From the NCBI GenBank assembly GCA_035444565.1, contig DAOMOX010000002.1, positions 105,335 through 169,334 of the forward strand: a stretch of DNA of 64,000 bases, written 5' to 3'. The notes beneath the pieces were generated by a model. That model was given only the letters and a program-made list of their open reading frames with translations, was not told where the DNA came from and did not search any database. Origin of the DNA: Candidatus Dojkabacteria bacterium (GTDB lineage Bacteria; Patescibacteriota; Dojkabacteria; B142; OLB20). Positions 1-64,000 of this stretch are shown here, in pieces. The translations under genes were made by a program, and so were the position numbers. Position 1 is the first letter of the stretch; every line of letters starts with the position of its first letter.

Positions 1-934
1 TCTGAGGCATATCTCGATAACTCCTTGGGATATGAGCGAAAATTTGAGTATGATGAGGACAATTCATAGGCTTAATTGCCATTTCTTCTCCATCCCTGGT
101 CTGTAATCTAAACAAATCTTCTGCGTATTTGGTCCAATGTCCACTTGTCTCATAAAGGGCTTTTTTGGTGATATGTGGAACAGTAACCTTCTCGTAACCT
201 TTGGCTTTTCTTAATTCCCATACATATTGATCTAATAAATCCCTTAATATTGTTCCCTTCGGTGTCCACATTGGTAATCCGGGACCGACCAGTTCTGAAA
301 AAGTAAACAAATCAAGTTGTTGACCAAGTTTTCTATGATCCCTTTTTTTTGCTTCTTCTTTCTGCCATAAAAATTTCTCAAGCTCTTCCTTAGAGAAAAA
401 TGCAGTACCATAAACTCTTGTTAACATTTCATTCTTTTCATCTCCCTTCCAATAAGCCCCTGCAATATTTAATACTTTGAATGCCTTGATTTCTCCAGTA
501 GAATCGATATGAGGGCCTTTGCATAAATCCACGAACACGTCACCAGTATAATAGACAGATAAACTTTCTCCAGTTTTTACGAACTCAGTTATAAGCTCTT
601 GTTTGAACGGATTATCTTTGAAAAGCTCTCTCGCTTCTTCCTCACTAACGTCTTTTCTACTTATCTGTAAATCGGCATCAATAATCTCTTTCATTTTAGC
701 TTCAATCTTCTCGAAATCTTCTTCTGTTGGTGCCACTTCCCATCTCGAGTCATTATAAAAGCCCTCTGAGATTGCAGGGCCAATAGCTCTTTTAATTTTT
801 CCAGGCCAAATCTCCTCGATTGCCTGATTGAAAACATGCTCAGTTGTATGTCTTAATTTGTAAAGTTTGAAATCTTCTTCATTTCTGACATAGTCAGGAA
901 GCAGATTTTTAAAATCTTCGTAATTGTCGTTCAT
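1..934 (-). CDS. thrS: Threonyl-tRNA synthetase, N-terminal part (gene continues beyond window start)
   Basis: Reverse translation from ATG (complement 932-934) gives MNDNYEDF...HTTEHVF...CKGPH...RDHRKLGQQLDLF, i.e. ThrRS N2 editing-domain motifs and the start of the class II catalytic core. No stop codon before position 1. Confidence 0.6.
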   Translation of the reverse strand, partial: MNDNYEDFKNLLPDYVRNEEDFKLYKLRHTTEHVFNQAIEEIWPGKIKRAIGPAISEGFYNDSRWEVAPTEEDFEKIEAKMKEIIDADLQISRKDVSEEEARELFKDNPFKQELITEFVKTGESLSVYYTGDVFVDLCKGPHIDSTGEIKAFKVLNIAGAYWKGDEKNEMLTRVYGTAFFSKEELEKFLWQKEEAKKRDHRKLGQQLDLFTFSELVGPGLPMWTPKGTILRDLLDQYVWELRKAKGYEKVTVPHITKKALYETSGHWTKYAEDLFRLQTRDGEEMAIKPMNCPHHTQIFAHIPRSYRDMPQ

Positions 935-1209
935 CGAAAATTGTTAATAATTAATTTTTACGTCTCATTAGCACCTAAACCATACAAATGCTAAAAGACC
1001 CTTTACTTATCTATTAATAGATTAGTCAAGGGTCTTCGAGGACGGTTCCACCTTTAGTTTAACTTTAGGTAATATTTGATTGTATGGTATGAACTTTTTA
1101 GAAAATTTTCACTAATATTTTCTTCTCTGCGTTTTTAATTTAGTGTATATTATAAACAATTTGATAGTACAAAATCAAAAAAGTAATTTATACCAAGTGA
1201 AACTGTCCA

Positions 1210-2460
1210 ATGTCCCTTAAAGTTCTTATGTTCGGGTGGGAGTTAGCTCCCATAGTTTATGGAGGATTAGGGGTTGTCTGTCGTTCAATAACAGAAAGAC
1301 TTATTCAATCTAACATCCGGGTCACGTATGTTATTCCGAAGTTGCCGGTACCTATCGACATCCCTAATTTAAATTTAGTAAACGCATCCGAAATTGTATT
1401 GGACGAAAAAATGTTTAGAAAATTATCGATCGACTCCACTTTAACCCCTTACGTTAATAACGAAAGTTATTCCCAATTTGTCAATTTCCTTCGTAAAAAC
1501 CACATAGGTGAACAAAATTCAGATGTCTACGGGATGGACTTATTTACAGAGGTGGAGAGATATTCTTACCGAGCAAGAGATCTCGTCAAATCTGCTGATT
1601 TTGATGTGATTCATTGTCATGATTGGATGACCTTCAAAGCAGGAGTCTTCGCTAAACAAATCTCGGGCAAACCACTTATTGTCCACGTTCATGCTACAGA
1701 ATATGATAGATCGGCCGGAAACCCAAACCCAGCAGTATTAGACTACGAGAGGTTTGGTCTAGAAAATGCTGACAAAATCATAGCTGTATCAAATTTCACA
1801 AAAGAAAAAATAGTAGAAAAATACAATATTGATCCATCGAAAATTAGAGTAGTTCATAACGCAATAGAGAAAAATATTACGAATAGTTCTGTCAGACCAG
1901 AAATGACAAAACAAAAAGATGAAAAGATGATATTATTCCTTGGAAGACTCACAATTGCTAAAGGAGCAGATTATTTACTCCAAGCAGCTCAGAAAGTAAT
2001 CAAAATTATTCCTGAAGCAAAGTTTGTATTCGTAGGAAAAGGTGAGATGATCAAAGAATTGATAGACATGAGTATAGAACTTGGTATTTCAGAGAATATT
2101 GTATTCACCGGATGGTTAAATCACGAACAAGTTGACCAAGCATACAAACAAGCGGATTTGTTTGTGATGCCCTCGATTACAGAGCCATTTGGACTAACAG
2201 CACTTGAGGCTATGAGGAATGGAACGCCAGTGCTGTTATCAAGACAAAGCGGAGTGAGCGAAGTTGTACAAAATTGTCTAAAAGTTGATTTCTGGGATAT
2301 TGATGCAATGGCAAATAAAATTCTATCAGTACTTAGATATCAACCTTTACAAGAAACGTTACGTGAAAATGGTAACCACGATGTGAACCATCTAAGTTGG
2401 GAATCACAAACAAATAAAATTATCGATTTATATAACGAATTGATTGTTAATGAAAATTAA
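1210..2460 (+). CDS. Glycogen synthase-like glycosyltransferase (GT5/GT4 fold, archaeal GS type)
   Basis: WELAPIVYGGLGVV N-terminus, CHDWMTF, EPFGLTALEAM motifs resemble ADP/UDP-glucose glycogen synthases of Pyrococcus type. Overlaps next gene, operon-like. Confidence 0.6.
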   Translation: MSLKVLMFGWELAPIVYGGLGVVCRSITERLIQSNIRVTYVIPKLPVPIDIPNLNLVNASEIVLDEKMFRKLSIDSTLTPYVNNESYSQFVNFLRKNHIGEQNSDVYGMDLFTEVERYSYRARDLVKSADFDVIHCHDWMTFKAGVFAKQISGKPLIVHVHATEYDRSAGNPNPAVLDYERFGLENADKIIAVSNFTKEKIVEKYNIDPSKIRVVHNAIEKNITNSSVRPEMTKQKDEKMILFLGRLTIAKGADYLLQAAQKVIKIIPEAKFVFVGKGEMIKELIDMSIELGISENIVFTGWLNHEQVDQAYKQADLFVMPSITEPFGLTALEAMRNGTPVLLSRQSGVSEVVQNCLKVDFWDIDAMANKILSVLRYQPLQETLRENGNHDVNHLSWESQTNKIIDLYNELIVNEN

Positions 2461-3772
2461 GGAAAACACAAATTATAGAAAGTCCGTATGTTTCTACTTC
2501 CAGGTACACCAACCTTTACGCCTTACACAGTTTAATTACTTTAACAAAGGCAATACAAGTGGTTATTTCAAAGGGGATTTGCCACACACAAATAAATTTT
2601 TCATAGAGAAAGTCGGAAAGAAAAGTTACCACCCTACTAACAATTTGTTGCTTAATTTATTAGCAAATCACAAAGAATTTAAATGTAGCTTCTCTATCTC
2701 AGGTATCGCCCTTGAACAGTTCGAGAAATATGACCCAACATTGATTGAAAGCTTCCAAAGCTTGGTCAAGACCCGCAGAGTTGAACTACTAAGTGAGACT
2801 TATTACCATTCACTTAGCTGGATCTACTCAAAACAAGAATTCGCAGAACAAATAATTCTACACAGAAAGAAAATTTATAAACTTTTCAAAAAACGACCCA
2901 AAGTATTTCGTAATACTGAATTGATTTATAATAATGAACTTGCCAATTTCATTAGAAAAATGGGATTTGATGCGATACTTGCTGAAGGTTGGGATTACTA
3001 TTTAAAGTCAAAATCACCTAACTACGTCTACAATGCTCCGAAATTCGACTTACATCCCGAAGATGAAAAGATTATCAGAAATTACAAGATTAAAGACAGA
3101 GCAAATCGTAAAATCGCCCTACTCTTGAAAAATTACAAGCTTTCGGATGACATCGCATTTAGATTTTCCGATGTAAATTGGAAAGAACATCCCCTTAGTG
3201 TTGAGAAATTCGTGGATTGGGTTGAACAAGCAGATGGGGAGACTATTAACCTATTCATGGATTACGAAACTTTCGGAGAACATCAATGGGAAGACAGCGG
3301 TATTTTCAAATTCTTGGAAATGTTGCCTGCAGAACTTATTAGGAGAGGTATAGGTTTTCGAACTCCGAGCGAAACAGTGAGAGATTTTGAAGCAAGAGAC
3401 GAAATTGATATTCATAATCTAATATCATGGGCAGATATTGAGAGGGACTTATCAGCTTGGTTAGGAAATAAAATGCAAAGACATGCAGCTGACCAAATAT
3501 ACAAATATGAGCAACTGGTAAGAAGTGCAATTGGAACAATTTCTGACAAATTAACCAAACGAAAACTTCTTTCTACTTGGAGAAAGTTACAAACCTCAGA
3601 CCATTTTTACTACATGTCGACGAAATATTGGAATGACGGAGATATTCATAAATACTTCAGTCCATATGAGTCACCTTACGATGCATATATTAACTACATG
3701 AATGTCGTAAGTGATTTTAGCGATAAGCTAAAGCAAATGGTCAGTTATAAATCCTACTTGAAAAATGATTAA
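2444..3772 (+). CDS. GH57 family glycoside hydrolase (alpha-amylase/branching-enzyme family)
   Basis: FYFQVHQPLRL (GH57 region I HQP motif). Size and context in an alpha-glucan operon. Confidence 0.5.
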   Translation: MLMKIKENTNYRKSVCFYFQVHQPLRLTQFNYFNKGNTSGYFKGDLPHTNKFFIEKVGKKSYHPTNNLLLNLLANHKEFKCSFSISGIALEQFEKYDPTLIESFQSLVKTRRVELLSETYYHSLSWIYSKQEFAEQIILHRKKIYKLFKKRPKVFRNTELIYNNELANFIRKMGFDAILAEGWDYYLKSKSPNYVYNAPKFDLHPEDEKIIRNYKIKDRANRKIALLLKNYKLSDDIAFRFSDVNWKEHPLSVEKFVDWVEQADGETINLFMDYETFGEHQWEDSGIFKFLEMLPAELIRRGIGFRTPSETVRDFEARDEIDIHNLISWADIERDLSAWLGNKMQRHAADQIYKYEQLVRSAIGTISDKLTKRKLLSTWRKLQTSDHFYYMSTKYWNDGDIHKYFSPYESPYDAYINYMNVVSDFSDKLKQMVSYKSYLKND

Positions 3773-5693
3773 TTTTGGTTCATACCAAAGAGAATTCCTT
3801 ATTACAAATAAGCTGGGTACGTATTCATCAGCTAATTTCCTCTATGGCAACACAAGAAAATATCATTCTCTACTTGCTAGTACTCAAGGGCATCTTAGTA
3901 GAACAAATGTATTAAATAGGGTACTTGATCGTATCGAGACAACACAAGGCGATTTCGCACTTTCTACAAATATTTATCAAAATTATCACTTTGATCCCGA
4001 AGGATTCCGAAACATTGCAAATTTCGAGTTCGAACCACTCCCAAAGTGGTTGTATAGAGTTCCGGGTATTAGTATCGAGAAAACAATAATGTTACTCTCA
4101 GAGGATGATACACTTCTCATAAAATACAACATTAACTCATCAACAGCAGGAAAATTATTTTTGTCACCACTAATAAATATCAGAGATATTCATGAAAATG
4201 GAACTAATGAGGCGTTCAAAAATTACAAATTATTGTCTTTGGGTAATTATGGGAATGTAACATCAGAACAAAACCTTTCCATTAAATTTATTTCAGACAG
4301 TGCGAGATTCATACTTAAACCAGATACATATTTTCACATCTATTACCCGGACGAAGAGCAAAGAGGTTACAATCCGTATGAAGACTTATTTATGCCGGGA
4401 CATTTCGAATCAAACTTCATAGCTGGTGAGACAGATCACTATTTTGCATTTCATTTCAATCAAACGACTGAAGAAAACAAAATTGAAGATATGTGGCAAG
4501 ACGAATACGATAGATACTACTCCGATTCCGTGGTTAAACCACGGAATGACCTTGAGAAATCCTTGTTATCCCAGAGCGACAAACTGAAAATCTCCAGTGC
4601 TAAACACACAGGAATTGTAGCGGGATATCACTGGTTTGACGAATGGGCAAGAGATACATTTATTTCAATTCATGGTTTGGCACTTTCTCAGAATGACTTT
4701 GATTTTGCAAAGAAATTATTCGTGGAATGGGGTAAAAGTTTTCAAGATGGAATGCTTCCGAATCGATTGTTCATTAACAAAATCATGAATTCAGTAGATG
4801 GGATGTTTTGGTTTGTGGTTCGCTTGTATGAATACGTTGAAATGACCTCGGATTATGATACAGCCAAATTGTTACTACCCAATATTGAAGAAATTTTTAC
4901 AAGTATTTTAGAAGGTAAAAACAAACTTCATATCACTTCTGATGGTTTTCTCTCTGATGATAGCATAACAGAAGCACGTACATGGATGGATGCCATTGTC
5001 GAGGGCAAATCCGTAACCGATAGAAGTGGATGCGCAGTCGAGATTCAAGCACTCTGGTACAACTATCTAAGAATATTAATAATTTTCAAAGAAAAATTCG
5101 AGGATCGAACTCATTTAAATCAACTAAAAGACTTAAAAGTCACAATTGAACAAAATTTCGAAGAGAAGTTTTGGAATCAATCAACAAACTGCTTATATGA
5201 CGTCATTGGGTTAAAAGAATTAGACAAATCTATCCGACCAAACCAAATAATAGCTTTATATCTTCCATTTAAACTCCTCACAAGCAAGAGAAGTAAAATG
5301 ATTTTAGCTACTATTGAGCAAAAACTACTTACTGATGTCGGATTAAGAACATTATCTCGAGAAGACGAAAAATATATTGGTGATTACTCTGGAAATCAGA
5401 AACAGAGAGATATAAGCTACCATCAGGGCACAATTTGGCCATATTTATTGGGGTTCTACTTAGTCTCCTATCTTAAAACCTACAATTACTCTTCATCAAG
5501 TATGAAGTATGTAGATGAAAAGCTAAAGAGTTTTAATGAAAGCATTCAATCAAAAAACTTAAAGTATATTCCTGAGGTCTTTAGTGCAGATTTAGTAGAA
5601 CCAAACGGATGTTTACTTCAAGCTTGGAGCGTTGCAACGTTGTTGGAAACAATTTATTATTTAAAGATTAATAGCGATATTCATGTCAACTAG
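3765..5693 (+). CDS. Glycogen debranching enzyme-like (amylo-alpha-1,6-glucosidase, GDE_C type)
   Basis: Large (alpha/alpha)6-barrel-like protein with WFDEWARDTFIS motif. Operon context. Confidence 0.45.
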   Translation: MINFGSYQREFLITNKLGTYSSANFLYGNTRKYHSLLASTQGHLSRTNVLNRVLDRIETTQGDFALSTNIYQNYHFDPEGFRNIANFEFEPLPKWLYRVPGISIEKTIMLLSEDDTLLIKYNINSSTAGKLFLSPLINIRDIHENGTNEAFKNYKLLSLGNYGNVTSEQNLSIKFISDSARFILKPDTYFHIYYPDEEQRGYNPYEDLFMPGHFESNFIAGETDHYFAFHFNQTTEENKIEDMWQDEYDRYYSDSVVKPRNDLEKSLLSQSDKLKISSAKHTGIVAGYHWFDEWARDTFISIHGLALSQNDFDFAKKLFVEWGKSFQDGMLPNRLFINKIMNSVDGMFWFVVRLYEYVEMTSDYDTAKLLLPNIEEIFTSILEGKNKLHITSDGFLSDDSITEARTWMDAIVEGKSVTDRSGCAVEIQALWYNYLRILIIFKEKFEDRTHLNQLKDLKVTIEQNFEEKFWNQSTNCLYDVIGLKELDKSIRPNQIIALYLPFKLLTSKRSKMILATIEQKLLTDVGLRTLSREDEKYIGDYSGNQKQRDISYHQGTIWPYLLGFYLVSYLKTYNYSSSSMKYVDEKLKSFNESIQSKNLKYIPEVFSADLVEPNGCLLQAWSVATLLETIYYLKINSDIHVN

Positions 5694-7659
5694 TTTAGTA
5701 CTTGGAAACGGATCCACTCTTGTAAATATAGATGATGACTTAAATCTGAAAGATTTCTATTGGCCTTTTGTTGGAGAAGCAAATCATTTGAGTGAGAAAG
5801 CTAACGAGATTTTCTTTCTAATTGATGGGAATATAGTCCATCTCAATAAAGATAACTTCATTATCAAAACCAGTTATTTTGATAACTCACTCGTCTCAAG
5901 TTCAACAGCTATTAGCGAATTGTATAGACTGGAAATCACATTTACAGATTTCGTTCTTTACGATAAGGACGTATTCCTCAGAAAGATGAACATCGTAAAC
6001 AAAGATGAAGAATATCGTGAAATCAAAGTTTTCTTCAAACACAACTATTATATGAGAGAAGATGACAGTGGAAATACAGCGACATGGTATGAGCCCGCAA
6101 AAATTATGTGCCACTACAAAAAAAATTCATATCTAGGAATGGGTTTTTGTTCAAAGGTTCACGAATACACCTGTGCAGCACCAAATGACAATAATAACAA
6201 AGGTGCATTTCCAGACAGTGAAGGTAAGTTAGCTTTTAACCCCGTTAGTACAGGCACATCTCAATCATGCATTTCTTCTTTACTGAAGATTCAAGGAAAT
6301 TCATCGGAAAAACTCGAATATTTTATCGTTTGTGGTCAGAACTACAATGAAATCGCAGATTTAGCAAGGTTTATACGTAAAGCAGACAGGAAGAATATCG
6401 AAGAAAAAACCAACTACTTCTGGCAAAATTGGCTTAATCCAAAAACAAACATCAAGTTTTATAAGGATGAAGAAAAGAATCGTCAACTTGAAACGCTTTA
6501 TACGAGATCCCTATTAATATTAAGAACTCAGACCGACAACAACGGTGCAATAATTGCAGCAAACGACTCAACATTCGTCAAACAAGGTGGAAAAGATTCG
6601 TATTCATACATGTGGCCAAGAGATGGAGCACATACAGCAATGGCGTACATCGAAGCCGGTTATCCCGAATTAGCAAAGAATTTCTTTTTATTTTGTGAAA
6701 AAGTCATAACAAAAGAAGGCTTTTTACATCATAAATACTATTCCGACCTCTCCAAAGGTATCGGTAGTAGCTGGCATCCATGGGTAGACAAATATGGAAA
6801 CGAACAACTACCTATCCAAGAGGACGAGACAGCCGGTGTTATAGTTGCATTAAACAAATATTATCAACACTATGAAGATCGCGGACTCATCACAGAACTT
6901 TGGAATTCTTTCATTGTACCTGCCCTGAACTTTCTCATCGATTATAGATTTCTAAGTAACAATCTTACTGATAATCATCCAATAGGTTTTAAACTTGCCG
7001 GCTCTATGCTCCCAAAGCCTAGCTACGACATTTGGGAAATTCACTGGGGAGTTCATAGCTATACCATAGCCATGGTTTACTCTGCTTTGAAAGCTGGAGC
7101 ACAGTTGGCCGAAAGTATGAAGTACGAACATCTAATAGAGTCATGTGCACAAGCTGCTGACAGCATAAAAGAAGCATACGAAAAGTACTTTTATGATGAG
7201 AAAGACAGTACTTTCATAAATAGTATCTATTGCGATCCACATCATACAAAATCACGAATTGACAAGTTGTCAGATGCATCTATACACGCTCTGTGGATGT
7301 ATGGAATGTTCGACATTGACGACAAACGTATTAAATCCACTATTGAGAAAATTGAGGCTGATTTGTGGCTTGATACTGAGGTGGGTGGAATTGCTAGAAA
7401 AATGGAAGATCACTACATGCTTATAGATAAATCCCTCCCCGGTAACCCTTGGTTTATCTCTGCTCTATGGATGGTTCAATACTATTTAAAAATTGGAGAC
7501 AAATCAAAGGCCACTAGATATCTTGACTGGGTAATCGATCATACTGACCACACAGGCCTCATGGCCGAACAAGCTCATCCTCATACAGGGTTCGGACTTT
7601 CTATGAAACCGCTAACCTGGTCACATTCCGAGTTTGTGAGAACACTTAATTTGACCTAA
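5683..7659 (+). CDS. GH15 glucoamylase/glucodextranase-like glycoside hydrolase
   Basis: SYDIWEIHWG (GH15 catalytic LWEE-like region), MWPRDGAH. Follows debranching enzyme with overlapping start. Confidence 0.5.
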   Translation: MSTSLVLGNGSTLVNIDDDLNLKDFYWPFVGEANHLSEKANEIFFLIDGNIVHLNKDNFIIKTSYFDNSLVSSSTAISELYRLEITFTDFVLYDKDVFLRKMNIVNKDEEYREIKVFFKHNYYMREDDSGNTATWYEPAKIMCHYKKNSYLGMGFCSKVHEYTCAAPNDNNNKGAFPDSEGKLAFNPVSTGTSQSCISSLLKIQGNSSEKLEYFIVCGQNYNEIADLARFIRKADRKNIEEKTNYFWQNWLNPKTNIKFYKDEEKNRQLETLYTRSLLILRTQTDNNGAIIAANDSTFVKQGGKDSYSYMWPRDGAHTAMAYIEAGYPELAKNFFLFCEKVITKEGFLHHKYYSDLSKGIGSSWHPWVDKYGNEQLPIQEDETAGVIVALNKYYQHYEDRGLITELWNSFIVPALNFLIDYRFLSNNLTDNHPIGFKLAGSMLPKPSYDIWEIHWGVHSYTIAMVYSALKAGAQLAESMKYEHLIESCAQAADSIKEAYEKYFYDEKDSTFINSIYCDPHHTKSRIDKLSDASIHALWMYGMFDIDDKRIKSTIEKIEADLWLDTEVGGIARKMEDHYMLIDKSLPGNPWFISALWMVQYYLKIGDKSKATRYLDWVIDHTDHTGLMAEQAHPHTGFGLSMKPLTWSHSEFVRTLNLT

Positions 7660-7729
7660 CACCATCAAATATTTGATTTTCCAGACAAAGGTAGTTGTAT
7701 GATATAATTAATATATATACTATCTTGGA

Positions 7730-8278
7730 ATGTTAGACAAATTAAAACATACCTTTTCTCGAGCAGAAGAGTTCTACAATAATAGAATCAATGGAAATCT
7801 CGGCTACAACTTAATGTTAACAGCAGGACTTATACTAGGTAATTTAAATATGAACAAAGCATATTTGACCGGTTTTGATGGAAATATTGATGCGTTTGCC
7901 TCCGTCTGGTTATCGAATGCTCTTTTAGTAACCGCTTTTGCTTCCCCATTCATTGGTATAGGACTAGATATAAAAAATAGATTAATTCCTGCAAGAAAAG
8001 AATACACAATTGCACATCAAGAAGGAAATCTCGACATAATTGACGAAAAATATAAATTTCTAGAATCTCAAAATAAAATAATGTTTAGAAATTTTTTGAT
8101 AAACTTACTTCCTCTTATTGGTTTCGCAGGATTTACATCACCAGATTTGTTCAATGGAAATCTAAATCCAGATAATATAACTCCAACTCCTCATCTAGCA
8201 CCACAATTTGATTTACCTGCACCAGAAGTAATTCCAAATGCCCCTAAATTACCCAAGGGATTTGATCTAAGAGCCTAG
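7730..8278 (+). CDS. Hypothetical protein (hydrophobic N-terminal half)
   Basis: ORF with shared upstream 16-mer tatatatactatcttg (also before 21353). No recognisable domain. Confidence 0.3.
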   Translation: MLDKLKHTFSRAEEFYNNRINGNLGYNLMLTAGLILGNLNMNKAYLTGFDGNIDAFASVWLSNALLVTAFASPFIGIGLDIKNRLIPARKEYTIAHQEGNLDIIDEKYKFLESQNKIMFRNFLINLLPLIGFAGFTSPDLFNGNLNPDNITPTPHLAPQFDLPAPEVIPNAPKLPKGFDLRA

Positions 8279-8303
8279 ATAATTATTGAGTCTGTTTAAT
8301 ATC

Positions 8304-8500
8304 CATGACTTGATCTCGCGTATGTTACTAGACGGGACGAATCTCTAGGTAGTAATTTTCCGAGTAATAATGGTAGGTATTCGTGAGAAAGAAATCCCTA
8401 TTCTGTCATTAAATGGTGGGATTGAAGGGATATTTTTTTGTTTTACGTTTGCAAGAGATCCCCTCCCGTCATCTTAATGGTAGGATCGAAGGGAAATCAT
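8304..8500. repeat. Composite intergenic repeat element, copy 1 (unit A plus two hairpin B units, degenerate)
   Basis: catgacttgatc...ggacgaatctctaggt followed by gagaNatccc..gtcat..N..gg(t)gggat(c)gaaggg hairpins. Homologous to 42322-42492 and 45303-45478. Confidence 0.7.
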
Positions 8501-8607
8501 AACCCGCTGAGTTCTGAACTCTTAATTCTGAATGTTCCATTTCCTTTATACCTCTTTGACACAGAGTAATTCACTATGATATATAATATTAAAATTAATC
8601 AATATTA

Positions 8608-9000
8608 ATGGATATGGAAGAAGAAAATACACAATTAAAAAAGACCGAACCTCCTGTTGGACAATTTCTAAAAGATTATGCCCCTGGTTCAAGTCTTGAA
8701 ACTCTTAAGCATGATGAAAAAGTGGAGTCGAAATCTGGGAGATTTGGCTTTAGGGAACAAATGGCTCTAATAACGGGATTGAATATTGGTCTTGGAATTA
8801 TCTTTTCAACAACTGATATGTCGGTGCCCGGTAACTCAGCAAATTTGTTAGCCTTCTTAGGGACAGCCTTTGCAGGCGAACTATCAGTAGTCCCATCTCT
8901 ATACGCTAGATCCGCCAGGAATTTCTGGGACAAAGTGTTTGCAATAGCACCATTCGCTTCGATAGTTGGCACACCTGTTGTAACATCGATGATTAACTAA
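8608..9000 (+). CDS. Hypothetical small Gly/Ala-rich membrane-associated protein
   Basis: ORF only; hydrophobic GLNIGLGIIF.. segment. Confidence 0.3.
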   Translation: MDMEEENTQLKKTEPPVGQFLKDYAPGSSLETLKHDEKVESKSGRFGFREQMALITGLNIGLGIIFSTTDMSVPGNSANLLAFLGTAFAGELSVVPSLYARSARNFWDKVFAIAPFASIVGTPVVTSMIN

Positions 9001-9075
9001 CTTGTAGATTTTTCCAAATTGATTTTTTAGAACAGACGAGAAGAAAAAGTTACTGAATTCTTAATTCTAAATATT

Positions 9076-10476
9076 TCAAGTGTTTACCACCACCATCTTC
9101 CCCCTCGTCATCAAGTCTAGTGTTTCAATCGTACCTTGCATTAATTGACCTGAGTCTTTCACTCCTCCAAACGGGAAATTGTCAGGACCACGATCTGGTT
9201 TGGCATTGATTTGAACTGTGCCGACTTCTAATTTGTCAGACAATCTGAATGCTTGGTTGATGTCTTTTGTGTATAGACTTGCTTGTAGACCGTAAGGCGA
9301 ACCATTTACCAATTTGATTAGCTCTTCTTCTGTTTCATATTTTCCAATTGGTAGTAATGGACCAAATTGCTCTTCGTAGAATACTCTCATATCTGGATTT
9401 ACATTCGAGACAACTGCTGGTGAGAGTTTGTTTGATTCATGGGTTGGTGATACGTTTACCTCTGCACCTTTTGAAGTAGCATCATTATATAATTCCATTA
9501 CATAGTTCGAAGCTGACTCATCAATCATAGGATTTAATTCTAATTTCTTTACCTCTTCTGCAACTCTGTGAGTAAATTCGTCATATTGCGAATTATGTAC
9601 TATTGCTAACTTCTGTGCAGTACAACGTTGCCCACAGTAGGAGAATGCGCCTTTGACAATTTCCTTCACGGCTAACTCTAAATCTGCATTTTCTGTTACG
9701 ACTCCAATATCTTTGCCTCCCAACTCTAACAACAGAGGAACACCAAGAGATACTTTACGGATATGATTACCAACTTCGGTGCTTCCGGTAAATGCAATTA
9801 ATTTTACCAATGGATGCGTCAAAAGTGGATCGCCGATTTCTTTCGAACTACCACTCACAATATTTAGAACGCCATTTGGTAACCCAGCATCCACAAAATG
9901 TTTATAGAATTCGTAGCTTGTATACGAACCTTGTGTAGAAGGTTTGAGAACAACTGTATTTCCTGATAATAATGCAGGTGCTACTTTTGTGATTGACAAG
10001 TTGATTGGATAATTGAAAGGAGAAATCGCCAGAACAACTCCAAGGGGTACTCTTGAGTAAATCCCAGTTTTCTTATTCCGTGGATATTTTGGATCAATAT
10101 CACCATAATAGAGTGTGCCCTTCCAGTGTTTCATCGCAGAGAGCATGAGCTCCATGTAATCAATGGATCTATTTATCTCACTTCTGGCATCATCTTCAAA
10201 TTTCCCAATTTCTTTATGAAGTAACTGTGATAACCTTTCTGAGTCTTCTCTCAAACTTTTAATTGCTTTGGTAAAAATTTCAGTTCTATCCGAAAGATTA
10301 CTGTATCTCCAAGTCTGGAAAGCCTCATCTGAACTATCAACAGCAGTTTCTGCTTGTGCCTTACTAGCAGATGCTACAGAAACAAATGTTTGTAAATCCC
10401 AAGGTGACTTGATCTCAATATTACCCTGTTCACCTTCTAAATTTTGACCGTTTATTATTAATTTTTGATTTTCCAT
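9076..10476 (-). CDS. Aldehyde dehydrogenase family protein (GapN-like NAD(P)-dependent)
   Basis: LELGGKD glutamate motif and FSYCGQRCTAQ catalytic cysteine motif. Confidence 0.7.
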   Translation of the reverse strand: MENQKLIINGQNLEGEQGNIEIKSPWDLQTFVSVASASKAQAETAVDSSDEAFQTWRYSNLSDRTEIFTKAIKSLREDSERLSQLLHKEIGKFEDDARSEINRSIDYMELMLSAMKHWKGTLYYGDIDPKYPRNKKTGIYSRVPLGVVLAISPFNYPINLSITKVAPALLSGNTVVLKPSTQGSYTSYEFYKHFVDAGLPNGVLNIVSGSSKEIGDPLLTHPLVKLIAFTGSTEVGNHIRKVSLGVPLLLELGGKDIGVVTENADLELAVKEIVKGAFSYCGQRCTAQKLAIVHNSQYDEFTHRVAEEVKKLELNPMIDESASNYVMELYNDATSKGAEVNVSPTHESNKLSPAVVSNVNPDMRVFYEEQFGPLLPIGKYETEEELIKLVNGSPYGLQASLYTKDINQAFRLSDKLEVGTVQINAKPDRGPDNFPFGGVKDSGQLMQGTIETLDLMTRGKMVVVNT

Positions 10477-10589
10477 AATTTATAGATTGTTTACAAAATT
10501 TTGATTATAGGAGTAATTAATATAAATAATATAGCCGATTGCTATAAGTATTAGAATTATTAATATAATAGTTTTATGATATTCTTTCA

Positions 10590-11258
10590 TTATTCCAGTA
10601 TAGGCTTGGCAACGACTATCAGCCTTTTTTCTGCCGATAATCCACTGCATGTATAAAGTGTAAGTACGTTTTCTTTCGTGGGAGCTTCCACCGAGATATC
10701 TTCAGGATTAGTTTCATATACCTTCTCTATCTTATATTTATATTCTTTTTCTCTCCAAAAGACAATAACTTCTTCACCCACTGTTAGTTTGTTAAGGTGG
10801 TAAAAGGTATTTTTGCCTTGACCAAAATACCTATGCCCAACAACTACTGTATTTCCATTTTTTTCAGGAGTAGAAGTTAATGGTCTTCTCCACGATTGTC
10901 CTTGGTTGAGAATGTCTATTGTCTCTCCTTCTAATATTTCTGCATCAACATTTATTGCTGGTATAACAACTCTATTCTCTTTCGGTATTGGCTTTAACTT
11001 TTCTTCGTCAACCCCTGCCTCTTGTGCGGATGTACTATTATAAACAAAACCTTGCGTTTCATCTTGTTTTTGATTCAGGATCAACTCTAATTCAGGAATA
11101 AAAGGAGAAACCATTATATAGATGGATAGACAAAACAAGATTATTGACAAGACCTTGTTGATTCTTGGTAGGTTTTTGTTAGTTTTTGAAGATTTTTTTA
11201 ACGAAAATTTTTTCATATTCGCTATTATAACATTTATTAATTTGGAGGAATTAATCAA
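10590..11258 (-). CDS. Sortase-family transpeptidase with N-terminal TM anchor
   Basis: TLYTCSG catalytic motif (TLxTC), VVVGHRYF His region, N-terminal hydrophobic segment. Confidence 0.6.
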   Translation of the reverse strand: MINSSKLINVIIANMKKFSLKKSSKTNKNLPRINKVLSIILFCLSIYIMVSPFIPELELILNQKQDETQGFVYNSTSAQEAGVDEEKLKPIPKENRVVIPAINVDAEILEGETIDILNQGQSWRRPLTSTPEKNGNTVVVGHRYFGQGKNTFYHLNKLTVGEEVIVFWREKEYKYKIEKVYETNPEDISVEAPTKENVLTLYTCSGLSAEKRLIVVAKPILE

Positions 11259-11294
11259 TAATATTTCTTGCAGTGATTTTTTTTCTGACGCATA

Positions 11295-13331
11295 ATGTTA
11301 GTTCACAAAGGTAATTATATGTCAGAAGATACTAAACAAAAACTATTCCATGTGCTCGATAATCTATATTATTCATGGGATTATCACTCTACCCTTCCTG
11401 TCATTGATGAGTTTGAAGAAGGTTGGAGAAGACACCCTTCCCCCAAAAGCCATTTAGAGGATTTCGGATCTCATAAACTTGAAGAATTAGTAGAAAATAG
11501 TTCATCAAGTATCAACGACAGTTCAACAAGACTCCATAATTATTTAACACGTAATACCTGGTTCGATAAATTTGTAAATGAAAACCCTAAGTTTGAAGTA
11601 TTAAAAACAAACCCAATTGCTTATTTCTGCATGGAGTTTGGACTTATTGACTGGCTACAAATATATTCAGGAGGTCTCGGAGTATTAGCTGGAGACTATT
11701 TGAAGGAAGTCAGCGATCTAGGGATTCCTGTTGTTGGAATTGGGATTTTCTATAACCAAGGATATTTCCACCAAAGATTTTCGTCAGATGGAAGACAACT
11801 CGATGAATATCTTACACAAGATCCTTTAGATTTCCCTCTTACACTAGTGAAAGATAAACTTGGAAGCACTTTGAAGGTCCAAATTGATATCAAGGATCAC
11901 GTTGTCTATGCACAAGCCTGGGAATTAAAGATTGGTAAAGTTTCTCTTTACCTACTTGACACAAATATTGACGAAAATAGACTCGAAGAAGATAAAATGA
12001 TAAGCGCACACCTTTACGGTGGTGATAATGACACTCGAATTCGTCAGGAAATTTTACTAGGAATTGGAGGAGCAAGACTCCTAAGACAGCTTGAAATTGA
12101 CCCATCAATATTCCATATGAATGAGGGACACTCTGGCTTCCTGGTTCTTGAAATTGCCAAACAGCTTATGCAGGAGAAGAATATTGACTTTTTGACTGCA
12201 ATGAGAGAAGTCGATGCTGAACTAGTTTTTACAAACCATACTCTAAAACCTGCTGGGAATGATAATTTCCCGTATGAATTAGTCGCAAGTTACCTTTATG
12301 CATATTGCGATGACCTAGACACTAACCTGGAGGCGATATTCGAACTAGGCAGAGATGACGATTATTCGTCTGGAAATTTTTCGATGACTATGCTTGGATT
12401 TAGACATGCAAAAGTGTCTACGGCTGTGAGTAAATTACACGGAGAAGCAGCATCTAGAATATGGCCTAAATATCCTCTGTTGCCAGTTACGAATGGCACA
12501 CATGTCCCAACATGGTTAAATCCTGAATTAAACAAACTATTAGAAAATCATCTTGGTTTTGATTGGGCACTGAACCCTCTCGAAGTTGATCTAAATAAAA
12601 TTTACAATATCCCTCAAAAAGATTTATGGGACGTGCATATTCGTAGAAAACATAAACTGATTAATACATTAAATCGTGAACTATCATTAAATCTAAACCC
12701 TGAAGCACTTACAATTGCATGGTCAAGAAGACTAGCATCATATAAACGTCCTGATTTAATAATCTCGGATATCGAGAGAATGAAGCGAATAGTAAACAAT
12801 TCAGAACGACCTGTTCAAATATTAATCGCAGGTAAAGCACACCCCAGAGATATCTCAGCTGTGGATTTATTACAGGAAATTAACCAAGAACTCAGTTCTG
12901 CCATAAATTCAGAACTTTCACAAAAAGTTGTTGTTATACCTGATTACAACTGGAAGCTTGCAAAAGCGATGGTGTCTGGATCAGATGTTTGGTTAAATAC
13001 TCCATTCCGATTTGAAGAGGCATCAGGAACTAGTGGTATGAAAGCTTGCTTAAATGGAGTCTTGCAATTAACCACATTAGATGGCTGGACAGACGAAGTC
13101 GAGTGGACTGACAAAGGCTTTGTTGTCGACCACAACGACCCTGTCACATCCTTACATGACAACCTTGAATTTATTGTTGCCCCACTTTTCTTTGATAGAA
13201 ACCACGATGGGTATAATGAAAAATGGGTTAAAATGATGATTGAGAGTATAGTATTAGCTGTCAAAAACTTCTCCTCTACCAGAATGGTGAAAGACTACCT
13301 CGATCAAGTGTACTCACAAATCCTCACATAA
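11295..13331 (+). CDS. glgP: Alpha-glucan (glycogen/maltodextrin) phosphorylase, GT35
   Basis: EASGTSGMK pyridoxal-phosphate lysine signature, GLGVLAGD motif. Probable true start at ATG 11319. Confidence 0.75.
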   Translation: MLVHKGNYMSEDTKQKLFHVLDNLYYSWDYHSTLPVIDEFEEGWRRHPSPKSHLEDFGSHKLEELVENSSSSINDSSTRLHNYLTRNTWFDKFVNENPKFEVLKTNPIAYFCMEFGLIDWLQIYSGGLGVLAGDYLKEVSDLGIPVVGIGIFYNQGYFHQRFSSDGRQLDEYLTQDPLDFPLTLVKDKLGSTLKVQIDIKDHVVYAQAWELKIGKVSLYLLDTNIDENRLEEDKMISAHLYGGDNDTRIRQEILLGIGGARLLRQLEIDPSIFHMNEGHSGFLVLEIAKQLMQEKNIDFLTAMREVDAELVFTNHTLKPAGNDNFPYELVASYLYAYCDDLDTNLEAIFELGRDDDYSSGNFSMTMLGFRHAKVSTAVSKLHGEAASRIWPKYPLLPVTNGTHVPTWLNPELNKLLENHLGFDWALNPLEVDLNKIYNIPQKDLWDVHIRRKHKLINTLNRELSLNLNPEALTIAWSRRLASYKRPDLIISDIERMKRIVNNSERPVQILIAGKAHPRDISAVDLLQEINQELSSAINSELSQKVVVIPDYNWKLAKAMVSGSDVWLNTPFRFEEASGTSGMKACLNGVLQLTTLDGWTDEVEWTDKGFVVDHNDPVTSLHDNLEFIVAPLFFDRNHDGYNEKWVKMMIESIVLAVKNFSSTRMVKDYLDQVYSQILT

Positions 13332-13358
13332 AAGCATTGAATCTGATAAAATACATTC

Positions 13359-14021
13359 ATGAATGTAAGGATTCACCCCAGCTGGAAAAAACTACTCAAA
13401 AACGAGTTTGAGAAAGAATATTTTCTTAATTTAGCCGATTTTGTTAAGAACGAATATACTTCAAATATAATTTACCCTCCTGGACCTCTGATTTTTAATG
13501 CATTTAATCAAACTCCACTTGATCTAGTAAAGGTAGTTATCTTGGGTCAAGACCCTTATCATGGTCAAGGTCAAGCACATGGTCTTGCCTTCTCTGTCCA
13601 AGATGGTGTACCACTCCCTCCTTCACTTAAAAACATCTTTAAAGAACTCAAATCCGACTTAGGAATTGAATTACCATCAAGTGGCAATCTTACCAGATGG
13701 GCAGAACAAGGAGTGTTTTTATTAAATAGTGTGTTAACTGTACGAAAAGCTACTCCTGGAAGTCATGCAAAAAAAGGCTGGGAGACATTTACCGACTCAG
13801 TTATCAAAGTCCTTTCTGAGAATAAAGAGCATCTGGTTTTTCTTCTTTGGGGAAACTATGCAATTTCGAAAGAAAGCTTGATTGATAAAAATAAACATCT
13901 AATTCTTAAAGCTCCCCATCCATCACCATTTTCTGCTGACAGGGGATTTTTTGGTTGTAAGCATTTTAGTAAGACTAACGTTTACTTAAATAAGAACAAT
14001 ATTTCAACTATTAATTGGTAG
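13359..14021 (+). CDS. ung: Uracil-DNA glycosylase, family 1 (Ung type)
   Basis: [18 protein letters not shown] and HPSPFSA motifs characteristic of family 1 UDG. Confidence 0.8.
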
Positions 14022-14099
14022 ATTATCTTAGAGGCACCTTACTATCAAAAAATCACTACAATAGGAAAAATCGGATTTGGCTCACTTTTATATGAGACC

Positions 14100-14498
14100 G
14101 TGATTAATTTCGTATTAGGAATCGATGAAGGACCTAATTTTGTAGAAAATAATAATACCCTCGAAAATATTCGGACAGCCCATACATTCGTTTATTCACC
14201 TGAAGGTAATGCATTCTGGTATGGAGAAATCTTTTACCCTCATGCTTGTATCGAGATCCCTTATGGAGTAATCAATAAGAAATTATTTATTGGTTATGAA
14301 TTAGAATTAAAGGACACTTCCGGAAGTGTTGTAATATTTGTTAAACCTGTAGATTTATATAATGACGTTGGTTTATCGGATGTTGTTTTATCAAATGATG
14401 AGATTAATAATCTATATAGAATAGGAAAACTCCCATTAGACAGTAACTGTAACTTAGTTCTACCGACTCCTGCAGAGCATATTACTACTCTCAATTAA
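14100..14498 (+). CDS. Hypothetical protein
   Basis: ORF only (GTG start in ORF track). Confidence 0.25.
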   Translation: MINFVLGIDEGPNFVENNNTLENIRTAHTFVYSPEGNAFWYGEIFYPHACIEIPYGVINKKLFIGYELELKDTSGSVVIFVKPVDLYNDVGLSDVVLSNDEINNLYRIGKLPLDSNCNLVLPTPAEHITTLN

Positions 14499-14528
14499 CG
14501 GTGGAATAGCCCAACAAAGGTTTTATAA

Positions 14529-15215
14529 CTAGAATTCCGAAGTGATCACATCAAGTTCATTAAAATAGAAATTGTTGTTATTGCTTAACATTTCATATGA
14601 TTCAAAAAAATCGTGAAATGGTTTCTTTATGAAAGTTTTAATATCTGTAGTTTTGATCCATTCATATTCACCCTCTTCATTGGGATTTAATTCACCTTCG
14701 GGATCATCAAATCGGACATAAAACATAAATTTATCCTCAAGTAGTTTCTTTTCTTCAGAATAAACCTTGAAATGCCTAAGCCCTTTTACTTCAGGTTCTC
14801 CTTTTAAACCGGCTTCTTCATATAATTCCCTTTTTGCAGTTTCTAATACAGTCTCCCCATAATTAATTTTTCCCGAGAAGAATCCCTGATAATTATAAAA
14901 AGGATGTTTTTTTCTAGTATAAATCAATACTTTAGTACCTTCATCTTTGAAACAACAACATAGAACTGATAATTTAGCTTGTTTTACTTTAAGTTGACTA
15001 TCAGTATCCATAGTATTAGCAAACTCTTTGCCCTTAAGGGTTAATTTGTATATGGTGCCATTCTTTTCAATTAACTTTAGTCCTATTAGCTTCTGTAAAT
15101 GAAAATTATGTTGGTTTGTTTCAATATTTTCTCCAATTAATTGAGAAAATGTAGAACCTTCTGAAAAAAGTAATTTCTTAAGAATCTGCATTTGTAGATA
15201 ATGTAGTTGATCCAT
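14529..15215 (-). CDS. Nudix hydrolase with N-terminal winged-helix-like domain
   Basis: Nudix box GKINYGETVLETAKRELYEEAGL (GX5EX7REUXEEXGU). Confidence 0.65.
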   Translation of the reverse strand: MDQLHYLQMQILKKLLFSEGSTFSQLIGENIETNQHNFHLQKLIGLKLIEKNGTIYKLTLKGKEFANTMDTDSQLKVKQAKLSVLCCCFKDEGTKVLIYTRKKHPFYNYQGFFSGKINYGETVLETAKRELYEEAGLKGEPEVKGLRHFKVYSEEKKLLEDKFMFYVRFDDPEGELNPNEEGEYEWIKTTDIKTFIKKPFHDFFESYEMLSNNNNFYFNELDVITSEF

Positions 15216-15325
15216 ATTTAATTAATAATAATATCCGATCATAATGCTTGGATAATGCGTTTACAAGTCAAATTGATTTGACTTGTAGGTATTTACGTTA
15301 TGAACCATCGAGTAAAAAATATGCC

Positions 15326-15595
15326 TTATTCTATATTCTCCACCTGCATAATATTAAAACCATGTTTTGCAACATCTTCATCACTCCAATACGGCAAATC
15401 TTTAGTTTTCAAAACAAATGCCACCTTCATTTCTAATTTTCTCCCTGTGAAATCTTTCAATTCTGGGTCCCATTCTTCGAAGACGATCGTATCGCCTTCC
15501 TTGACTTCGAAGTCTGCTAATCTGACATCAAATCTCTTTCTTCCATCTTTCAACATTTGAAAATAATCTGGCCATGTTTTTTTACGGTGTGTCAT
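15326..15595 (-). CDS. ASCH/DUF3850-like PUA-fold small protein
   Basis: DYFQMLKDGRKRFDVRLADFEVKEGDTIVFEEW resembles DUF3850/ASCH beta-barrel signature. Confidence 0.4.
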   Translation of the reverse strand: MTHRKKTWPDYFQMLKDGRKRFDVRLADFEVKEGDTIVFEEWDPELKDFTGRKLEMKVAFVLKTKDLPYWSDEDVAKHGFNIMQVENIE

Positions 15596-15611
15596 AGATT
15601 AAAAGTAAAAG

Positions 15612-16325
15612 TTAATTCTTCCCATTCATCGCTCTCCCAAACCTCCTCACAATAAATGCAATACTTAATAAAGTTGTAAAGAGTGCGATATAGATTATTA
15701 CCATATAGAGAGGATTGCGCTCGAATAGTCCCATAACAATTAATATCGCGGGAAATATCTGAAAAGGCATGCTAATAGCTGATGAAATCAGATACGATCT
15801 AAATGAAATCTTCGAAAAACCCGCTATATAAGCCAGATAATCCATCGAAGAAAAGGCTAGGAATCTATACATTATTAAATGATGTGGTTTTAATCTGTGG
15901 TCATACCCATCAATTTTATTTATTAATTTGGGGAATCTCTTAATTAATCTCTCCCTACCATAATGTCTGGCGATATAGAAACTCATCGATGTAGCTGTCA
16001 AATAACTCGCATAAATTGCTACAAACGTCTTCAATGGACCAAAGACGACTGTTCCTACATAAATAAGGAAATTATCTGGAAATGGAGTTAGTGAGAATAA
16101 AACTTGGAGAAAATACAACATAACTATACCTGCTTTTTCGATAGGTTCGACTAACGGCTCAATGATAGTTCGATCTATGTCGTACTTTATGAAAAGACCT
16201 AGAATGATGAAATAGATAAATGCGCCGATAGAAATCAAAACAACACGTTTTCTAACGTAAGGTGAAGCTGAATACTTCTTATAGTAGTACAGAAAATCAG
16301 AAATTAATGGAATATTTTTGGACAT
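15612..16325 (-). CDS. DedA/TVP38-family membrane protein
   Basis: Multiple TM segments; GPLKTFVAIYASYLTATSMSFYIARHYGRE resembles DedA core motif. Confidence 0.5.
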   Translation of the reverse strand: MSKNIPLISDFLYYYKKYSASPYVRKRVVLISIGAFIYFIILGLFIKYDIDRTIIEPLVEPIEKAGIVMLYFLQVLFSLTPFPDNFLIYVGTVVFGPLKTFVAIYASYLTATSMSFYIARHYGRERLIKRFPKLINKIDGYDHRLKPHHLIMYRFLAFSSMDYLAYIAGFSKISFRSYLISSAISMPFQIFPAILIVMGLFERNPLYMVIIYIALFTTLLSIAFIVRRFGRAMNGKN

Positions 16326-16376
16326 CCAGAATTAATAACTGTTACATATTAACATTTATGTAAATCTGGTCGAGAG

Positions 16377-17573
16377 TTAATGTTGATGATGTAGTTCGGT
16401 TTCATCCTCAAATTTAATTTTATACTTAGTGACGACATAACAAGCAAGAGCAGTGGTAATAGGAACTGCGATTATAAGCCCTATGCTTCCTACAAGCATA
16501 CGGACAATCTCAGTAGCCACTAGCTCATAACTAAGGAGTTCCTCGAATGGTCGTGGATTGTTCATAAATAGCAGTAGAAGAGGCATAGATGCACCTGTAT
16601 ATACCAAAACCAAAGTATTCACCATTGATGAAATATGGTCTTTGCCAACCTTGATAGATCTCGAAAACAGTTCACTAAAAGTTATCTTTTTTTTCAAATC
16701 GTAGTGTTGGAAAACAATAGAAGTCTGCGAAACGGTAACATCATCCATCACACCCATAGTTCCTATGATTATACCTGCCAGCAGTAAGTCCCTAAGGTTA
16801 TAAATGGTACCCCCAATATTTTGCAGGAACAAAGCCTCTTCCGAAGCACCACCTGTGAGATTGACTAAATTTACAAAATAAACTGCAAGTAAGCCTGTAA
16901 TAACAAGTGATATGAAAGTGCCAACGATGGAGATAGTTGTTTTAAGTTGAAACCCGTGTGAAAGATAGAAAGTAATGGGAATTATGACAATTGAGGACAA
17001 TATCGCAACTAACACAGGGTCTTTTCCTGCCTGTATCTGAGGTAGTACAAATATAAAAATAATAGCGAAAGATATAATCAAAGAAAGAATCGATAATGCA
17101 CCTCTTTTAAAGCCAATTAACAAAGTCAGCAACACAAATCCTAAAAACAAAACTGCCAATCCATTCGAACGATCAAAATCAGTTATGAAAAATAAAGCTT
17201 TTCCATTCTGATCTCGTGTATAACTCAAGTATACAGTATCCCCTACTTCATAGATAATTTCCTGCAATGATGCAGTACTTCCATTCTCTACCTCAACTTT
17301 CTCACCTTTGAAATCACCATTTGTGATGGTTATTAATAACCTTTGATACATTTGTTCCCCATCTATGTATTCTACTAACTCCTCTTCGAGGATTTCTGTT
17401 ACCGTTCCTTTGAAATATTCCGTTTCTGGGATTTCAGGTTCTGGTTGGATTGTAAAATCTTTCATTGTTGTTTCATCTTCTAGTGAGGGATCTTGTGCGT
17501 ACGAGATACTTTTATTAGTAAAACCTAAGAAAAGTAGTGTAACTAATATTGTTAATAGGAATAGTTTTTTCAA
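16377..17573 (-). CDS. YibE/F-like polytopic membrane protein with N-terminal signal and extracytoplasmic domain
   Basis: Signal-like N-terminus, then about 7 hydrophobic helices; architecture only. Confidence 0.35.
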   Translation of the reverse strand: MKKLFLLTILVTLLFLGFTNKSISYAQDPSLEDETTMKDFTIQPEPEIPETEYFKGTVTEILEEELVEYIDGEQMYQRLLITITNGDFKGEKVEVENGSTASLQEIIYEVGDTVYLSYTRDQNGKALFFITDFDRSNGLAVLFLGFVLLTLLIGFKRGALSILSLIISFAIIFIFVLPQIQAGKDPVLVAILSSIVIIPITFYLSHGFQLKTTISIVGTFISLVITGLLAVYFVNLVNLTGGASEEALFLQNIGGTIYNLRDLLLAGIIIGTMGVMDDVTVSQTSIVFQHYDLKKKITFSELFSRSIKVGKDHISSMVNTLVLVYTGASMPLLLLFMNNPRPFEELLSYELVATEIVRMLVGSIGLIIAVPITTALACYVVTKYKIKFEDETELHHQH

Positions 17574-17642
17574 ATTTAACTCAGTTATCGAAAAAATAAA
17601 TTCATTGAAACAGATTTTACTAAATTTTCAGCAATGACGTTA

Positions 17643-17690
17643 GAGAGAGATCCCCCTCCCGTCATATTTTCAGACGGGATCGAGGGAAAT
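17643..17690. repeat. Solitary hairpin B unit of the composite repeat family
   Basis: gagagatccccctcccgtcatattttcagacgggatcgagggaaat matches B units at 42397-42492 and 45424-45478. Confidence 0.7.
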
Positions 17691-17730
17691 TGAAGATACT
17701 GAATTCCTCAATCTCTCAATTTCTACATTT

Positions 17731-18429
17731 CTAAATTCCTTCATTAATAAGTGCCAACAACTCTCCCTCATAGCACCTCTTATACTCCGTATGCGAGTTT
17801 TCAGTCCTTACAATCCTCATCTGAGGAATCAATCTCCTGATCTTCTCCACTGACGCAGGTCTTACAAATTCATCATCTCTTCCATGGATATATGTCAATT
17901 TTCCTTTATAACTTAACTCATCAGGAACTTTATAATCAATAATTTCCAACCATCTTTTCAATACTATTTTTAATTTGTTGTCTTCTAGGTCTCTTAATAA
18001 TTTGAAATAACCAAGTCTTGCGACAGCTTTTGCCATTAACTTCCTATAAATTCTGGAATATTTCGCTGGAATAGAAACAAATTTTAGTAATAGTTTTTGA
18101 TAATGCTTGAAGTATTCTCCGGTACCTAGAACTATTACATTTTCGACTTTCAAACCCATATTAATTAAGTCCAGGATGATATTCCCACCGTAAGATTCCC
18201 CTATTAACGTGATGGCTTCATCTCTTTTCGAAAGGAACTCGTAAATTTCTTGAGTAATTGTTTTGAGGTTTTCACTTTTCCAAGTATCACTTATTCCGGG
18301 GTATTTCAGGACTATTGATGATTGTTTTAAATTTTTTGAAAAATTATTAAAGTCCGTGGGATCTCCAACTCCTGGGGGCAGAAACACAACCAATTCATTT
18401 GATTTTTTATTATTAAAGATGTAATCCAA
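17731..18429 (-). CDS. Alpha/beta hydrolase fold protein
   Basis: GESYGG nucleophile elbow (GxSxG). Confidence 0.5.
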   Translation of the reverse strand: MDYIFNNKKSNELVVFLPPGVGDPTDFNNFSKNLKQSSIVLKYPGISDTWKSENLKTITQEIYEFLSKRDEAITLIGESYGGNIILDLINMGLKVENVIVLGTGEYFKHYQKLLLKFVSIPAKYSRIYRKLMAKAVARLGYFKLLRDLEDNKLKIVLKRWLEIIDYKVPDELSYKGKLTYIHGRDDEFVRPASVEKIRRLIPQMRIVRTENSHTEYKRCYEGELLALINEGI

Positions 18430-18483
18430 GTTAAAAATAATTAATTATTAAATAATTGACTCAAAGATAATTATTAAATAAGA

Positions 18484-18978
18484 TTGAGTAAATTACTACT
18501 CATGGAGGAAATAAATCAAAACGAAAATAAAACACAATTAAAAACAGAAGAACCTAAAAAAGTTCCTAAGTTTTCCTATTACTTCACCTTAATAGTATTG
18601 TATGGTATCAATCCCATCTTTATTAATTTTTTTCTGACGTTATTCGCCTTTTCTATGGGTTTGAATTTATATTTTGTAGTAATAGCTGCCGTGTTGATTA
18701 TAGTAGCCTACGTCCCAACATCGAAATCTATTATTAGAGAAGATCCTAATATAAAAATATCTAGGATCCTTATTGTCCTAGCCCTAGCAATCTTCGCATC
18801 ATATTCATTTGAAACAATGATTTGTAGTATATCTTGGGACCCCTGCGATAAATCTGAAATGTATACACTAACTAGTCTTTTCCAGAGATACTTTTGGCAT
18901 TTGCTTGTATTTACTATTTTAGTTTTGAGTAAATACAGATATCAGAAAACTCAGATTAAACAACCCCTCGTTAACTAA
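18484..18978 (+). CDS. Hypothetical integral membrane protein
   Basis: Four hydrophobic helices. Confidence 0.3.
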   Translation: MSKLLLMEEINQNENKTQLKTEEPKKVPKFSYYFTLIVLYGINPIFINFFLTLFAFSMGLNLYFVVIAAVLIIVAYVPTSKSIIREDPNIKISRILIVLALAIFASYSFETMICSISWDPCDKSEMYTLTSLFQRYFWHLLVFTILVLSKYRYQKTQIKQPLVN

Positions 18979-19565
18979 TCCTCTCGTTCATTCCTATACT
19001 TCCCCAAATACTCACTTAACTCATTTATAAATTTCTTCCTTCTATCTTGTGTTTTCTCATCTAGTTCTGCAGTGAAATTTTCTTTAAACTCTAGTGAATT
19101 CTCCATTTCTAATATTTCTTCAGGGACTACGCAAATATTCATGTTTGATTTTCCATCCCAGTTTTCATTTACTTCAAATCCAAGTCCTGCTAAAGCTTTG
19201 TCCCAGGTGATATCGATATCTAGCCATTTATCAAATCTTTTAACCCTTAGGAAGTTGTGGGGATCCGGAATTTTGCCTTTATTTAGTAATTCGACCAACT
19301 TATCTGAAAGTTTTACAGGCAGGTTGTTGAAGAAATGAATCGCAATCATATCTATCACCTCGAAACCTAAATATTTGTAGATGTCGTTGAGTAAGAAATG
19401 TTTCCCCGAGCATGTTCCCATGTTTGATTTTAGGATATCTTCTGGATTCCTAGAACCAATCGAACCATAAGGTATATCTCTGACATAAAGTGTTACTTTT
19501 CTAAATAAATCAGGGTCTTTAAGATCGAAATTTTCCTCTAAATAGGGTTTGAAATAGTCTTTCAT
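18975..19565 (-). CDS. Transglutaminase-like cysteine protease domain protein
   Basis: GTCSGKHFLLNDIYKYLG (TGase-like catalytic Cys region). Confidence 0.4.
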   Translation of the reverse strand: MKDYFKPYLEENFDLKDPDLFRKVTLYVRDIPYGSIGSRNPEDILKSNMGTCSGKHFLLNDIYKYLGFEVIDMIAIHFFNNLPVKLSDKLVELLNKGKIPDPHNFLRVKRFDKWLDIDITWDKALAGLGFEVNENWDGKSNMNICVVPEEILEMENSLEFKENFTAELDEKTQDRRKKFINELSEYLGKYRNERED

Positions 19566-19666
19566 TTTGTTTTATTAAAAGATTATTTTAGCAAAGGTGA
19601 TTATTCTTGTCCTCATAGTCATTTTGTATTTGCATGATATAATTAAGACATATTTATTGGTATTTA

Positions 19667-19903
19667 ATGGGATCGAGACCTGAAGGACCTAAGCAAACGG
19701 AACCTAAATCTCAAAGTTCATTAGATAGGATTACAACAAGACTCGCAGTCTTAGGTGTAGTAATGTATACAGGGAGCCTCATTGGAGAAGCTCTGGCACC
19801 GGAAGGTTGTGAAACTTTTGGCTCACTAATCGGGGCATATACTCCTGCATTTTTAGCTTTCGTTGGATTATTGGGAAATGCTTGGAGGAATAGAAATCAT
19901 TAA
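19667..19903 (+). CDS. Small Gly/Ala-rich hydrophobic protein
   Basis: ORF only; tandem with 19934-20161, which has similar composition. Confidence 0.25.
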   Translation: MGSRPEGPKQTEPKSQSSLDRITTRLAVLGVVMYTGSLIGEALAPEGCETFGSLIGAYTPAFLAFVGLLGNAWRNRNH

Positions 19904-19933
19904 CCTTAATCTTAGTTTTTATATGCGCTTGTA

Positions 19934-20161
19934 ATGGATGAAGGAGAAAAATACATAACACCCAAAGACGTATCTTGTGGGGATATAAGAAGAAGAAATA
20001 TCAAGACTTTGCTATTAGCATCCATTCCACCACTCGCTTTTGGAATAGCAGGAGGCATATTTGGTTACCATGTAGAACCCTCAGCTATGGCAGTAATTGT
20101 CGGAGCCTCAGGAGGGACAGCAGCAGGATTGGCAGTTGATTTAGTGGCAACTTCTTTTTAA
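19934..20161 (+). CDS. Small Gly/Ala-rich hydrophobic protein
   Basis: ORF only. Confidence 0.25.
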   Translation: MDEGEKYITPKDVSCGDIRRRNIKTLLLASIPPLAFGIAGGIFGYHVEPSAMAVIVGASGGTAAGLAVDLVATSF

Positions 20162-20228
20162 AAATTCATATTGGGTTACTGTTTGCTAAATCCTCAGTTC
20201 CTTAACTTCTACATTTTCCTTCTTGTCC

Positions 20229-20813
20229 CTATCTCACAATCCTCACAAACTCCCCCTCATCAAGCGTTAAAATTGGTTTACTTGGAGATTTTTCTTTCAG
20301 CATGTCAATTTTCAATTCCCTTTTTCTTTCTATATCCCAATGACAGAGTAGATTGATATCAATTAATCCAAGTCCATCATGTACACTTAGTTCATCTTGA
20401 TAGTCAAATGACAGAATGTAGTGTGAACAAACCATAAATGCTCCCATAGAACCACCTGCATACGTTTTTCCTTCGAGTTGTTTCTCTAGATCTGTGAATT
20501 TTTGGTAGTAGGGTTCAATCAACTTTGCATCTCCTCCCACAACATATAAAACATCGAATTGATCGATTTTCGCATTAAAGTCATCTACGTCCTCAACAAC
20601 TTCTACTTCAACATTTTTATCTGAGTTCTCAGTAATTTTCTTTTTGTAACTTTCCTTTTTTACATCCCAAAACTTCTTTTCCACTGCCCATAGACACAGG
20701 AGTAATCTAACATTATCTTTACGTGGAACATCCACCATCTCTTTGAAAAACCTTGAATTACTTTCTATTTTTAGAGATGTGTTACCTCCATGGAGTAGAT
20801 ATTTTGTGTGCAT
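20229..20813 (-). CDS. Peptidase S51 (dipeptidase E/cyanophycinase)-like protein
   Basis: VLYVVGGDAKLIEPY...GKTYAGGSMGAFMVC matches S51 GG-N-T/SAG catalytic Ser region. Confidence 0.45.
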   Translation of the reverse strand: MHTKYLLHGGNTSLKIESNSRFFKEMVDVPRKDNVRLLLCLWAVEKKFWDVKKESYKKKITENSDKNVEVEVVEDVDDFNAKIDQFDVLYVVGGDAKLIEPYYQKFTDLEKQLEGKTYAGGSMGAFMVCSHYILSFDYQDELSVHDGLGLIDINLLCHWDIERKRELKIDMLKEKSPSKPILTLDEGEFVRIVR

Positions 20814-20904
20814 TGGGTTTTGTTTATTTTGTTAATTATATCAAATGATTAATCTATCCTAAACAGGCAATTATTGATATAATACATATATAGTAGTTTT
20901 TAAA

Positions 20905-21162
20905 ATGGATTCTGAATTTACAAGTAAAATTAGCGAACTTGCACCTATAGTAGCAGTACCTTTGGGTCTAGCTTTAGTGTATTTCGGGGGAAGATTAATT
21001 CACAGATTAAGTAATTCTGAAGATCCATTGATGCAAGGAAGAAAGAGATACATTGAATCAGGCGATATTGAAGATTTACACCAGGAAGATGGTATGAGAG
21101 AAGCACTTAAGAAGGGCGAAACTCCGGGTAGTATGTTACGAGATATTGCTAATCGGGAGTAA
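20905..21162 (+). CDS. Small hypothetical protein with N-terminal TM
   Basis: ORF only. Confidence 0.2.
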   Translation: MDSEFTSKISELAPIVAVPLGLALVYFGGRLIHRLSNSEDPLMQGRKRYIESGDIEDLHQEDGMREALKKGETPGSMLRDIANRE

Positions 21163-21352
21163 AGTTACTTCTTTAAAATATATAATGTAGAGTGAATTCA
21201 TACATTTTATATTTCCTCAATCTCCCAATTCCATAACTTCTCAATTTCTACATTTTTTAACTCCTTCATTTCCTCCCACTAAACCTGCATTATTTGAGTA
21301 CATCACTAAACATGATATAATTACTATATATACTATCTTGAGGTTTTAAATA

Positions 21353-22000
21353 ATGTTGGCCGAATTAAATACACAAATAAACGCAGAAAATTTTTACACC
21401 CATCGCATTACTGATAATGGAATAACAACTGAAGTTACGGGTTACTACTTACCGGGGCCAGAATTCATGAGAGAATCAATTCTTAGTATGTATACAATAA
21501 AAAGAGAAAGAGGAGAGGTTTCAGCTATGGGGATTTTTGTAAAAAATAGAGAAGTCTCTCTACTGGAATTGGGTACTAGAAACAGTTTTGAATTATACTC
21601 TCCTACAGGAACCGGCAAAGAACCAGAAACATATATACATACTCATCTCAAAATTTACGGAATTCCTGGTGATGTTTTCCTAGCATTAAAACTAGACACT
21701 GCAGGTAATATAGGGATTACCCCACATGTCGAATTACCACTAAGCAAAATAAGAAATTATGACTTAGTAAATGACTACGACGAAACTCACTGGCAAATAA
21801 ATACAAATAGGGGGTCTGTACTAATTCCAAAAACTATAACAATTGAGGAAATACAAAAACGAATCGAGGGCTTAGCAAGTGAAGACAACCCATGGGAGAA
21901 TAATTGTAATACATATAATGTCTTGGATGATACAACTAGTACTTATACAGAAGTCCAGATGCAAACTTTCTCACTGTTAGGGATAGTTCCTGAAGAATAA
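21353..22000 (+). CDS. Hypothetical protein
   Basis: ORF with the shared upstream 16-mer promoter-like motif; no recognised domain. Confidence 0.3.
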   Translation: MLAELNTQINAENFYTHRITDNGITTEVTGYYLPGPEFMRESILSMYTIKRERGEVSAMGIFVKNREVSLLELGTRNSFELYSPTGTGKEPETYIHTHLKIYGIPGDVFLALKLDTAGNIGITPHVELPLSKIRNYDLVNDYDETHWQINTNRGSVLIPKTITIEEIQKRIEGLASEDNPWENNCNTYNVLDDTTSTYTEVQMQTFSLLGIVPEE

Positions 22001-22094
22001 AGTGAATTTAGAGTTCAGAGTTACTTAATCTCTAAATTTCTACATCACTACATTTTCCTTCCACATTTCTGAATTCCTAAATTACTTAATTTCT

Positions 22095-22283
22095 TCATTT
22101 ACTAGATGGTGGCCAAACAACCGCCTGTAACCCAGGATCATTTAAATCTTCATCAGTGACGTGCCCTCCTCCACCCGCATCTTCAGCATCTCGCACCTCT
22201 GCCAGATTTTCAGCATCCCCTGGAGTAACTTGGAGTCTTTCTCCGTCATAACCTAAGGGTTTTGGTGTCGGATTTGTTTCCAT
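22095..22283 (-). CDS. Small acidic hypothetical protein (locally GC-rich ORF)
   Basis: ORF only; noticeably higher GC than surroundings. Confidence 0.2.
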   Translation of the reverse strand: METNPTPKPLGYDGERLQVTPGDAENLAEVRDAEDAGGGGHVTDEDLNDPGLQAVVWPPSSK

Positions 22284-22329
22284 ATTTTAATTTCTTAATC
22301 TCTAAATTTCTTAATTTCTTCATTTTCCT

Positions 22330-22929
22330 CTATTCCTCATCTTCTTCCATCTCTTCCTCATCATCTATATTCTCATCATCAGCCAAAGAGTCAATCATTC
22401 CAATAGCGATTTCTTCTAATTTCTGATTAGTATCAATCTCCTCATTTAGTGTTTTTTCTAAAATCTCCGCAGCTTCGGTGTGTCCCATCAAATGTGCTAA
22501 TGCTACGGCAGTATTATATTCTACAATTTCATAATATTCGACTTTCATCGCTCCTGTGTTCAATCCCATGTCCATAGAAACTTCATCAAGTTCTGTTTTG
22601 ACTAATTCTTCAGCTTCTTTAATTAAACCTTCCATCCCAACACATTTTTTCCCGTTAATTGCGACATCTTGTAGCATTTCAGCAATTTCTTCCAATCTTT
22701 TAACATGTACTTCTGTCTCAGCCAGATGATCTTCAAATGCTGATTTCATAGTAGAATCCGTAGTTGCATCAATCATAGTAGGAAGACCTGTGGAAACTAA
22801 TTGTTTCTCCGCACTGTAAAGGTCCTTAAGTACATCGACAAAGAGTTCATGTAGAAATTCATTTTTCATAATGAAAATATTAAAAAGTAGGGTATATATA
22901 ATGATAAGCTGGTTGGGATAAATGGTCAA
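22330..22929 (-). CDS. Ferritin-like DUF892/YciF-family protein with acidic C-terminal tail
   Basis: LKDLYSAEKQL...AFEDHLAETEVHVKRLEEI matches YciE/YciF ferritin-like signature. Confidence 0.55.
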   Translation of the reverse strand: MTIYPNQLIIIYTLLFNIFIMKNEFLHELFVDVLKDLYSAEKQLVSTGLPTMIDATTDSTMKSAFEDHLAETEVHVKRLEEIAEMLQDVAINGKKCVGMEGLIKEAEELVKTELDEVSMDMGLNTGAMKVEYYEIVEYNTAVALAHLMGHTEAAEILEKTLNEEIDTNQKLEEIAIGMIDSLADDENIDDEEEMEEDEE

Positions 22930-23644
22930 TGAAGTTTACGGAAGTTTAACATGGGATTGGGAGGATTTTTACATTTCTTACTTTCTTAATTTCATCATCT
23001 CTTCATTTTCTATAATTCGCCTAATTGGTATTACAACACAAGTTAAATAATTAGATACTCTGCTAGACTTTACCTGTTTAATTTGGTTTCCTCTTACTTA
23101 AAAAGGATGTTAAAATTTAATATGAATACATCTCCAAAAAAACAAAAAAGTATTTCACAAAAGAAATCTTTGTCATCAAAAGTAATAAACAGAGATTTTG
23201 GAACAAACGTGGACAGAGACCTAGGAAAATACCTTCAAAGAAGAGGATTACCAGCACTTGCTGAAATCCTAAAAATTGACAAATAGAACTTCAATACAAC
23301 AACCCCTACATTTTACGTTACCTTATGGAGATTCGCATGTTGAATTCTGCATTCTGAATTCCTTAGTTTCTTAATTTCCACATCTTCCTCACCCCCTTGC
23401 CTTTCCCACCCCATTCTTATAAAATTTATCAAGTATCTCAAAGACTTTGATTTGCTGAAAGAGCAGAAATTGTCGCTTCGGCTGCCAGCCAACCCCTTAA
23501 AGGTTGAAGCAGATGGAGGAACTGTTGTACTAGTAGCCTTTGGTGCCCTCCACAGCAAATCAGATTCAGAATTCTGAATTTTGAATTTTGAATTTCTAAA
23601 TCTCTTCATTTCTTCATTTCTCCAACCTCTCTTTCCCCCACATA

Positions 23645-24109
23645 TTGAAATTACGTCTTCTCATCAGGTATAATCCAAAAATCTTAATTAATAAAATGAA
23701 TAATCAAGAACAAGGACCAGTTTACGACTTTGTGCCAAATGACACTGGACGAAGACTCCTTATGACAGGCTTACTATCAATTGCAAATGGAATATCAGTA
23801 TGGGCAGCTTACAGTTTAGTGCAAATGGATAGTGAATTCGCTTCAATGGCAACTAAATTTGTAGCCGGAATACATGGATTACAGATAGCATCCGCAGGTC
23901 TTCAAATAATAAGAGATTTAAGGACTCCTGATCCTCGTCTTCATGATGGAGGCGTAATGGCCCGAGGATGGAGAGAACGAATAGCAAAAAGAAATTTGGT
24001 ATTTAATGTAATGCCACTATTTGTTTCACTAGCAACTTTATCGGCTTTATACGCTGGAAACTCAACACCAACACCGCTACCAACTCCTGGAGGAGAGATA
24101 CAGGTGTAA
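23645..24109 (+). CDS. Hypothetical membrane protein
   Basis: ORF with two or three hydrophobic helices. Confidence 0.25.
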   Translation: MKLRLLIRYNPKILINKMNNQEQGPVYDFVPNDTGRRLLMTGLLSIANGISVWAAYSLVQMDSEFASMATKFVAGIHGLQIASAGLQIIRDLRTPDPRLHDGGVMARGWRERIAKRNLVFNVMPLFVSLATLSALYAGNSTPTPLPTPGGEIQV

Positions 24110-24149
24110 CCTTGATAAATATCTTAGATAAAGTGTTGGAATTTGGAAT

Positions 24150-24260
24150 TATTCATTCTGATTTTTTCCAACCTGCTCTTCATCCAATTCCATATACGGG
24201 AATATCTCTTTTTGTATCGTGTAATGATTTTCTCGATTCTTGTTTCTGGGTTAGTTAAAA
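24150..24260 (-). pseudogene. Decayed duplicate of the 3' end of the DCD-domain gene (frameshifted)
   Basis: About 100 bp nearly identical to 24680-24780 (…IEKIITRYKK…), with a 1-nt indel destroying the frame. Confidence 0.55.
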
Positions 24261-24660
24261 TTCCTGAGGACATTCTTCCTTAATTTATACATACTTATAA
24301 CAAATAAGTTCCTAGTTCACTAGGAACTAGGAACTTTCTTAGTTTTCCATGAAATACGTTTAAACAAGTGTATGGGTTTGAATTTTGAACTTCTTCATAT
24401 CTAAATTCCTACATCTTTTAATTCCTTAATTTCTACATTCCTAAATCTCTTCATTTTTCCTTTTGTAATTTCTCTAAACTTCTAATCCTTTTCTCTGCTT
24501 CTTTTTCTTTGCGTAGGATTTCTTTAGGATCATCAGTACTCTTTATCAACTCAATTTTTCCTAGTTCGATATCATTAATGAAGTCTTTCATGGAGTTTGA
24601 ATAACTTAAGTAATTTGAAGTTATATTAATTATATGCTTTTATTATATTTTTTTCTGAAT

Positions 24661-25035
24661 TCAGGATTCTGCATTCTGAATTTTTTCAACCTGCCCTTCA
24701 TCTAATTCCATATACGGAAATATCCCCTTCTTATACCTAGTAATTATTTTCTCGATTCTTGAGAATGGGATGGTTTTGGTTTCGGGGAGTAATTCGAACT
24801 TGATTTGTGATGGGAATTTGTCTTGCCATGCTCCTTTTACTAAATATTCTCCACCTTCTGATACTGGTTTATAAGGTCCACTGAATTCATAAGTTGAAGT
24901 GTTGTAGAGAAATAGCAAATCAGCAGGAGTAATACTTTTCACAAGTTGTAAATAATCTCGTTCTTCTCCGAAGAGCATTCTTTCAAACACTTCGTCTTTG
25001 GTTTTTGAGTTGCAGCGGAAGATGAAGGCTTTCAT
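24661..25035 (-). CDS. DCD (development and cell death)/EVE-like PUA-fold domain protein
   Basis: AFIFRCNSKTKDEVFERMLFGEERDYLQLVKSITPADLLFLYNTSTYEFSGPYKPVSEGGEYLVKGAWQDKFPSQIKFEL matches the DCD consensus (FxCN..T....LFG...LFLYN....L.G.Y.A.S.G......AW...FP.QV). Immediately downstream of hsdR, same strand. Confidence 0.55.
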   Translation of the reverse strand: MKAFIFRCNSKTKDEVFERMLFGEERDYLQLVKSITPADLLFLYNTSTYEFSGPYKPVSEGGEYLVKGAWQDKFPSQIKFELLPETKTIPFSRIEKIITRYKKGIFPYMELDEGQVEKIQNAES

Positions 25036-25056
25036 TTTTTATTTAAGTTAATAAAT

Positions 25057-27900
25057 TTACCACTCAAACACCTCCACAATGTTCTGAATCGCATTTCTTA
25101 CCCTATCAACGATGCTTTCACGCTCTAATATTCCAGTATTTGAATTTTTCAAATCAATAATTTCTTGCCCCAGAGGTAGTCTTTGAGTATATAGATATTC
25201 ACCAACAAGACTTTCAAATTTTTCGATTGGAATATCCTCTGTCTTTGCAATGTCACGAAGTGCTTGGGATCTCTCACTTTGCCAAAATTCCTGGAATGCT
25301 TCTTCCACATGACCTGATGTTGATATTGATGGTAGGCTCTCTTCTATAAATTTCTTGATTAACTCTTTCTTTTTTCTTAATTTAATATCTCTATCGAATA
25401 ATTTAAGAATATCTTCCTTCTTAATATCCCTAACGACATCAGAACTTATCTCTTTAAGTCCAGAAATCAAGAAAATGATATAGTCAAAATTAATTATATC
25501 TCGAGAGGTTAACTCTAGCTCGAAATCAATTTGATCTAAAATCGATTCTTTTTCACTAGCGTCGTTTTTAATACTCTCGTAAATATCCAGATACTTACTT
25601 TGGTAATCACTAAACTCTTGTTCTGTAATTCCTAAATCCTCGAAGTTAAATTCTGCGAAAGTTTCTATAGAGGATTTTATTCTCAATAAATCTCTGAAAA
25701 TTTTCACGAAGACTGCCTTTTCTTGTTCTCCCTGCAGTCGGTCGACAGAATCTACAGTTGGAACTCTAACTAACAAATCTTTAATCTTAGACTCAAATTC
25801 TTTGGCCTGTTCTTCATATGGTCTTTTGAAAACAATTTCTTTAGCGTTCTCGTCACCGAATAACGCCAAAGCTTGATCCGTTTCTAATTTCAAATTTCTG
25901 AACGAAACAATATTTCCGTGAGGTTTATCTGAATCATAAAGTCGGTTTGTTCTAGAATATGCTTGAATCAAACCATGATATTTCAAGTTTTTATCAACAT
26001 AGAGTGTGTTCAAGAATTTACTATCAAAACCAGTTAAGAACATATTAACTACAAGTACGAGGTCTACGTCATTCTTTTTAATACGTTCCTGCAGGTTTTT
26101 ATAATAGTTATAAAATTTCTCAGTTGAGTAATTTGTTTTATAAGTTTCATTATATTCTTTGATACAATTTTCTAGGAAGTCTCTGGAGTGTTCATTTATT
26201 GGTTCACCTTCGGTTGGCATATCTGGCTCTTCTGAATACATATCTATACTCTCATCTTCATTTGCACGATATGTAAAAATAGTCGCAATTTTGAAGTCCT
26301 CAGGCTTTTTCTTATTGAACAAAGTATAATATCTCTTCAACACATCGATACTGGGAGTTGCAAATAGTGCATTAAACTTTCCATTTTTTGTTTTTCTTTT
26401 CCAATCCGCGAGAATATAGTCTGAGATTTTATTCAATCTATCGTCACTCTCTAAGACTTCTTTGGTATTAATTCCTTCTACAAGTGCATCTGCAAATATA
26501 TCCGCATCAAGTGTGTCTTGATCTCTCTGTGTATACCTCCCAACGTATTCCACAGCGAAACCAAGCACATTGTTGTCATCGATTGCATGAGTGATGATGT
26601 ATTTGTGCAGACATTCGCCAAAGACGTCTTTCGTAGTGACTCCACCTTGGCTGTTTTCTGCAAAAATCGGAGTACCAGTAAACCCAAACAGCTGAGCCTT
26701 GTTGAAGAATTTCTTAATCCTCGCATGAGTAAGCCCAAACTGTCCTCTGTGACATTCATCGAAAATTATTACCATCTTTTCATCTCGGAGATTTTCAAAC
26801 TGCTTCAGATACGAATCTCTTGATATTGCTATGTCTAATTTCTGAATAGTGGTGACGATGAGCTTACGATTTGGATCTTTGAGTTGCTTTACTAAATTTC
26901 TGGTTTTATCGGTACCATCTACCGAGCCAGCGGAGAATGAATTAAACTCTTTAGTAGTCTGAATATCTAAATCTTTTCTATCCACTACAAACACAACCTT
27001 CTTAATTTCTGGCAATTCTGATAAAACTTGACTGGTTTTAAACGAAGTAAGAGTCTTACCAGAACCAGTTGTATGCCAGATATATCCATTTTTGTTTGAT
27101 TCTTTCACTCTTTTCTCGATAGCCTTCACTGCATAGTACTGATATGGTCTCAAAACCATAGGTATAGACTCTGCCTCCGCAAGTACAGTGTATTCTGAAA
27201 TCATGCTAGATAAAGTACATTTCTCCAGGAACGAATCTGCAAAGTCAGCGAGTTTAGTAATCTTGTTATTATTTACATCAGTCCAGAAAAATGTTTGTTG
27301 GAACTTTTGCTTTGGGTTGTTAGCGAAATATTTGGTATTTACACCGTTACTAATCACAAAAATCTGCACATATTCGAAAAGCGTCCCGGTGAATGAGTGC
27401 TTGTGATAACGCTGTATCTGGTTAAACGCTTCTTTCATTTCCACACCTCTACGCTTTAGCTCTATATGAACTAGTGGAAAACCATTCACAAGCAAACTCA
27501 CATCGTATCTGTTTTGATATTTCTCAGTTTGGGTAATCTGGTTTGTAACTTGGTATTCGTTTTTACACCACTGATCTGTGTTAAAAAATCTGATGTAGCA
27601 ACTAGTACCATCATCTCGAGTAAGTGCAAATCTATCTCTGAGTGTCTTCGCTTTCTGAAATCTATCGCCTTTGTTTAGATGGTTTCGTATCTTAGTAAAC
27701 TCCAAATCCGAAAATTCGGTCTTGTTGAATTTTTCGAGCTGAACTTTCAGATTATCTTCCAGTGCTTGCTTGTCTAATATGCTAACTCGCTCAAAGCCGA
27801 GATAGCCTAGCTGGGCGATAAGTTCATTTTCAAGTTGTTGTTCGGATTGATGCATATTTTGTTTTCTATTCCTTATTAAATACCGATAGCCTTTCAGCAA
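25057..27900 (-). CDS. hsdR: Type I restriction enzyme R subunit
   Basis: WHTTGSGKTLTSF Walker A, IFDECHRGQFG DEAH box, 947 aa SF2 helicase-nuclease architecture. Confidence 0.85.
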   Translation of the reverse strand: MLKGYRYLIRNRKQNMHQSEQQLENELIAQLGYLGFERVSILDKQALEDNLKVQLEKFNKTEFSDLEFTKIRNHLNKGDRFQKAKTLRDRFALTRDDGTSCYIRFFNTDQWCKNEYQVTNQITQTEKYQNRYDVSLLVNGFPLVHIELKRRGVEMKEAFNQIQRYHKHSFTGTLFEYVQIFVISNGVNTKYFANNPKQKFQQTFFWTDVNNNKITKLADFADSFLEKCTLSSMISEYTVLAEAESIPMVLRPYQYYAVKAIEKRVKESNKNGYIWHTTGSGKTLTSFKTSQVLSELPEIKKVVFVVDRKDLDIQTTKEFNSFSAGSVDGTDKTRNLVKQLKDPNRKLIVTTIQKLDIAISRDSYLKQFENLRDEKMVIIFDECHRGQFGLTHARIKKFFNKAQLFGFTGTPIFAENSQGGVTTKDVFGECLHKYIITHAIDDNNVLGFAVEYVGRYTQRDQDTLDADIFADALVEGINTKEVLESDDRLNKISDYILADWKRKTKNGKFNALFATPSIDVLKRYYTLFNKKKPEDFKIATIFTYRANEDESIDMYSEEPDMPTEGEPINEHSRDFLENCIKEYNETYKTNYSTEKFYNYYKNLQERIKKNDVDLVLVVNMFLTGFDSKFLNTLYVDKNLKYHGLIQAYSRTNRLYDSDKPHGNIVSFRNLKLETDQALALFGDENAKEIVFKRPYEEQAKEFESKIKDLLVRVPTVDSVDRLQGEQEKAVFVKIFRDLLRIKSSIETFAEFNFEDLGITEQEFSDYQSKYLDIYESIKNDASEKESILDQIDFELELTSRDIINFDYIIFLISGLKEISSDVVRDIKKEDILKLFDRDIKLRKKKELIKKFIEESLPSISTSGHVEEAFQEFWQSERSQALRDIAKTEDIPIEKFESLVGEYLYTQRLPLGQEIIDLKNSNTGILERESIVDRVRNAIQNIVEVFEW

Positions 27901-29431
27901 GACTTCTGTCTACACTTTTTTGAGGTGAAATAAATAATTGAATACCTTCTGCATCTTTAAAAAAACATTGTTTACTTTCAAAAACTGATAGCAATAAGGG
28001 ATCATCTGGCATCATTTTCTTTATTTCTTCCTTCAAATATATATAGTCCAAACCTAAAGACATGTACTTCGCAAAATATATGTACCATATTAATTCATAG
28101 ACAGACTTTAACTGCATAGCTTTATCAATTTCTTTTAAAATAATCTTTTTTATATCTTCCTTTAAAGGTTTATGGATTTTACGATATTTAATAAAAACCA
28201 ATTCAATAATCGACAAGATATGGCATAAGGCCTTTGGAGATTCACGTTTCAACATTATTAACAATGAGAATGTTTTTATAATCTCTTTATATTCCATCTC
28301 TTTACTCTTCTTTGTGAATTGTATTTTCAATCCGTACGAATCATTAATTAACTCGCATAAGAACTTTTCAATAATGCTAGTCCCTCTATACTTCTGATGA
28401 ATATCTAAAACTCTCAATAATGTCAATTCGAAAGTTTTAAAGGGGATGTATTTTTTGTGTTTAAGTGAATAATTATAATAATCTCTATCGTGTTTCCTAT
28501 ATAGCCCTTGAGGAAGTTTTTCAACGCTAGTCTTTTCCTCGTTGATAAGCAGATTAAATTCTTCTAATTCATCCCTTAAAGTTTTAATTATTAAATTTGC
28601 ATCATCGTCGTTCATACATAAAAATCTATAGTCGTCTTTAAATCTTGTTGCAATAAAGTCAACATTTTCATTTTTAAGTTTCAAAGATACCTGCGTGTCA
28701 ATCCTAGATAATATTATCTCAGCTATTAAATCGCTTAATGCTGATCCTATAGGTATACCGTTTGTCCTAAGTTCATTAGAAAGCATATAACATCTATCTA
28801 TTTTTGAACCAAATAGTTTCTGCTCCTTTATGTCGCGCAAGGATTGATCACGTCCATGAATTGCCCACCCAATGCTGTGAGTGTATATTGATTTGTAAAA
28901 ATTAGTAATATCTGACTTTATAATATAATTGTACTTGTATACTTCTGTTATTAAGTCCTTCTCAGCCATTTCAATCCACTCATATATAAGTCTACCTGAC
29001 CTTAGTTTCCCAACCACACCTTTGGTGGTCGTATCTAAAGGAATAGGAAAGCTATATGAGTAAACCCTTAAGTCTTTGTCAAACAATATCTTTTTTATCT
29101 CTTCCCAGTTCTGATAAAGATGAAAAACAATATTATGGTAGTATTTTGGATTTTGAATGGAGAACACCCGAGAGGCGATGTTACTTTTTGGGTAAGCAAC
29201 CTTTACCAATTTATCAGACTTATTAGAATTAAACGCATTCTTTTTAAGAATAAAATTGCTAATCGTGTAAGAAGGTGGCAACACATTCTGCTCAGGGTAA
29301 TATCCTTCATTTAAAAGCCAGAGTGCAATGTCCTCTTTAGGTATTAAATCTAAATACCTCTCTGTTTCTTTTTGATGTTCTATAATAAAGTTATTCAAAT
29401 AAACATTTTTTGCATCACCCCTTTCTTCCAC
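27866..29431 (-). CDS. Reverse transcriptase of Abi/defence-associated (UG-like) type, embedded between hsdS and hsdR
   Basis: RT motif A region KSDITNFYKSI, motif B NGIPIGSALSDLIAEIIL, motif C variant TRFKDDYRFL (FKDD instead of YxDD). Both ends overlap flanking hsd genes. Confidence 0.6.
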   Translation of the reverse strand: MEERGDAKNVYLNNFIIEHQKETERYLDLIPKEDIALWLLNEGYYPEQNVLPPSYTISNFILKKNAFNSNKSDKLVKVAYPKSNIASRVFSIQNPKYYHNIVFHLYQNWEEIKKILFDKDLRVYSYSFPIPLDTTTKGVVGKLRSGRLIYEWIEMAEKDLITEVYKYNYIIKSDITNFYKSIYTHSIGWAIHGRDQSLRDIKEQKLFGSKIDRCYMLSNELRTNGIPIGSALSDLIAEIILSRIDTQVSLKLKNENVDFIATRFKDDYRFLCMNDDDANLIIKTLRDELEEFNLLINEEKTSVEKLPQGLYRKHDRDYYNYSLKHKKYIPFKTFELTLLRVLDIHQKYRGTSIIEKFLCELINDSYGLKIQFTKKSKEMEYKEIIKTFSLLIMLKRESPKALCHILSIIELVFIKYRKIHKPLKEDIKKIILKEIDKAMQLKSVYELIWYIYFAKYMSLGLDYIYLKEEIKKMMPDDPLLLSVFESKQCFFKDAEGIQLFISPQKSVDRSLAERLSVFNKE

Positions 29432-30552
29432 TTCTCAGCCTGGGTAATGCGTTGGTTGGTTATATTAATTAGATCGTCAATTGACGATAGGAAGTCTGCG
29501 ATTTTCTGTTGTTCTGATAATGTAGGTTTACTAAATATCATTTTCGACAAGATAGAAAAGTGTCGCTTGTAGCCCTCTGGTTTTATTTGATTTGATTGTA
29601 GTAGGTAGAACAAAAACTTTAAATTATCTTCATTGCTTTTAGCCATCAATATTTTAGTTCCGTCTGCTCCGATAATGAAATCGAAATTGATATACTTTAA
29701 AATTGTAGTATGATCCCCAAAAACAATAACCGGAGTCGATTCAAATACCTTGTTTGAATTATTTGAATAACCGGCAATTAAGCTTTTTCCTTGATCAACT
29801 ACCTTATATTCTCCTGTAGCTATAATTTCAGAGCTTTTGATTTGGAAGTACTTAGGAGATGTACTAACTAATATTTCATTAAACCTCTTCTCCTCCCACT
29901 CCGGATAATCACTCCCATCCTCATCTTTAAACCTTATCTCCTGCGAAAAGATTTTCTGCATCATCCCTTTTTTGTATTTCTCCTGTGCTTCTTTTTGCTT
30001 TTTTAGATTCTCAATCCAGTCGTCTACGGAGGTGAGGAAGGAGGCGATTTTGCGTTGTTCTTCGGATTTCGGGAATTCGAATTTCAACGATCTTAAATCA
30101 TTTGTGTAGATTCTCGTGATAGTCGTTGAATTTAGTTTGTCCCATCTACAATTAGTTAGCAGAAGGAAAAGAAAATCATCATCAACAACTTCATTATCGT
30201 TATCGATCCAGACAATGTTAGAATCTTGATAATAACTATCACGACCATCGAATTGAACGCACTTACCGATCGTTCCACTACAAGTGATTAAAGTCTGTCC
30301 TTTTCTTGGAAAGTTATATTGTAATTTATAGTTCTTAAATAAATTTTTATTGATAAATGCATCAGCGACACTCCCTAAGGTGCCTATTTTATAGAAAGGT
30401 ACTTCTCCAACTTCCTTAGTTTGGTGGGCAAAGATTCTTTTGCACATTTTGACAGAACCTAAGTCTCCTAATTTTCTTTCCTCCCACTCACCAGAGAATT
30501 CGGGGAAGCGGAGGGTTGGGGTTAGAGTTGTTTTGGTATCAGGCCTATTCAT
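29395..30552 (-). CDS. hsdS: Type I restriction-modification specificity subunit
   Basis: N-terminal LRFPEFSGEWEERKLGDLG, two TRD halves, conserved ...SEEQRKIASFLTSVDDWIENL / LSEQQKIADFLSSIDDLI repeats. Confidence 0.8.
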   Translation of the reverse strand: MNRPDTKTTLTPTLRFPEFSGEWEERKLGDLGSVKMCKRIFAHQTKEVGEVPFYKIGTLGSVADAFINKNLFKNYKLQYNFPRKGQTLITCSGTIGKCVQFDGRDSYYQDSNIVWIDNDNEVVDDDFLFLLLTNCRWDKLNSTTITRIYTNDLRSLKFEFPKSEEQRKIASFLTSVDDWIENLKKQKEAQEKYKKGMMQKIFSQEIRFKDEDGSDYPEWEEKRFNEILVSTSPKYFQIKSSEIIATGEYKVVDQGKSLIAGYSNNSNKVFESTPVIVFGDHTTILKYINFDFIIGADGTKILMAKSNEDNLKFLFYLLQSNQIKPEGYKRHFSILSKMIFSKPTLSEQQKIADFLSSIDDLINITNQRITQAEKWKKGVMQKMFI

Positions 30553-30854
30553 CTATTGCAATATTTGTAAATTTCAAAAGCTAAGTTTAAGGCCGCTACT
30601 ATCACAGCTAGAAGTCCAACAAGAACTCCTGCTTTACTAATTTTATTAAGTGCTCTAGTTAACTTTTCAGAGGATTCATTTGCCTCTTTGATGTTTTTGT
30701 TTAGCTCTACAAGCACTCCACGCATCTTACCCAATTCTTCATTGACTCCACTCAATTTTTTCGTTAATCCAAGATAAGTAGGTATCTCTGAGAAATATAG
30801 AGTCATATTTTCAATTAATTTTTCAGTTTTGGGATCATTTATGTCTACCTTCAT
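30549..30854 (-). CDS. Small protein with C-terminal TM helix, inserted between abiEii and hsdS
   Basis: ORF; coiled-coil-like N-terminus plus VLVGLLAVIVAALNLAF helix; unknown function. Confidence 0.35.
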   Translation of the reverse strand: MKVDINDPKTEKLIENMTLYFSEIPTYLGLTKKLSGVNEELGKMRGVLVELNKNIKEANESSEKLTRALNKISKAGVLVGLLAVIVAALNLAFEIYKYCNR

Positions 30855-30861
30855 GAATACT

Positions 30862-32184
30862 TCATTTCAATAAATCATCAAATTCACAATTTAAAAGTGC
30901 TGATTTTGTCAGAACTATCTGTTCCGATCTATTTAATCTATCTGCTGTAAGACGTATAAGCCTTGTGGTCAATCTATCACCCACAACTTCTCTATTTGAT
31001 TTTGAAATATAATCCTCAATCTTTTTATGAAACAACGTTGCATATTGCTTTATCTTGTCACTCTTACCGGACTCAGTTATCTTTTCGACAACTTCTCGAG
31101 ATATATCAATTGTAATATCTCCATCCGCGAAACTTATCCAATAATCGCTAATATTAATTATAAACCAAACTGACTTTCCTTCTTCCGTCTTGTACTCATA
31201 TGCAAAAGTGTAATTATCAGTAAAGAATTCTGTTTTAATTTCTATCCTTTCAAGTTCTTTAATCCGGTGTATAGGATAGGACTGAACCAATTTTAAATAA
31301 CTCTCATGCCAGTTAGTCAGCCAATTAGTAATATAGTTATTATCAGTAAACAGCGGAATTAGATCCTGCTCAAGATTATCTACTTCCACTGTATTCATTT
31401 TTATAGTCAATTCATCAAACAGTTTCTGTAGATTAGAAGTGTTCACACCTTTGGCTTTTAAATAATCTAGATCAGGTATCGCCTTTTTATCCATATACCA
31501 GAGCAAGTCATATATATCCCTACCTTTTTCATTAAATGTTTTGCTCCCAATATTTCTCTCTCCTCTTAAAAAGATAGCTGCTATTTTACTTGCCATAAGA
31601 TTCGACATATTGTAAGTCTTGATTACAAACGATAACTGATCTCTACTTATCGGAATTTTTTCTGTTGTTGACTTTTCTGAATTGAATTGGTTCAAGTCAA
31701 TCTTTAGATGAATTTGGTCCGAAGCATGACCCAATCCTAGTTTTTCTCCAATATGGAAATTCAATCGGAGTCCACGAACACCACTAATTTTTACGGTCAT
31801 AAATGTCGAATCTGTTTTATACTGATTTGAAAAGTACGACTCAATTTCGGATTTCAGCTCTTCCAGAAAATCCTGTGTGACTTCGGTTTTAATTTCAAAA
31901 TCTAAATCTACCGACATTCGATTAAGTCCATGGCAGATACGTAAAGCTGAACCTCCATACATAACCCATTTACTGTATTCTGGATGATGGTATATGAAAT
32001 TTAGAACATAAAACTGTAATTCCTCTTTTAGCACATTCCTTTGTATCTCGACACTAACAGATTCAGATGCTTTTACTTCTTCTAGTTTTGTCTTTAGTTT
32101 TAATAATACTTGATTATTCATGTTCTTTATATTTCTCGACCATTGAATGAAACTGATCCTGCTCCTTCTTTTCCATTTCATCAA
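30862..32184 (-). CDS. abiEii: AbiEii/AbiGii-family nucleotidyltransferase toxin (type IV TA / abortive infection)
   Basis: MYGGSALRICHGLNRMSVDLDFE matches DUF1814 signature GGTAL..hg.R.S.DLD. Probable true start at internal Met about 21 codons downstream. Confidence 0.65.
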   Translation of the reverse strand: MMKWKRRSRISFIQWSRNIKNMNNQVLLKLKTKLEEVKASESVSVEIQRNVLKEELQFYVLNFIYHHPEYSKWVMYGGSALRICHGLNRMSVDLDFEIKTEVTQDFLEELKSEIESYFSNQYKTDSTFMTVKISGVRGLRLNFHIGEKLGLGHASDQIHLKIDLNQFNSEKSTTEKIPISRDQLSFVIKTYNMSNLMASKIAAIFLRGERNIGSKTFNEKGRDIYDLLWYMDKKAIPDLDYLKAKGVNTSNLQKLFDELTIKMNTVEVDNLEQDLIPLFTDNNYITNWLTNWHESYLKLVQSYPIHRIKELERIEIKTEFFTDNYTFAYEYKTEEGKSVWFIINISDYWISFADGDITIDISREVVEKITESGKSDKIKQYATLFHKKIEDYISKSNREVVGDRLTTRLIRLTADRLNRSEQIVLTKSALLNCEFDDLLK

Positions 32185-32752
32185 AATCGATACGTAGTTC
32201 TTCTAATAAATTACTTATATCTCTAACCTCAATTGATCGAAATCTATTTGTCCTAAAATACAGCAAGTCGAAAAGGGCTTTAGAGGGGGAGGCAATATAA
32301 AAATCAAATTTATTATCTGATTCAGAATCTCCTTTAACCAACAAATAATCAGAAAAGATCTTTTCATTGATAGACTTATAAAAGAATGTACCGATTTTTG
32401 TCTGATAATCTCTGGTTACCTTTTGTGTTACAGAGGTAATAGCACCGATTTCCTCAGTAGCTAGAGAGTAATATTGCAATGCCGTCCACGAGCTTATATA
32501 TGATGGTTTCCTCAACACGTTCGCCAAATAGTACAAATACGTTACATCATTTTTATTTTTCTCATAGAAATCCCTAGAAACGTACAATTCTCTTCTTAGC
32601 TGGATAATATCTTTGCTTTTTATATACCTACTAATATAAGTATCTATAGTCACATCTTCTAAAGCATACTGCTCAGCTATTTGCACCAAAACAGCCTTAG
32701 TAAAATAAGGTAACGGTTTCAAGTTTTCGATTAGATTTTTCTTGCTTTTCAT
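32114..32752 (-). CDS. abiEi: AbiEi-family antitoxin/transcriptional regulator
   Basis: Size, position directly upstream of AbiEii and ...YISSWTALQYYSL... AbiEi-like segment. Confidence 0.5.
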   Translation of the reverse strand: MKSKKNLIENLKPLPYFTKAVLVQIAEQYALEDVTIDTYISRYIKSKDIIQLRRELYVSRDFYEKNKNDVTYLYYLANVLRKPSYISSWTALQYYSLATEEIGAITSVTQKVTRDYQTKIGTFFYKSINEKIFSDYLLVKGDSESDNKFDFYIASPSKALFDLLYFRTNRFRSIEVRDISNLLEELRIDFDEMEKKEQDQFHSMVEKYKEHE

Positions 32753-32806
32753 ATATATGACACTATTGTATCAGATATAAAACATAGATTCAATACACAA
32801 ACATAT

Positions 32807-34384
32807 TTAAAATGGACTCTCAATCCCTAATTCTTTAGTAAATACTTCAATTTTCTTTTTTAAATTCTCTTCTTCACCTGCCAATTCTTTCGCTTCTTTC
32901 GCCACAGCTTCGATATCTATTTCTGGCTCTTCATCGAATGTATCGACGTATCTTGGGATATTTAGATTAAATTCATTTTCTTCGATCTCTTTAAGTGTCG
33001 CTTTGTGTGAATATTTCTCTATTTCTTTTCTGTCTTTGTATGTTTCAAATATTTTGGATATATTCTCATCGGTTAGTTTGTTTTGATTTTTACCTTTTTC
33101 GAACTCTTTCGAAGCATCGATAAACAAAATATCATCGTCTTCTTTTCTGCATTTTTTGAATACCAAAACTGTTGCTGGAATAGATGTCCCGTAGAACAGA
33201 TTTGCTGGAAGACCGATTACTGCATCGAGATAATTCTGTTTCTCTATGATATATTTCCGAATCTGACCTTCTGCTCCAGATCTGAATAACGCTCCATGTG
33301 GAAGGACAACTGCCATCGTTCCATTGTCAGCCAGATGATAGAGCATGTGAGTGACAAATGCATAGTCAGCTGCACCTTTTGGTGCTAGACGACCGTATTG
33401 AGAAAATCTTTCATCATTCGCCAGTACAGGATCTGTATCACTTTTCCATTTAGCTGAAAAGGGCGGATTTGCCACCACCGCCTCTGCTTGCAAATCTTGA
33501 TGCATGTCATCCATAAGAGTGTCCCCCTGCCTGATGCTAAACTTATCAAAGTGAAGTCCATGTAAAATCATATTCATCCTAGCCAAGTTGTATGTTGTGG
33601 GATTGAGCTCTTGACCAAGATAACTTGTAACATTTGTGAAATCTCCGACACGCAAAAGCAGTGAGCCAGAACCACATGTTGGATCATAAACCGATTTAAG
33701 CCTGGTTTTACCTTCTGAAACAATTTGAGCCAATAACCTCGAAACCTGCGCTGGCGTGTAGAATTCTCCGCCTTTCTTTCCTGCACCGGAAGCAAATTCA
33801 CCTATCAAATATTCATATGCATCACCTAAAAGATCACTTTTCGAGTCTTCAATTTTAAAATCAATCCCTGCCAAAGCAGTTAATACTTCTACTATCACCT
33901 CGTTTTTCTTGTTTTCAGACTTACCAAGCTTTGATGAAGATAAATCCACATCATCAAACAATCCTTTGAAATCATCTTCGCTGGCTGTTCCCATTGAGGT
34001 TTGCTCTATTTTATTCAGAACATTTTTCAAATCTTCAAGTATGAACTTGTCCACTCCATTAATTTCACCATTTCCAGCTTTGACTAAATATGAAAACAAC
34101 TCTCTAGGCTTCAAGAAGAATCCAAGATATTCAGTTGTAGCTTTTTGCACAGCTTCTAGGATCTTTTCACCTTCTTGTGTTTCTTCATCAATTTCGTCAA
34201 ACTTGTACTTTTCGCCCTTTAAAAGTTCCTCATCAACATATGCAGACAGTTTCTCCGAAAGATATTTGTAGAAAATAAAGCCAAGAATGTAATTTTTGTA
34301 TTCATCGGCATTCATTTTTCCGCGGAGGATGTTTGCTACTGACCAGAGTTGCTTCTCGAGGAGTTGCTTGTGTTCATCAGCCAT
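32807..34384 (-). CDS. hsdM: Type I restriction-modification N6-adenine DNA methyltransferase subunit
   Basis: DPTCGSGSLLL (motif I) and VANPPFSAKW (motif IV NPPF). Confidence 0.85.
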   Translation of the reverse strand: MADEHKQLLEKQLWSVANILRGKMNADEYKNYILGFIFYKYLSEKLSAYVDEELLKGEKYKFDEIDEETQEGEKILEAVQKATTEYLGFFLKPRELFSYLVKAGNGEINGVDKFILEDLKNVLNKIEQTSMGTASEDDFKGLFDDVDLSSSKLGKSENKKNEVIVEVLTALAGIDFKIEDSKSDLLGDAYEYLIGEFASGAGKKGGEFYTPAQVSRLLAQIVSEGKTRLKSVYDPTCGSGSLLLRVGDFTNVTSYLGQELNPTTYNLARMNMILHGLHFDKFSIRQGDTLMDDMHQDLQAEAVVANPPFSAKWKSDTDPVLANDERFSQYGRLAPKGAADYAFVTHMLYHLADNGTMAVVLPHGALFRSGAEGQIRKYIIEKQNYLDAVIGLPANLFYGTSIPATVLVFKKCRKEDDDILFIDASKEFEKGKNQNKLTDENISKIFETYKDRKEIEKYSHKATLKEIEENEFNLNIPRYVDTFDEEPEIDIEAVAKEAKELAGEEENLKKKIEVFTKELGIESPF

Positions 34385-34499
34385 TGTTGTAATTATAAAT
34401 TAATAATAACCTAGATTATACATGCAAGACTTATACATAATCCACATACAAACATTTCTAATTAGTTCAAAACTCCGAATTAAATATTTCTTATAAATC

Positions 34500-35543
34500 T
34501 TAAGATGCTATAAAATTATCATTAACAGTATCTATCAACAAAACTATCTGATTTGCCATATCTTTTATAACTATATCTTCAGTAACATCAAGTTTTGGAA
34601 ATATAGGAAAATAAATCCGATCTTTCTGAATTATTTTTGTATCAATAAGTCTTTCAGTTTTATGGCAACTTTCTATAAGTTGAGGTGTCGTGGCCCAGTT
34701 CTTGCTATCTTGGAAACCTATCCAAAAAGGCGTATCCAAATACTTAGACCAAAGATCCATACTGAAATATAGTGTTAGTGCAAGCTTTTCATAATACCCA
34801 AACCTGACGTAACCATCTCTTTGAGGTGTCGCTCGCAATTTCTCTGTCATAAATTTACCATTATTCCTTAGCTCTTCGACAAGGTTATCAATTAAATCAC
34901 AGTATGACATTAATCTTCTGGGATACTTAGGGGACAAATCATCACTTTGTATTGGAAGGAAAGAGTTATCATCAATAACTTTACAAAAACCGATTAATTG
35001 ATCAATGTCTGATACTAAGCTTGTTGAACCTTCCTGTACTAAGTTGCTCTTAATAATAGCTAGGATTTCATCCCACGTTTTTATTAGAATATATTTATTT
35101 TCAGGCAATTCAATTAACCTATCATTTGCACTTTTCTCTGGTATTTCAATTTTTACAACCCTATTTTTGATTTCTGAATACAAAGATCGACTTCTCAGTG
35201 TTGGGCAAATAAATAAAAGTACGGATGACTCGCCAATTCTTTTCAGATACTCTAGCGGTTGATTCTCAGTCAATGATGCCCAAAACTTAGCTTCGATGAT
35301 TAATCTTTCATTTTCATCCGTGGTTGTTACTCCAGATATATCCGGACGTTCTAAATTTTCCCCGATTGATTGGGCAATATATTTTAAATCTGGAAGATTA
35401 ATCCCGGTATCGTTTGAGATTACATTTTGTAGCGCATCTCTAGCACCTTTTGATTTATTCAAAATATAAGATAATCCGGTTGATGCAATATCTTCCTGTG
35501 ATCCTCTGATACGTGAATAAAATTGTCCTAGTAGTGATTCCAT
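34500..35543 (-). CDS. Hypothetical protein with possible PD-(D/E)xK-like signature (PDISGV...ERLIIEAKFW)
   Basis: ORF directly upstream of hsdM on same strand; D...E-A-K spacing only. Confidence 0.3.
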   Translation of the reverse strand: MESLLGQFYSRIRGSQEDIASTGLSYILNKSKGARDALQNVISNDTGINLPDLKYIAQSIGENLERPDISGVTTTDENERLIIEAKFWASLTENQPLEYLKRIGESSVLLFICPTLRSRSLYSEIKNRVVKIEIPEKSANDRLIELPENKYILIKTWDEILAIIKSNLVQEGSTSLVSDIDQLIGFCKVIDDNSFLPIQSDDLSPKYPRRLMSYCDLIDNLVEELRNNGKFMTEKLRATPQRDGYVRFGYYEKLALTLYFSMDLWSKYLDTPFWIGFQDSKNWATTPQLIESCHKTERLIDTKIIQKDRIYFPIFPKLDVTEDIVIKDMANQIVLLIDTVNDNFIAS

Positions 35544-35653
35544 GAATGTGTTTGATAATAATTATTAAGTAAAACTCACAGTTCTTTTATCATTTAATTC
35601 CTCAATTCCTAAATTTCTCAATCTTTACATTTTATTTCCTCATTCCTCAATCT

Positions 35654-36385
35654 CTAAATTCCTAAATCCCTCAATTTCCCTTGATACCCACACCACTCAC
35701 ACCCCTCCCTATACCCCGGAATCTCCTCCCCCATCAAACAATCCTTAATCTCTCTCAACTTCCCCTCAATCCAGCTGTCGTCTCCGGTGTATGGAATTAC
35801 GGAGATTTTGAATTCTAGTTTTGCATCGAAGGCTTGTTTGTCTTTGATGCCATTGCAATAAACAAAGTAACCCGTATTCGATACTTCAAAACCATTTCTT
35901 CGTAGTAACCATTGATAGATTTCCATTTGTCTCTTGTATGACATTTGCCAGTCTGCATCGATATTTACCTCCTCTTTTTTTGAAGTTGATTTGTAGTCCA
36001 CTACTATTAATTCTCCTTTTGGATTCACCCAAACATCATCAACTGCTCCTGCCACCAGAAGATTGGTTTCTTCGTGTAGGTATTGAACACCTTGGAAATT
36101 TTCTCTCCAGATGTCGATATCTTTGTGAGTGAAAGGAATTGCATCAATTCCATATGTGGTCATCAGTGGATGAGGGTCACCCTTGATACGATGGGTATCG
36201 AATTCTTGCTTCAATAAGTGGTCAACCGCAGAATTCAAACTAAACGGAGGACCTGAGGGCTGCTTTAATCCAAGTCTTCTATCCAGATAAAAACAATGCG
36301 GACAATTAATGAAGAATTCTATTCCCGATCTGCTGATTTTGTAAGCTTCGTCTTTGAGTGGATCAAACTGCCCTCGATAAGCCAT
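35654..36385 (-). CDS. Cas4-like / RecB-family PD-(D/E)xK exonuclease with Fe-S cysteines (stand-alone, no CRISPR nearby)
   Basis: N-terminal CPHC, LLVAGAVDDVWV (motif II), LIVVDYKST (motif III DYK), QMEIYQWLL (QxxxY), C-terminal C..GCEWCGY cysteine cluster. Confidence 0.55.
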   Translation of the reverse strand: MAYRGQFDPLKDEAYKISRSGIEFFINCPHCFYLDRRLGLKQPSGPPFSLNSAVDHLLKQEFDTHRIKGDPHPLMTTYGIDAIPFTHKDIDIWRENFQGVQYLHEETNLLVAGAVDDVWVNPKGELIVVDYKSTSKKEEVNIDADWQMSYKRQMEIYQWLLRRNGFEVSNTGYFVYCNGIKDKQAFDAKLEFKISVIPYTGDDSWIEGKLREIKDCLMGEEIPGYREGCEWCGYQGKLRDLGI

Positions 36386-36472
36386 ATTTGTGGTTTCTAG
36401 GTTGAAGTTGATTATACTATTATTAACTATTCAAAGAAAGTAATCACCAGTAAGAATTTTGGTGATTGAGAC

Positions 36473-37192
36473 TTATACCTTAAAGTAATCCATCTTCTGA
36501 GTATTTTTACACGTAGGGAAGTTTGTACATCCCCAGAATATCCCATATTTTCCTTCAACAATCTTCATCCTGCTGTCGCATTTGTTACAGAACTTGACTG
36601 AATCCCTATTAATTAATGGTCTGAGAGGAATTTCTACATTATATTTTTTTATTATACTCACTAGTTCATAGCCATTTATCAATCTAATAGGTCTTTCACT
36701 TGCGAAACGCTTTGCATCTAGCGTGAAAATATTAGTAGTTACAAAATATGCATTGGCATTATTCAGTTTATCTACTGTGGCACCATAAAAATCTCTCATA
36801 TCACTAAGAGTTACAACTCGGTTTATGTACTTTTTACATTGTATATAGTGAGTTTTTTCCCCTTTTTTTACAATTATATCTATTCCTCCATCCCTCAGGC
36901 CACCAATCACATTTGTCGTGTAGCCTAATTGTTGAAATATTTTTCCAACAAACTCTTCAAATTCATGTGGTGAGAGATTTTTAATTGCCGAGAGCATTTC
37001 TTTATCACTTTTCCAAGTGAATTCTTTCCTCTCCGGAGTGCTTTGCTGTTGGGTGGGGATAGTGGGTAAAGACGAACTTACAGGTGGTGCTTTCTCATCT
37101 TTAGTAGCACTCAGAGCTTTGATAAGGAAAACTACGAGAGAAAGAATTACTACTAGATAGATACTACAAAACAGAAAAAAGAAATTCTCCAA
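36473..37192 (-). CDS. Mrr-cat-type restriction endonuclease domain protein with N-terminal TM and C-terminal topoisomerase-type C4 zinc finger
   Basis: FEEFVGKIFQQLGYTTNVIGGLRDGGIDIIVKK...HYIQCKKY (Mrr_cat D..D.K), C-terminal CNKCDSRM...CTNFPTC. Confidence 0.55.
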   Translation of the reverse strand: MENFFFLFCSIYLVVILSLVVFLIKALSATKDEKAPPVSSSLPTIPTQQQSTPERKEFTWKSDKEMLSAIKNLSPHEFEEFVGKIFQQLGYTTNVIGGLRDGGIDIIVKKGEKTHYIQCKKYINRVVTLSDMRDFYGATVDKLNNANAYFVTTNIFTLDAKRFASERPIRLINGYELVSIIKKYNVEIPLRPLINRDSVKFCNKCDSRMKIVEGKYGIFWGCTNFPTCKNTQKMDYFKV

Positions 37193-37310
37193 TGCTATGT
37201 AAAATATTTATAAATACATAGCTACATAGTACAAAAATTTATTCAAGATTTCCAAAATCGATATTTCCGAAATAAAGTATTAAAAATGGGGGTGTTACCA
37301 GTTCTGAGAA

Positions 37311-37865
37311 TTATTGATAGTTTTTGTTACTTGAAATTATTGATTTAACATCTTTCGCTACATCAAATACAAATTCCAAGTCTTGATCGTTATAGAGTTT
37401 ATCAATTCTTTTAAGATTTCCAATATGAAGCCTATTTCTAAAAGATCTTACTCTATCCAGGTTACTTTCTAGTTCTGGTTCAATTATGTGATATTTAGAA
37501 CAATAGTCTATAACTCTGTTAAAGTCCAATTTATTGATATCGATAGGCATTTGTTCACGTATTAATCCAACTACTTGTTTGTTCGGACTTATCTTGTAAA
37601 GCATTCTAATGTCAGTGTATTTCCAAGAATCTTTTGTTTTAATATTTCCAGAATTTACCTCATATTTAACTATGATCATCAATAGAGCCTCTATAATTGA
37701 AGCGGTGTGAATAATTATTGTTTTCCTAAAACTACTCAATGTAATAAGAGAATCGTCAAAATCCTTCTTCAACAATAAAGTAGAAAGTACAAGTATATGA
37801 TTGAAAGTAATATTGAGGTTAGTGCGTAGAATCGGATCTTTAATTTCAGGGAAATTATTTATCAC
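37311..37865 (-). CDS. Hypothetical protein (weak HEPN-like R-x6-H: RSFRNRLH). GTG start in ORF track
   Basis: ORF at head of the minus-strand defence gene string. Confidence 0.3.
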   Translation of the reverse strand: MINNFPEIKDPILRTNLNITFNHILVLSTLLLKKDFDDSLITLSSFRKTIIIHTASIIEALLMIIVKYEVNSGNIKTKDSWKYTDIRMLYKISPNKQVVGLIREQMPIDINKLDFNRVIDYCSKYHIIEPELESNLDRVRSFRNRLHIGNLKRIDKLYNDQDLEFVFDVAKDVKSIISSNKNYQ

Positions 37866-38034
37866 CTTCGACCATCATATCCACTAATGAAGGGAATCCG
37901 CCCTCTCTAAGGTAATCACCTAGCTTTGTGTTTGGGTCGACGGATAATTCGATACCATAAAGCTCCTTTAACTCGGAAACTTTAGTATTTCTGGTAAGAA
38001 TTATCTGGTTTTTGTCTTTTTTAACTTTTCTCAT
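37855..38034 (-). CDS. Unannotated 59-aa ORF overlapping start of 37311-37865 gene (possible small partner/antitoxin-like)
   Basis: ATG at complement 38032-38034, TAA at complement 37855-37857; MRKVKKDKNQIILTRNTKVSELKELYGIELSVDPNTKLGDYLREGGFPSLVDMMVEGDK. Below the 60-aa threshold of the supplied track. Confidence 0.25.
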   Translation of the reverse strand: MRKVKKDKNQIILTRNTKVSELKELYGIELSVDPNTKLGDYLREGGFPSLVDMMVEGDK

Positions 38035-38295
38035 AAGAAACTATACCACAAATTTAAATATGAACATTGTGCCGTAAGGCAAATATGAGTAACTTTCTAG
38101 AGAAATCCCCGTCTCGAATCAAGTTTCGTTTAAATTCCAAAAAAATCATCATTAAGATTAATATCAAAGATAAGTCATTAAAAAAATTTAATCAAAATTG
38201 CAGAAGACACTCTTCCAAATCTCCGTAACACACATACGGAGCGTATTATGGTATAATTGTATATGATTTTAAATCAATTTCGAACTAAATATTAA

Positions 38296-41200
38296 ATGGG
38301 GGACTTAGGCTTAGATAATAATCGCTGGTTGATTCCGAGATTGGACTATTTACCTGACGTTAATCCTTGGGATATGTTTAATCGAGAACGATTGCGCGTA
38401 TTTGGGGAGATAGTAGATAACTATTTTGTTCCACAATGCAATTTTCTTAGTTATGAAGATACAGAACAAGATTTAGATTATTTTGTTCAGAAATATCCAT
38501 TTTTATTAGATGGACAAGGAAGCCTTCCTCAATTGCATAGGAAAGTTTACGAACTTCAATCAAATGGGGTTTCTACACTAACAATTTTTGATATTTGTAT
38601 AGAATTTGACTGTCTTGATAAACTCGGCCAACAATTTCTAGAAAATCCACCACCTCATTTAGAATTAGGACTTAAAATTACAAACTCTGCAGAATATAAT
38701 TTGATACAACAAGCAGTAACAAGAAATCACCTACCTCAAGTTTTAAATTTTCTAAATTCTCTAATCCCCTTAAAAGAACCTGAAGGTGAAGAATACTTAA
38801 AACATCCAACACTCTGGTTAGAGCTACTAGGGAGTTCTTCAATGTACCGACCTAATGCAGTTATTCTGGCTGCTGAAAAAGGCAGTCTAAATCATCTAAC
38901 TGAAACAATCAAGTATTTGTCTACTATAGATGAAAACAGAACATTAAATTTATTCGAGAATGAATTTCAATTAGGTATGGGCGAATCAAATTTCTTACAT
39001 CATCTATTAAAAGGAAAACAATTGCATTCATCATTGATTGAGATGATTCAACAAGTTTATTCATCAAGCACTTATCGTCTTAAATCATTGCTTAATCAAA
39101 AAGACTTCTATGGGAATATTCCGACTCATGCCATATTGGGTCCTTACAGAGATTTTATTATACCATTAATAGATTTCGCTTATACGGAAGATAATGAAGG
39201 TTTAAAGTTGTTGCTAGAAAAATTTGGAATCTCAAATTTAATTAGGACCAGTGCCACGAGTAATTTACTACCAGGTCTAATAACTAAAACTTATAGTGAT
39301 GCAACTGAAATACTCTTAGAATACGTAACACCAGTCATCCATGACATTCTTAGAAATATTTCAATCACAGGAAACTTGGAGTCATTTGAAATATTGAAAC
39401 TAGCTTATTCATCTCATCCGGGAGAATTATTTAAAACATTTATTGAATCAGAGTCAAATGCTGAACTACTAATACATGCTGCTCAAAATCATCATGTAGC
39501 ATCTGCTAGGGAATACATAAAATACATATTTAAAGACCATCCAGATTTATTGCAAGAATATTTACATCGACCAGATTCAAATACTATCGCACAAGAAAAT
39601 GATACATACCAAATCGCATTTTTAAGATACCTTTCCTCTCCTCATGATTTCATTCCAGCAATGGAAATTTTGGAACAAGCATATTTAACTAATGATCAAA
39701 ACGGCGAGAACTCTCAAAAATTATCTGGGAAGAATATAATTCAACCTTTTTTAAAAGTAGCTTCGACTAATCCTGAAATCTTAACTTGTGAAGTAATTTC
39801 TAGGTTCAAATTGATATTAGATAGAAGTAATTACACTTATCTAATTAGTAATCCAGATGTAAGAGAAGTATTAGTAAATTATGAAATAGAACATATAGTA
39901 CCACGTTCAAATACATTTTTTCGAATGGGTATAGATGAACAATATTCAGGAGATATGGCACGTATTGCAGTAGAAGCATATACAGAATATTCTTATTTTA
40001 AACAAGTACTTGAATCCTACCCTACTATACTATCAAAAGTATTAGGGACTGAGCTTATAGTTAATCTTGGACCTACGGAAAACGAGGCAAGAAGTGCCTA
40101 TGATAGAGAAATTTTAGACATAAGTAAGAAATTTATATCGTTATTAGAAAATCATTTTAATATCAGAGGAAACTTTTACATTATTGACGAATCTGAACAA
40201 GATCAAGACATTCAGCCAACTGAGGATCTAATATCTCGCCTATTTCCGACTAGAAAGCATCAATTTTTTGTAAACGAAAAATTAATCACAGACATTTTCG
40301 AACAACCTCCTTTAACAAGGCTTGGTTTTCTTGCAAGAAGAGCATTATTGGGGGGAGACTTCCCTGATAGGCCAGAGGACAAAGCTTTGAGAAGTATTTT
40401 CCCAGAGGATTTTACAATGTTTTACAAGCCTGATAACGACTACTTGCCTATACCAATACTCCCAGAACACTGGGCAGAACTTGCTTTAAAGTTATCTCAT
40501 TGTACTCCTAATTTAGAAAATGGATCTTTCCTAGATAGCATACAAGTTATTTCTGGTATTGTAGACTCATTAAAGGAAATTGCTAAATTATCGGAAATAC
40601 CACTGACCGACAGGTTATTAACTGACATTGAAAGTTTTGCAAAGTTGTTAGGTAGATATTATATCAATACAGTTTATGCAACTGATAATACAAAGATTAA
40701 ATCCAAGGAAGAGGTAGATAAACACCCAATTATTATAAAAATCTTAGATCCAGATGATAACGAAGATTTGGCAGATTTTATAAGATATCGATTTGCAGGG
40801 GATCCCATACAAGATCTCAAACTTACGGCTCAATACAAACATTTGCCATCCGAAATTGGTTTGATGGCTTACGATCCACATACAACCGTAGCCCTCTTGT
40901 ATGAAAATCGTTCGGATGTAACTATTTCACTTGAAGAAGAGCATCCAATGGATAATGATTTTATGGATGAAATTTCAAAAGAAGAATTAAGGTATAACAT
41001 TGAACGATTAGCTTTTGGTTATGTAACAATAACTGAGGGTACATTTAGAACCTCAGAAGAGGAAGATGCTCGTCGTATAATCATCCTAGGAGACGCCGAG
41101 ATGGGATCTTACCGCAGCAATGCTAATGTTGCAGAAATCTTATTAACTCTCGCACGAACTCTAAAACAAAAAACAGGTCTGGATGTGATAATTTCTACCG

Positions 41201-41409
41201 CGTATCACAAAATTTTTGTAAACGAAAGTACTGCAGAAAGCTCAGATATATCAATACCGCCTACAACCTCTAAAATCAAGCGCAATTCAGAAACAAAAGT
41301 AACGGATAATACAGGGATACCGCTTTCAGAAGAAGTGTATTTACATCATCAAGAGGATAAAACGAAGGCACCAACGGCAGCAGAAAATTACTGGTTTATG
41401 ATTAGCTGA
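38296..41409 (+). CDS. Large orphan protein (1037 aa) with ankyrin-like N-terminal repeats and a DUF1524-like EHIVPRS motif
   Basis: Repeated ...NAVILAAEKGSLNHL..., ...NIPTHAILGPYRDFIIPLIDF... (ankyrin-like helices). YEIEHIVPRSNTF resembles the DHHIVPRSWG His-Me finger motif of the GmrSD gene at 57814-60090. Confidence 0.4.
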   Translation: MGDLGLDNNRWLIPRLDYLPDVNPWDMFNRERLRVFGEIVDNYFVPQCNFLSYEDTEQDLDYFVQKYPFLLDGQGSLPQLHRKVYELQSNGVSTLTIFDICIEFDCLDKLGQQFLENPPPHLELGLKITNSAEYNLIQQAVTRNHLPQVLNFLNSLIPLKEPEGEEYLKHPTLWLELLGSSSMYRPNAVILAAEKGSLNHLTETIKYLSTIDENRTLNLFENEFQLGMGESNFLHHLLKGKQLHSSLIEMIQQVYSSSTYRLKSLLNQKDFYGNIPTHAILGPYRDFIIPLIDFAYTEDNEGLKLLLEKFGISNLIRTSATSNLLPGLITKTYSDATEILLEYVTPVIHDILRNISITGNLESFEILKLAYSSHPGELFKTFIESESNAELLIHAAQNHHVASAREYIKYIFKDHPDLLQEYLHRPDSNTIAQENDTYQIAFLRYLSSPHDFIPAMEILEQAYLTNDQNGENSQKLSGKNIIQPFLKVASTNPEILTCEVISRFKLILDRSNYTYLISNPDVREVLVNYEIEHIVPRSNTFFRMGIDEQYSGDMARIAVEAYTEYSYFKQVLESYPTILSKVLGTELIVNLGPTENEARSAYDREILDISKKFISLLENHFNIRGNFYIIDESEQDQDIQPTEDLISRLFPTRKHQFFVNEKLITDIFEQPPLTRLGFLARRALLGGDFPDRPEDKALRSIFPEDFTMFYKPDNDYLPIPILPEHWAELALKLSHCTPNLENGSFLDSIQVISGIVDSLKEIAKLSEIPLTDRLLTDIESFAKLLGRYYINTVYATDNTKIKSKEEVDKHPIIIKILDPDDNEDLADFIRYRFAGDPIQDLKLTAQYKHLPSEIGLMAYDPHTTVALLYENRSDVTISLEEEHPMDNDFMDEISKEELRYNIERLAFGYVTITEGTFRTSEEEDARRIIILGDAEMGSYRSNANVAEILLTLARTLKQKTGLDVIISTAYHKIFVNESTAESSDISIPPTTSKIKRNSETKVTDNTGIPLSEEVYLHHQEDKTKAPTAAENYWFMIS

Positions 41410-41721
41410 GATTAATTATAGAATCAAAGCTTTTCTGATATAAGAATCGTTCTATAAATAATTCTTTCATTATCAAGAACTCCCCATTTCAATAAAATAT
41501 TGTTTCCGAATTCAGCATTAATCTAATTAAGAAATATCTCTCCCCCTATGTTTTTAGTCTGAATCAGAGGAAAATCTCAATTCTGGAATAAAAATGGAAA
41601 ATATCATGATTTCCCAAATCAGTTTGAAAAATAACACGTAAGTTAATATAATGTAATTAATCACGAGGGAGAAACGACTGTACTTTTTCGTAAAGTATGC
41701 TACGCCTCCCACTTTTTATAC

Positions 41722-42249
41722 TCAAGCCAATTCCACCTTCTTTCTCTCTCTTTCTAAAAAAACTTTTTCATTTTGGAATCTTTTAAGTAAAGACGATTCA
41801 GATTTACGATTTGGAATAATGATTTTCAACAACTTCCTTTCTCTTTTCAAATATTGGTGTAAACAATAAAAATCTCCATCACCAGACACAATGACAGCTT
41901 GATTATAATTTTCGTATTGGATTATTGCAGAATGCAACACCAATTCTGCGTCGACATTCCCTTTTGGTTTTCCGGAGTGATCTTTTATTGTAGGCTTGAA
42001 AATTAGTTTATAGTCATAACTTCTTAATGCATCATACAACTTCTGATTTTCAGGTATAAATCCTATAAACAGAAAAACCTTCTTAGCCTTAAATTTGTCT
42101 GTTAAATAAATTCGAAACTTTTTATAATCTAATTTCCAACCTGAATATATTCTTTTCTTCCCTCTCTAAATATCTTTACTTGTTCCTAGATTTAGATTCT
42201 GACTGTCAATAAATACGTAAATCTTAGATTTATCAAATTCCCTAATCAT
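41722..42249 (-). pseudogene. NYN/LabA-like (PIN-fold) domain gene interrupted by in-frame TAG at complement 42166-42168
   Basis: MIREFDKSKIYVFIDSQNLNLGTSKDI-[TAG]-RGKKRIYSGWKLDYKKFRIYL...AVIVSGDGDFYCL; same frame on both sides of the amber codon. TAG is used as a normal stop elsewhere (e.g. gene ending 5693). Confidence 0.5.
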
Positions 42250-42321
42250 CAGTGAATCATTAATAACATAAGTTTACACGAGTTTTCTGGATATTTTATG
42301 AATTACCAAATGTATTAATTT

Positions 42322-42492
42322 CCCTGACTTGATCCCGCCTCCGTTACATGGCGGGACGGATCTCTAGGTTATGATTTACCTAAACAAATGTTTGAGAGAG
42401 ATCCCCTCCCGTCATGTTTTAAGACGGGATCGAGGGGAAATATATGAGAGAGATTCCCTCCCGTCATGTTTTTAGACGGGATCGAGGGGAAA
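42322..42492. repeat. Composite repeat element, copy 2 (unit A plus two hairpin B units), upstream of RND transporter
   Basis: ccctgacttgatcccgcctccgttacatggcgggacggatctctaggtt ... 2x gagagatcccctcccgtcatgttttaagacgggatcgaggggaaa. Confidence 0.8.
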
Positions 42493-42585
42493 ATTTGACG
42501 TACTGAATCCTGAATATATCTTTCTGAATTCTCTCTTTTCGCCCATGATATAATTCCTGCTAGCTTAATATTAGTTAATAACACA

Positions 42586-45246
42586 ATGAATAACAACTTG
42601 GTTACGAGATTTAGCGAAATTTTCTTCAAACGAAGTAGACTTACAATTCTACTTATAATTTCAGTACTTTTGCTTGGATTCTATTCATATTCAACTCTTC
42701 TGAAGCGAGAAGGTTTTCCAGTAATCAACTTACCAATTATTGTTGTAAATACCCCTTATCTTTCAGGAGATCCAGCAAAGACCGAAGCTGATATAACTGG
42801 GAAGATTTCCTCGAAAATCACAGAAATTGAAGGAGTAAAGGAAATCCAAACCACTTCCACATCAAATCTATCTTCAATTTTTGTCTCGCTTGATGATGGT
42901 ATCACGACTGCAGATGATGCGAAGGACAAGATTGAAAATGAAATATCAAAACTTAATCTAGAATCAGAGCCTATAATAATAGTTCCGAATGCAGCTCTCG
43001 TGGATGGTCAAAATGATCTTGTTTTTTCAATTTATTCAAAAGACTTAACAATCGAACAACTTCAGCAAAAAGCATTGTTGATTGAAACAGAACTTGAGAA
43101 AAGCGATTTGATAAAAGAGGTTAATATTAAAAATCAAATCACTACAGAGTTCGACTTTGCTACCCAGCAAGAGGTCACAGCAACACGTTCATATGCGAGA
43201 TCACTTGTGAAAAATGATGGCGAACTTGAGGCTTATGACTCACTTGATATTGGTGTTGTAAAGAAAAATACAGATGTAGGAACTATTGAGCTATCCGATG
43301 AAGTGAAAGCAATTGTCGAGAGAAGTTTAGAGAAAGAAGAGTTAGATGGAATTAGCGCACTTTATAGCGCAGATCCAGCAACATATCTCAGAGCGCAGAT
43401 ATCTTCCCTAGAATCAAATGCATTAGCTGCGATGATTACAATTTTTGTCATCTTACTGTTGTTTATAAACCTTCGTTCAGCAATTTTATTAGCATTATTC
43501 ATCCCTCTCACACTCGCATCAGTGTTTTTCATCTTCTCAATCTTCGGCTATACATTAAATACAATTTCATTGTTTGCTTTGATTTTAGTACTTGGGCTTT
43601 TCGTAGATGATGGGACAATCATCGTAGAGGCAATCGACTACTACAAAAGGCAAGGCCAGAAAGGTTTCCAAGCTGTCAGAAGTGCAATTAACGATATTGG
43701 AATCGCCGATATCTCAGGAACACTTACAACAGTTTTAGTGTTTCTTCCACTTGTTTTTGTTACTGGAATTTTGGGAGATTTTATAAAAATTCTTCCAATG
43801 ACAGTGATAATCGCTCTATTAGTTTCTCTATTTATCGCCCTAACAATCCTTCCATTTCTCTCTTCGTTCTTAATCAAAGACTTAGACAACAAGAAGAAAA
43901 GCAAAGAGAACATCCTATCAATCATAGTCAACTTCGTTCCAAAACTTATGATTAATTTCTCTGAAAAAAGTGGAAGAACTGTAAAACAAACATTGGAATC
44001 AAGATATTACCGCTTAGGCTTATTCGCCGTCTCATTAATATTAATTGGTATTGGGGGATACTATGCTAGCCAATTAAAGTTTGCATTCTTCGCACCTGCA
44101 AAAGACTCTGATTTGATTACAATTTCAGTTACGAATAAAATTCCTACTGACATTACGACAGCGAAATCTGCCACAACAGAACTCGAAAAATTAGTTGTTG
44201 ATAATTTCTCGGAAGAAATTCAAGAAATTGCCTACCTCGATGCAAATCAAAGAGGTGCTGAGATTAGAGTTTCTTTGAGTCCAATCACTGAGAGAGACAT
44301 TACTGCTGGGGATATTGTTCGAGAAATTAATGAATTAACCAAAGACAATGAAAGCTTAGTAGTAAGCGCTTCTATCGTTTCTGCTGGACCTCCCGTCGCT
44401 CAGTTTCCATTTGCAATGCAACTTTTCTCCGAAAATCAAACTGTCTTAGAAACAAAGTCTGCAGAGATTGCCGAATTCATAAAATCAACAGAACTTGATA
44501 AAGATGTTCAAGTTGAAGATGTAAAGGTTGATTACACCAAAGAAATCCGAAGAAAAGACAATGAAAGATTTGCCGAAATTAGAGTAAAGTTCAATGATAA
44601 ATACGATAGTGCCACATTATTGGAATTACAAGAAATTATAGAAGGTGAATACAACGGTGAGGACAATTCCGAATTCTCTCTTGGATTTGATTTCGGACAA
44701 GAGAGTGAAAATGCAAACTCCTTTAATTCTGTAGTATTTGCAGGATTAATAGCACTAATTGTTATGTATATTTTATTAGTATTGCAGTTCAACTCATTCA
44801 CACAGCCACTACTGATTTTGGTAGCAATACCATTTAGTTTTCCAATTTTATTCCCTGGACTGTTCTACACAGATAATCCAATGAGTTTCTTCGTTGTGAT
44901 TGGTCTTACCGGTCTGATTGGAATCGTAGTTAATAACACTATCATATTGATAGAATATGCCAACGCACAAAGGAAGTCTGGAAAATCCATAATTGACTCA
45001 ATAGCAGAATCAGTGAGATTGAGGACAAGACCGATTTTCACTACATCACTCACAACCATAGCTGGATTACTTCCTTTGGCACTCACTGAACCATTCTGGG
45101 AGCCATTGGCTTTCACTATCATCTTTGGATTAATCTCCAGTGTGATGATGATTGTCATCGCCTTCCCGGTTTACTACTTCTTTGTGGAATCCGCACGAGA
45201 TTTGTTCTACAAGAATGTTAAGAAGTTTAAGATGAGGGGGTTGTAA
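42586..45246 (+). CDS. RND-superfamily transporter (MMPL/AcrB-like; two TM bundles with large extracytoplasmic loops)
   Basis: 886 aa with hydrophobic clusters at about 270-430 and 720-880 and a duplicated domain layout. Confidence 0.5.
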   Translation: MNNNLVTRFSEIFFKRSRLTILLIISVLLLGFYSYSTLLKREGFPVINLPIIVVNTPYLSGDPAKTEADITGKISSKITEIEGVKEIQTTSTSNLSSIFVSLDDGITTADDAKDKIENEISKLNLESEPIIIVPNAALVDGQNDLVFSIYSKDLTIEQLQQKALLIETELEKSDLIKEVNIKNQITTEFDFATQQEVTATRSYARSLVKNDGELEAYDSLDIGVVKKNTDVGTIELSDEVKAIVERSLEKEELDGISALYSADPATYLRAQISSLESNALAAMITIFVILLLFINLRSAILLALFIPLTLASVFFIFSIFGYTLNTISLFALILVLGLFVDDGTIIVEAIDYYKRQGQKGFQAVRSAINDIGIADISGTLTTVLVFLPLVFVTGILGDFIKILPMTVIIALLVSLFIALTILPFLSSFLIKDLDNKKKSKENILSIIVNFVPKLMINFSEKSGRTVKQTLESRYYRLGLFAVSLILIGIGGYYASQLKFAFFAPAKDSDLITISVTNKIPTDITTAKSATTELEKLVVDNFSEEIQEIAYLDANQRGAEIRVSLSPITERDITAGDIVREINELTKDNESLVVSASIVSAGPPVAQFPFAMQLFSENQTVLETKSAEIAEFIKSTELDKDVQVEDVKVDYTKEIRRKDNERFAEIRVKFNDKYDSATLLELQEIIEGEYNGEDNSEFSLGFDFGQESENANSFNSVVFAGLIALIVMYILLVLQFNSFTQPLLILVAIPFSFPILFPGLFYTDNPMSFFVVIGLTGLIGIVVNNTIILIEYANAQRKSGKSIIDSIAESVRLRTRPIFTTSLTTIAGLLPLALTEPFWEPLAFTIIFGLISSVMMIVIAFPVYYFFVESARDLFYKNVKKFKMRGL

Positions 45247-45302
45247 AAAGTGTGAAATTAAAAGACAGACTCCTCTTCAAAAGAAATCAAGTGCATCAAC
45301 TT

Positions 45303-45478
45303 TCCCTGACTTGATCTCCTCCGTTACATGGCGGTACGGATCTCTAGGTTGTGTATTACCTTAGAAATACTTAGGTAAAACGTTTGTGAGAGATCCCCTT
45401 TTTCAAGGGGAGATGTTGAATTTTTCGTTTACGAGAGATCCCCCTCCCGTCAAGTTTCTAGACGGGACCAGGGGGAAA
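45303..45478. repeat. Composite repeat element, copy 3 (unit A, a truncated B and a full B unit), downstream of RND transporter, same orientation as copy 2
   Basis: ccctgacttgatctcctccgttacatggcggtacggatctctaggtt ... gagagatcccctttttcaagggga ... gagagatccccctcccgtcaagtttctagacgggaccagggggaaat (compensatory extra C/G in stem). Confidence 0.8.
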
Positions 45479-45618
45479 TTATGTTACTAAAGCTGAAACT
45501 AAAATTTTTATTCCCTAATTTTTAAATCTTTCATGTAACGGAACGCAAGGAATTCCTCTTTACTTAGTGATAAGATTCATTCAGATACAAACTAATTCAC
45601 ATTTGTTATAATAAAACA

Positions 45619-45852
45619 TTGAATCTACACATGATGAATCACAATTTCACCATCACAACTTGGCGAGAGGACGACCTCTTTGTGGCCCAATGTTTAGACG
45701 TAGATGTTTCAAGTTTCGGCGCAACCCAAAACGAAGCTTTAGAAAATATAAAAGAAGCTATTGAACTGTATTTGGAAGACGCTAATGATATAGACATCCC
45801 TGAAATTCAAACTCCAGCTATTACACAGACGAAAATTAGCCTAGATGCCTAA
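45619..45852 (+). CDS. hicB: HicB-family antitoxin (UPF0150)
   Basis: FTITTWREDDLFVAQCLDVDVSSFGATQNEALENIKEAIELYLED matches HicB N-terminal fold signature. Overlaps hicA start. Confidence 0.6.
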   Translation: MNLHMMNHNFTITTWREDDLFVAQCLDVDVSSFGATQNEALENIKEAIELYLEDANDIDIPEIQTPAITQTKISLDA

Positions 45853-46051
45853 ACAATATTCCTCAAATGACGTTATATCAACTCTAAAATCTATTGGATT
45901 TGAGTTTATTTCTCAAAAAGGTAGCCATAAAAAATTTAGGAAAGGGAAATTAGTCGTAATTGTACCTTCGGGAAGAAAAGTAATTCCTCTTGGAACTTTG
46001 AGATCTATAAAAAGACAGGCAGGACTTGGAAAAGATATTTTTGCGAGGTAA
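45845..46051 (+). CDS. hicA: HicA-family mRNA interferase toxin
   Basis: LKSIGFEFISQKGSHKKFRKGKLVVIVPSGRKVIPLGTLRSIKRQAGL matches the HicA (YcfA) signature. Confidence 0.7.
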   Translation: MPKQYSSNDVISTLKSIGFEFISQKGSHKKFRKGKLVVIVPSGRKVIPLGTLRSIKRQAGLGKDIFAR

Positions 46052-46065
46052 CTATCAACTCTTAC

Positions 46066-46088
46066 ACTGTCACTCCTGCGAAAGCAGG
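46066..46088. terminator. Stem-loop actcctgc-gaaa-gcaggagt, probable bidirectional terminator
   Basis: Perfect 8-bp stem with GAAA loop 15 nt after the hicA stop. Confidence 0.4.
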
Positions 46089-46091
46089 AGT

Positions 46092-46271
46092 CTAACCCCC
46101 TTCATTCTCCCCAAAAAGCTCGGTCTTCCTTTTCTCTACCAGCTCTACCAATCCTTCCCAAACTTTCTGTACATCCTTATTTATTACAACCTTATTCTTT
46201 ACCTCTACTAACATATCAAACTTTATTTTATGCTTTCTCCAACTTCTACCTTCATCTAGATAGATATTCAT
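46092..46271 (-). CDS. Unannotated 59-aa ORF (MNIYLDEGRSWRKHKIKFDMLVEVKNKVVINKDVQKVWEGLVELVEKRKTELFGENEGG)
   Basis: ATG at complement 46269-46271, stop at complement 46092-46094; fills gap between hicA and HD gene. No known domain. Confidence 0.2.
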   Translation of the reverse strand: MNIYLDEGRSWRKHKIKFDMLVEVKNKVVINKDVQKVWEGLVELVEKRKTELFGENEGG

Positions 46272-46316
46272 GACTGGTAGGATTTTATCGAGGGTATAAA
46301 CAAATTCAGATTCAGG

Positions 46317-46685
46317 CTATTCCTTTTTCTCATACTCGTGAATTAATTTTAATAGTTCAGGAAATTCGCTAAATTCTTTTCCAATTTTTTCTAATGCAAC
46401 TTTCTCTTTCTGGACTTTTAACTCTTTTGAAGCCTTGTCTGCGTAGAAAAATGTGTCCCCTGCATAAATCTCAACCAAATCATGAACTAATGCATACTTT
46501 ATTATTTTATCGATGTCGTATTTCAGTTTCTCTGTGGAAATTATGTACCAGGAGACCATGGCGAGTTGAAAGCTATGTTCAGAATCATTTTCTAATCGAT
46601 TTTCTCCTGTTGCGTAAATTCTCCGCTCAAGCTGATTAAATTTAATTATAAATTCTGAGAAGTTAAGGATTCTTTTGATGTTCAT
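46317..46685 (-). CDS. HD-domain phosphohydrolase (YfbR-like short form)
   Basis: SEHSFQLAM ... ALVHDLVEIYAGD (H...HD...D metal ligands). Confidence 0.55.
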   Translation of the reverse strand: MNIKRILNFSEFIIKFNQLERRIYATGENRLENDSEHSFQLAMVSWYIISTEKLKYDIDKIIKYALVHDLVEIYAGDTFFYADKASKELKVQKEKVALEKIGKEFSEFPELLKLIHEYEKKE

Positions 46686-46753
46686 AATGTTTTATTTATG
46701 AAATACCTTACCATCTTGTAATTTAAAAGTAGGACTCAAGGAAGGTGAATATT

Positions 46754-47080
46754 TTATTGGTTGAGTTTATCACTAATTTCTTTATCCAAACTATCCATCG
46801 TCTCCATAAATACCTTCTCTAAATCAATATCATACTTTTTCGCAATTATGAGAATAGACCAAAGACAGTCCGAGAGCTCATGTGCTAACTTTTCTTGAGA
46901 ATTTTCTATCTCACGTTTACCATTTTGAGCCTGTATGAGTTTTACTAAATCTCCAATGTCACCAACTAATCCCATGGTCAAATCCTCAATTGACCAAGGT
47001 TTACCATACTTATTTGTCTCGAATTGTTCGTATTTTTCTCTGATTTCTAAAGCTCTTTTTTGGATTTCTGTGAGATTCAT
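46754..47080 (-). CDS. MazG-like nucleotide pyrophosphohydrolase (small all-alpha NTP-PPase)
   Basis: LTMGLVGDIGDLVKLI and AHELSDCLWSILIIAKKYDIDLE match MazG EExxE/D motifs. Confidence 0.55.
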   Translation of the reverse strand: MNLTEIQKRALEIREKYEQFETNKYGKPWSIEDLTMGLVGDIGDLVKLIQAQNGKREIENSQEKLAHELSDCLWSILIIAKKYDIDLEKVFMETMDSLDKEISDKLNQ

Positions 47081-47105
47081 TATGATTGATGTTAAATATG
47101 TATAA

Positions 47106-47149
47106 ATCGGGCTGGTGAGACTTCCCTGCTTTCGCAGGGATAAACTACA
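47106..47149 (-). repeat. tRNA 3'-end pseudo-fragment type A (T-stem/acceptor ...TCTCACCAGCCCGA) with conserved TTTATCCC-hairpin-GGGAAG insertion, copy 1
   Basis: Minus-sense GTAGTTTATCCCTGCGAAAGCAGGGAAGTCTCACCAGCCCGAT; identical copy at 47318-47361. Confidence 0.6.
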
Positions 47150-47233
47150 TTTCCTATAGCATCGTAGCCATGCCTACGCTAAAGCTACGGCAGACTCACG
47201 ATTGAGTAATTTCTCACTTCGTTCTAAAACTCA

Positions 47234-47285
47234 ATCGGAGCGACTAGACTTCCCTGCTTCCGCAGGGATAAACTCCCTAGCGACT
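47234..47285 (-). repeat. Pseudo-fragment of tRNA-Pro(GGG) 3' end (T-arm and acceptor) with the T-loop replaced by the conserved hairpin insertion
   Basis: Minus-sense GTCGCTAG[GGAGTTTATCCCTGCGGAAGCAGGGA]AGTCTAGTCGCTCCGAT versus intact gene GTCGCTAG[TTCG]AGTCTAGTCGCTCCGAT. Confidence 0.65.
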
Positions 47286-47317
47286 TAATAACTAATGTAG
47301 TTACACCATTCTTTGCA

Positions 47318-47361
47318 AATCGGGCTGGTGAGACTTCCCTGCCTTCGCAGGGATAAACTAC
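47318..47361 (-). repeat. tRNA 3'-end pseudo-fragment type A, copy 2
   Basis: Same as 47106-47149 with one loop substitution (ttt to ctt). Confidence 0.6.
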
Positions 47362-47374
47362 ATTTTATTTAAAA

Positions 47375-47448
47375 TCGGAGCGACTAGACTCGAACTAGCG
47401 ACCTCACGCACCCCATGCGTGCGTTCTAGCCAACTGAACTACGCTCCG
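47375..47448 (-). tRNA. tRNA-Pro (anticodon GGG)
   Basis: Minus-sense CGGAGCG TA GTTC AGTTGGCTA GAAC G CACGC ATGGGGT GCGTG AGGTC GCTAG TTCGAGT CTAGT CGCTCCG A, followed by TTTT. Confidence 0.8.
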
Positions 47449-47555
47449 CTAAATAAATTATACATCCTGAACTTAATTTTTACTAAATGCTTATCAATAA
47501 CATCATTAATCTGGTAAAATCTGTTACGATCTTTGAATGACCGGAGTTAACCTGT

Positions 47556-47879
47556 GGTGACATGGCCAAGCTTGTCCCGCCAAGGCGGGATGAAGTAAGG
47601 CATGGGTCAATCTTTCTAAGATGACCATATTGAAAAAGGAGATAAAAAACATAGCTATTTTAAAAAAGAATTAAAAGAGAGGAGAATAAACTCACCGGAG
47701 GATTCCTCGGATTAAGTGGTGACATGGCCAAGCTTGTCCCGCCAAGGCGGGATGAAGTAAGGCATGGGTCAATCTTTCTAAGATGACCATATTGAAAAAG
47801 GAGATAAAAAACATAGCTATTTTAAAAAAGAATTAAAAGAGAGGAGAATAAACTCACCGGAGGATTCCTCGGATTAAGT
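47556..47879 (+). repeat. Tandem direct repeat, 2 x 162 bp, each unit beginning with a 5' fragment of tRNA-Cys (nt 1-31) carrying a 25-nt D-loop hairpin insertion
   Basis: Units 47556-47717 and 47718-47879 identical: GGTGACATGGCCAAG[cttgtcccgccaaggcgggatgaag]TAAGGCATGGGTC|aatctttctaag... A third unit would start exactly at the intact tRNA-Cys (47880). Confidence 0.8.
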
Positions 47880-47950
47880 GGTGACATGGCCAAGTGGTAA
47901 GGCATGGGTCTGCAAAACCCTTATCCCGGGTTCGATTCCCGGTGTCACCT
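47880..47950 (+). tRNA. tRNA-Cys (anticodon GCA)
   Basis: GGTGACA TG GCC..GGC A TGGGT CTGCAAA ACCCT TATC CCGGG TTCGATT CCCGG TGTCACC T; U33, A37, no encoded CCA. Confidence 0.8.
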
Positions 47951-47952
47951 TT

Positions 47953-48037
47953 GCCGTGGTGGCGGAATTGGTATACGCGCTGGACTTAAAATCCAGTGGC
48001 CTTAACAGCCTTAAGGGTTCGAGTCCCTTCCGCGGCA
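47953..48037 (+). tRNA. tRNA-Leu (anticodon TAA), class II with long variable arm
   Basis: GCCGTGG ... CTGGA CTTAAAA TCCAG T GGC CTTAACA GCC TT AAGGG TTCGAGT CCCTT CCGCGGC A. Confidence 0.75.
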
Positions 48038-48066
48038 GTTGTTTTAATAATAAATGGTGCTTTTTG

Positions 48067-48133
48067 AAGGGACGAGAAGTTTATCCCGTGAAATTTATGA
48101 AAGAAATTTATACGGGAAGTCCCTTACGCGGCA
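48067..48133 (+). repeat. Pseudo-fragment of tRNA-Leu 3' end with T-loop replaced by a 49-nt insertion of the same family; downstream flank ttgttttaataat also duplicated
   Basis: AAGGG[ACGAGAAGTTTATCCCGTGAAATTTATGAAAGAAATTTATACGGGAAGT]CCCTTACGCGGCA versus AAGGG[TTCGAGT]CCCTTCCGCGGCA in the intact gene 30 nt upstream. Confidence 0.65.
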
Positions 48134-48185
48134 TTTGTTTTAATAATCCAGCAAATCCCGAATACTGAATTTTGAATTATTTAAC

Positions 48186-48289
48186 ACGGGATATAATTCA
48201 ATTTCCACCAGAGGCGGACCAGCCTTTGGCTGGGGCTAGAATGTACGCTTCGGGTGCGTAATGTTCCCGGTTCAAGTCCGGGTATCCCG
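48186..48289 (+). tRNA. tRNA-Pro (anticodon CGG) with about 28-nt insertion (putative non-canonical intron) in the D-loop; CCA follows at 48290-48292
   Basis: CGGGATA TA ATTC [A-ATTTCCACCAGAGGCGGACCAGCCTTTG-GCTGGGGCTA] GAAT G TACGC TTCGGGT GCGTA ATGTT CCCGG TTCAAGT CCGGG TATCCCG A. All stems Watson-Crick, G37 as expected for Pro. Confidence 0.6.
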
Positions 48290-48569
48290 ACCAATCAAGA
48301 CGTGATTTTTTGAAATATCACGTAAAGCCTCATACAGAGGGCTTATTTCCATGTTCGTAAGTTCGTAATTTTTATATGTGGGTACGTTCGTAAACATACT
48401 TCCCAAAATATCCCTTCTTTGATTAAAGGTTGCAATTTCCCAGTATCGGTCTATTTTTGCACCAAATTGGGCTAACATTGTTGAAGATTGGCAAATTCAT
48501 CTAGTAGGTTAATTCTCTTGTTACCTTTAAGGGTTGAAGGTTAAACCCTCAAAATTTGAGCAGTTGAAA

Positions 48570-48607
48570 CTTACTTTCTTTATCTCTAGCCGAAATAAGA
48601 AAGTAAG
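48570..48607. promoter_or_regulatory. 11-bp perfect inverted repeat cttactttctt-N16-aagaaagtaag upstream of XRE regulator/hsdR operon
   Basis: Perfect palindrome arms read directly from the sequence. Confidence 0.4.
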
Positions 48608-48616
48608 CAAAGAAAG

Positions 48617-48892
48617 TTGGCATTTCACTTACAAAAGTTGTATGATACAGTAATATCATATTACCAGTATTTGAACACTATGTTTACAAACATTGGAGAG
48701 AAAATTAAGAAAGTAAGAAACGATAAAGGGTTGACACAGGAGGAGTTAGCCCAAAAGGCTAATATCTCCTATATAACCCTTGTGAAAATTGAGCAAGGAA
48801 AGGTTGAGAATCCTACAATGAAGACTTTGCAAAAAATTGCAAAGGCATTGGAAATTTCTCTTGATGAAATAGTTAAAAATGTAAAACAATGA
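48617..48892 (+). CDS. XRE-family helix-turn-helix transcriptional regulator (controller of R-M operon), probable true start 48680
   Basis: IGEKIKKVRNDKGLTQEELAQKANISYITLVKIEQGK (HTH_XRE); stop overlaps hsdR start. Confidence 0.65.
   Translation: MAFHLQKLYDTVISYYQYLNTMFTNIGEKIKKVRNDKGLTQEELAQKANISYITLVKIEQGKVENPTMKTLQKIAKALEISLDEIVKNVKQ
48650..48664. promoter_or_regulatory. Operator-like palindrome GTAATAT-C-ATATTAC just upstream of probable XRE start (ATG 48680)
   Basis: Perfect 7-bp inverted repeat. Confidence 0.35.
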
Positions 48893-51279
48893 ATAAAAAT
48901 CAATTATCAGAAACAGACATTAGAACAAAGTTTATTACACCCGCAATTCAAGATGCAGGTTGGAATATTCAAAAGCAAGTGCGAGAGGAAGTCCACTTTA
49001 CTGATGGAAGGATAATTGTTAAAGGAGAAACAGTAAAAAGAGCTAAAGGTAAGAAAGCTGATTATATCCTGTACTACAAATCAAACCTTCCCATTGCAAT
49101 TGTCGAAGCTAAAGACAACAAACACTCGATTGGAGATGGTATGCAACAAGGACTTGATTATGCTGAAATCCTTGATATACCTTTTGTATTCTCAAGCAAT
49201 GGAGATGGTTTCCTAGAACATGATAGAACTATTTCAGAGGGAAAAGTAGAAAGAGAAATATCATTACAGCAATTTCCTTCACCAGAAGAACTTTATCAAC
49301 GTTATAAAATTTGGAAGGGGTTATCTAGCGAGCAAGAACAAATTTTAAAACAAGACTACTACTACTCACCAACAAGTAAGACACCAAGATACTATCAAGA
49401 AATAGCTATCAACAGGACTGTTGAATCTATAGCAAAGGGAAAAGATAGACTTCTTCTTGTAATGGCAACAGGTACAGGGAAAACCTTTACTGCCTTTCAG
49501 ATAATGTGGCGGTTATGGCAAGCAAAGAAAAAGAAAAGAATTCTTTTTGTCGCTGACAGAAATATTCTAGTTGATGATCCGATGAGAAGAGATTTTTCTC
49601 CATTTGGTGAGAAAATGACAAAGATTAATAGACTTAACTTTAATATTCAGAAATACTCTGCATACGAAATTTTTATTGGATTGTATCAAAGCATAACTGG
49701 TTTGGATGAATCCCAAAAAATTTATAAACAGTTTCCAAGAGATTTTTTTGATTTGATAGTCATTGACGAAGCACACAGAGGAAGTGCTTCTGATGATTCT
49801 GCTTGGAGAGAAATATTAGAGTATTTTAACAGTTCGACTCAAGTCGGTATGACTGCTACTCCAAAGCAAGAGCATGGAGCAGATAATATTGAATACTTTG
49901 GTGAACCAGTTTACACATATTCACTAAAACAAGGGATTGAAGATGGTTTTCTTGCCCCTTACAGGGTAATTAGAGTGACTCTTGATACGGATTCAGAAGG
50001 CTTTAGACCTTACACAGGTCAAGTTGATAAGTATGGAAACGAAATTCCAGATGAAGAATATAACGTGAAAGATTTTGATAGAAGAATTGTTATTGATGAA
50101 AGAACAGAAATCATTGCAAGAAAGATTACTGAATTTCTAAAAAATACAGACCGATTCTCAAAAACAATCGTTTTTTGTGTAGATATTGCTCATGCAGAAC
50201 GTATGAGACAAGCTTTAATGAATGAGAATGTTGATCTAGTAAACGAAAATCGAAAATATGTGATGCGAATTACTGGTGATAACGAGGAAGGTAAAAACGA
50301 ATTGGATAACTTTATTGACCCAGAACAAAAATATCCAGTTGTTGTAACTACTTCGAAGCTACTTACAACAGGAGTTGACGCTAAAACTTGTAAATTGATT
50401 GTGCTAGATACAAATATCAACTCAATGACTGAATTTAAACAGATTATTGGCAGAGGTACGAGACTTGACCCTGATTTTGACAAGTATTTCTTTACAATAA
50501 TGGACTTTAGACAGGCTACTAAGTTATTTGCTGACCCTGCATTTGACGGTCCTGCAATAAGCACATCTGAAAAAACAGAAGATGATGAGATTACTCTACC
50601 ATCTGAAGATGAATATGTAGTCACCCCAGAGGAAGCAGAAGCATTAAAAGATTCAGCTGATATTGAATATATAAGTTCAAAAAATGATGTTTCGATAGAT
50701 GGTGCACCTGAAAAGCCTAAGAAGTATTATGTAAATGGTGTTGATGTTGAAGTTATAAATGAAACAGTTCAGTACTATGATGAGAACGGAAAACTTACAA
50801 CAGAATCATTAAGAAGCTATACGAAGAAAAGTCTTATTAAAAGATATAAAACACTTAATGAATTTCTGAATGATTGGAATGATGCTGAAATGAAATCTGC
50901 AATACTAGAGGAGCTTGAGGAACAGGGAATCTTTTTTGAAGAATTGAAAAAAGAAGTTGGAAAAGAATTAGATCCTTTCGATATGATTCTACACATTGCT
51001 TTTGATAAACCACCTCTTACACGTAGAGAAAGAGCTAATAATGTCATTAAGAGAAACTATTTTGAAAAGTATGGAGAGGAAGCTCGAAAAGTTTTACAGG
51101 CACTTCTTGATAAATACTCCGATGAAGGAATTATGGCACTTGAAGATATGGAAGTACTGAAAGTTCAGCCAATAAATCAGTTTGGTTCTCCTGTAGAAAT
51201 CGTGAGTTATTTCGGAGGTAGAGAGCAATATGTTGAAGCAGTCCAACAAATGGAACAATTAATTTATATGCAAGCTTAA
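48889..51279 (+). CDS. hsdR: Type I restriction enzyme R subunit (short form)
   Basis: HsdR N-terminal nuclease region (KADYILYY...IVEAKD), MATGTGKT Walker A, IVIDEAHRG DEAH box. Confidence 0.8.
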   Translation: MNKNQLSETDIRTKFITPAIQDAGWNIQKQVREEVHFTDGRIIVKGETVKRAKGKKADYILYYKSNLPIAIVEAKDNKHSIGDGMQQGLDYAEILDIPFVFSSNGDGFLEHDRTISEGKVEREISLQQFPSPEELYQRYKIWKGLSSEQEQILKQDYYYSPTSKTPRYYQEIAINRTVESIAKGKDRLLLVMATGTGKTFTAFQIMWRLWQAKKKKRILFVADRNILVDDPMRRDFSPFGEKMTKINRLNFNIQKYSAYEIFIGLYQSITGLDESQKIYKQFPRDFFDLIVIDEAHRGSASDDSAWREILEYFNSSTQVGMTATPKQEHGADNIEYFGEPVYTYSLKQGIEDGFLAPYRVIRVTLDTDSEGFRPYTGQVDKYGNEIPDEEYNVKDFDRRIVIDERTEIIARKITEFLKNTDRFSKTIVFCVDIAHAERMRQALMNENVDLVNENRKYVMRITGDNEEGKNELDNFIDPEQKYPVVVTTSKLLTTGVDAKTCKLIVLDTNINSMTEFKQIIGRGTRLDPDFDKYFFTIMDFRQATKLFADPAFDGPAISTSEKTEDDEITLPSEDEYVVTPEEAEALKDSADIEYISSKNDVSIDGAPEKPKKYYVNGVDVEVINETVQYYDENGKLTTESLRSYTKKSLIKRYKTLNEFLNDWNDAEMKSAILEELEEQGIFFEELKKEVGKELDPFDMILHIAFDKPPLTRRERANNVIKRNYFEKYGEEARKVLQALLDKYSDEGIMALEDMEVLKVQPINQFGSPVEIVSYFGGREQYVEAVQQMEQLIYMQA

Positions 51280-51285
51280 ATCACT

Positions 51286-52716
51286 ATGGCACTATCAAAC
51301 CTCATAAAAACAATTCAGAATATAATGAGAAAAGATACAGGAGTTGATGGAGATGCTCAGCGAATCTCTCAGCTTACTTGGATGCTTTTCCTCAAGATAT
51401 TTGATGATAAAGAAAGTGAATATGAATTATTGGATTCAAATTATAAGTCCCCAATTCCAGAAGAACTTCGTTGGAGAAATTGGGCAGTAGAAGATACTGG
51501 AATTACAGGTGATGAATTGATAGATTTTATCAACGAAAAGCTTTTCCCTGGTCTAAAAAATATGAGTTGGCAGAAAGGAGATGATCCTAAGGGGTTTATT
51601 GTCAAAGAAATCTTTCAAGATAGCTACAATTATATGAAGTCAGGAACATTGATGAGGCAAGTTATCAATGTGATAGATAACGAAATTGACTTCAATAATA
51701 GTAAGCAAACTCATATTTTTAATGATATTTATGAGAAAATTTTAAAAGACCTCCAAAGTGCAGGAAACGCTGGCGAGTACTATACCCCACGAGCTGTAAC
51801 CAAGTTTGTTGTTGAGATGGTAGATCCACAACTCGGAGATAAGATTCTAGACCCTGCATGTGGTACAGGCGGATTTTTAATCGATTCACTTGAGCATATC
51901 AGAAACAATCAGGTTAAAACACCAGAAGAAGAAAAGCTATTGCAGAATTCAATTTATGGAACTGAAAAGAAGCCTCTTCCTCATATGCTTGTTATGACCA
52001 ACTTGATTCTACATGGCATTGAAGCTCCCCTAAATGTAAGGCGAGGAAATTCGTTAGCAAATTCTATTAGAGATATTACTCAAAAAGATCGTGTTGACGT
52101 TGTTATTACAAATCCTCCATTTGGTGGAATAGAACAAGATATGATCAAAAAAGGTTTTCCTACTCAATTCCAAACTAGTGAGACTGCAGACCTATTCTTA
52201 ATTATGATTATTGAGCTTCTGAAATCTGGTGGAAAAGCAGGAATAGTCTTACCAGATGGCTCACTTACTGGGGATGGGGTGAAAGCAAGAATTAGGGAAA
52301 AACTAATAACTGATTGCAACCTACATACGATTGTTAGGTTACCCAATTCGGTATTCGCACCATATGCGACTGTTGCTACAAATCTACTTTTTTTCACAAA
52401 AGGTGAATCAACAAAAGAAGTTTGGTATTACGAGCATACATTACCAGAAGGACAAAAATCATATTCAAAGACAAAAACTATTAATTTTGAAGAGTTTAAG
52501 CCAATACAAGAATGGTGGATTGATAGGAAAGAAAGTGAGGTGTCTTGGAAAGTAACTATCGATGATCTTCAAGAGACTGGCTTCAACTTAGATATTAAGA
52601 ATCCAAACAAGAAGGAGGATACTATTGAATTTACATCTGCTGAATTAATTAAGAAATTAGAAGATTCATTTGCAGATAGTAGAAAGCTACTTGAGGAAAT
52701 TAAAAAGGAATTATGA
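51286..52716 (+). CDS. hsdM: Type I R-M N6-adenine methyltransferase subunit
   Basis: DPACGTGGFLI motif I, ITNPPFGG motif IV. Confidence 0.85.
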   Translation: MALSNLIKTIQNIMRKDTGVDGDAQRISQLTWMLFLKIFDDKESEYELLDSNYKSPIPEELRWRNWAVEDTGITGDELIDFINEKLFPGLKNMSWQKGDDPKGFIVKEIFQDSYNYMKSGTLMRQVINVIDNEIDFNNSKQTHIFNDIYEKILKDLQSAGNAGEYYTPRAVTKFVVEMVDPQLGDKILDPACGTGGFLIDSLEHIRNNQVKTPEEEKLLQNSIYGTEKKPLPHMLVMTNLILHGIEAPLNVRRGNSLANSIRDITQKDRVDVVITNPPFGGIEQDMIKKGFPTQFQTSETADLFLIMIIELLKSGGKAGIVLPDGSLTGDGVKARIREKLITDCNLHTIVRLPNSVFAPYATVATNLLFFTKGESTKEVWYYEHTLPEGQKSYSKTKTINFEEFKPIQEWWIDRKESEVSWKVTIDDLQETGFNLDIKNPNKKEDTIEFTSAELIKKLEDSFADSRKLLEEIKKEL

Positions 52717-55403
52717 AACAGGAGTCATTATATGAAAATATTATTGAATGGTTAAAAGATAAGCCTTTATTTGTGCAAGACTCTGCTCGCAGGCTACTGC
52801 ACAATTCGGTTTTATCTGACAAGGACAAGGATGATATATTTATTTTACTTAAAAAAGAATGTGGTTTTGAGGGAATAGAACTAGTAAGCCAAGCAGTGAC
52901 ATCCTCTGACATCCCCTCAACAATTGCAAGCAATCAAGGATATCCGAAGTTATTATCAATCAAAAACCCTGTAAATATTAATGCCTTAAATACAAATGCT
53001 GTACTAAACTTTGATCCCAATGGTATTACTGTTGTATATGGGAAAAATGGATCTGGGAAATCAAGTTATTCAAGAATTTTAAAGCGCTTTTGTTGGAGTA
53101 GACATAAGGATACTAACATACTGCCAAATATTTATAGTTCCAATAATAATCCTCAATCTGTTGTTGTTGAGACAGATACCAATGAGCATAATTTAAAAAT
53201 AGCCGATCAAATATCAGTATCTGAATTAAATTCTATCTATGTATTCGATTCAAATTGTTCGTCTGTATATGTGAATAATGAAACTGAGACTCAATATAAA
53301 CCTGCAGAAATTGATCTTATACAAGATCTTGTAAACCTATTAAAGGATTTAAATCAACAGGTGAATAATGAAGAAGATAAATTAGTTACTACCAAACCAG
53401 AGCTGTCTTTTGAGGATTACCGTAACACTAATATTTATAGTTGGTATTCAAATATTGAAAAAGAATCATCTGAGAATATTTCATCTAAACTAACGATTAG
53501 TAAAGAGAATCGGAAGAGACACGGCGATTTAGAGGAGTTGCTCGCTAAAAGTGATCCAAGCAAGGAAAATCAAGATCTAATACAAAAGAAAACACGATAT
53601 GAGACCTTAAGAAATGAATTACTTAGAATTGAGAAAGCGTTTTCTAAGCTGAACTTTCAAAATATTAGGAAACTGAAAAACGATTTTAATATAAAGAAAG
53701 GTGCATACGAACTGTCGAAATCAATGATTGAAAAATATAATAAGTTAGCGGGCATAGGCTCTGAGTCTTGGAAACTATTATGGCAAGCTGCTAAGAAGTA
53801 TGCTACAACTGAAGTACATCCTCACGTGTCTGAGTATCCCTCTGGCACAAGTGCCAATGTATGTATGCTCTGTCAGCAGGATTTAGATAATGAAGCAAAG
53901 AAAAAGCAAATAGACTTTGACTCTTTTATCCAGAGTAATGCCAGTGCAGAATTTGATCAAGCGAAAAAAACTGTTTTAGATAAATACAACCAAATTGTCA
54001 ATGTAAAAATCACTGCCTCACAAGATACAATAGTAGAGATAAAACAAGACGTAGATGGATTTGAGGCTAAATATAATACATTTGAAACAGAATTTAAGAA
54101 AGTACAAGCTAGCTGGCTCAAATATTTAGATGAAAATGAAGCTACAAATGAGATCCTAATATCTGCTTATCAGGAAAAAGAAGAAGTATCAGAAAGTAAA
54201 GTAACACTCGAAGAAGTGAAAAGTGATCAAGTTCAAGTAATTGATAGTGTTATATATAAAGAGGAATTGAAGTGCATTTCCGATTTAATCGCTAAAGAGG
54301 TAGAAAATATAGAAGAAAAGATTCTCGCAAATAAGAAATTATTAGAAGATAGACCAACTTTGGAAAAGGAAAAAAAAGAGTTAGATGCATTGCTCTACCT
54401 TGAATCAAAGAAAACCGAACTTCTGGGATATTTAACAGAGTCTTCTCTTAAAGAAAGATATAAGTCTTGCAAAGCTAAGCTTAATACATCTCAATACTCA
54501 AAAAAAATAGGGGACTTATTAGAAACTAATGGTATTAATTTGTTGAAAACTGAATTTACATCTGTACTTAATTTCTTCAATACTGATCTTGCTTCAAAAG
54601 TTTGCTTAGAAAAAACCAGAACAGATAGCGGTACTACTTTCCACCAATTGGGATTCTCAACAATTAACGGAAGTATGAATTCTGTTTTGAGTGAAGGTGA
54701 ACAGAAAATAATTTCACTCTCTGGGTTCTTAGCCGAATGTACCATTGGTGGTGCGAAGAACACGATCGTATTCGATGATCCTGTAAATTCTCTTGATCAA
54801 GATTATCGAGAGGCTATAGCTGATAAATTAATAGAGCTTTGTAAGGACAGACAAATAATAGTATTTACTCACGACCTTTATTTTCTTAGCTTACTTATGT
54901 ATGGTTCAAAGGAAACTAATGGAGAAGAGTGTAAATCTTTGTCTTTAGAATTTGCGGAGAGTAGTGGAATCGTCACTGATGAAGTACCATTCTTAGCTAA
55001 GAATGTTCAACAAAGAATTGATAATATCAAAAGTGAACTTAATAAATTATCTTCGTTAACAAGTGGAAAAGATACCGCATTAGATTCAATTCGGAAGAAA
55101 ATGCGTTTTCTTGTCGAGAAATCAATAGAAGAGATACTTTCAAATAAAGCAATCCAAAGATTTAGCAAGAACATTACGGTCAAGAAAGACCTACTGGCCA
55201 GTTATGTGGTCACAGACAAAAATGATATTAACTACTTGATTGATTTATATGGAAAGTATTCTATTACAGAACATGATGGGGGCTTCGAGATTGTCCCAAA
55301 ACTTCCAGATGAAACTGCTATTAGAAACGATCTAACTGAGTTTTCAACTTGGAAGGATAAATTTAAAACTAAACTCGATACGTATAAAAATAATGGAATA
55401 TAA
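52713..55403 (+). CDS. RloC/PrrC-like ABC ATPase with long coiled coil and CxxC zinc hook, located between hsdM and hsdS (candidate anticodon nuclease or other R-M-linked effector)
   Basis: Walker A VVYGKNGSGKSS, central CMLCQQD in predicted coiled coil, ABC signature LSEGEQ, Walker B IVFDDPVNSLD, H-loop IVFTHD, about 160-aa C-terminal domain of unknown function. Confidence 0.45.
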   Translation: MKQESLYENIIEWLKDKPLFVQDSARRLLHNSVLSDKDKDDIFILLKKECGFEGIELVSQAVTSSDIPSTIASNQGYPKLLSIKNPVNINALNTNAVLNFDPNGITVVYGKNGSGKSSYSRILKRFCWSRHKDTNILPNIYSSNNNPQSVVVETDTNEHNLKIADQISVSELNSIYVFDSNCSSVYVNNETETQYKPAEIDLIQDLVNLLKDLNQQVNNEEDKLVTTKPELSFEDYRNTNIYSWYSNIEKESSENISSKLTISKENRKRHGDLEELLAKSDPSKENQDLIQKKTRYETLRNELLRIEKAFSKLNFQNIRKLKNDFNIKKGAYELSKSMIEKYNKLAGIGSESWKLLWQAAKKYATTEVHPHVSEYPSGTSANVCMLCQQDLDNEAKKKQIDFDSFIQSNASAEFDQAKKTVLDKYNQIVNVKITASQDTIVEIKQDVDGFEAKYNTFETEFKKVQASWLKYLDENEATNEILISAYQEKEEVSESKVTLEEVKSDQVQVIDSVIYKEELKCISDLIAKEVENIEEKILANKKLLEDRPTLEKEKKELDALLYLESKKTELLGYLTESSLKERYKSCKAKLNTSQYSKKIGDLLETNGINLLKTEFTSVLNFFNTDLASKVCLEKTRTDSGTTFHQLGFSTINGSMNSVLSEGEQKIISLSGFLAECTIGGAKNTIVFDDPVNSLDQDYREAIADKLIELCKDRQIIVFTHDLYFLSLLMYGSKETNGEECKSLSLEFAESSGIVTDEVPFLAKNVQQRIDNIKSELNKLSSLTSGKDTALDSIRKKMRFLVEKSIEEILSNKAIQRFSKNITVKKDLLASYVVTDKNDINYLIDLYGKYSITEHDGGFEIVPKLPDETAIRNDLTEFSTWKDKFKTKLDTYKNNGI

Positions 55404-56568
55404 AATCCAGAAAGTAAAACTCAAGGATGTTTGTAAAATAGAAAAAGGCAAGATAGGTATTACGAAAGCAGTAAAAGGAGAATATCCTTTGGTTGTAACT
55501 GCTGAAGAAAGATTAAGCCACAACGAATGGCATTTCAATGAACCTGCGACAATTGTACCCCTTGTCTCTTCTACTGGTCACGGGCATGCAAGTATAAAAA
55601 GGCTACATTACGCAGATGGTAAATATGCTGTTGGAAATATACTTGCTACTCTTATTCCAATAGATCATGACTATCTTAATGCTAAATATCTTTATGTGTA
55701 TCTAACAATAAATAAAGAGGAATTATTGGTATCGCAAATGACTGGGGCAGCTAACGTCACTCTAACACTTACTAGATTAGCAGATGTAGAAATTGAAATT
55801 CCCGATTATGCCACTCAACTAAAAGTTATAAACCGTTATGAAGATTCTGAAAATTTCAAGAATCAGATGGGTTCACAAATAGAAGTTAGATCCCAGTTAA
55901 TTGAAAATCTCCGCCAACAAATTCTCAATGATGCGATAACAGGTAAATTATCAGAAAAATGGAGGAGAGACAATCTGGGAGACGTAATTACTGACATAGG
56001 TACAGGTTGGAAAATATGTAGGTTATTTGAAGTGGCAGACTTTTTTAATGGCAAGGCTCATGAACCTATTGTCTCTGAGAATGGTAAATTTATATTAATT
56101 AACTCTAAATTTGTTTCGAACTCAGGTGATACAAAGATAAAAATGGTAACGGAAAGGCTAACACCACTTCAAAGTGGAGATATTGCATTTGTTATGAGTG
56201 ATGTACCAGGTGGAAGAGCACTTGCAAGAACATATTTAGTTGAACGAGATGATAAATATTCCCTTAATCAAAGGATTTGTGGTTTTAAAGCAAAAAGTTG
56301 TATTTTACCCGCTTTCTTGAATGTAATTCTGAATAGAAATGATTATTTTTTATCTTTTGATGATGGAAAAAAGCAAACAAATTTAAGAAAAGACCAAATC
56401 ATACAGTTTGAATTTTCTCTTCCTTCAATTTCAGAACAACACTATATTGTGGAGGGAATAAAATCTCTATTTATAAAGATCGATCGAATAAATCAAATAA
56501 ACAATGAGAATCTGACCATGGTTGATCTTCTGAACAAAGTATCACTTAAAGAATTGTTCGGCAATTAA
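55393..56568 (+). CDS. hsdS: Type I R-M specificity subunit
   Basis: Two TRD halves with conserved spacer helices (…LRQQILNDAITGKL…, …VEGIKSLFIKIDRINQI…). Confidence 0.75.
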   Translation: MEYKIQKVKLKDVCKIEKGKIGITKAVKGEYPLVVTAEERLSHNEWHFNEPATIVPLVSSTGHGHASIKRLHYADGKYAVGNILATLIPIDHDYLNAKYLYVYLTINKEELLVSQMTGAANVTLTLTRLADVEIEIPDYATQLKVINRYEDSENFKNQMGSQIEVRSQLIENLRQQILNDAITGKLSEKWRRDNLGDVITDIGTGWKICRLFEVADFFNGKAHEPIVSENGKFILINSKFVSNSGDTKIKMVTERLTPLQSGDIAFVMSDVPGGRALARTYLVERDDKYSLNQRICGFKAKSCILPAFLNVILNRNDYFLSFDDGKKQTNLRKDQIIQFEFSLPSISEQHYIVEGIKSLFIKIDRINQINNENLTMVDLLNKVSLKELFGN

Positions 56569-56585
56569 GTTATAATAATATACTT

Positions 56586-57791
56586 ATGGCAACAACTATA
56601 AAATGCGAACAATGCGGAAATGTAATTGAAATTACGGATGCAATCCGCAAAGAACTTGAGGCTAAAGTACTTCAAGAGACTCAAGCAAAACATGATGCTG
56701 AAATAAAAGCTTTAAAAGAAAAACAAGAGCAACTTGAAGAGCAAAAGCAAAAGGAAATTGAACAAGTTAAACAAGAAATATCAGAATCAGCAAAAAAAGA
56801 TGCAATAGAAAAAGTCCGCAAAGAATATGATACGAAGATCAATTCAACTAAAGAAGAGTCGGAAGAAAGAGAAAAACAAAACCAAGAATTACAAAAACAA
56901 GTTTCGGATCTCATTAAACAACTTAGAGAATCAAAGGATACAGAGGGAAAATTAAAGATACAATTTGAGAAACAGTTGCTAGAGGAACAAGACAATATTA
57001 AGCAAGGAGCTAAAAAAGAAGCACAAGAAGAACTAAGCCTACAAATAGCACAAAAGGATAAGATGCTCGAAGATCTTAAAAAACAACTTCAAGAAGCACA
57101 AAGGAAAGCTCAACAAGGTTCTCAGCAACTTCAAGGTGAAGTACAGGAACTTGCTCTTGAAGACCAACTAAAACAAGCATTTATATACGATGAAGTTTCA
57201 GAAGTACCTAAAGGTATAAATGGAGCAGATGTGATACAGACCGTAAGAACCAATTTCGGTACTTCTTGCGGAACTATTGTTTGGGAATCTAAAAATACCA
57301 AAGCATGGTCTCAACAATGGGTTGCAAAGCTAAAAGAAGATACAAGAACATTAAAAGCGGATATATCAGTTTTAGTATCATCTGTACTACCAGAAGGAAT
57401 TCAATCATTTGCTCAAATAGACGGAGTATGGGTGTGCGATATGAAGAGTGCAATACCATTAGCATTTGCTCTCAGAGAGAGGATTATCGCCGTTAGAAAT
57501 ATTCAAGAGGCAAATAAAGGAAAAGCAACTAAAGCGGAGGTTGTATACAATTACTTAATAAGTAATGATTTTAAACAGCGAATTGAAGTTTGGATTGAGT
57601 ATTTCAAATCAAGGAAGGAAGAGTTAGATATAGAGAAGCGGTATTTCATGAAGAAGTGGGATAAAGAAGATAAGAATATTATGAAAGTCCTCCATAACAC
57701 AGCAGGAATGTATGGCGATTTACAGGGACTTATTGGTACTGCTTTACCGAAGGTTCAGTATCTGGAACTACCAGAAGAGATACATAATTAA
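56586..57791 (+). CDS. Hypothetical coiled-coil protein with N-terminal CxxC and C-terminal globular domain (DUF2130-like), R-M associated
   Basis: MATTIKCEQCGNV..., long KE-rich coiled coil, C-terminal GADVIQTVRTNFGTSCGTIVWESKNTKAW... Confidence 0.35.
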   Translation: MATTIKCEQCGNVIEITDAIRKELEAKVLQETQAKHDAEIKALKEKQEQLEEQKQKEIEQVKQEISESAKKDAIEKVRKEYDTKINSTKEESEEREKQNQELQKQVSDLIKQLRESKDTEGKLKIQFEKQLLEEQDNIKQGAKKEAQEELSLQIAQKDKMLEDLKKQLQEAQRKAQQGSQQLQGEVQELALEDQLKQAFIYDEVSEVPKGINGADVIQTVRTNFGTSCGTIVWESKNTKAWSQQWVAKLKEDTRTLKADISVLVSSVLPEGIQSFAQIDGVWVCDMKSAIPLAFALRERIIAVRNIQEANKGKATKAEVVYNYLISNDFKQRIEVWIEYFKSRKEELDIEKRYFMKKWDKEDKNIMKVLHNTAGMYGDLQGLIGTALPKVQYLELPEEIHN

Positions 57792-57813
57792 AATACTTAT
57801 ATTAAAATATCTT

Positions 57814-60090
57814 ATGAGGCATATAGAAAAAACTGAAAAAGTATCATTACAAAATTTACTCTCTCAGATTCACAAAGGGGAATTTGTAATTCCTGATTTC
57901 CAACGAGAGTTTGAGTGGAATCCTTGGGATGTAGCAGATTTGTTAAAGTCCATTTTTATGGACTACTATGTAGGTACTCTTCTTTTTTGGAAAGCTTCTG
58001 ATGAAAATATCAAAATACTTAATTGTGAGCCAATATATGGTTATAGAAGTAATGGTGATCCTAGACACATTGTACTAGATGGTCAGCAACGTCTATCAGC
58101 CTTGTATTACGCCTTTTTTGCAAAGGACATTCCTTTTCCCAAAAGAAAATCAAGTTGCCATTTTTTTATTGATATTAACAACTTGTTAGATTCCGATTAT
58201 GATGAAGCATTTTATTATGAATGGGAATCTAAAAGTATAAAAAGTCTATTAAGTAACCCAGAACAACAATACAAGAACAACATTTTACCAATCTCTGTTC
58301 TAACAGAGACCTTTGCCTTCTTTACTTGGCTTAACGGATATAAGGAATTCCTTCTAAAACAAGGTGTAGACGCTGAGAAAGTAAACGAAATATATGATGC
58401 TTTAAAGCAAATAGTAGAAGTAACGCTAAGCGAATACAGCATAAGCTACATTGAATTGGACAGGAATATGCCTATTGAAAAAGTATGTGATATCTTTACA
58501 AAGATTAACAGCAAAGGAGTACCTTTAAGTATATTCGACCTTCTCAATGCAATATTACGCCCTCATGAGATCAATCTAAAAGAAAATTGGAGGATTATAA
58601 AAGATGAGTTAATGTTTGTTGATGAAGCAAGAACAAAAGTTCATCTTTTACAGAATATGTCTATAAAACTACAAGACTATTGCTCTCCAAGATATTTGTA
58701 CTATCTTGTACCTAATGCAACGAAAACAATTCGGTTAGAAGACAATACTAAGGAAGAGAAGATACTTGTTGCAGATGCAGTTACTTTTGAGAAGGAATGG
58801 CATGCTTCAATTGAAGCATATAAGAATGCTGTTAAAACGCTTAGAAATCCTCGTGAATATGGAGTAATCGATATGAGATTTCTCCCTTACAATGGAATAT
58901 TACCAATATTTTCGGCACTTAAAGCCTACATTGATAATAATTTAGAAGAAAATCATCTTTCGGCAATCAAGAAACTTAGACAGTGGTATTGGGCATCAGT
59001 TTTTACACAAAACTACTCTAGTTCGGTTGAATCACAGTCTGCAAAAGACTACAAATTGATGATTAAGTGGTTTGAAGATGATGATGCAATACCTGAAATC
59101 GTACAGAGATTTAAAGATTCATACCAAAATTTAGACCTAACCCGAGAAACAAAACAAAATTCAGCGATTTATAATGCAATTTTTAATCTCTATATCATTA
59201 ATGGAGCTAGAGACTGGAAGACACTTGATTTACCTGACTATTCACAACTTGATGATCATCATATTGTTCCACGCTCATGGGGAAAGGATGTTGTTGGTGA
59301 GGATATAAATTCAATACTTAATAGAACGCCTTTACTACCTACAACTAACAGACACATAATTAGTGATACATTACCTAATGAATACTTGCCCAAATTATTT
59401 AGTAGTAATAATGCAGATGAAATTTATAAACTTTTTGCCTCTCATCAGATTAGCAAAAAAGCAATAGAAATATTATCTAAAGAGTCCTTTAATAAAGATG
59501 ATTACTATGAATTTTTAGAGGAAAGAAAGAAACTAATCCTCACTCAGATTCAAACCATATTTGAAGACCCAACAAATGATTCAAATCCAGATACAATTGA
59601 AGAACTCATTGCACTTGGCGAAAATTCCAAGCTTGAGTTTAAATCCTCTTATAGATGGGATATGGACAGAGATATTCAAGATAAAAAAATGGAAGAAATC
59701 ATTTTTAAAACAATATCAGCATTTAATAACGCTCATGGTGGAACATTAATAATTGGGGTTGATGATAACGGTGTTGCATTGGGTCTTGATAAAGATTATT
59801 TGACCTTAAAAGATGGGAACAAGGATGAGTTTGAAATACATTTAAGAAATCAACTTAATAAAACCTTTGGTACTGTTTTTAGTACAACTAATTTAATAGT
59901 TACATTTCCTGTCTTGGATGGAAAAGAAATTTGTAGAATAGATGTAGAAGCAGGTAAGGAGCCTGTTTTCCTAGAAGTTATGGATAAACATGGGCGGAAG
60001 TTTGAGAGATTTTATATCAGAAGTGGGAATACATCACAGCCATTAGAGAAAGGGAGTGAGATAACTGAGTATATAAGAAAAAGGTTTTAA
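57814..60090 (+). CDS. GmrSD-family type IV (modification-dependent) restriction enzyme: DUF262 plus DUF1524 His-Me finger, fused to C-terminal AlbA_2/Schlafen-like domain
   Basis: FVIPDFQREFEW and IVLDGQQRLSALY (DUF262), LDDHHIVPRSWG...NRTPLLPTTN (DUF1524), C-terminal LEFKSSYRW...AFNNAHGGTLIIGVDDNGVALGLDKD (AlbA_2). ATG at 57814 chosen over upstream overlapping start. Confidence 0.65.
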   Translation: MRHIEKTEKVSLQNLLSQIHKGEFVIPDFQREFEWNPWDVADLLKSIFMDYYVGTLLFWKASDENIKILNCEPIYGYRSNGDPRHIVLDGQQRLSALYYAFFAKDIPFPKRKSSCHFFIDINNLLDSDYDEAFYYEWESKSIKSLLSNPEQQYKNNILPISVLTETFAFFTWLNGYKEFLLKQGVDAEKVNEIYDALKQIVEVTLSEYSISYIELDRNMPIEKVCDIFTKINSKGVPLSIFDLLNAILRPHEINLKENWRIIKDELMFVDEARTKVHLLQNMSIKLQDYCSPRYLYYLVPNATKTIRLEDNTKEEKILVADAVTFEKEWHASIEAYKNAVKTLRNPREYGVIDMRFLPYNGILPIFSALKAYIDNNLEENHLSAIKKLRQWYWASVFTQNYSSSVESQSAKDYKLMIKWFEDDDAIPEIVQRFKDSYQNLDLTRETKQNSAIYNAIFNLYIINGARDWKTLDLPDYSQLDDHHIVPRSWGKDVVGEDINSILNRTPLLPTTNRHIISDTLPNEYLPKLFSSNNADEIYKLFASHQISKKAIEILSKESFNKDDYYEFLEERKKLILTQIQTIFEDPTNDSNPDTIEELIALGENSKLEFKSSYRWDMDRDIQDKKMEEIIFKTISAFNNAHGGTLIIGVDDNGVALGLDKDYLTLKDGNKDEFEIHLRNQLNKTFGTVFSTTNLIVTFPVLDGKEICRIDVEAGKEPVFLEVMDKHGRKFERFYIRSGNTSQPLEKGSEITEYIRKRF

Positions 60091-60093
60091 CAC

Positions 60094-60744
60094 TTAGTTA
60101 GGTACATTTAGTGCTAGTACAACCTTTCCGTTTATCAGAAGATCTTCATTCTCAAAAATAAATATCGGTTGGTGCTTTTGATTTGAAGAATTCGGTTTTA
60201 GTACGATAGAATTTTCCGTCTTATTATAAACTTTAATAGTTGCACCCCCATTAATAATGGCAAGTACTATATCACCCTCATTTATTTGCGCTTCTTTGTC
60301 AATAACTGCAAAACTGTTATCACTTAGAAGTGTTGCATAGGGGGACTTTTTACTCGGAGCATATTGCTGATTCATAGAGTCCCCATCTACCTTTACGGCA
60401 AATAAATTGCCATTATTTTTTACCACAGTTGAGTCAACCTCAATAATCCCCATTCTTTCTTCTTCCGCATTCGCAAGTGGCTGTCCTGCATTAGCAACTC
60501 CTAATAGAGGAATTCTAGTAAATTTTAAGCTTTCTACTAATTGCAGAGTTCTCTTACCAATAGAGTTATCTTTGGTTATAAAACCTTCGTTCTCGAGTAC
60601 TTTTACATGGTAATGTACGCCTGCCCTTGATTCTATATCAACGTTATCAGCGATCTCCTCTAATGTTGGCGACACTGAATTTTCGGCAAAATACTCACGA
60701 ATAAAAGCAAGAATCTGTTTTTGTTTTTGAGTTAGTTGAGCCAT
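60094..60744 (-). CDS. LexA-like repressor (wHTH plus S24 self-cleaving peptidase domain)
   Basis: N-terminal LexA-type wHTH (QKQILAFIREYFAENSVSPTLEEIA), AVKVDGDSMNQ Ser motif and downstream INGKVV Lys region. Confidence 0.65.
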   Translation of the reverse strand: MAQLTQKQKQILAFIREYFAENSVSPTLEEIADNVDIESRAGVHYHVKVLENEGFITKDNSIGKRTLQLVESLKFTRIPLLGVANAGQPLANAEEERMGIIEVDSTVVKNNGNLFAVKVDGDSMNQQYAPSKKSPYATLLSDNSFAVIDKEAQINEGDIVLAIINGGATIKVYNKTENSIVLKPNSSNQKHQPIFIFENEDLLINGKVVLALNVPN

Positions 60745-60852
60745 ACTTTGACATTTGTTAAATATTCTGTTAAGCTACATTCTAACATCTTCTAACTTTT
60801 GTTTCAAGTGTTAATAACTGCCCAAACTACTTTAATTAATATATTTATTCAA

Positions 60853-61098
60853 ATGGGTAAGTCGAATATTCATGTTACGAAAAGACAGGACGGTAAGTGG
60901 CAGGACAAAAAGGCAGGTGGAGATAAAGCCTCTGGTGTATTTAATACTCAGAAAGAAGCTGAAAAGCATGCAAAGCAAATATTAAGGAATCAGGGCGGAG
61001 GTGAAGTTAGGATTCACGGACTTGATGGGAAGATAAGGGATTCTGACACAGTAAAACCTGCAAATGATCCTAACCCACCAAAAGATAAAGTACATTAA
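60853..61098 (+). CDS. DUF2188-family small protein (ATG 60853 rather than upstream start of the 99-aa ORF)
   Basis: MGKSNIHVTKRQDGKWQDKKAGGDKASGVFNTQKEAEKHAKQILRNQGGGEVRIHGLDGKIRDSDT matches DUF2188 pattern. Confidence 0.5.
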   Translation: MGKSNIHVTKRQDGKWQDKKAGGDKASGVFNTQKEAEKHAKQILRNQGGGEVRIHGLDGKIRDSDTVKPANDPNPPKDKVH

Positions 61099-61109
61099 TA
61101 AGCATTAAC

Positions 61110-61607
61110 ATGAAAGAATTTATTGAAAACATATCTTTAATTCAATGGATTATCGGCGGCATTATTACTGCATTAATCCCTTTTCTAATCTTTATTCGTA
61201 AATACGTAATTTTACAATTTAGGTTTGCGAATAATCTAAGGAGAAAGATTTATTTTTTAAGATTAGAGGATTCAGCTCCACTAATTTCAGAAAGAGAACT
61301 AATCAGCAAGACAAAGCTATTTAATGTGGAAAAAGATATATACACAGTATCTGATGACCCAAAAGTACTCCAACTTATGGAAAAACATAGCCTATTCGTA
61401 ATTGGCTATGATGCTAACTATAGCAAGTATAAGGAGCTGATAGATAAAGCACAGGAGAACAATACACCAATCATAATTTATGCAAAACAGGGAGAGATAG
61501 AAGATTCAAAACATTGGGATCTCTTCAATAACTACATTTATTGTGATGTAGCCAACACAAGTAGTAGATTAACAGTAATTATTTTAAATACCATGTATAT
61601 TGTCTAA
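61110..61607 (+). CDS. Hypothetical protein with N-terminal TM helix plus about 130-aa soluble domain, first/second gene of the nucleotidyltransferase operon
   Basis: IQWIIGGIITALIPFLIFI helix; 11-nt gap from DUF2188 gene, 2-nt gap to next gene. Confidence 0.35.
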   Translation: MKEFIENISLIQWIIGGIITALIPFLIFIRKYVILQFRFANNLRRKIYFLRLEDSAPLISERELISKTKLFNVEKDIYTVSDDPKVLQLMEKHSLFVIGYDANYSKYKELIDKAQENNTPIIIYAKQGEIEDSKHWDLFNNYIYCDVANTSSRLTVIILNTMYIV

Positions 61608-61609
61608 AA

Positions 61610-62668
61610 ATGAATGATAATAAAATGAATATTAATAGCCTCTTGGAGGAATTTGTGTCTTCAAATCTTTCACCAACAGAGAGTGAGCGAAAAGAAGTTA
61701 GTGCAAAGTATGATGAGTTATCATCAATTTTGAAGGGGCGAAATTTCATATCAGGCTCTTATGGACGATTTACATCCATCACTCCTTTGCATGATGTTGA
61801 TGTGATATGGGAATTACCAGAAGAAACAGTTACAAACAATATTCGTAAATCTATTTCTTTAAAAGTAAGTCCAGATGAGCTTGATGTTAAAAATATACTT
61901 GAGAGTCTTGCAAAAAGGCTACGTGAGGAATATGAAAAGTTTGGTGTCAAGGTGAACGTACTTTCCGAAACACACTCTGTGACTATTGAATTTCTGAACA
62001 GCTCTCATGAGTTTACAATAGATGTTGTTCCTGCAGTGCCTATTACAGAAAAAAATGAATTTGGGTTACCATTGTATATTGTTCCCGAAATTATAAAAGA
62101 CTCGCACAGAGTGAGAAAAGATAAATACTCAAGTAAAGAACCGATTATATGGATTAAAACCGATCCCGAAGGATACATAGAGGAGGCAAGTAAAGCTAAC
62201 GAAGAGAATCAGTCATTTAGAAAATCCGTAAAATTCTTAAAGGGATGGAGAAGAAAATCGAAAGAGGGAGAAGATAACTTTAAACTTAAATCATTCCATA
62301 TAGAACAATATGTCCTGCACTTTCTTCGCGAGAATCACCAGAAAAACACATGGGAAGTAGTTACTACTTTTTTTGATGAAGTTGAACAGATTATTTCAAG
62401 TCCACAAATCCCAGATAGAGCTAATGATACAATATTCATTGATGCCTACATTTCTGAATTAACGGAAGAGGAAACTAGGTTAATTTTGACAAACGCACAG
62501 TTAGCTACAAATCTTCTCAATAAAATCGAACAGGCACAATCTGAGTCGGAAGTGAAGGAATACCTACAGGAAATCTCGCTTATTCAAAAAACTAATAAAA
62601 ATACTATTTATCCAATCACCAAAGATCATGCACCAACAAAACCATGGTATTCAGGTGATTTCAGATAA
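61610..62668 (+). CDS. cGAS/DncV-like nucleotidyltransferase (CD-NTase-like, Pol-beta NTase fold)
   Basis: GSYGRFTSITPLHDVDVIWEL (GS...DxD), third acidic residue in IDVVPAVP, helical-domain motif SVKFLKGWRRK (LKxW). 352 aa, typical CD-NTase size. Confidence 0.5.
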   Translation: MNDNKMNINSLLEEFVSSNLSPTESERKEVSAKYDELSSILKGRNFISGSYGRFTSITPLHDVDVIWELPEETVTNNIRKSISLKVSPDELDVKNILESLAKRLREEYEKFGVKVNVLSETHSVTIEFLNSSHEFTIDVVPAVPITEKNEFGLPLYIVPEIIKDSHRVRKDKYSSKEPIIWIKTDPEGYIEEASKANEENQSFRKSVKFLKGWRRKSKEGEDNFKLKSFHIEQYVLHFLRENHQKNTWEVVTTFFDEVEQIISSPQIPDRANDTIFIDAYISELTEEETRLILTNAQLATNLLNKIEQAQSESEVKEYLQEISLIQKTNKNTIYPITKDHAPTKPWYSGDFR

Positions 62669-63383
62669 ATCGCAAATTCTCGAATACTTAGAATTAGCAC
62701 AACCAAACCTCAAGCTAGAATCTAGTAGTTTGATAAAAGGTAGATTGGTGTTTGCAATGAGAGAAGTTGAAAGAGGTTATGAACTACTCAATCCTTCTAT
62801 ACATTATGATGATCCACGCATTATCCAAGATGAATATTTTATTTCAATAGAGTGGAATATCATTAACAAGCCCTACCCCGTAGTAAAGGAAGATGGAAAT
62901 AGGATTTGTGATTCATTTAAGTGGCTATCAAAAAAGGTTACTTGGATAAGCCACTTAAGAGATCTACATCTTTACGAGGAAGATAACAGTCTATGTCTTT
63001 GCACTAATACAGAATACGAAATACGCTATCCAGATGGTATAAAAATAAACGAACTTGTTGAAGAGCTAATTATTCCGTTTTTTTATTATCAATCCTATCT
63101 CCAGAGAAACCTAAAAGAACCATATTCAGGTAGAGGTCATGGTGTATTAGGTATTTTGGAATACTTAGAAGAGAATAGGCAAATTCCACAATTAGACAGA
63201 ATTACGTTTGAGATATTGCAGAGAGAATATCCTCAGATATTTAATTCAATTAGAGTGAAGAAACCATCTAGTAGTCGAACGTGCATATGTGGCAGTAATC
63301 GAAAGGGAAAGAAATGTCATTGGTCTGCAACAAGAGGTGCTAAACTGCTCTATGAATATATACAAGATGCTAATCCCTCATGA
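62628..63383 (+). CDS. Hypothetical protein with C-terminal SEC-C zinc-binding motif, downstream partner of the nucleotidyltransferase (candidate effector/sensor)
   Basis: C-terminal CICGSNRKGKKCH (SEC-C CxCGS..K..KCH); overlaps cyclase gene by 41 nt (alternative start 62757). Confidence 0.35.
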   Translation: MHQQNHGIQVISDKSQILEYLELAQPNLKLESSSLIKGRLVFAMREVERGYELLNPSIHYDDPRIIQDEYFISIEWNIINKPYPVVKEDGNRICDSFKWLSKKVTWISHLRDLHLYEEDNSLCLCTNTEYEIRYPDGIKINELVEELIIPFFYYQSYLQRNLKEPYSGRGHGVLGILEYLEENRQIPQLDRITFEILQREYPQIFNSIRVKKPSSSRTCICGSNRKGKKCHWSATRGAKLLYEYIQDANPS

Positions 63384-63675
63384 CGTTCTTGATTTAAGAA
63401 TTTCCTTAATTGCAATAACCATTATTTGGAATGGCAACAAAATCAACCCCATCAAACAGCCATAATTTCTAAACCCCGAATTATAATAAACACTCGCCCC
63501 TTTTCCTCTTTTATAAATCATAACAATCGCCCTAACAACTTAAATCTAAAGTTGGAAGCTCAGATAAGAACTTCCACTTATACTCAAACTCCTTTAAACA
63601 TGAGATAATCGTATCAATAAAGGGAAGGAGTCGTTCGTACATAGTACGATCGCCCCGAAAACTTATTCGAATTTT

Positions 63676-64000
63676 ATGAATACAAACCCACACGCTAAAA
63701 GGATTTTATGTTACGGGGATTCATATACTTGGGGATACATCCCAAGTTCTAATCATGAACGATATCCAGCTAATGTTCGATTGACAGGAGTTCTTCAAGA
63801 ACTTCTTGGAGCAAACTTTGAAATTATCGAAGAAGGTTTAAATTCCAGGACTCTTATAAGTGATGATTCAAGACCAGGGAAAGAAGGTAGGAATGGTTCT
63901 ACTTATCTAATTCCGTGTCTGGACACACACGATCCTATCGATTTAGTAATACTATTACTTGGCACGAATGAGCTAAAGGACGAATATAACTCAAAAGAAA
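63676..64000 (+). CDS. SGNH/GDSL-family hydrolase, N-terminal part (continues beyond window end)
   Basis: ILCYGDSYTWG (GDSxTxG block I) and LLGTNEL. Confidence 0.55.
   Translation, partial: MNTNPHAKRILCYGDSYTWGYIPSSNHERYPANVRLTGVLQELLGANFEIIEEGLNSRTLISDDSRPGKEGRNGSTYLIPCLDTHDPIDLVILLLGTNELKDEYNSKE

Follow-up and report, generated by a model that had tools for sequence, protein, structure and literature searches.

Gene organization of the locus

The window, a 64,000-nt stretch of a metagenome-assembled genome of Candidatus Dojkabacteria (CPR), carries 12 co-directional minus-strand ORFs between 37.9 and 24.7 kb. In gene order, they encode a 184-aa protein, an Mrr-type endonuclease, a Cas4-like nuclease, a 347-aa protein, HsdM, AbiEi, AbiEii, a 101-aa protein, HsdS, a reverse transcriptase (RT), HsdR, and a DCD protein. 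An earlier note on this DNA had described the same single-strand string with identical coordinates, and its domain calls (Mrr/Zn-ribbon, Cas4-like nuclease, HsdM, AbiEi, AbiEii, HsdS, RT, HsdR, and DCD) are all upheld by profile searches with Pfam and PADLOC. All features below lie on the minus strand.

The string is built around a conventional EcoR124-like (type IC-like) type I restriction-modification (R-M) operon, hsdM-hsdS-hsdR. The hsdM gene (32807–34384) encodes a type I N6-adenine methyltransferase (Pfam N6_Mtase, 3e-110; HsdM_N, 3e-23) with NPPF and DPTCGSG motifs. The specificity subunit gene hsdS (29395–30552; Methylase_S, 5.5e-39) matches its model in two stretches, representing two TRDs. 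HsdR (25057–27855), an EcoR124-like restriction/translocase subunit of 932 aa, comprises HSDR_N, SWI2_SNF2, T1R_D3-like, and EcoR124_C domains and contains the nuclease D...ELK, TGSGKT, and DECH motifs.

The previously reported overlaps of 37 nt (hsdS/RT) and 35 nt (RT/hsdR) reflect mis-called starts, because the longest ORF had been taken. The RT probably begins at a TTG codon at 29398, where the alignment of its 506–516 aa homologues begins, leaving a 4-nt TTGA overlap with hsdS. HsdR begins at an ATG at 27855, 10 nt past the RT stop, where the HSDR_N model begins; independent gene calls give 932–933 aa. From hsdM onward, the junctions with corrected starts measure +54, -8, +7, -4, -4, +10, and +21 nt, so the string is not mostly overlapping as had been stated. 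The four junctions upstream are gaps of 118, 87, 110, and 115 nt, and tight packing is limited to the hsdM-to-DCD stretch.

Co-transcription of hsdM through DCD is plausible, as judged from spacing, because the gaps are tight and no terminator-like hairpin occurs before 24336–24306. The hairpin there (24306–24336, 13-bp stem) is the only such minus-strand site between 24.0 and 38.5 kb, and the stretch would largely form one transcript ending near 24.3 kb. An alternative that we consider improbable treats the genes as independent head-to-tail transcription units of a defense island that are not co-regulated and in which the hsd genes play no special part. It is consistent with a candidate abiE promoter in the 54-nt hsdM-abiEi gap (32765–32793; TTGAAT-17-TACAAT plus a TG extension), a sigma-70-like match that is a consensus match in AT-rich DNA, the sigma-70 consensus not being a model of CPR promoters. 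The sigma-70 scan returned fewer sites than shuffled sequences. AbiEi autoregulates, and hsdR is classically under its own promoter in type IC systems, both of which fit separate units, as do TATAAT hexamers in the AT-rich 87–118 nt gaps at the four upstream genes. However, abiEi to DCD is joined only by overlaps or gaps of ≤21 nt, so any promoter in this stretch would lie inside the preceding gene. The absence of terminator-like hairpins within the gene string also argues against independent units, as does the precise, co-oriented insertion at two hsd junctions, which matches the published 96.7% co-orientation of embedded genes. In the favored reading, abiE would additionally be expressed from a promoter of its own that AbiEi autoregulates.

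Upstream nuclease genes

The Mrr-type PD-(D/E)XK endonuclease (36473–37192; Mrr_cat, 7.5e-27; Zn_ribbon_Top1, 2.6e-10) is a type IV-like REase with an N-terminal hydrophobic segment, seen by hydropathy, and a topoisomerase-type Zn ribbon at its C-terminus; its PADLOC matches are mREase_IV and PDC-S02. It follows the gene for the 184-aa protein (37311–37865), an all-helical member of a small uncharacterized family (210 representatives found) with invariant E59 and R143-N144-x-x-H147. This protein has no match in Pfam, PADLOC, or NCBIfam. It is possibly HEPN-like: weak DUF4145/HEPN matches occur in 5 of 66 family members, hhalign comparison with two HEPN proteins was negative, and the AF2 model has low confidence. 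A 13th small ORF of 59 aa (37855–38034), with no family assigned, shares 11 nt with the 5′ end of the 184-aa gene and may encode a small partner of its product; in the NCBI protein numbering, there is room for one additional protein between the 184-aa and 1037-aa genes.

The Cas4-like PD-(D/E)XK nuclease (35654–36385; PDDEXK_1, 1.3e-12; PADLOC Cas4, 1.1e-9) has Cys pairs at both ends. The adjoining 347-aa protein (34500–35543), from a widespread family without a Pfam model, combines a PD-(D/E)XK-like N-terminal domain with an α/β C-terminal domain. These two genes also adjoin each other in the close relative L093, from which the Mrr/184-aa segment is absent. The Cas4-like/347-aa and Mrr/184-aa pairs are separately acquired and constitute the remainder of a defense island. 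The 13-kb "supra-operon" proposed earlier is instead an assembly of at least three separately acquired modules.

Cargo at the hsdM-hsdS junction and the 3′ end

Three genes occupy the hsdM-hsdS (M-S) slot. The first, abiEi (32114–32752), encodes the antitoxin/regulator of an AbiE type IV toxin-antitoxin system and is called by PADLOC only (AbiEi, 2.5e-35, full length), with no Pfam match. It overlaps by 8 nt with abiEii (30862–32121, ATG start), which encodes a DUF1814 nucleotidyltransferase toxin of 419 aa (Pfam AbiEii, 1.9e-23; PADLOC AbiEii, 1.8e-29). The homologues in relatives L083 and L093 are likewise 419 aa long. The bicistronic arrangement, the nucleotidyltransferase domain, and its GGS...DLD motif are those of AbiE, whereas AbiEii here has a C-terminal extension of ~125 aa. 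A further difference from AbiE is the small tail-anchored membrane protein encoded after AbiEii in two operons. In the window this is the 101-aa protein (30549–30854), which has a coiled-coil-like N-terminus and an ATGA overlap with hsdS; the earlier transmembrane call is borne out by a hydropathy peak marking one C-terminal hydrophobic helix (residues 75–93). A 68% identical homologue follows abiEii in L093, and a DUF2513 gene takes this position in L083.

At the 3′ end, 21 nt after hsdR, lies a gene for a stand-alone, EVE-like DCD protein of the PUA fold (24661–25035; Dev_Cell_Death, 1.2e-21, full length), a predicted reader of modified bases. The DCD gene also follows hsdR in L081, and GmrSD/SLFN is found there instead in L083. 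A decayed remnant of the 3′ end of a DCD gene (24139–24256; 76–84% identical to 24657–24775) lies ~520 nt downstream of the intact gene.

Cassette exchange among related operons

Comparison with related genomes, a check suggested in the earlier note, shows that the hsd inserts vary between relatives. The same HsdM/S/R backbone (HsdR 75–97% identical at the protein level) recurs with its slots empty or otherwise filled. It is cargo-free in L088, L089, L090, and the P0130 contig. The occupied operons read hsdM-Fic-97aa-hsdS-RT-hsdR-DCD (L081/L082), hsdM-abiEi-abiEii-DUF2513-hsdS-RT-hsdR-GmrSD/SLFN (L083), hsdS-329aa-HEPN_RiboL-PSP-hsdR (L085), hsdM-HEPN_AbiU2-hsdS-312aa-hsdR (L087), and Cas4L-347aa-hsdM-abiEi-abiEii-100aa-hsdS-332aa-DUF2806 (L093). 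Thus the M-S slot holds Fic, HEPN_AbiU2, or AbiE, and the hsdS-hsdR (S-R) slot holds HEPN_RiboL-PSP with an uncharacterized gene, other uncharacterized genes, or an RT. In several relatives, the cargo sits exactly at these two junctions and is always co-oriented.

The window is a recombination mosaic. Its DNA is 100% identical to L083 over hsdM and abiEi (~34100–32300) but ~75% identical in abiEii and 66–80% in the RT. Against L081, it is 100% identical at 29500–27500 (from the 3′ end of hsdS across the RT and into hsdR) and at 25900–25100, compared with 77–90% in hsdM. An identity profile resolves hsdS itself into a TRD1 common to L083, a unique TRD2, and a conserved C-terminal region common to L081. 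Protein identities to relatives are 99.8% versus 72% for the RT and 97% versus 93% for HsdR. Divergence from L083 is discordant between AbiEi (99%) and AbiEii (80%), another departure from AbiE. Because tracts of 100% DNA identity adjoin tracts of 70–87%, the modules have been exchanged by recombination: recent, kb-scale events swapped them, and hsdR, the conserved regions of hsdS, and the conserved 3′ end of hsdM served as homology arms.

The metagenomic source raises the question of whether the nested order arose from chimeric assembly or binning, or whether decaying insertions have inactivated the R-M system. We regard either as highly improbable. An independent activated-sludge assembly repeats abiEii-TM-hsdS-RT-hsdR at 99.93% identity, so the order is not an assembly artifact, and S-RT-R recurs in two JGI contigs and one Logan contig. 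None of the hsd, abiE, and RT ORFs is truncated, and their catalytic motifs are intact.

A UG14 reverse transcriptase between hsdS and hsdR

The sole occupant of the S-R slot is a 510-aa RT of UG/Abi class 1, group UG14 (27866–29398; PADLOC RT_UG14, 1.9e-180, full length), ranked by PADLOC ahead of Drt6, Drt4, and AbiP2. Its catalytic FKDD is intact, with invariant D255-D256 and a GR[ML]IYEW motif. The best solved relatives are Abi-P2, DRT4/UG15, Drt3b, and AbiK. In the alignment, invariant Tyr139, a putative priming residue, falls three residues away from the site of Tyr125, which primes in DRT4. No Rfam match was found, and the 4-nt overlap and 10-nt gap leave no room for an ncRNA. The RT resembles AbiK, Abi-P2, DRT4 (UG15), and DRT6 (UG12) in being a single RT of ~510 aa that has the class 1 core and catalytic xxDD, lacks an ncRNA, and lies in a defense-island context. 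Unlike these, it belongs to UG14, a group with a predicted defense role; the literature reports its enrichment in defense islands.

Across 80 other genome loci, UG14 RTs have no recurring neighbor cluster, and the 82 proteins encoded next to them on the same strand represent 77 Pfam families of at most three members each. The RT therefore looks like autonomous cargo. Beyond this lineage, neither of the nearest relatives (64% and 61% identical) lies in an hsd operon.

A competing model would make the RT and/or AbiEii a guardian held latent on HsdMSR and freed upon inactivation of the enzyme by a phage anti-restriction protein, yielding one integrated two-tier machine. In this way PrrC, the anticodon nuclease of EcoprrI, guards the R-M enzyme of the type IC locus that harbors it, and HsdR here is of the corresponding EcoR124-like type. 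Moreover, the S-RT-R order is common to two operons with 28% divergence between their RTs, the junctions point to translational coupling, and hsd genes are the commonest immediate neighbors of UG14 RTs elsewhere (~7–8 of 80 loci, the RT directly following), several with 4–6-nt junctions. Yet UG14 RTs stand alone in ~90% of loci, whereas PrrC is almost exclusively embedded. The backbone also works with empty slots or unrelated cargo, and no family-invariant residue has been lost from the embedded RT, nor has a domain been added to it. In the closest characterized groups, DRT4 and DRT6, the trigger is a phage DNA-binding protein rather than inhibition of R-M. We judge the guardian model unlikely, although the retained S-RT-R order and the hsd neighbors elsewhere leave some probability for a functional link of UG14 RTs to type I enzymes.

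Relation to known defense systems

The most probable reading is an ordinary type I R-M operon whose two inter-gene junctions and 3′ end serve as cargo slots, with the cargo acting independently and no new joint mechanism. The earlier view of the R-M genes as a carrier for defense cargo is well supported by the recurrence of the backbone with empty slots or unrelated cargo. The first line of defense would be HsdMSR restriction of unmethylated DNA. AbiEii, a GTP-dependent nucleotidyltransferase toxin, and the RT would form a second line as independent abortive-infection modules. By analogy with Abi-P2, AbiK, and DRT4, the RT may polymerize ssDNA in a protein-primed, template-independent manner, its product turning toxic once stabilized by a phage factor, a mechanism extrapolated from relatives at 20–30% identity. 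The DCD protein may extend or complement targeting to modified DNA. Embedding would favor co-inheritance, co-expression, and easy cassette exchange.

The arrangement had been called unusual, but embedding in type I operons is already described and frequent, as are DCD/EVE genes beside type I systems. Described cases include the "guilt-by-embedding" survey of Payne et al. (2024, bioRxiv 10.1101/2024.01.29.577857), DarTG2 between hsdS and hsdR in EPEC (PMC12255303), TgvAB in Vibrio cholerae VPI-2 (PMC11411939), and the rlo genes of Campylobacter. The locus shares with them co-oriented cargo between hsd genes, the hsdS-hsdR junction as a hotspot, cargo that differs among homologous backbones, and known Abi, TA, and defense genes. 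It is a clear natural instance of the known habit of defense genes being carried within restriction operons and does not represent a new type of system. It differs in having two slots and the 3′ position filled at once, in its CPR host, and in the directly visible recombination tracts of recent cassette exchange. We found no report in the literature of a UG14 RT as S-R cargo, and the embedded genes mentioned by Payne et al. include just one DRT, of type III. The locus provides a natural cassette-swap series and additional context evidence for the UG14 RT.

With PrrC, the locus shares an abortive-infection effector inside a type IC-like hsd operon as a second line behind restriction. In contrast, it has no PrrC-like ATPase or anticodon nuclease, UG14 and AbiE occur mostly outside hsd operons, and physical latency control by HsdMSR is hypothetical here. 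The small DCD-only protein encoded directly after hsdR resembles the stand-alone EVE/DCD readers associated with type I R-M systems (Bell, Wolf & Koonin 2020; PMC7641849). DCD domains are described there as rare in prokaryotes and as found mostly in archaea and hyperthermophiles, whereas this one is encoded by a mesophilic CPR bacterium from activated sludge.

Architecture of the hsd gene string

Twelve consecutive ORFs lie on the minus strand between 37865 and 24661, exactly where the earlier note had placed them, and profile searches (Pfam and PADLOC), a type of check it had called for, uphold all of its functional assignments. At the upstream end, the gene of a 184-aa protein, its start overlapped by a 59-aa minus-strand ORF (37855-38034), is followed by genes for an Mrr protein with a Zn ribbon (36473-37192; Mrr_cat 7.5e-27, Zn_ribbon_Top1 2.6e-10), a Cas4-like nuclease (35654-36385; PDDEXK_1 1.3e-12, PADLOC Cas4) and a 347-aa protein. 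Downstream of these are hsdM (32807-34384; N6_Mtase 3e-110, HsdM_N 3e-23), abiEi (32114-32752; PADLOC 2.5e-35, without a Pfam match), abiEii (30862-32184; Pfam AbiEii 1.9e-23, PADLOC 1.8e-29), the gene of a 101-aa protein with a single, C-terminal hydrophobic helix (TM protein), hsdS (29395-30552; Methylase_S 5.5e-39, in two stretches corresponding to two TRDs), a reverse transcriptase (RT) gene (27866-29431; RVT_1), hsdR (25057-27900) and a DCD gene (24661-25035; Dev_Cell_Death PF10539, 1.2e-21, residues 3-119 of 124). abiEi, abiEii and the TM gene are thus enclosed by hsdM and hsdS, and the RT gene by hsdS and hsdR, with every gene in minus-strand orientation.

HsdR combines a PD-(D/E)XK nuclease at the N-terminus, an SF2 translocase and an assembly domain at the C-terminus, with matches to HSDR_N (3.8e-38), SWI2_SNF2 (7.1e-62), T1R_D3-like (1.3e-57) and EcoR124_C (2e-56) and with the motifs D...ELK, TGSGKT and DECH present in the sequence. 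With HsdR, HsdM and a two-TRD HsdS in one locus, the R-M core is classified by its profiles as type I, EcoR124-like or type IC-like.

The long hsdS/RT and RT/hsdR overlaps, which the earlier note had taken to weave the accessory genes translationally into the operon, are artefacts, because the first possible start codon had been used; the corrected junctions are -4 and +10 nt. The RT starts at TTG 29398, where the alignment of its 506-516-aa homologues begins; TTGA is common to this start and the hsdS stop, and the equivalent start is used in the gene call of the related contig L083. hsdR starts at ATG 27855 (Met16), 10 nt past the RT stop, with the HSDR_N model beginning two residues later and independent gene calls giving 932-933 aa for HsdR. 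For abiEii, ATG 32121 is the most likely start; the gene then overlaps abiEi by 8 nt and encodes 419 aa, the length also seen in L083 and in the related contig L093.

On this basis, the hsdM-to-DCD junctions measure +54, -8, +7, -4, -4, +10 and +21 nt, and the four junctions upstream of hsdM are AT-rich gaps of 118, 87, 110 and 115 nt. The sole terminator-like hairpin on the coding strand lies downstream of DCD, at 24336-24306. The tight junctions and this single hairpin make the eight-gene hsdM-DCD portion (~9.7 kb) operon-like; of the 13-kb supra-operon proposed earlier, the genes upstream of hsdM may lie outside this unit. The stretch abiEii-TM-hsdS-RT-hsdR recurs at 99.93% identity in an independent ENA activated-sludge contig, which rules out an assembly artefact. 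Exact protein matches assign the window to Candidatus Dojkabacteria MAGs, which rules out Bacteroidota, a host suggested by the A-rich leaders.

Cargo slots in related operons

Close homologues of HsdR number roughly 8000, many of them from Patescibacteria, and a sample of their contigs was compared. Comparison with these relatives, likewise called for in the earlier note, reveals the same hsd backbone with inserts that vary or are absent: among the homologous backbones, four are empty and five hold other cargo. The cargo-free operons (P0130 contig, L088, L089 and L090) read hsdM-hsdS-hsdR with gaps of ≤8 nt or a small overlap. The filled ones read hsdM-HEPN_AbiU2-hsdS-312aa-hsdR (L087), hsdS-329aa-HEPN_RiboL-PSP-hsdR (L085/L086), hsdM-Fic-97aa-hsdS-RT-hsdR-DCD (L081/L082), hsdM-abiEi-abiEii-DUF2513-hsdS-RT-hsdR-GmrSD/SLFN (L083) and Cas4-like-347aa-hsdM-abiEi-abiEii-100aa-hsdS-332aa-DUF2806 (L093/L094). 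The window TM protein shares 68% identity with the 100-aa protein of L093, and the 329-aa and 332-aa proteins are mutual homologues. The operon therefore has two internal slots, at the hsdM-hsdS (M-S) and hsdS-hsdR (S-R) junctions, and a 3' position directly after hsdR, all occupied by co-oriented defence-type genes that differ between operons.

The window has a 5.2-kb segment (36.4-41.6 kb) that L093 lacks, with the Mrr gene, the 59-aa ORF, the 184-aa gene and a divergent 1037-aa orphan; this absence indicates that the upstream part of the gene string was acquired separately. The 1037-aa ORF (38296-41409, plus strand) runs divergently from the gene string and has zero matches in Pfam, PADLOC, NCBIfam and PHROGs, and the 90% cluster of its protein contains Candidatus Dojkabacteria members only.

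Type IV secretion and conjugation genes (TrbC, TrbL, TraG-like and T4SS pilin) adjoin the hsd operons of L087 and L088, and serine recombinases adjoin those of the P0130 contig and L089. This placement suggests that in CPR bacteria the hsd backbone is itself carried by mobile elements.

Recombination tracts across the operon

Sliding DNA identity profiles of the window against L083 and L081 reveal a mosaic. Against L083, identity is 100% over most of hsdM and abiEi (about 34100-32300), drops abruptly to ~75% in abiEii and disappears over the small gene; in hsdS, TRD1 is 91-98% identical whereas TRD2 lacks similarity, and the RT gene reaches 66-80%. Against L081, hsdM is only 77-90% identical, whereas identity is 100% at 29500-27500, from the conserved 3' end of hsdS through the whole RT gene into the first ~350 nt of hsdR, and again at 25900-25100. 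At the protein level, identities to L081 versus L083 are 99.8% versus 72% for the RT and 97% versus 93% for HsdR.

Read from the DNA profiles, these adjacent tracts of high and low identity are the signature of recent homologous recombination, with conserved hsd segments as the arms. They directly support the earlier suggestion that the R-M genes serve as a carrier for defence cargo, and offer a nucleotide-resolution view of type I R-M genes as homology arms for defence cassette swaps. The break between abiEi (~100% DNA identity) and abiEii (~75%) coincides with the gene junction (window 30862-32752, L083 3150-5040), and the window and L083 proteins are 99% (AbiEi) and 80% (AbiEii) identical. 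Toxin and antitoxin of this pair have thus moved independently, which shows that the two halves of a type IV TA can be swapped one at a time.

Two further features likewise point to the carrier role. A degenerate DCD 3'-end relic (24139-24256), 76-84% identical to 24657-24775, lies ~520 nt downstream of the intact DCD gene, past the terminator-like hairpin, and is probably the scar of an earlier cassette replacement. In addition, the L083 operon ends in a GmrSD/SLFN gene that has a relative at the 3' end of a second hsd operon in the window. With at least nine related operons, one backbone and varied cargo, the set forms a compact natural series. Between the DCD gene and its relic lies a 46-aa ORF (24451-24591), and L081 has a 45-aa ORF at the matching position after DCD.

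The UG14 reverse transcriptase

The PADLOC RT_UG14 profile matches the RT at 598.9 bits over model positions 4-492 of 493; the runner-up, Drt6, scores 211.9 bits, and Drt4, AbiP2, Retron and Drt2 profiles are likewise far below UG14. D163 in motif A and D255-D256 in FKDD are invariant in 25 homologues, so the enzyme is assigned by sequence to group UG14 of the class 1 UG/Abi RTs, with intact catalytic motifs. Its nearest solved structures are Abi-P2 (7r08), DRT4/UG15, Drt3b and AbiK, with the sequence matches to Abi-P2, DRT4 and AbiK confined to the RT core. These four are class 1 UG/Abi enzymes that perform protein-primed DNA synthesis without a template, and UG14 was predicted to be a defence gene in 2022, solely from its enrichment in islands. 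A priming tyrosine could not be assigned by DRT4 analogy, as DRT4 Tyr125 aligns with Ile142 and not with the invariant Tyr139. The arrangement of a retron or class 2 DRT, in which an ncRNA templates the RT, is excluded because ncRNA space is absent on both sides (a 4-nt overlap upstream, a 10-nt gap downstream) and Rfam gave zero matches over 23.5-42.5 kb at E≤0.1.

Surveying 80 UG14 loci from species-representative genomes, we clustered the 826 neighbour ORFs within 6 kb and obtained no recurring neighbour family other than the RT itself. The 82 same-strand genes ≤300 nt from the RT fall into 77 Pfam families, each with ≤3 members, so neither approach yields a conserved partner. The commonest immediate neighbours are hsd genes, the RT directly following hsdR, hsdS or hsdM in ~7-8 of the 80 loci, in some cases with junctions of 4-6 nt; the S-RT-R order occurs in none of these. 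Beyond the window lineage, the closest RTs, at 64% and 61% identity, adjoin unrelated genes. A metagenome scan with the single RT protein returned the same locus only, its patterns being over-specific. With neighbours that vary across the 80 loci and nearest relatives beside unrelated genes, UG14 behaves as an autonomous single-gene module, often but not necessarily beside R-M genes.

The main rival holds that the RT guards the R-M system as PrrC does. In a broader form, the UG14 RT of this Dojkabacteria lineage would be an accessory of the type IC-like enzyme, either as such a guardian or as a partner whose ssDNA product contacts HsdR, which would account for the retention of S-RT-R despite 28% RT divergence and for UG14 RTs repeatedly lying flush against hsd genes in unrelated phyla. 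The guardian relationship is nevertheless disfavoured, since elsewhere the RT is found by itself and related backbones have slots that are empty or filled otherwise; moreover, hsd genes adjoin UG14 too rarely for the near-exclusive embedding in type I loci that marks PrrC. We consider the accessory role in this lineage quite improbable, and favor an autonomous module carried in the S-R slot.

AbiE, DCD and the 184-aa protein

AbiEi lies immediately upstream of AbiEii, a DUF1814 nucleotidyltransferase, and the pair with its 8-nt overlap is a predicted AbiE type IV toxin-antitoxin. A reading of low probability makes the pair and the tail-anchored membrane protein an AbiE subtype of three components, its effector acting at the membrane. 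The 54-nt hsdM-abiEi gap contains a TTGAAT-17-TACAAT match (32793-32765) and a near-palindrome, a candidate promoter by the sigma-70 consensus, from which CPR promoters may differ. A scan with this consensus, possibly not that of the CPR host, gave 38 sites versus 58.7 expected in shuffles.

The DCD protein, which carries a Dev_Cell_Death (PUA-like) domain, is placed by its profile match in the DCD/EVE reader class. The 184-aa and 347-aa proteins have zero matches in the libraries searched. In the 184-aa family, E59 is invariant and R140/R143-N-x-x-H147 is invariant or nearly so; a Pfam search of the family gave weak DUF4145/HEPN matches in 5 of 66 members. Its single-sequence AF2 model is all-helical and poor (pLDDT 55), its profile found nothing relevant in the PDB, and hhalign against two HEPN cargo proteins was negative; calling it HEPN-like is a guess.

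Proposed mechanism

One main transcript would start upstream of hsdM and end at the 24.3-kb hairpin, with an AbiEi-controlled internal promoter possible at the TTGAAT-17-TACAAT site. HsdMSR would restrict unmethylated DNA. AbiEii toxins (AbiE/MenT family) are GTP-dependent nucleotidyltransferases, and the AbiEii encoded here would act as such a toxin, an abortive-infection back-up alongside the UG14 RT. By analogy with DRT4, the probable product of the RT is protein-linked ssDNA made without a template, which turns toxic once stabilised by a phage protein. The DCD protein would be a reader of modified bases, the role put forward for EVE/DCD proteins encoded next to type I systems. Embedding would ensure that the genes are inherited and expressed together, and the operon may also be stabilised by its TA pair.

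Relation to known embedded systems

The earlier note regarded the nested arrangement as unusual, but embedding in type I operons is already documented, especially at the hsdS-hsdR junction. PrrC is a defence gene embedded in a type I operon, DarTG2 occupies the hsdS-hsdR junction, described by the authors as a potential recombination hotspot (PMC12255303), and TgvAB and rlo genes are likewise embedded in type I operons (PMC11411939). Embedded genes are co-oriented in 96.7% of cases (Payne et al., 10.1101/2024.01.29.577857), and the association of DCD/EVE with type I systems is published (PMC7641849). The window cargo resembles guilt-by-embedding cases in lying between co-oriented genes of a single system and in being variable and dispensable among homologous backbones, adding embedding evidence that the UG14 RT, a predicted defence gene, is one. 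Specific to the window are a UG14 RT in the S-R slot, conserved within one Dojkabacteria lineage, and both slots and the 3' position filled together, with a clear record of cassette exchange. The locus reveals no new mechanism and would not surprise a specialist; its use is to illustrate the phenomenon and to supply constructs for tests.

Other features of the window

CPR bacteria are reported to have few defence systems per genome but a high density per Mb. The genome-reduced CPR bacterium of the window has ~40 kb of stacked defences, including two cargo-bearing type I operons. The second (48889-60090, plus strand) lies just after tRNA-Cys/tRNA-Leu (47880-48038), which are preceded by an HD gene (46317-46685) and a MazG-like gene (46754-47080). 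It comprises, on the plus strand, an EcoEI-type hsdR (48889-51279), hsdM (51286-52716), an 896-aa AAA_21/AAA_13 ATPase between M and S (52713-55403), hsdS (55393-56568), DUF2130 (56586-57791) and a GmrSD_N+SLFN_AlbA_2 gene (57712-60090), the last 64.5% identical over 465 nt to the 3'-end gene of the L083 operon. Next come genes for a LexA-like repressor (60094-60744, minus strand) and, on the plus strand, a SMODS-domain protein (61610-62668), which may together form a CBASS-like element.

Degenerate 8-nt tandem arrays, reading AATTTCTN on the plus strand and repeated (G/T)AGGAAT(T) on the minus strand, are found in numerous intergenic regions (17694-17761, 21211-21276, 22011-22105, 22273-22338, 22964-23013, 23583-23634, 24388-24479 and 35580-35684), including the gap between the Cas4-like and 347-aa genes and the region downstream of DCD; L081 has similar arrays. 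A 52-nt GC-rich, REP/MITE-like hairpin element, GAGAGAGATCCCCTCCCGTCATGTTTTAAGACGGGATCGAGGGG, forms a tandem pair beside the RND pump gene (42386-42489), with one copy 24.7 kb away (17636-17687), and is also present in L081.

Follow-up and report, generated by a model that had tools for sequence, protein, structure and literature searches.

A UG14 reverse transcriptase gene lodged between hsdS and hsdR of a type I restriction-modification operon in Candidatus Dojkabacteria

Introduction

The 64,000-nucleotide stretch of Candidatus Dojkabacteria DNA analysed here (the window) carries a type I restriction-modification (R-M) operon in which a reverse transcriptase (RT) gene is wedged, on the minus strand, between hsdS (upstream) and hsdR (downstream). 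The arrangement raises the question of whether the RT belongs functionally to the R-M system or is a self-sufficient defence module that the operon has taken up. In EcoprrI the slot between hsdS and hsdR is occupied by PrrC. Type I R-M operons with embedded defence genes have been documented (PMC11411939; 10.1101/2024.01.29.577857), and PrrC has been described as an R-M-embedded backup (10.1101/2024.01.29.577857).

An initial annotation of the window suggested two identities for the gene, a UG/Abi-class single-gene RT or a novel RT family using the R-M context. The UG14 group, to which the protein proved to belong, was catalogued by Mestre et al. 2022 (PMC9226505), who predicted a defence role for it from defence-island enrichment; their assays covered other groups but not UG14, and no later paper with an experimental or other mention of UG14 was found. 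UG14 is a defence-enriched RT group that is still uncharacterised. As both the group and R-M-embedded defence genes were already known, what is new here is one more UG14 member, which adds an example to two established patterns, that of single-gene Class 1 UG/Abi RTs and that of defence genes nested in R-M operons.

The operon and the extent of the RT gene

The genes of the run are arranged in the order hsdM, AbiEi/AbiEii, a small ORF, hsdS, RT, hsdR and a DCD-domain gene (Table 1). The AbiEi/AbiEii pair is a second embedded cargo of the R-M operon; in the related contigs L081 and L082 a Fic gene is found in its place. A hairpin located after the DCD-domain gene probably marks where the transcription unit ends, and the gene spacing alone suggests that the RT is co-transcribed with the hsd genes.

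Table 1. Features of the locus (positions counted from the first nucleotide of the window; a point marks features without strand)
Feature	Position	Strand	Description and evidence
Hairpin	24306..24336	.	13-bp stem, after the DCD-domain gene; terminator-like scan
DCD-domain gene	24661-25035		last gene of the run
hsdR	25057..27855	-	restriction subunit, 932 aa from ATG 27855; HSDR_N, SWI2_SNF2, T1R_D3-like, EcoR124_C
Tract identical to L081	27416..29505	.	2,090 bp, 100% identity; sliding identity, longest identical tract
UG14 RT gene	27866..29398	-	probable extent, 510 aa, TTG start, stop TAG 27868-27866; RT_UG14 match, homologue lengths and alignment start, ATG in L083
C-terminal domain of RT	27869..28498	-	residues 301-510, all-helical alpha-repeat (HEAT-like); model helices, superposition
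RT domain	28499..29398	-	residues 1-300 (fingers, palm, thumb-like); Pfam RVT_1, alignment to Abi-P2/DRT4 chains
Motif L-R-S-G-R-x-I-Y-E	28979..29005	-	residues 132-140, with Tyr139; invariant in 33/33
TTGA junction	29395..29398	-	RT TTG over hsdS stop TGA (29397-29395), 4 nt; sequence read, ATGA in L083
hsdS	29395..30552	-	specificity subunit with two target-recognition domains, 385 aa; Methylase_S (Pfam) in two stretches, E 5.5e-39
AbiEi/AbiEii pair	30862..32752	-	toxin-antitoxin/abortive infection, between hsdM and hsdS
AbiEii (mechanical ORF)	30862-32184	-	PADLOC E 1.8e-29; Pfam AbiEii
AbiEi	32114-32752	-	PADLOC E 2.5e-35
hsdM	32807..34384	-	methyltransferase subunit, first operon gene; Pfam N6_Mtase E 3e-110, HsdM_N

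The mechanical ORF (27866..29431, minus strand) would encode 521 amino acids from a GTG start at 29431. Homologous proteins are 506-516 amino acids long and their alignments begin at the TTG codon at 29398; moreover, the orthologue in contig L083 (72% identity) has an ATG at the equivalent position, within an ATGA overlap with hsdS. For these reasons the gene most likely extends from 29398 to 27866 and TTG 29398, not GTG 29431, is probably the true start. The resulting overlap of start and hsdS stop codons is an arrangement typical of translational coupling. At the other end, the mechanical hsdR ORF extends to 27900, whereas ATG 27855, located 10 nt past the RT stop, gives a typical HsdR N-terminus and is probably the hsdR start. 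The spacing between the called RT and hsdR genes is 10 nt in L081 and 13 nt in L083, and the HsdR proteins of these two contigs have 932-933 residues. Of the two overlaps with hsd genes initially described, that with hsdS most likely measures 4 nt, whereas the one with hsdR arises only because the mechanical call takes the longest ORF.

The protein is a Class 1 UG/Abi reverse transcriptase of the UG14 group

The best and full-length profile match of the protein was PADLOC RT_UG14 (E 1.9e-180, 598.9 bits; residues 16-520 against profile positions 4-492 of 493), well ahead of Drt6, Drt4 and AbiP2, the sister groups, at 211.9, 181.6 and 181.3 bits. Pfam RVT_1 matched residues 144-304 of the 521-aa ORF (E 3.4e-10, score 40.4 against a gathering cut-off of 29.6). 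With HsdS and HsdR Pfam domains in the neighbouring products, these matches confirm that a real RT lies between hsdS and hsdR. The NCBIfam equivalog for Drt4 proper scored 150.1 against a cut-off of 450. In the UG14 family alignment, which has a mean column identity of 70%, the window protein carries every invariant residue; the family extends across phyla with identities of 35-72%.

An AlphaFold2 (AF2) model of the RT (pLDDT 88.4, pTM 0.88) superposed over about 480 residues on DRT4/UG15, DRT6, Abi-P2 and AbiK. The top PDB matches of the model were UG15/DRT4 (TM 0.65-0.71) and DRT6 (0.68-0.70), then Abi-P2 and AbiK, with 455-545 aligned columns; for DRT4/UG15, DRT6 and Abi-P2 taken together, TM was 0.65-0.71 over 455-525 columns of the full-length superposition. 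When the family profile was compared with solved structures, Abi-P2 gave the best match (3e-33), followed by DRT4 (4.5e-32) and DRT6 (1e-26); the alignment to the Abi-P2 and DRT4 chains spans profile positions 7-299. The superposition on all four relatives carries through the C-terminal domain, where the model has helices from 302 to 504. An alphaRep domain C-terminal to the RT defines Class 1 (PMC9226505), and the model predicts such a fused domain in the window protein. The full-length profile match and the superposition place the protein among the Class 1 UG/Abi RTs. The C-terminal region, initially reported as helical, is indeed helical in the model and represents the normal Class 1 alpha-repeat domain, whereas the presumed long N-terminal extension is not an extension but the normal fingers region of these enzymes.

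The two-domain architecture, fold, single-gene organization and lack of an ncRNA are shared with DRT4 (UG15) and DRT6 (UG12) (PMC12783706; PDB 9vdo, 9l9s, 9wy8), as are the motifs GYxPxQ, DIxxxY/F, NGIPxG-like and xDDY. Abi-P2 and AbiK (PDB 7r08, 7r06), which are protein-primed and untemplated, have the same combination of RT and helical-repeat fold, but occur in prophages or on plasmids and not, as the window RT, in an R-M operon. Other UG14 proteins have the same length, invariant motifs and alpha-repeat C-terminus and are encoded by stand-alone genes in defence neighbourhoods; they do not differ structurally from the window protein, whose sub-clade is set apart by its location between hsdS and hsdR.

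The single-gene character of UG14 was assessed in a neighbourhood survey of 80 genome loci from many phyla. No conserved neighbour gene was found in these loci, the sole recurring cluster consisting of R-M genes (6-13 of the 80), and there was no Rfam match at the window locus. By its full-length profile, its fold and the absence of a conserved partner gene, the protein is a UG14 member and a Class 1 UG/Abi RT, in agreement with the first of the two initial suggestions. The second, a novel family using the R-M context, finds no support, given the previous cataloguing of UG14 (PMC9226505) and the fact that most members are not R-M-linked.

Catalytic and candidate priming residues

The motifs initially noticed (SDITNFY, NGIPIGSALSDLIAEIIL and RFKDDYRF) are present in the translation, and the RVT_1 and RT_UG14 matches place the resemblance to an RT far beyond chance. 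The codon of motif A Asp163 is at 28912-28910, and those of the two aspartates of motif C (F253-K-D255-D256) at 28636-28631. D163, D255 and D256 are invariant in 75/75 homologues, thus the catalytic core is intact. RFKDDYR was found in all 33 family sequences; on account of this invariance F-x-D-D must be considered the UG14 norm and not a non-canonical oddity.

Priming residues vary within Class 1: Tyr44 in AbiK, Tyr61 in Abi-P2, Tyr298/303 in AbiA and Tyr125 in DRT4 (PMC12783706). Tyr139 and Tyr115 of the window protein are the strictly invariant tyrosines that are not explained by the RT motifs common to DRT4. We infer that Tyr139, conserved in 75/75 sequences, is the best candidate for the priming tyrosine. 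In the AF2 model it is located near low-confidence residues (134-137), in a helix comprising residues 136-155. DRT4 Tyr125 aligns three residues downstream in the same helix, which puts Tyr139 one helical turn away. The residue aligned with Tyr125 is Ile142, not a tyrosine; this and the variation of priming residues within Class 1 count against a homology-based mechanism, but the nearby Tyr139 may substitute. In Abi-P2 and AbiK the priming tyrosines (Tyr61 and Tyr44) belong to a loop of the N-terminal fingers; the corresponding region of UG14, around Tyr33, has Phe in 4/75 members.

A probable mechanism and the nature of the product

DRT4 and DRT6 are hexamers that synthesize random ssDNA in a protein-primed, template-independent reaction; in the absence of SbcB they are toxic, and the phage protein ORF55 acts as their trigger (PMC12783706). 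On the strength of this kinship it appears reasonably probable that the single-gene UG14 module captured in the R-M operon brings about abortive infection through protein-primed untemplated ssDNA synthesis. A defence role is in keeping with the prediction made for UG14 (PMC9226505) and with the context, as the AbiE pair lies in the same operon and PD-(D/E)XK and Mrr-like genes adjoin it. The role against phages, the priming by protein, the untemplated nature of the synthesis and the trigger logic are all extrapolated by homology; the identity of only about 20-22% to characterised relatives, together with the Drt4 score far under its cut-off, counts against a homology-based mechanism. The module would need neither a partner protein nor an ncRNA, and would be expressed from the R-M operon through read-through and translational coupling. 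The RT would most likely be hexameric, as expected from DRT4/UG15, DRT6/UG12, Abi-P2 and AbiK, and would polymerise dNTPs without a nucleic-acid template using its own tyrosine, possibly Tyr139, as primer, so that the ssDNA product would be covalently joined to the RT protein. In uninfected cells the ssDNA may be kept harmless, as by a host 3'-5' exonuclease in the case of DRT4; a phage factor would then cause ssDNA to accumulate and lead to abortive infection. The RT would in this way form an independent second defence layer behind restriction.

The product may be patterned, protein-templated DNA rather than random ssDNA, with Class 1 protein priming retained. The Class 1 enzymes Drt3b and DRT7 yield such sequence-defined DNA without a nucleic-acid template, which counts against simply assuming a random UG14 product, and the Drt3b profiles match the RT (PADLOC 1.4e-34, NCBIfam 1.5e-34). 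However, these matches are restricted to the palm (residues 165-416), there is neither a Drt3a-type partner nor a primase domain, and by both sequence and fold the protein matches the random-ssDNA enzymes DRT4, DRT6 and Abi-P2 best. We therefore consider a patterned product unlikely.

Relationship of the RT to the R-M system

The position of the gene invites comparison with PrrC, TgvAB and Rlo, which are likewise embedded in the same orientation inside hsdMSR operons, although their proteins are unrelated to the RT (ABC-ATPase anticodon nuclease; GmrSD-like). A guard of the PrrC type would be held inactive by HsdMS/HsdR and set free once an anti-restriction protein of the phage had put the R-M enzyme out of action, so that its activity would be tied to the neighbouring hsd genes. 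The shared hsdS-hsdR slot and the tight coupling to both flanking genes speak for such a role. So does the hsdS-RT-hsdR order, which persists at RT identities as low as 72%, although it is confined to the window's sub-clade; in the other 80 genome loci examined the RT does not occupy this slot. Furthermore, about 10 other, phylogenetically scattered lineages have UG14 immediately downstream of, and in the same orientation as, R-M genes, some with overlaps of 1-4 nt (hsdR-RT in L013 and L034, hsdM-RT in L062, type IIG-RT in L064 and L075).

Against a guard stands the distribution of the family. PrrC is almost always R-M-embedded (10.1101/2024.01.29.577857), whereas R-M genes were present within 10 kb of UG14 in 13-14 of the 80 loci (about 15%), and several members resemble single-ORF integron-type cassettes. 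With about 85% of the loci lacking an R-M gene, and with such cassette-like members, UG14 cannot generally depend on Hsd proteins. Where R-M genes are present, the partner and the gene order vary by lineage, and the relatives DRT4 and DRT6 act alone.

The RT allele has also been exchanged independently of hsdM and hsdR. Within the sub-clade amino acid identity is 72% for the RT where it is 93% for HsdR and 98% for HsdM. The tract identical to L081 takes in the end of hsdS, all of the RT gene and 440 nt at the start of hsdR. Its flanks are only 44-95% identical, a pattern that marks recent recombination in which the RT allele was carried along. The target-recognition domains of hsdS are mosaic relative to L081 and L083. 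Taken together, a PrrC-like guard is rather improbable. The same low probability applies to the more general proposal that the repeated recruitment of UG14 into R-M operons reflects a functional link, with the RT sensing restriction failure or the phage anti-restriction proteins behind it and responding with backup untemplated DNA synthesis; if true, the RT would be a polymerase equivalent of PrrC in its guard role.

The recombination-prone locus would fit a passenger gene that is in decay or plays no part in defence and has no current function, but such a passenger is very hard to reconcile with an intact reading frame retaining all of the approximately 100 family-invariant residues, with identical or near-identical copies in three other metagenome contigs, with the conservation of the family across phyla and with the strong purifying selection on the flanking hsd genes (dN/dS 0.03-0.14).

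Least credible of all is an RNA-templated enzyme (retron, group II intron or DRT2/DRT9-like) whose ncRNA would be concealed within the coding sequence or on its antisense strand. The weak resemblance to the RTs of group II introns and retrons, owed to the palm they have in common, is far under the cut-offs (group_II_RT_mat 49.1 against 300, retron_St85_RT 37.7 against 235), and in fold the protein approaches DRT9, DRT2, retron and group II RTs only to a TM of about 0.3. Rfam gave no match at E<=1 between 23000 and 36000 except a chance snoRNA-like one in hsdM, and the 4-nt overlap and 10-nt spacer leave no intergenic space for a cognate structured RNA beside the gene, as initially noted. The flanks of the family loci share no conserved non-coding block apart from cassette-boundary elements, and promoter-like sites number only 27, against 43.9 +/- 7.1 in shuffled sequence.

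The self-sufficient, protein-primed module thus remains the preferred reading. The natural compact operon, in which UG14 accompanies both an AbiE pair and an intact R-M system of type I, offers a convenient test construct that could address UG14 defence, the DNA product and the priming tyrosine, and could tell co-regulation or co-transfer from real cross-talk in R-M embedding.

Gene boundaries in the operon

The genes from hsdM through the DCD-domain gene form a single run on the minus strand (Table), with a strong hairpin (24336-24306) on its 3' side. The three motifs reported in the initial annotation (SDITNFY as motif A, a motif B, and RFKDDYRF as motif C) are present in the translated RT ORF. 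RT family proteins are 506-516 amino acids long and their alignment begins at the TTG codon at 29398. At the same position the orthologue in L083 (L numbers denote contigs or genome loci encoding relatives of the RT) has an ATG, within an ATGA overlap with hsdS. Because of these homologue lengths, the alignment start and the L083 start codon, the true RT gene is most probably 29398-27866 (510 aa). Similarly, hsdR most probably starts with the ATG at 27855, 10 nt beyond the RT stop codon; the spacing is also 10 nt in L081 and 13 nt in L083. With the start TTG and the hsdS stop codon TGA overlapping as TTGA, and with a 10-nt spacer before hsdR, there is indeed no intergenic room around the RT. 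The proposed overlap with both hsd genes holds for hsdS, but the double overlap was partly an artefact of longest-ORF calling. No repeats that could mark an insertion were found flanking the RT.

The DCD (Development and Cell Death, PF10539) gene located directly 3' of hsdR is kept in L081, and its place is taken in L083 by a GmrSD_N/SLFN_AlbA_2 gene. A copy of about 120 nt of its 3' end (24139-24256, 76-84% identical), found ~520 nt downstream, is probably the remnant of a second DCD gene copy.

Coordinates of features in the window and in loci encoding RT relatives
Feature	Locus	Position	Strand	Remark
Mrr_cat and zinc-ribbon protein	window	36473-37192		
PD-(D/E)XK nuclease	window	35654-36385		
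347-aa protein	window	within 34500-37192		no family
hsdM	window	34384-32807	-	
AbiEi	window	32752-32114	-	
AbiEii	window	32184-30862	-	mechanical ORF
101-aa ORF	window	30854-30549	-	unassigned
hsdS	window	30552-29395	-	
RT ORF	window	29431-27866	-	mechanical ORF
hsdR	window	27900/27855-25057	-	
DCD-domain gene	window	25035-24661	-	124 aa
Dispersed repeat	window	35586-35681, 24395-24484, 22023-22100		~75-95 nt
Dispersed repeat	L081	2418-2527, 14993-15085, 15145-15222, 20156-20228, 3197-3270		at least 5 copies
Palindrome	L002	11508-11659		
Palindrome	L003	3227-3378		
Palindrome	L006	11565-11715		
Palindrome	L008	8811-8978		
Palindrome	L009	3669, 7790, 12447, 15499		
Palindrome	L049	11510-11660, 12340-12471		
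Palindrome	L056	11541-11674		
Palindrome	L061	2241-2318		
Palindrome	L070	11557-11668		

The RT is a member of the UG14 group

The RT is a further member of a catalogued RT group, and its genomic arrangement is of a known kind. The ORF gave a modest match to RVT_1 of Pfam (E 3.4e-10) and an end-to-end match to the PADLOC profile RT_UG14 (E 1.9e-180, 598.9 bits). The runners-up were Drt6 (211.9 bits), Drt4 (181.6 bits) and AbiP2 (181.3 bits), then AbiK, and the NCBIfam models for Drt4, Drt3b, group II intron and retron RTs all stayed far under their cut-offs. UG14 is a named group of the UG/Abi classification; it is listed there with groups strongly enriched in defence islands, 'predicted as novel defense genes', and lies outside the set that was assayed (PMC9226505). 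A full-text literature search found no later experimental work on UG14. In the literature searched the DRT numbering extends to DRT10 (UG17) and DRT11 (UG5), and UG14 is not among the numbered groups.

The AlphaFold2 model built on the family alignment was confident (pLDDT 88.4, pTM 0.88), with mixed alpha/beta structure in the N-terminal 300 residues and an all-helical C-terminal part of 200 residues. When the model was compared with the PDB by Foldseek, the top matches were UG15/DRT4 structures (9l9s, 9vdo, 9vdv; TM 0.65-0.71 over ~480 columns), followed by DRT6 (9wy8, TM 0.68-0.70), then by Abi-P2 (7r08) and AbiK (7r06), and more weakly by AbiA. Retron, group II intron, DGR, DRT2 and DRT9 RTs reached a TM of only ~0.3, via the palm. 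The family profile matched the sequences of Abi-P2 (3e-33), DRT4 (4.5e-32) and DRT6 (1e-26). The profile and the Class 1 fold bear out the UG/Abi assignment put first in the initial annotation. Given the matches to DRT4, DRT6, Abi-P2 and AbiK, what was noted as a long N-terminal extension is the usual fingers region of Class 1 UG/Abi enzymes, and the helical C-terminal part lacking a partner domain is their usual alpha-repeat domain.

A genome scan with the RT protein as sole query yielded no confirmed relative; relatives were recovered when the scan was repeated with the family alignment. A word-indexed search with a cut-off of E<=1e-10 detected 714 relatives. Among 1.84 billion 50%-identity representatives, searched exhaustively, 80 clusters matched at E<=1e-30; the number rose to 2,185 at E<=1e-10, where other Class 1 groups are taken in too. 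The sources of the close copies are an activated-sludge metagenome and JGI metagenomes. In the alignment of 33 members (50-72% identical to the window RT) mean column identity was 70%, and the window RT conforms at every one of the ~100 invariant positions. RFKDDYR was invariant in this alignment, as were D163, D255 and D256 in 75 members from genomes of many phyla. The F-x-D-D motif, which had been regarded as non-canonical, is therefore the norm of the family.

Search for a partner gene or RNA

Neighbours were compared at 80 genome loci encoding RT relatives (Bacteroidota, Cyanobacteria, Planctomycetota, Patescibacteria, Gammaproteobacteria including Enterobacter and Vibrio, Acidobacteriota and others). 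Apart from R-M components, no family recurred when up to four genes on either side were clustered. Pfam and PADLOC scans revealed no common family among the immediate upstream or downstream neighbours either; these were a mixture of R-M enzymes, type IV nucleases, other DRTs, HTH proteins and housekeeping genes. On these results a conserved partner gene was rejected. An ORF of ~197 aa downstream of several RTs was also rejected as partner, for it did not cluster by BLASTP.

Around the window RT, Rfam (E<=1) found no ncRNA, and there was no excess of promoter-like or terminator-like signals. All-against-all comparison of the upstream flanks showed no common non-coding block, similarity being confined to the start of the coding sequence. 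The single conserved block downstream was discarded as an RT-specific RNA: it is a cassette-boundary repeat, also found beside unrelated genes. In several genomes other than that of the window, which has no copy, the UG14 RT is directly followed by this element, a conserved non-coding imperfect palindrome of ~150 nt (Table). Its outer arms covary (GGCGG/CCGCC versus GGGGG/CCCCC), and further copies in the same orientation punctuate unrelated neighbouring genes. The palindromes look like integron attC sites, in which case these UG14 RTs would be integron gene cassettes.

Association with restriction-modification genes

Using profiles iterated from HsdR and HsdM of the window, R-M genes were detected within 10 kb of the RT at 13-14 of the 80 loci, nearly always upstream and on the same strand. 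At several of these loci the coupling is tight: the RT follows hsdR with a 4-nt overlap (L013, L034) or a 5-nt gap (L018), hsdM with a 4-nt overlap (L062), and a type IIG enzyme with a 1-nt overlap (L064, L075). The R-M-linked lineages were scattered over the neighbour-joining tree, which implies independent captures. Among the loci examined the order hsdS-RT-hsdR was confined to the sub-clade of the window: the window itself, L084 (activated sludge, 99.93% identical over 4.5 kb), L081 and L082 (RT identical to that of the window), and L083 (RT 72% identical). The next relative (L001, 64% identity) has no nearby hsd genes.

The overlapped type IIG restriction-methylases (Eco57I/TaqI_C; L064 151-6248, L075 2145-7252) are 1,264-1,468 aa long, that of L064 also with an IS200-like (Y1_Tnp) stretch. 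In L029 (10052-13231) a second RT, which is Drt8-like, lies 201 nt downstream of the UG14 RT.

The RT allele recombines independently of the hsd genes

Comparison with L081 revealed a 2,090-bp tract of 100% identity (window 29505-27416, L081 9927-12016) covering the 3' end of hsdS, the entire RT and 440 nt at the 5' end of hsdR. Outside it nucleotide identity was 86% in hsdM, 78-95% in the remainder of hsdR and ~45-55% in the hsdS recognition domains, apart from a second near-identical tract within hsdR (~25200-25900). Such tracts are signs of recent recombination between strains. The pattern was reversed for L083, with 98% amino acid identity for HsdM and 93% for HsdR, but only 72% for the RT, whose synonymous sites were saturated in the dN/dS comparison. 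The identical tract amid diverged flanks and the reversed pattern of L083 thus indicate that the RT allele recombines independently of the surrounding hsd genes. Between a co-evolving subunit and an autonomous RT module riding in a conserved scaffold, this exchange favours the module.

The cargo between hsdM and hsdS (window 30549-32752, L081 7290-8809, L083 3150-5408) is interchangeable: L081 and L082 carry a Fic protein there, whereas the window, L083 and L084 carry AbiEi/AbiEii. No relation links the small ORFs just upstream of hsdS: that of the window has 101 aa, that of L081 has 97 aa, and that of L083 encodes a DUF2513 protein of 119 aa. The window hsdS is itself a mosaic. Its first recognition domain is ~93% identical to L083 and its central conserved region ~87% identical to L081; the second recognition domain is unlike either, and the last ~110 nt are conserved in all three. 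This mosaic is typical of domain shuffling that alters R-M specificity.

Embedding of defence genes in type I R-M operons is well documented, e.g. TgvAB of Vibrio cholerae and RloF of Campylobacter (PMC11411939), and PrrC, embedded in nearly every case, is functionally coupled to R-M (10.1101/2024.01.29.577857). UG14 RTs repeatedly stand behind R-M genes in translationally coupled positions, which might hint at a PrrC-like link to the host R-M system. Such a link seems improbable, since the RT is embedded in a minority of loci, the partners vary and the RT allele is exchanged independently. The same three observations argue for co-regulation and co-transfer as the probable basis of the embedding. 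The value of the operon is that it lends itself, as it stands, to testing what UG14 does and whether an embedded defence gene interacts with the R-M system that hosts it.

A possible mechanism

DRT4 and DRT6 are hexameric, tyrosine-primed (Tyr125 in DRT4) enzymes that constitutively synthesize random ssDNA without template; they are held harmless by host ExoI, and lethality sets in once their product is protected by T5 ORF55, an SSB-like phage protein (PMC12783706). Similar behaviour in vitro is known from AbiK, Abi-P2 and AbiA, whose priming tyrosines differ in position (PMC12783706). Since UG14 has the DRT4/DRT6 architecture, our best guess, by homology, is that it would use the same type of chemistry. 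Two Class 1 enzymes, Drt3b and DRT7, yield patterned products, so random composition of the UG14 product cannot be assumed.

Five tyrosines (Y115, Y139, Y168, Y172 and Y257) were strictly invariant in 75 members. The positions of Y172 and Y257 are occupied by Tyr in DRT4 as well, whereas Y168 (motif A) is Phe in DRT4; all three are probably structural. Y33, in the region matching Tyr61 of Abi-P2, is Phe in four of the 75. Y139 lies in the invariant LRSGRxIYEW motif, adjoining residues 134-137, the one loop that was modelled with low confidence, and DRT4 Tyr125 aligns three residues from it. On these grounds we infer that Tyr139 is a candidate primer.

The surrounding defence island

Further defence-type genes lie just upstream of hsdM (34500-37192). 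In the window and in L081 alike the variable defence region is bounded by an RND efflux gene (42586-45246 in the window) and a Peptidase_S51 gene (20229-20813). The content differs, L081 having HicAB, an HD-domain gene and a NUDIX gene. A dispersed repeat found in both (Table) looks like a small element of the MITE or REP type that borders the variable island.

Follow-up and report, generated by a model that had tools for sequence, protein, structure and literature searches.

Do the five genes that precede hsdM in a genome of Candidatus Dojkabacteria, a member of the CPR bacteria, act together as one defence system, or do they represent separate units that lie side by side? CPR bacteria rarely carry CRISPR-Cas, and their phage resistance is poorly known. 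The preliminary description of this locus, which covered a 64-kb stretch of DNA (the window), suggested that the four to five genes may form a single module. The features considered here are collected in Table 1.

Table 1. Features of the locus, with their positions in the window
Feature	Position	Strand	Source or remark
Small partner ORF, 59 aa	37855-38034	minus	ORF list
HEPN-fold protein, 184 aa, GTG start, beta-hairpin insert	37311-37865	minus	Predicted RNase, putative toxin of the cassette
Membrane-anchored Mrr_cat nuclease with C-terminal topoisomerase-type zinc ribbon (Mrr-Zn), 239 aa	36473-37192	minus	Pfam
Solo Cas4-like RecB-family nuclease, 243 aa, PF12705 clade of CPR bacteria	35654-36385	minus	Pfam PDDEXK_1
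Two-domain protein, 347 aa	34500-35543	minus	N-terminal PD-(D/E)XK nuclease domain, C-terminal alpha/beta domain
Perfect 8-bp hairpin directly after the Mrr-Zn stop codon	36442-36467	minus	Possible terminator
Strain-specific segment, 5.2 kb	36423-41622		blastn of the window against L001, L001 gene table
Type I R-M operon anchoring the island	25057-34384	minus	hsdM, AbiEi, AbiEii, 101-aa ORF, hsdS, reverse transcriptase, hsdR

All five ORFs were recovered at the positions proposed for them, on the minus strand, and they are taken to be real genes because each has conserved homologues. The 59-aa ORF had been called unannotated; GenBank carries it as a hypothetical protein. The 184-aa and 59-aa ORFs overlap by 11 nt, the intergenic gaps are similar (about 90–118 nt), and 115 nt separate the 347-aa gene from the start of hsdM, which lies downstream. 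Since the five genes share one strand and are similarly spaced, they may be co-transcribed in this genome. A consensus scan for promoters and terminators gave no excess over shuffled sequences and did not delimit transcription units; because the terminator scan did no better than shuffles, the hairpin is considered a terminator candidate only. Pfam, NCBIfam, PADLOC and PHROGs contained no match for the 347-aa, 184-aa and 59-aa proteins or for a 1037-aa protein encoded nearby, and single-sequence searches of the PDB returned chance matches only. An Rfam search returned tRNAs only.

The neighbourhood is a defence island, as had been proposed. We estimate at about 0.75 the probability that the region is the variable upstream flank of an island centred on the Type I R-M operon, that its genes fall into four units distributed independently of one another and do not form one system (the small-ORF/HEPN pair, the Mrr-Zn gene, the Cas4-like gene and the 347-aa gene), and that the 347-aa protein is a solitary PD-(D/E)XK endonuclease, by predicted activity, of a widespread uncharacterised family. 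Conserved co-occurrence across genomes was consistent only for the small ORF and the HEPN gene, a pair found in about 40 distinct contexts. The 347-aa family was found at 54 unrelated genome loci, none of which has a Cas4-like, Mrr or HEPN homologue nearby, and its neighbours are random: the 133 neighbours hold 149 Pfam families, each seen at most twice. The Cas4-like family was found in 12 further independent contexts without a 347-aa or Mrr-Zn homologue, the HEPN pair being present in one of the 12. Nor are the genes co-inherited in close relatives: the nearest one, L001 (88–97% protein identity), lacks both the Mrr gene and the HEPN pair while keeping the Cas4-like gene, the 347-aa gene and hsdM. 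It carries 644 bp in place of the 5.2-kb strain-specific segment, which in the window contains the 1037-aa orphan ORF, the small-ORF/HEPN pair, the Mrr-Zn gene and the hairpin; no direct repeats were found flanking this segment. The preliminary description had itself held that the occurrence of each gene in unrelated contexts would count against a single module and, since each unit was found without the others in unrelated contexts, this is largely what we observed.

One alternative is that the genes, four or five in number, act jointly, either as a new multi-gene defence module or as an accessory module dedicated to the Type I R-M system. It draws on their adjacency, common direction and position next to hsdM, on the presence of several nucleases among them and on a second locus (L005) where a Cas4-like gene again adjoins the HEPN pair. 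However, the set is not kept in the closest relative, each family has many contexts without the others, and the Mrr and HEPN genes lie within the strain-specific segment; these neighbourhood data largely refute joint action of the whole set, which we regard as very improbable. A further alternative is a three-gene system in which a Cas4-like or PD-(D/E)XK nuclease joins the small-ORF/HEPN pair, and into which the Mrr gene was inserted later. The order in L005 is small ORF, HEPN gene and a PDDEXK_1 gene 55% identical to that of the window, in L010 a DUF2779 gene takes the third place, and in L102 the distance to a downstream PDDEXK_1 gene is two genes. Together with the window these make four contexts with a Cas4-like or PD-(D/E)XK gene at most two genes downstream of the HEPN pair, which is beyond what pure chance would easily yield and counts against the mosaic reading. 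Most HEPN-pair loci with a readable downstream gene nevertheless carry something else there (the downstream genes include hsdR, NusA, NUDIX, class I (Trp/Tyr-type) tRNA synthetase, RhuM and Peptidase_C39), and the pair is absent from 13 of the 15 Cas4-like contexts, so that a three-gene system seems unlikely.

The mosaic reading leaves the HEPN gene and its small partner as one unit. The 184-aa protein had been described as HEPN-like, and its predicted fold, a four-helix up-and-down bundle of the HEPN type, agrees with this, as does the R-x6-H motif, which is invariant (R140-x6-H147) among the 25 sequences aligned. R143 and N144 are also invariant in these sequences, although only three residues separate R143 from H147. 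The protein consists of the HEPN domain and a beta-hairpin insert of about 35 residues only. Its GTG start draws support from the first 62 residues, which are conserved. Several public annotations instead place the start at an internal TTG or ATG and so give a protein of 122–123 aa; an interpretation of these entries as truncations or pseudogenes was rejected, since they reflect alternative starts at the TTG/ATG of residues 62/63. Pattern-based scans of viral contigs found no relatives of the HEPN family.

Of 42 metagenome loci with a HEPN homologue, about 38 have a homologous small ORF immediately upstream of it, at a spacing of −11 to +30 nt. This sustains the earlier suggestion of a toxin-antitoxin-like pairing: the 184-aa protein and its 59-aa partner form an obligate pair, inherited and moved together. 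A 726-bp cassette is 94% identical between L101 and L108, whose upstream flanks differ. The small partner (57–65 aa in the family) is basic in relatives, where its pI is about 10 and an R/K-rich tail precedes a helix-loop-helix-like core; the copy in the window is divergent, with a pI of 8.0. It has no match in Pfam, NCBIfam, PADLOC or the PDB, a family-profile search of the PDB included, where only chance matches were obtained. Mean identity is higher for the small partner (59%) than for the HEPN protein (45%). Type II antitoxins are typically labile and acidic, and a basic partner that is more conserved than the toxin is atypical.

The pair occupies several positions relative to R-M genes: between hsdS and hsdR (L102/103 and L107), directly before hsdR (L101), after hsdS and an Abi_C gene (L108) and, in the window, three genes upstream of hsdM. 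Among about 22 annotatable contexts, about 10 are loci of R-M or other defence; many loci have no R-M system, and the pair is also found among housekeeping genes (DnaJ, NusA, a class I (Trp/Tyr-type) tRNA synthetase gene, MurG). HEPN genes linked to R-M systems, including PrrC, have been described (Anantharaman et al. 2013, PMC3710099). As for PrrC of the EcoprrI Type I R-M operon, the HEPN gene lies inside hsd operons in the relatives L102/103 and L107; unlike PrrC, the window HEPN protein has no N-terminal ABC-ATPase regulatory domain, a separate small protein being present instead, and cassettes of this type also occur away from any R-M system. In HEPN-MNT systems (HepT/MntA, e.g. SO_3166/SO_3165) the partner is an MNT of 100–140 aa. 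The partner upstream of the window HEPN gene is no MNT antitoxin: it is a basic protein of about 59 aa without a nucleotidyltransferase motif or a family match, and it is more conserved than the toxin, while the HEPN protein itself differs by its beta-hairpin insert.

We propose that the HEPN protein is a metal-independent RNase with its site at the invariant R...H. The small basic partner, encoded just upstream and putatively translationally coupled, would bind the HEPN protein, probably nucleic acid as well, and thereby restrain or direct the RNase. Infection, or failure of the neighbouring R-M system, would free the RNase, which would cut cellular RNA and stop growth; such a logic would be that of PrrC and of toxin-antitoxin systems.

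The 239-aa protein matches Mrr_cat (PF04471, 7.5e-27, 94.2 bits against a cut-off of 21) and Zn_ribbon_Top1 (2.6e-10) in Pfam, and PDC-S02 (3.7e-18) and mREase_IV (9e-15) in PADLOC. Its sequence contains a D...QxK motif (D104...Q118-C-K120) and an N-terminal hydrophobic segment with a Kyte-Doolittle score of 3.0. The membrane-anchored Mrr-Zn fusion reported before is thus present, but it is not unusual, since it is widespread among homologues: the C-terminal CxxC..CxxC ribbon occurs in 114 of the top 150 cluster representatives, and 88 of these 114 also have the N-terminal hydrophobic helix. The family is found on 328 plasmids, where it is annotated 'restriction endonuclease'. With Mrr and other Type IV enzymes, and with the PADLOC candidate PDC-S02, the protein shares an Mrr_cat domain with D...QxK and a solitary gene without a methyltransferase. 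In contrast to E. coli Mrr, it has no N-terminal winged-helix DNA-binding domain (no Mrr_N match) and carries a membrane helix and a zinc ribbon instead. It is a common solitary predicted nuclease, membrane-anchored and probably Type IV-like, with a putative DNA-binding zinc ribbon.

The 347-aa protein has a separate C-terminal domain and an N-terminal PD-(D/E)XK domain in which E17, D68, E84 and K86 are invariant and the triad is placed on a restriction-endonuclease-like alpha/beta core. A Foldseek search with its model against the PDB gave nothing at E ≤ 0.001, a family-profile PDB search gave chance matches only, and pattern-based scans of viral contigs found no relatives. Compared with Type II and Type IV proteins of the restriction endonuclease fold (R.BspD6I, NgoMIV, EcoT38I and the FokI cleavage domain), it belongs to none of their sequence families, has no cognate methyltransferase and has a distinct, highly conserved N-terminal helix as well as an unassigned C-terminal domain. 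In other phyla the family is often paired with a 105-aa 'WPHEYIV' protein, of which there is no trace in the window.

The 243-aa protein passed the PDDEXK_1 threshold (PF12705, 1.3e-12, 48.6 bits against 22) and remained below those of Cas4 (TIGR00372, 30.2 bits against 65; PF01930, 19.4 against 22.7). The invariant residues of its family are C28, C31, D116, D130, Y131, K132, Q153, Y157, C229 and C232, and its RecB nuclease motifs (D116, D130-Y-K132 and Q153..Y157) align to those of Cas4 4ic1, the best PDB profile match. The gene had been described as a Cas4-like Fe-S nuclease; the RecB motifs agree with a Cas4-like nuclease, and the four invariant cysteines, spaced 2+2 (C-x2-C ... C-x2-C) and not 1+3 as in Cas4, may bind either an Fe-S cluster or Zn. 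That it is a RecB-type nuclease independent of CRISPR also holds, there being no CRISPR array in the 64-kb window and no cas genes in any of 15 Cas4-like contexts. Judged by sequence, it belongs to the known CPR clade of solo Cas4 or PF12705 Cas4-like nucleases (Hudaiberdiev et al. 2017, PMC5704561). It shares RecB-type motifs, four conserved cysteines and the absence of CRISPR-cas nearby with CPR solo Cas4, whose CPR host it also shares, and with ACE1, a Cas4-family enzyme associated with Argonaute and known to enhance a DNA-cleaving defence (PMC12094033); its gene, as that of ACE1, stands beside DNA-cleaving immune genes. It differs from both in its cysteine spacing and its scores below the Cas4 cut-offs, and from ACE1 in its partners, which are R-M, Gabija-like, GmrSD and Mrr genes and not Argonaute. 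At least 12 of the 15 independent contexts are defence-gene neighbourhoods, and the gene usually comes right behind genes of DNA-cleaving defence: Type I R-M, Type IIG R-M with OLD and UvrD, GmrSD, SNF2, SMC-like and ResIII/TnsA-like genes. Matches in a viral contig collection resemble defence islands and not phage genomes. With its four-cysteine metal site, the nuclease would resect or degrade the DNA ends made by the adjacent defence enzymes.

The roles of both the Cas4-like gene and the HEPN pair can be viewed differently. A housekeeping core gene was our first reading of the Cas4-like gene, revised on account of its recurrent position behind defence genes. As a vertically inherited repair nuclease it would flank an insertion hot spot for defence islands without any functional link; its very large family (more than 8000 homologues, with 60–78% identity across CPR lineages among the top 120) is core-gene-like, it stands near translation and cell-wall genes in L116 and L117, and a published analysis reported vertical inheritance without any sign of an arms race (PMC5704561). 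Yet the gene abuts or overlaps non-homologous upstream defence genes by 0–4 nt in L119, L123, L126 and L127, junctions which suggest operon membership; its downstream flanks are not syntenic, and the same types of upstream system recur in pairs across different lineages. We therefore consider a housekeeping role possible but rather doubtful. The HEPN pair, for its part, could serve selfish addiction only, as a plain toxin-antitoxin cassette that contributes neither to phage defence nor to R-M function, given its antitoxin-first, overlapping layout, its mobility, its housekeeping surroundings in several loci and the lack of a matching PADLOC model. Against this stand the R-M and defence loci among its annotatable contexts, the PrrC-like hsdS-hsdR slot included, and a partner whose basic character and conservation are unlike those of typical antitoxins; the addiction interpretation is a minority possibility. 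Equally tentative is a broader reading of the two units together. The solo CPR Cas4-like nuclease would be a promiscuous, co-transcribed DNA-end 'finisher' for unrelated DNA-cleaving systems (Type I and Type IIG R-M, Gabija-like OLD-UvrD, GmrSD, Mrr, SNF2 or SMC-like systems) in host genomes assumed to be without RecBCD or AddAB, and the HEPN cassette, analogous to PrrC and equipped with a small nucleic-acid-binding partner of a new kind, would add a second, RNA-targeting layer in the same islands.

Overall, the locus is a defence island of the ordinary mosaic kind, and it offers two leads of moderate novelty, the small-protein/HEPN pair and the Cas4-like nuclease. The analysis establishes the genes as real, their folds and motifs, the pairing of small ORF and HEPN gene and the separate distribution of the four units; all biochemical activities and defence roles are predictions. 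What looks like a five-gene system is a mosaic, so that it would be misleading to clone the block as a single unit. The first lead is a HEPN cassette of two genes for which Pfam, NCBIfam and PADLOC 2.0 contain no match, with a highly conserved small basic protein in place of an MNT as partner and with repeated occupation of the PrrC-like slot of Type I R-M operons. The second is the solo Cas4-like nuclease, which is strongly conserved and closes DNA-cleaving defence operons of at least five kinds. If it serves these systems as a shared accessory, this would account for the over-representation of solo Cas4 in small genomes, a point that was left open in 2017.

The five ORFs that the preliminary description had placed upstream of hsdM were all recovered at their positions, every one on the minus strand. 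By exact sequence match, the window belongs to Candidatus Dojkabacteria, a lineage of the CPR/Patescibacteria. From the 184-aa ORF through the 239-aa (Mrr-Zn), 243-aa (Cas4-like) and 347-aa ORFs to hsdM, successive genes are separated by 118, 87, 110 and 115 nt. In GenBank, where the 59-aa ORF is also annotated, the genes are labelled 'hypothetical protein', 'PD-(D/E)XK nuclease family protein' and 'restriction endonuclease'. A Type I restriction-modification (R-M) operon lies downstream, with AbiEi/AbiEii between hsdM and hsdS. The earlier proposal that the genes form one defence module could not be upheld: none of 57 genome loci carrying a homologue of the 347-aa gene had a Cas4-like, Mrr-Zn or HEPN homologue within 8 kb, and a close relative (L001) has neither the HEPN pair (the 59-aa small ORF and the 184-aa HEPN gene) nor the Mrr-Zn gene. 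The region consists of four units in a mosaic, and the activities and defence roles discussed here for the five genes are putative.

Positions of the five ORFs and of neighbouring features in the window
Feature	Position	Strand	Remark
59-aa ORF	37855-38034	minus	small partner gene
184-aa ORF	37311-37865	minus	HEPN gene; GTG start, 11-nt overlap with 59-aa ORF
239-aa ORF	36473-37192	minus	Mrr-Zn gene
243-aa ORF	35654-36385	minus	Cas4-like gene
347-aa ORF	34500-35543	minus	
hsdM	32807-34384		adjoins 347-aa gene
AbiEi/AbiEii pair	30862-32752	minus	kept in L001
101-aa ORF	30549-30854	minus	coiled-coil or membrane-like; after AbiEi/AbiEii; kept in L001
Reverse transcriptase	27866-29431	minus	521 aa; RVT_1 3.4e-10
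Strain-specific segment	36423-41622		no counterpart in L001
1037-aa orphan ORF	38296-41409	plus	divergent from small ORF
REP-like repeats	41537-41574, 42386-42489		GC-rich, palindromic
NYN-domain ORF	41722-42039	minus	105 aa
Second strain-specific indel	42408-45300		adjoins island; no counterpart in L001
886-aa ORF	42586-45246	plus	multi-pass membrane transporter-like; in second indel
77-aa and 68-aa ORFs	45619-46051	plus	overlapping

Over flanks and operon, L001 is 86-96% identical to the window at the DNA level. Its gene order is NYN, 111-aa gene, Cas4-like, 347-aa, hsdM, AbiEi, AbiEii, hsdS, two different cargo genes and hsdR, and its Cas4-like and 347-aa proteins are 95% and 88% identical to those of the window. 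Since the 5.2-kb segment of the window that holds the 1037-aa ORF, the small ORF, the HEPN gene and the Mrr-Zn gene is absent from L001, the five-gene set straddles the boundary between the shared backbone and a strain-specific insertion. The 1037-aa ORF has no match in Pfam, NCBIfam, PADLOC, PHROGs or PDB sequences and was found only in Dojkabacteria. Repeats of the form CCCTCCCGTCATGTTTTAAGACGGGATCGAGGGG, present as a tandem pair of 52-nt copies plus a degenerate one, occur near the edges of the segments that differ from L001. The NYN-domain ORF, which has 175 aa in L001 and is 89% identical over the shared part, is probably truncated in the window where it meets the edge of the insertion. 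The 77-aa and 68-aa ORFs, located a few kb away from the island, match DUF7387 and HicA_toxin genes of L001 and, from these matches, resemble a toxin-antitoxin pair of the HicAB type. Between hsdS and hsdR, the window has the reverse transcriptase, L001 has a 332-aa gene and a DUF2806 gene, and the related hsd operon of L101 and L108 (hsdR 73% identical) has the small-ORF/HEPN cassette together with an Abi_C gene; this slot therefore behaves as a site for exchangeable cargo.

The 347-aa protein has no family match in Pfam, NCBIfam, PADLOC or PHROGs, and it belongs to a large and strongly conserved family (at least 433 matches; identity in other phyla 43-51%). Its N-terminal stretch MxSLLGQFYxRIKGSQEDIAS hardly varies, and D68, E84 and K86, within ERPD...EAKFW, are invariant. 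The 57 genome loci are distributed among Bacteroidota, Clostridia, Zetaproteobacteria, Cloacimonadota, Moraniibacteriota and others, and a Type I gene is nearby in only 3 of them. The sole recurrent neighbour is a protein of ~105 aa, with the conserved motif W(T/I)(Y/F)AKT...WPHEYIV...GY...FY...Y(F/Y), whose gene, directly upstream, adjoins the start codon at 12 of 40 loci across phyla (L015, L017, L022, L023, L026-L028, L030, L031, L033, L034 and L060); other neighbours are random. This protein, which has no Pfam match and was not found in the window, may be an immunity or specificity partner.

The Mrr-Zn protein gives clear Pfam matches (Mrr_cat, 7.5e-27; Zn_ribbon_Top1, 2.6e-10) and PADLOC matches to the candidate PDC-S02 and to Type IV restriction enzyme models. 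Fusion of an Mrr domain to a transmembrane helix and a zinc ribbon had been considered unusual; however, an exhaustive HMMER search (E <= 0.001) returned 14,286 cluster representatives, the C-terminal CxxC..CxxC ribbon is present in 114 of the best 150, 88 of these 114 also have the N-terminal hydrophobic helix, and 328 plasmids carry family members annotated 'restriction endonuclease'. The membrane-helix/Mrr/Zn architecture is therefore common.

The Cas4-like protein scores above the PDDEXK_1 cut-off and below the Cas4 cut-offs, and its best PDB profile match is Cas4 SSO0001 (4ic1), across the DxK and QxxxY motifs. Among 27 family members there is no variation at D116, D130-Y131-K132, Q153 and Y157, nor at four cysteines (C28-x2-C31 ... 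C229-x2-C232). The family is very large (>8000 matches, the best 120 at 60-78% identity), and its source names are Patescibacteria, Parcubacteria and Moranbacteria. An earlier study described solo Cas4 in CPR genomes (PMC5704561), and the gene belongs to a known clade. A near-identical copy on a 3166-bp JGI contig (P0433) is 341 aa long owing to a C-terminal extension of ~100 aa, which may reflect a read-through, a fusion or an error of assembly.

The surroundings of the Cas4-like gene were compared in 15 independent contexts, a small sample with seven loci from a viral-contig collection. Two show housekeeping-looking surroundings (L116 and L117); in the remainder the gene is downstream of DNA-targeting defence genes on the same strand. 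The upstream genes are hsdS, a 245-aa gene, hsdR and a 210-aa gene (L127), a Type IIG enzyme with OLD-like and UvrD genes (L129), OLD-like and UvrD genes (L122), GmrSD (L125, L005), a fused or split ResIII/TnsA-like nuclease-helicase (L119, L126), SMC-like ATPases (L120, L124), SNF2 (L123) and, in the window, the Mrr-Zn gene; in L114 and L128 the gene follows genes near RhuM, Fic or hsdR. On the CPR-like contigs L122 and L129, a Gabija-like pair (OLD-family AAA_15/TOPRIM and UvrD helicase) directly precedes the Cas4-like orthologue, and the Type IIG enzyme before the pair in L129 is Eco57I-like. In this small sample the positional pattern is striking. The gap or overlap between the upstream gene and the Cas4-like gene is 0-4 nt in L119, L123, L126 and L127, and such overlaps with non-homologous upstream genes favour a nuclease that several DNA-cleaving systems would share as an accessory, in the manner of the Argonaute-associated ACE1 (PMC12094033). 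The high conservation of the Cas4-like gene, on the other hand, favours a gene that merely lies beside an insertion hot spot.

A word-indexed search found few homologues (27) of the 184-aa protein. In the family alignment R140, R143, N144 and H147 are invariant, as is the helix RKTIIIHTASIIEALL, and some members give weak Pfam matches to DUF4145 and HepT. The GTG start is supported because the N-terminal 62 residues are conserved; public HEPN entries of 122-123 aa come from the same sequence with the start called at an internal TTG or ATG. HRP51319.1 and HRO65074.1 (GenBank; same or near-identical DNA) are examples, at 123 or 122 aa, and the internal start loses two conserved N-terminal helices. 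The small protein combines an R/K-rich tail with a core conserved in the family alignment (IxTIEKKYGVDLGVRSDMKLGNYLKKKGYPSLSxML), whose sequence is suggestive of a SAP or helix-extension-helix nucleic-acid-binding motif; no Pfam family or solved structure was matched. Its pI is ~10 in all relatives, against 8.0 for the window copy. Conservation is higher than in its HEPN partner (mean identity 59% versus 45%), and the small protein has the higher identity in 91% of locus pairs. The region upstream of the small ORF (38035-38100) contains a palindrome at 38049-38062.

In every context inspected first, and in ~38 of 42 metagenome loci, the HEPN homologue is directly preceded by a homologue of the 59-aa ORF, with a spacing from an 11-nt overlap to ~30 nt. 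The cassette is mobile: L101 and L108 share a 726-bp stretch, 94% identical, that spans both genes and ~60 nt upstream, and their upstream flanks differ. Roughly 10 of the ~22 annotatable contexts are R-M or other defence loci, where the pair is between hsdS and hsdR (L102/103, L107), directly before an hsdR 73% identical to that of the window (L101), after hsdS and an Abi_C gene (L108), after an MmeI-type enzyme (L096), beside RhuM (L099) or in a GmrSD/OLD island (L005). Elsewhere it lies among housekeeping genes: DnaJ/NusA (L083), M48/NUDIX (L087), a class I (Trp/Tyr-type) tRNA synthetase gene (L089) or MurG (L100). Many HEPN clades are linked to R-M systems, PrrC being the paradigm (PMC3710099), and the R-M and defence contexts of the pair are in keeping with this linkage. 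In contrast to HEPN-MNT systems the partner is not an MNT, and, unlike in PrrC, an ABC-ATPase domain is absent. Within the theme of HEPN toxins and abortive infection, the small-protein/HEPN cassette represents an undescribed variant made of two genes, whose activity and role in defence are putative.
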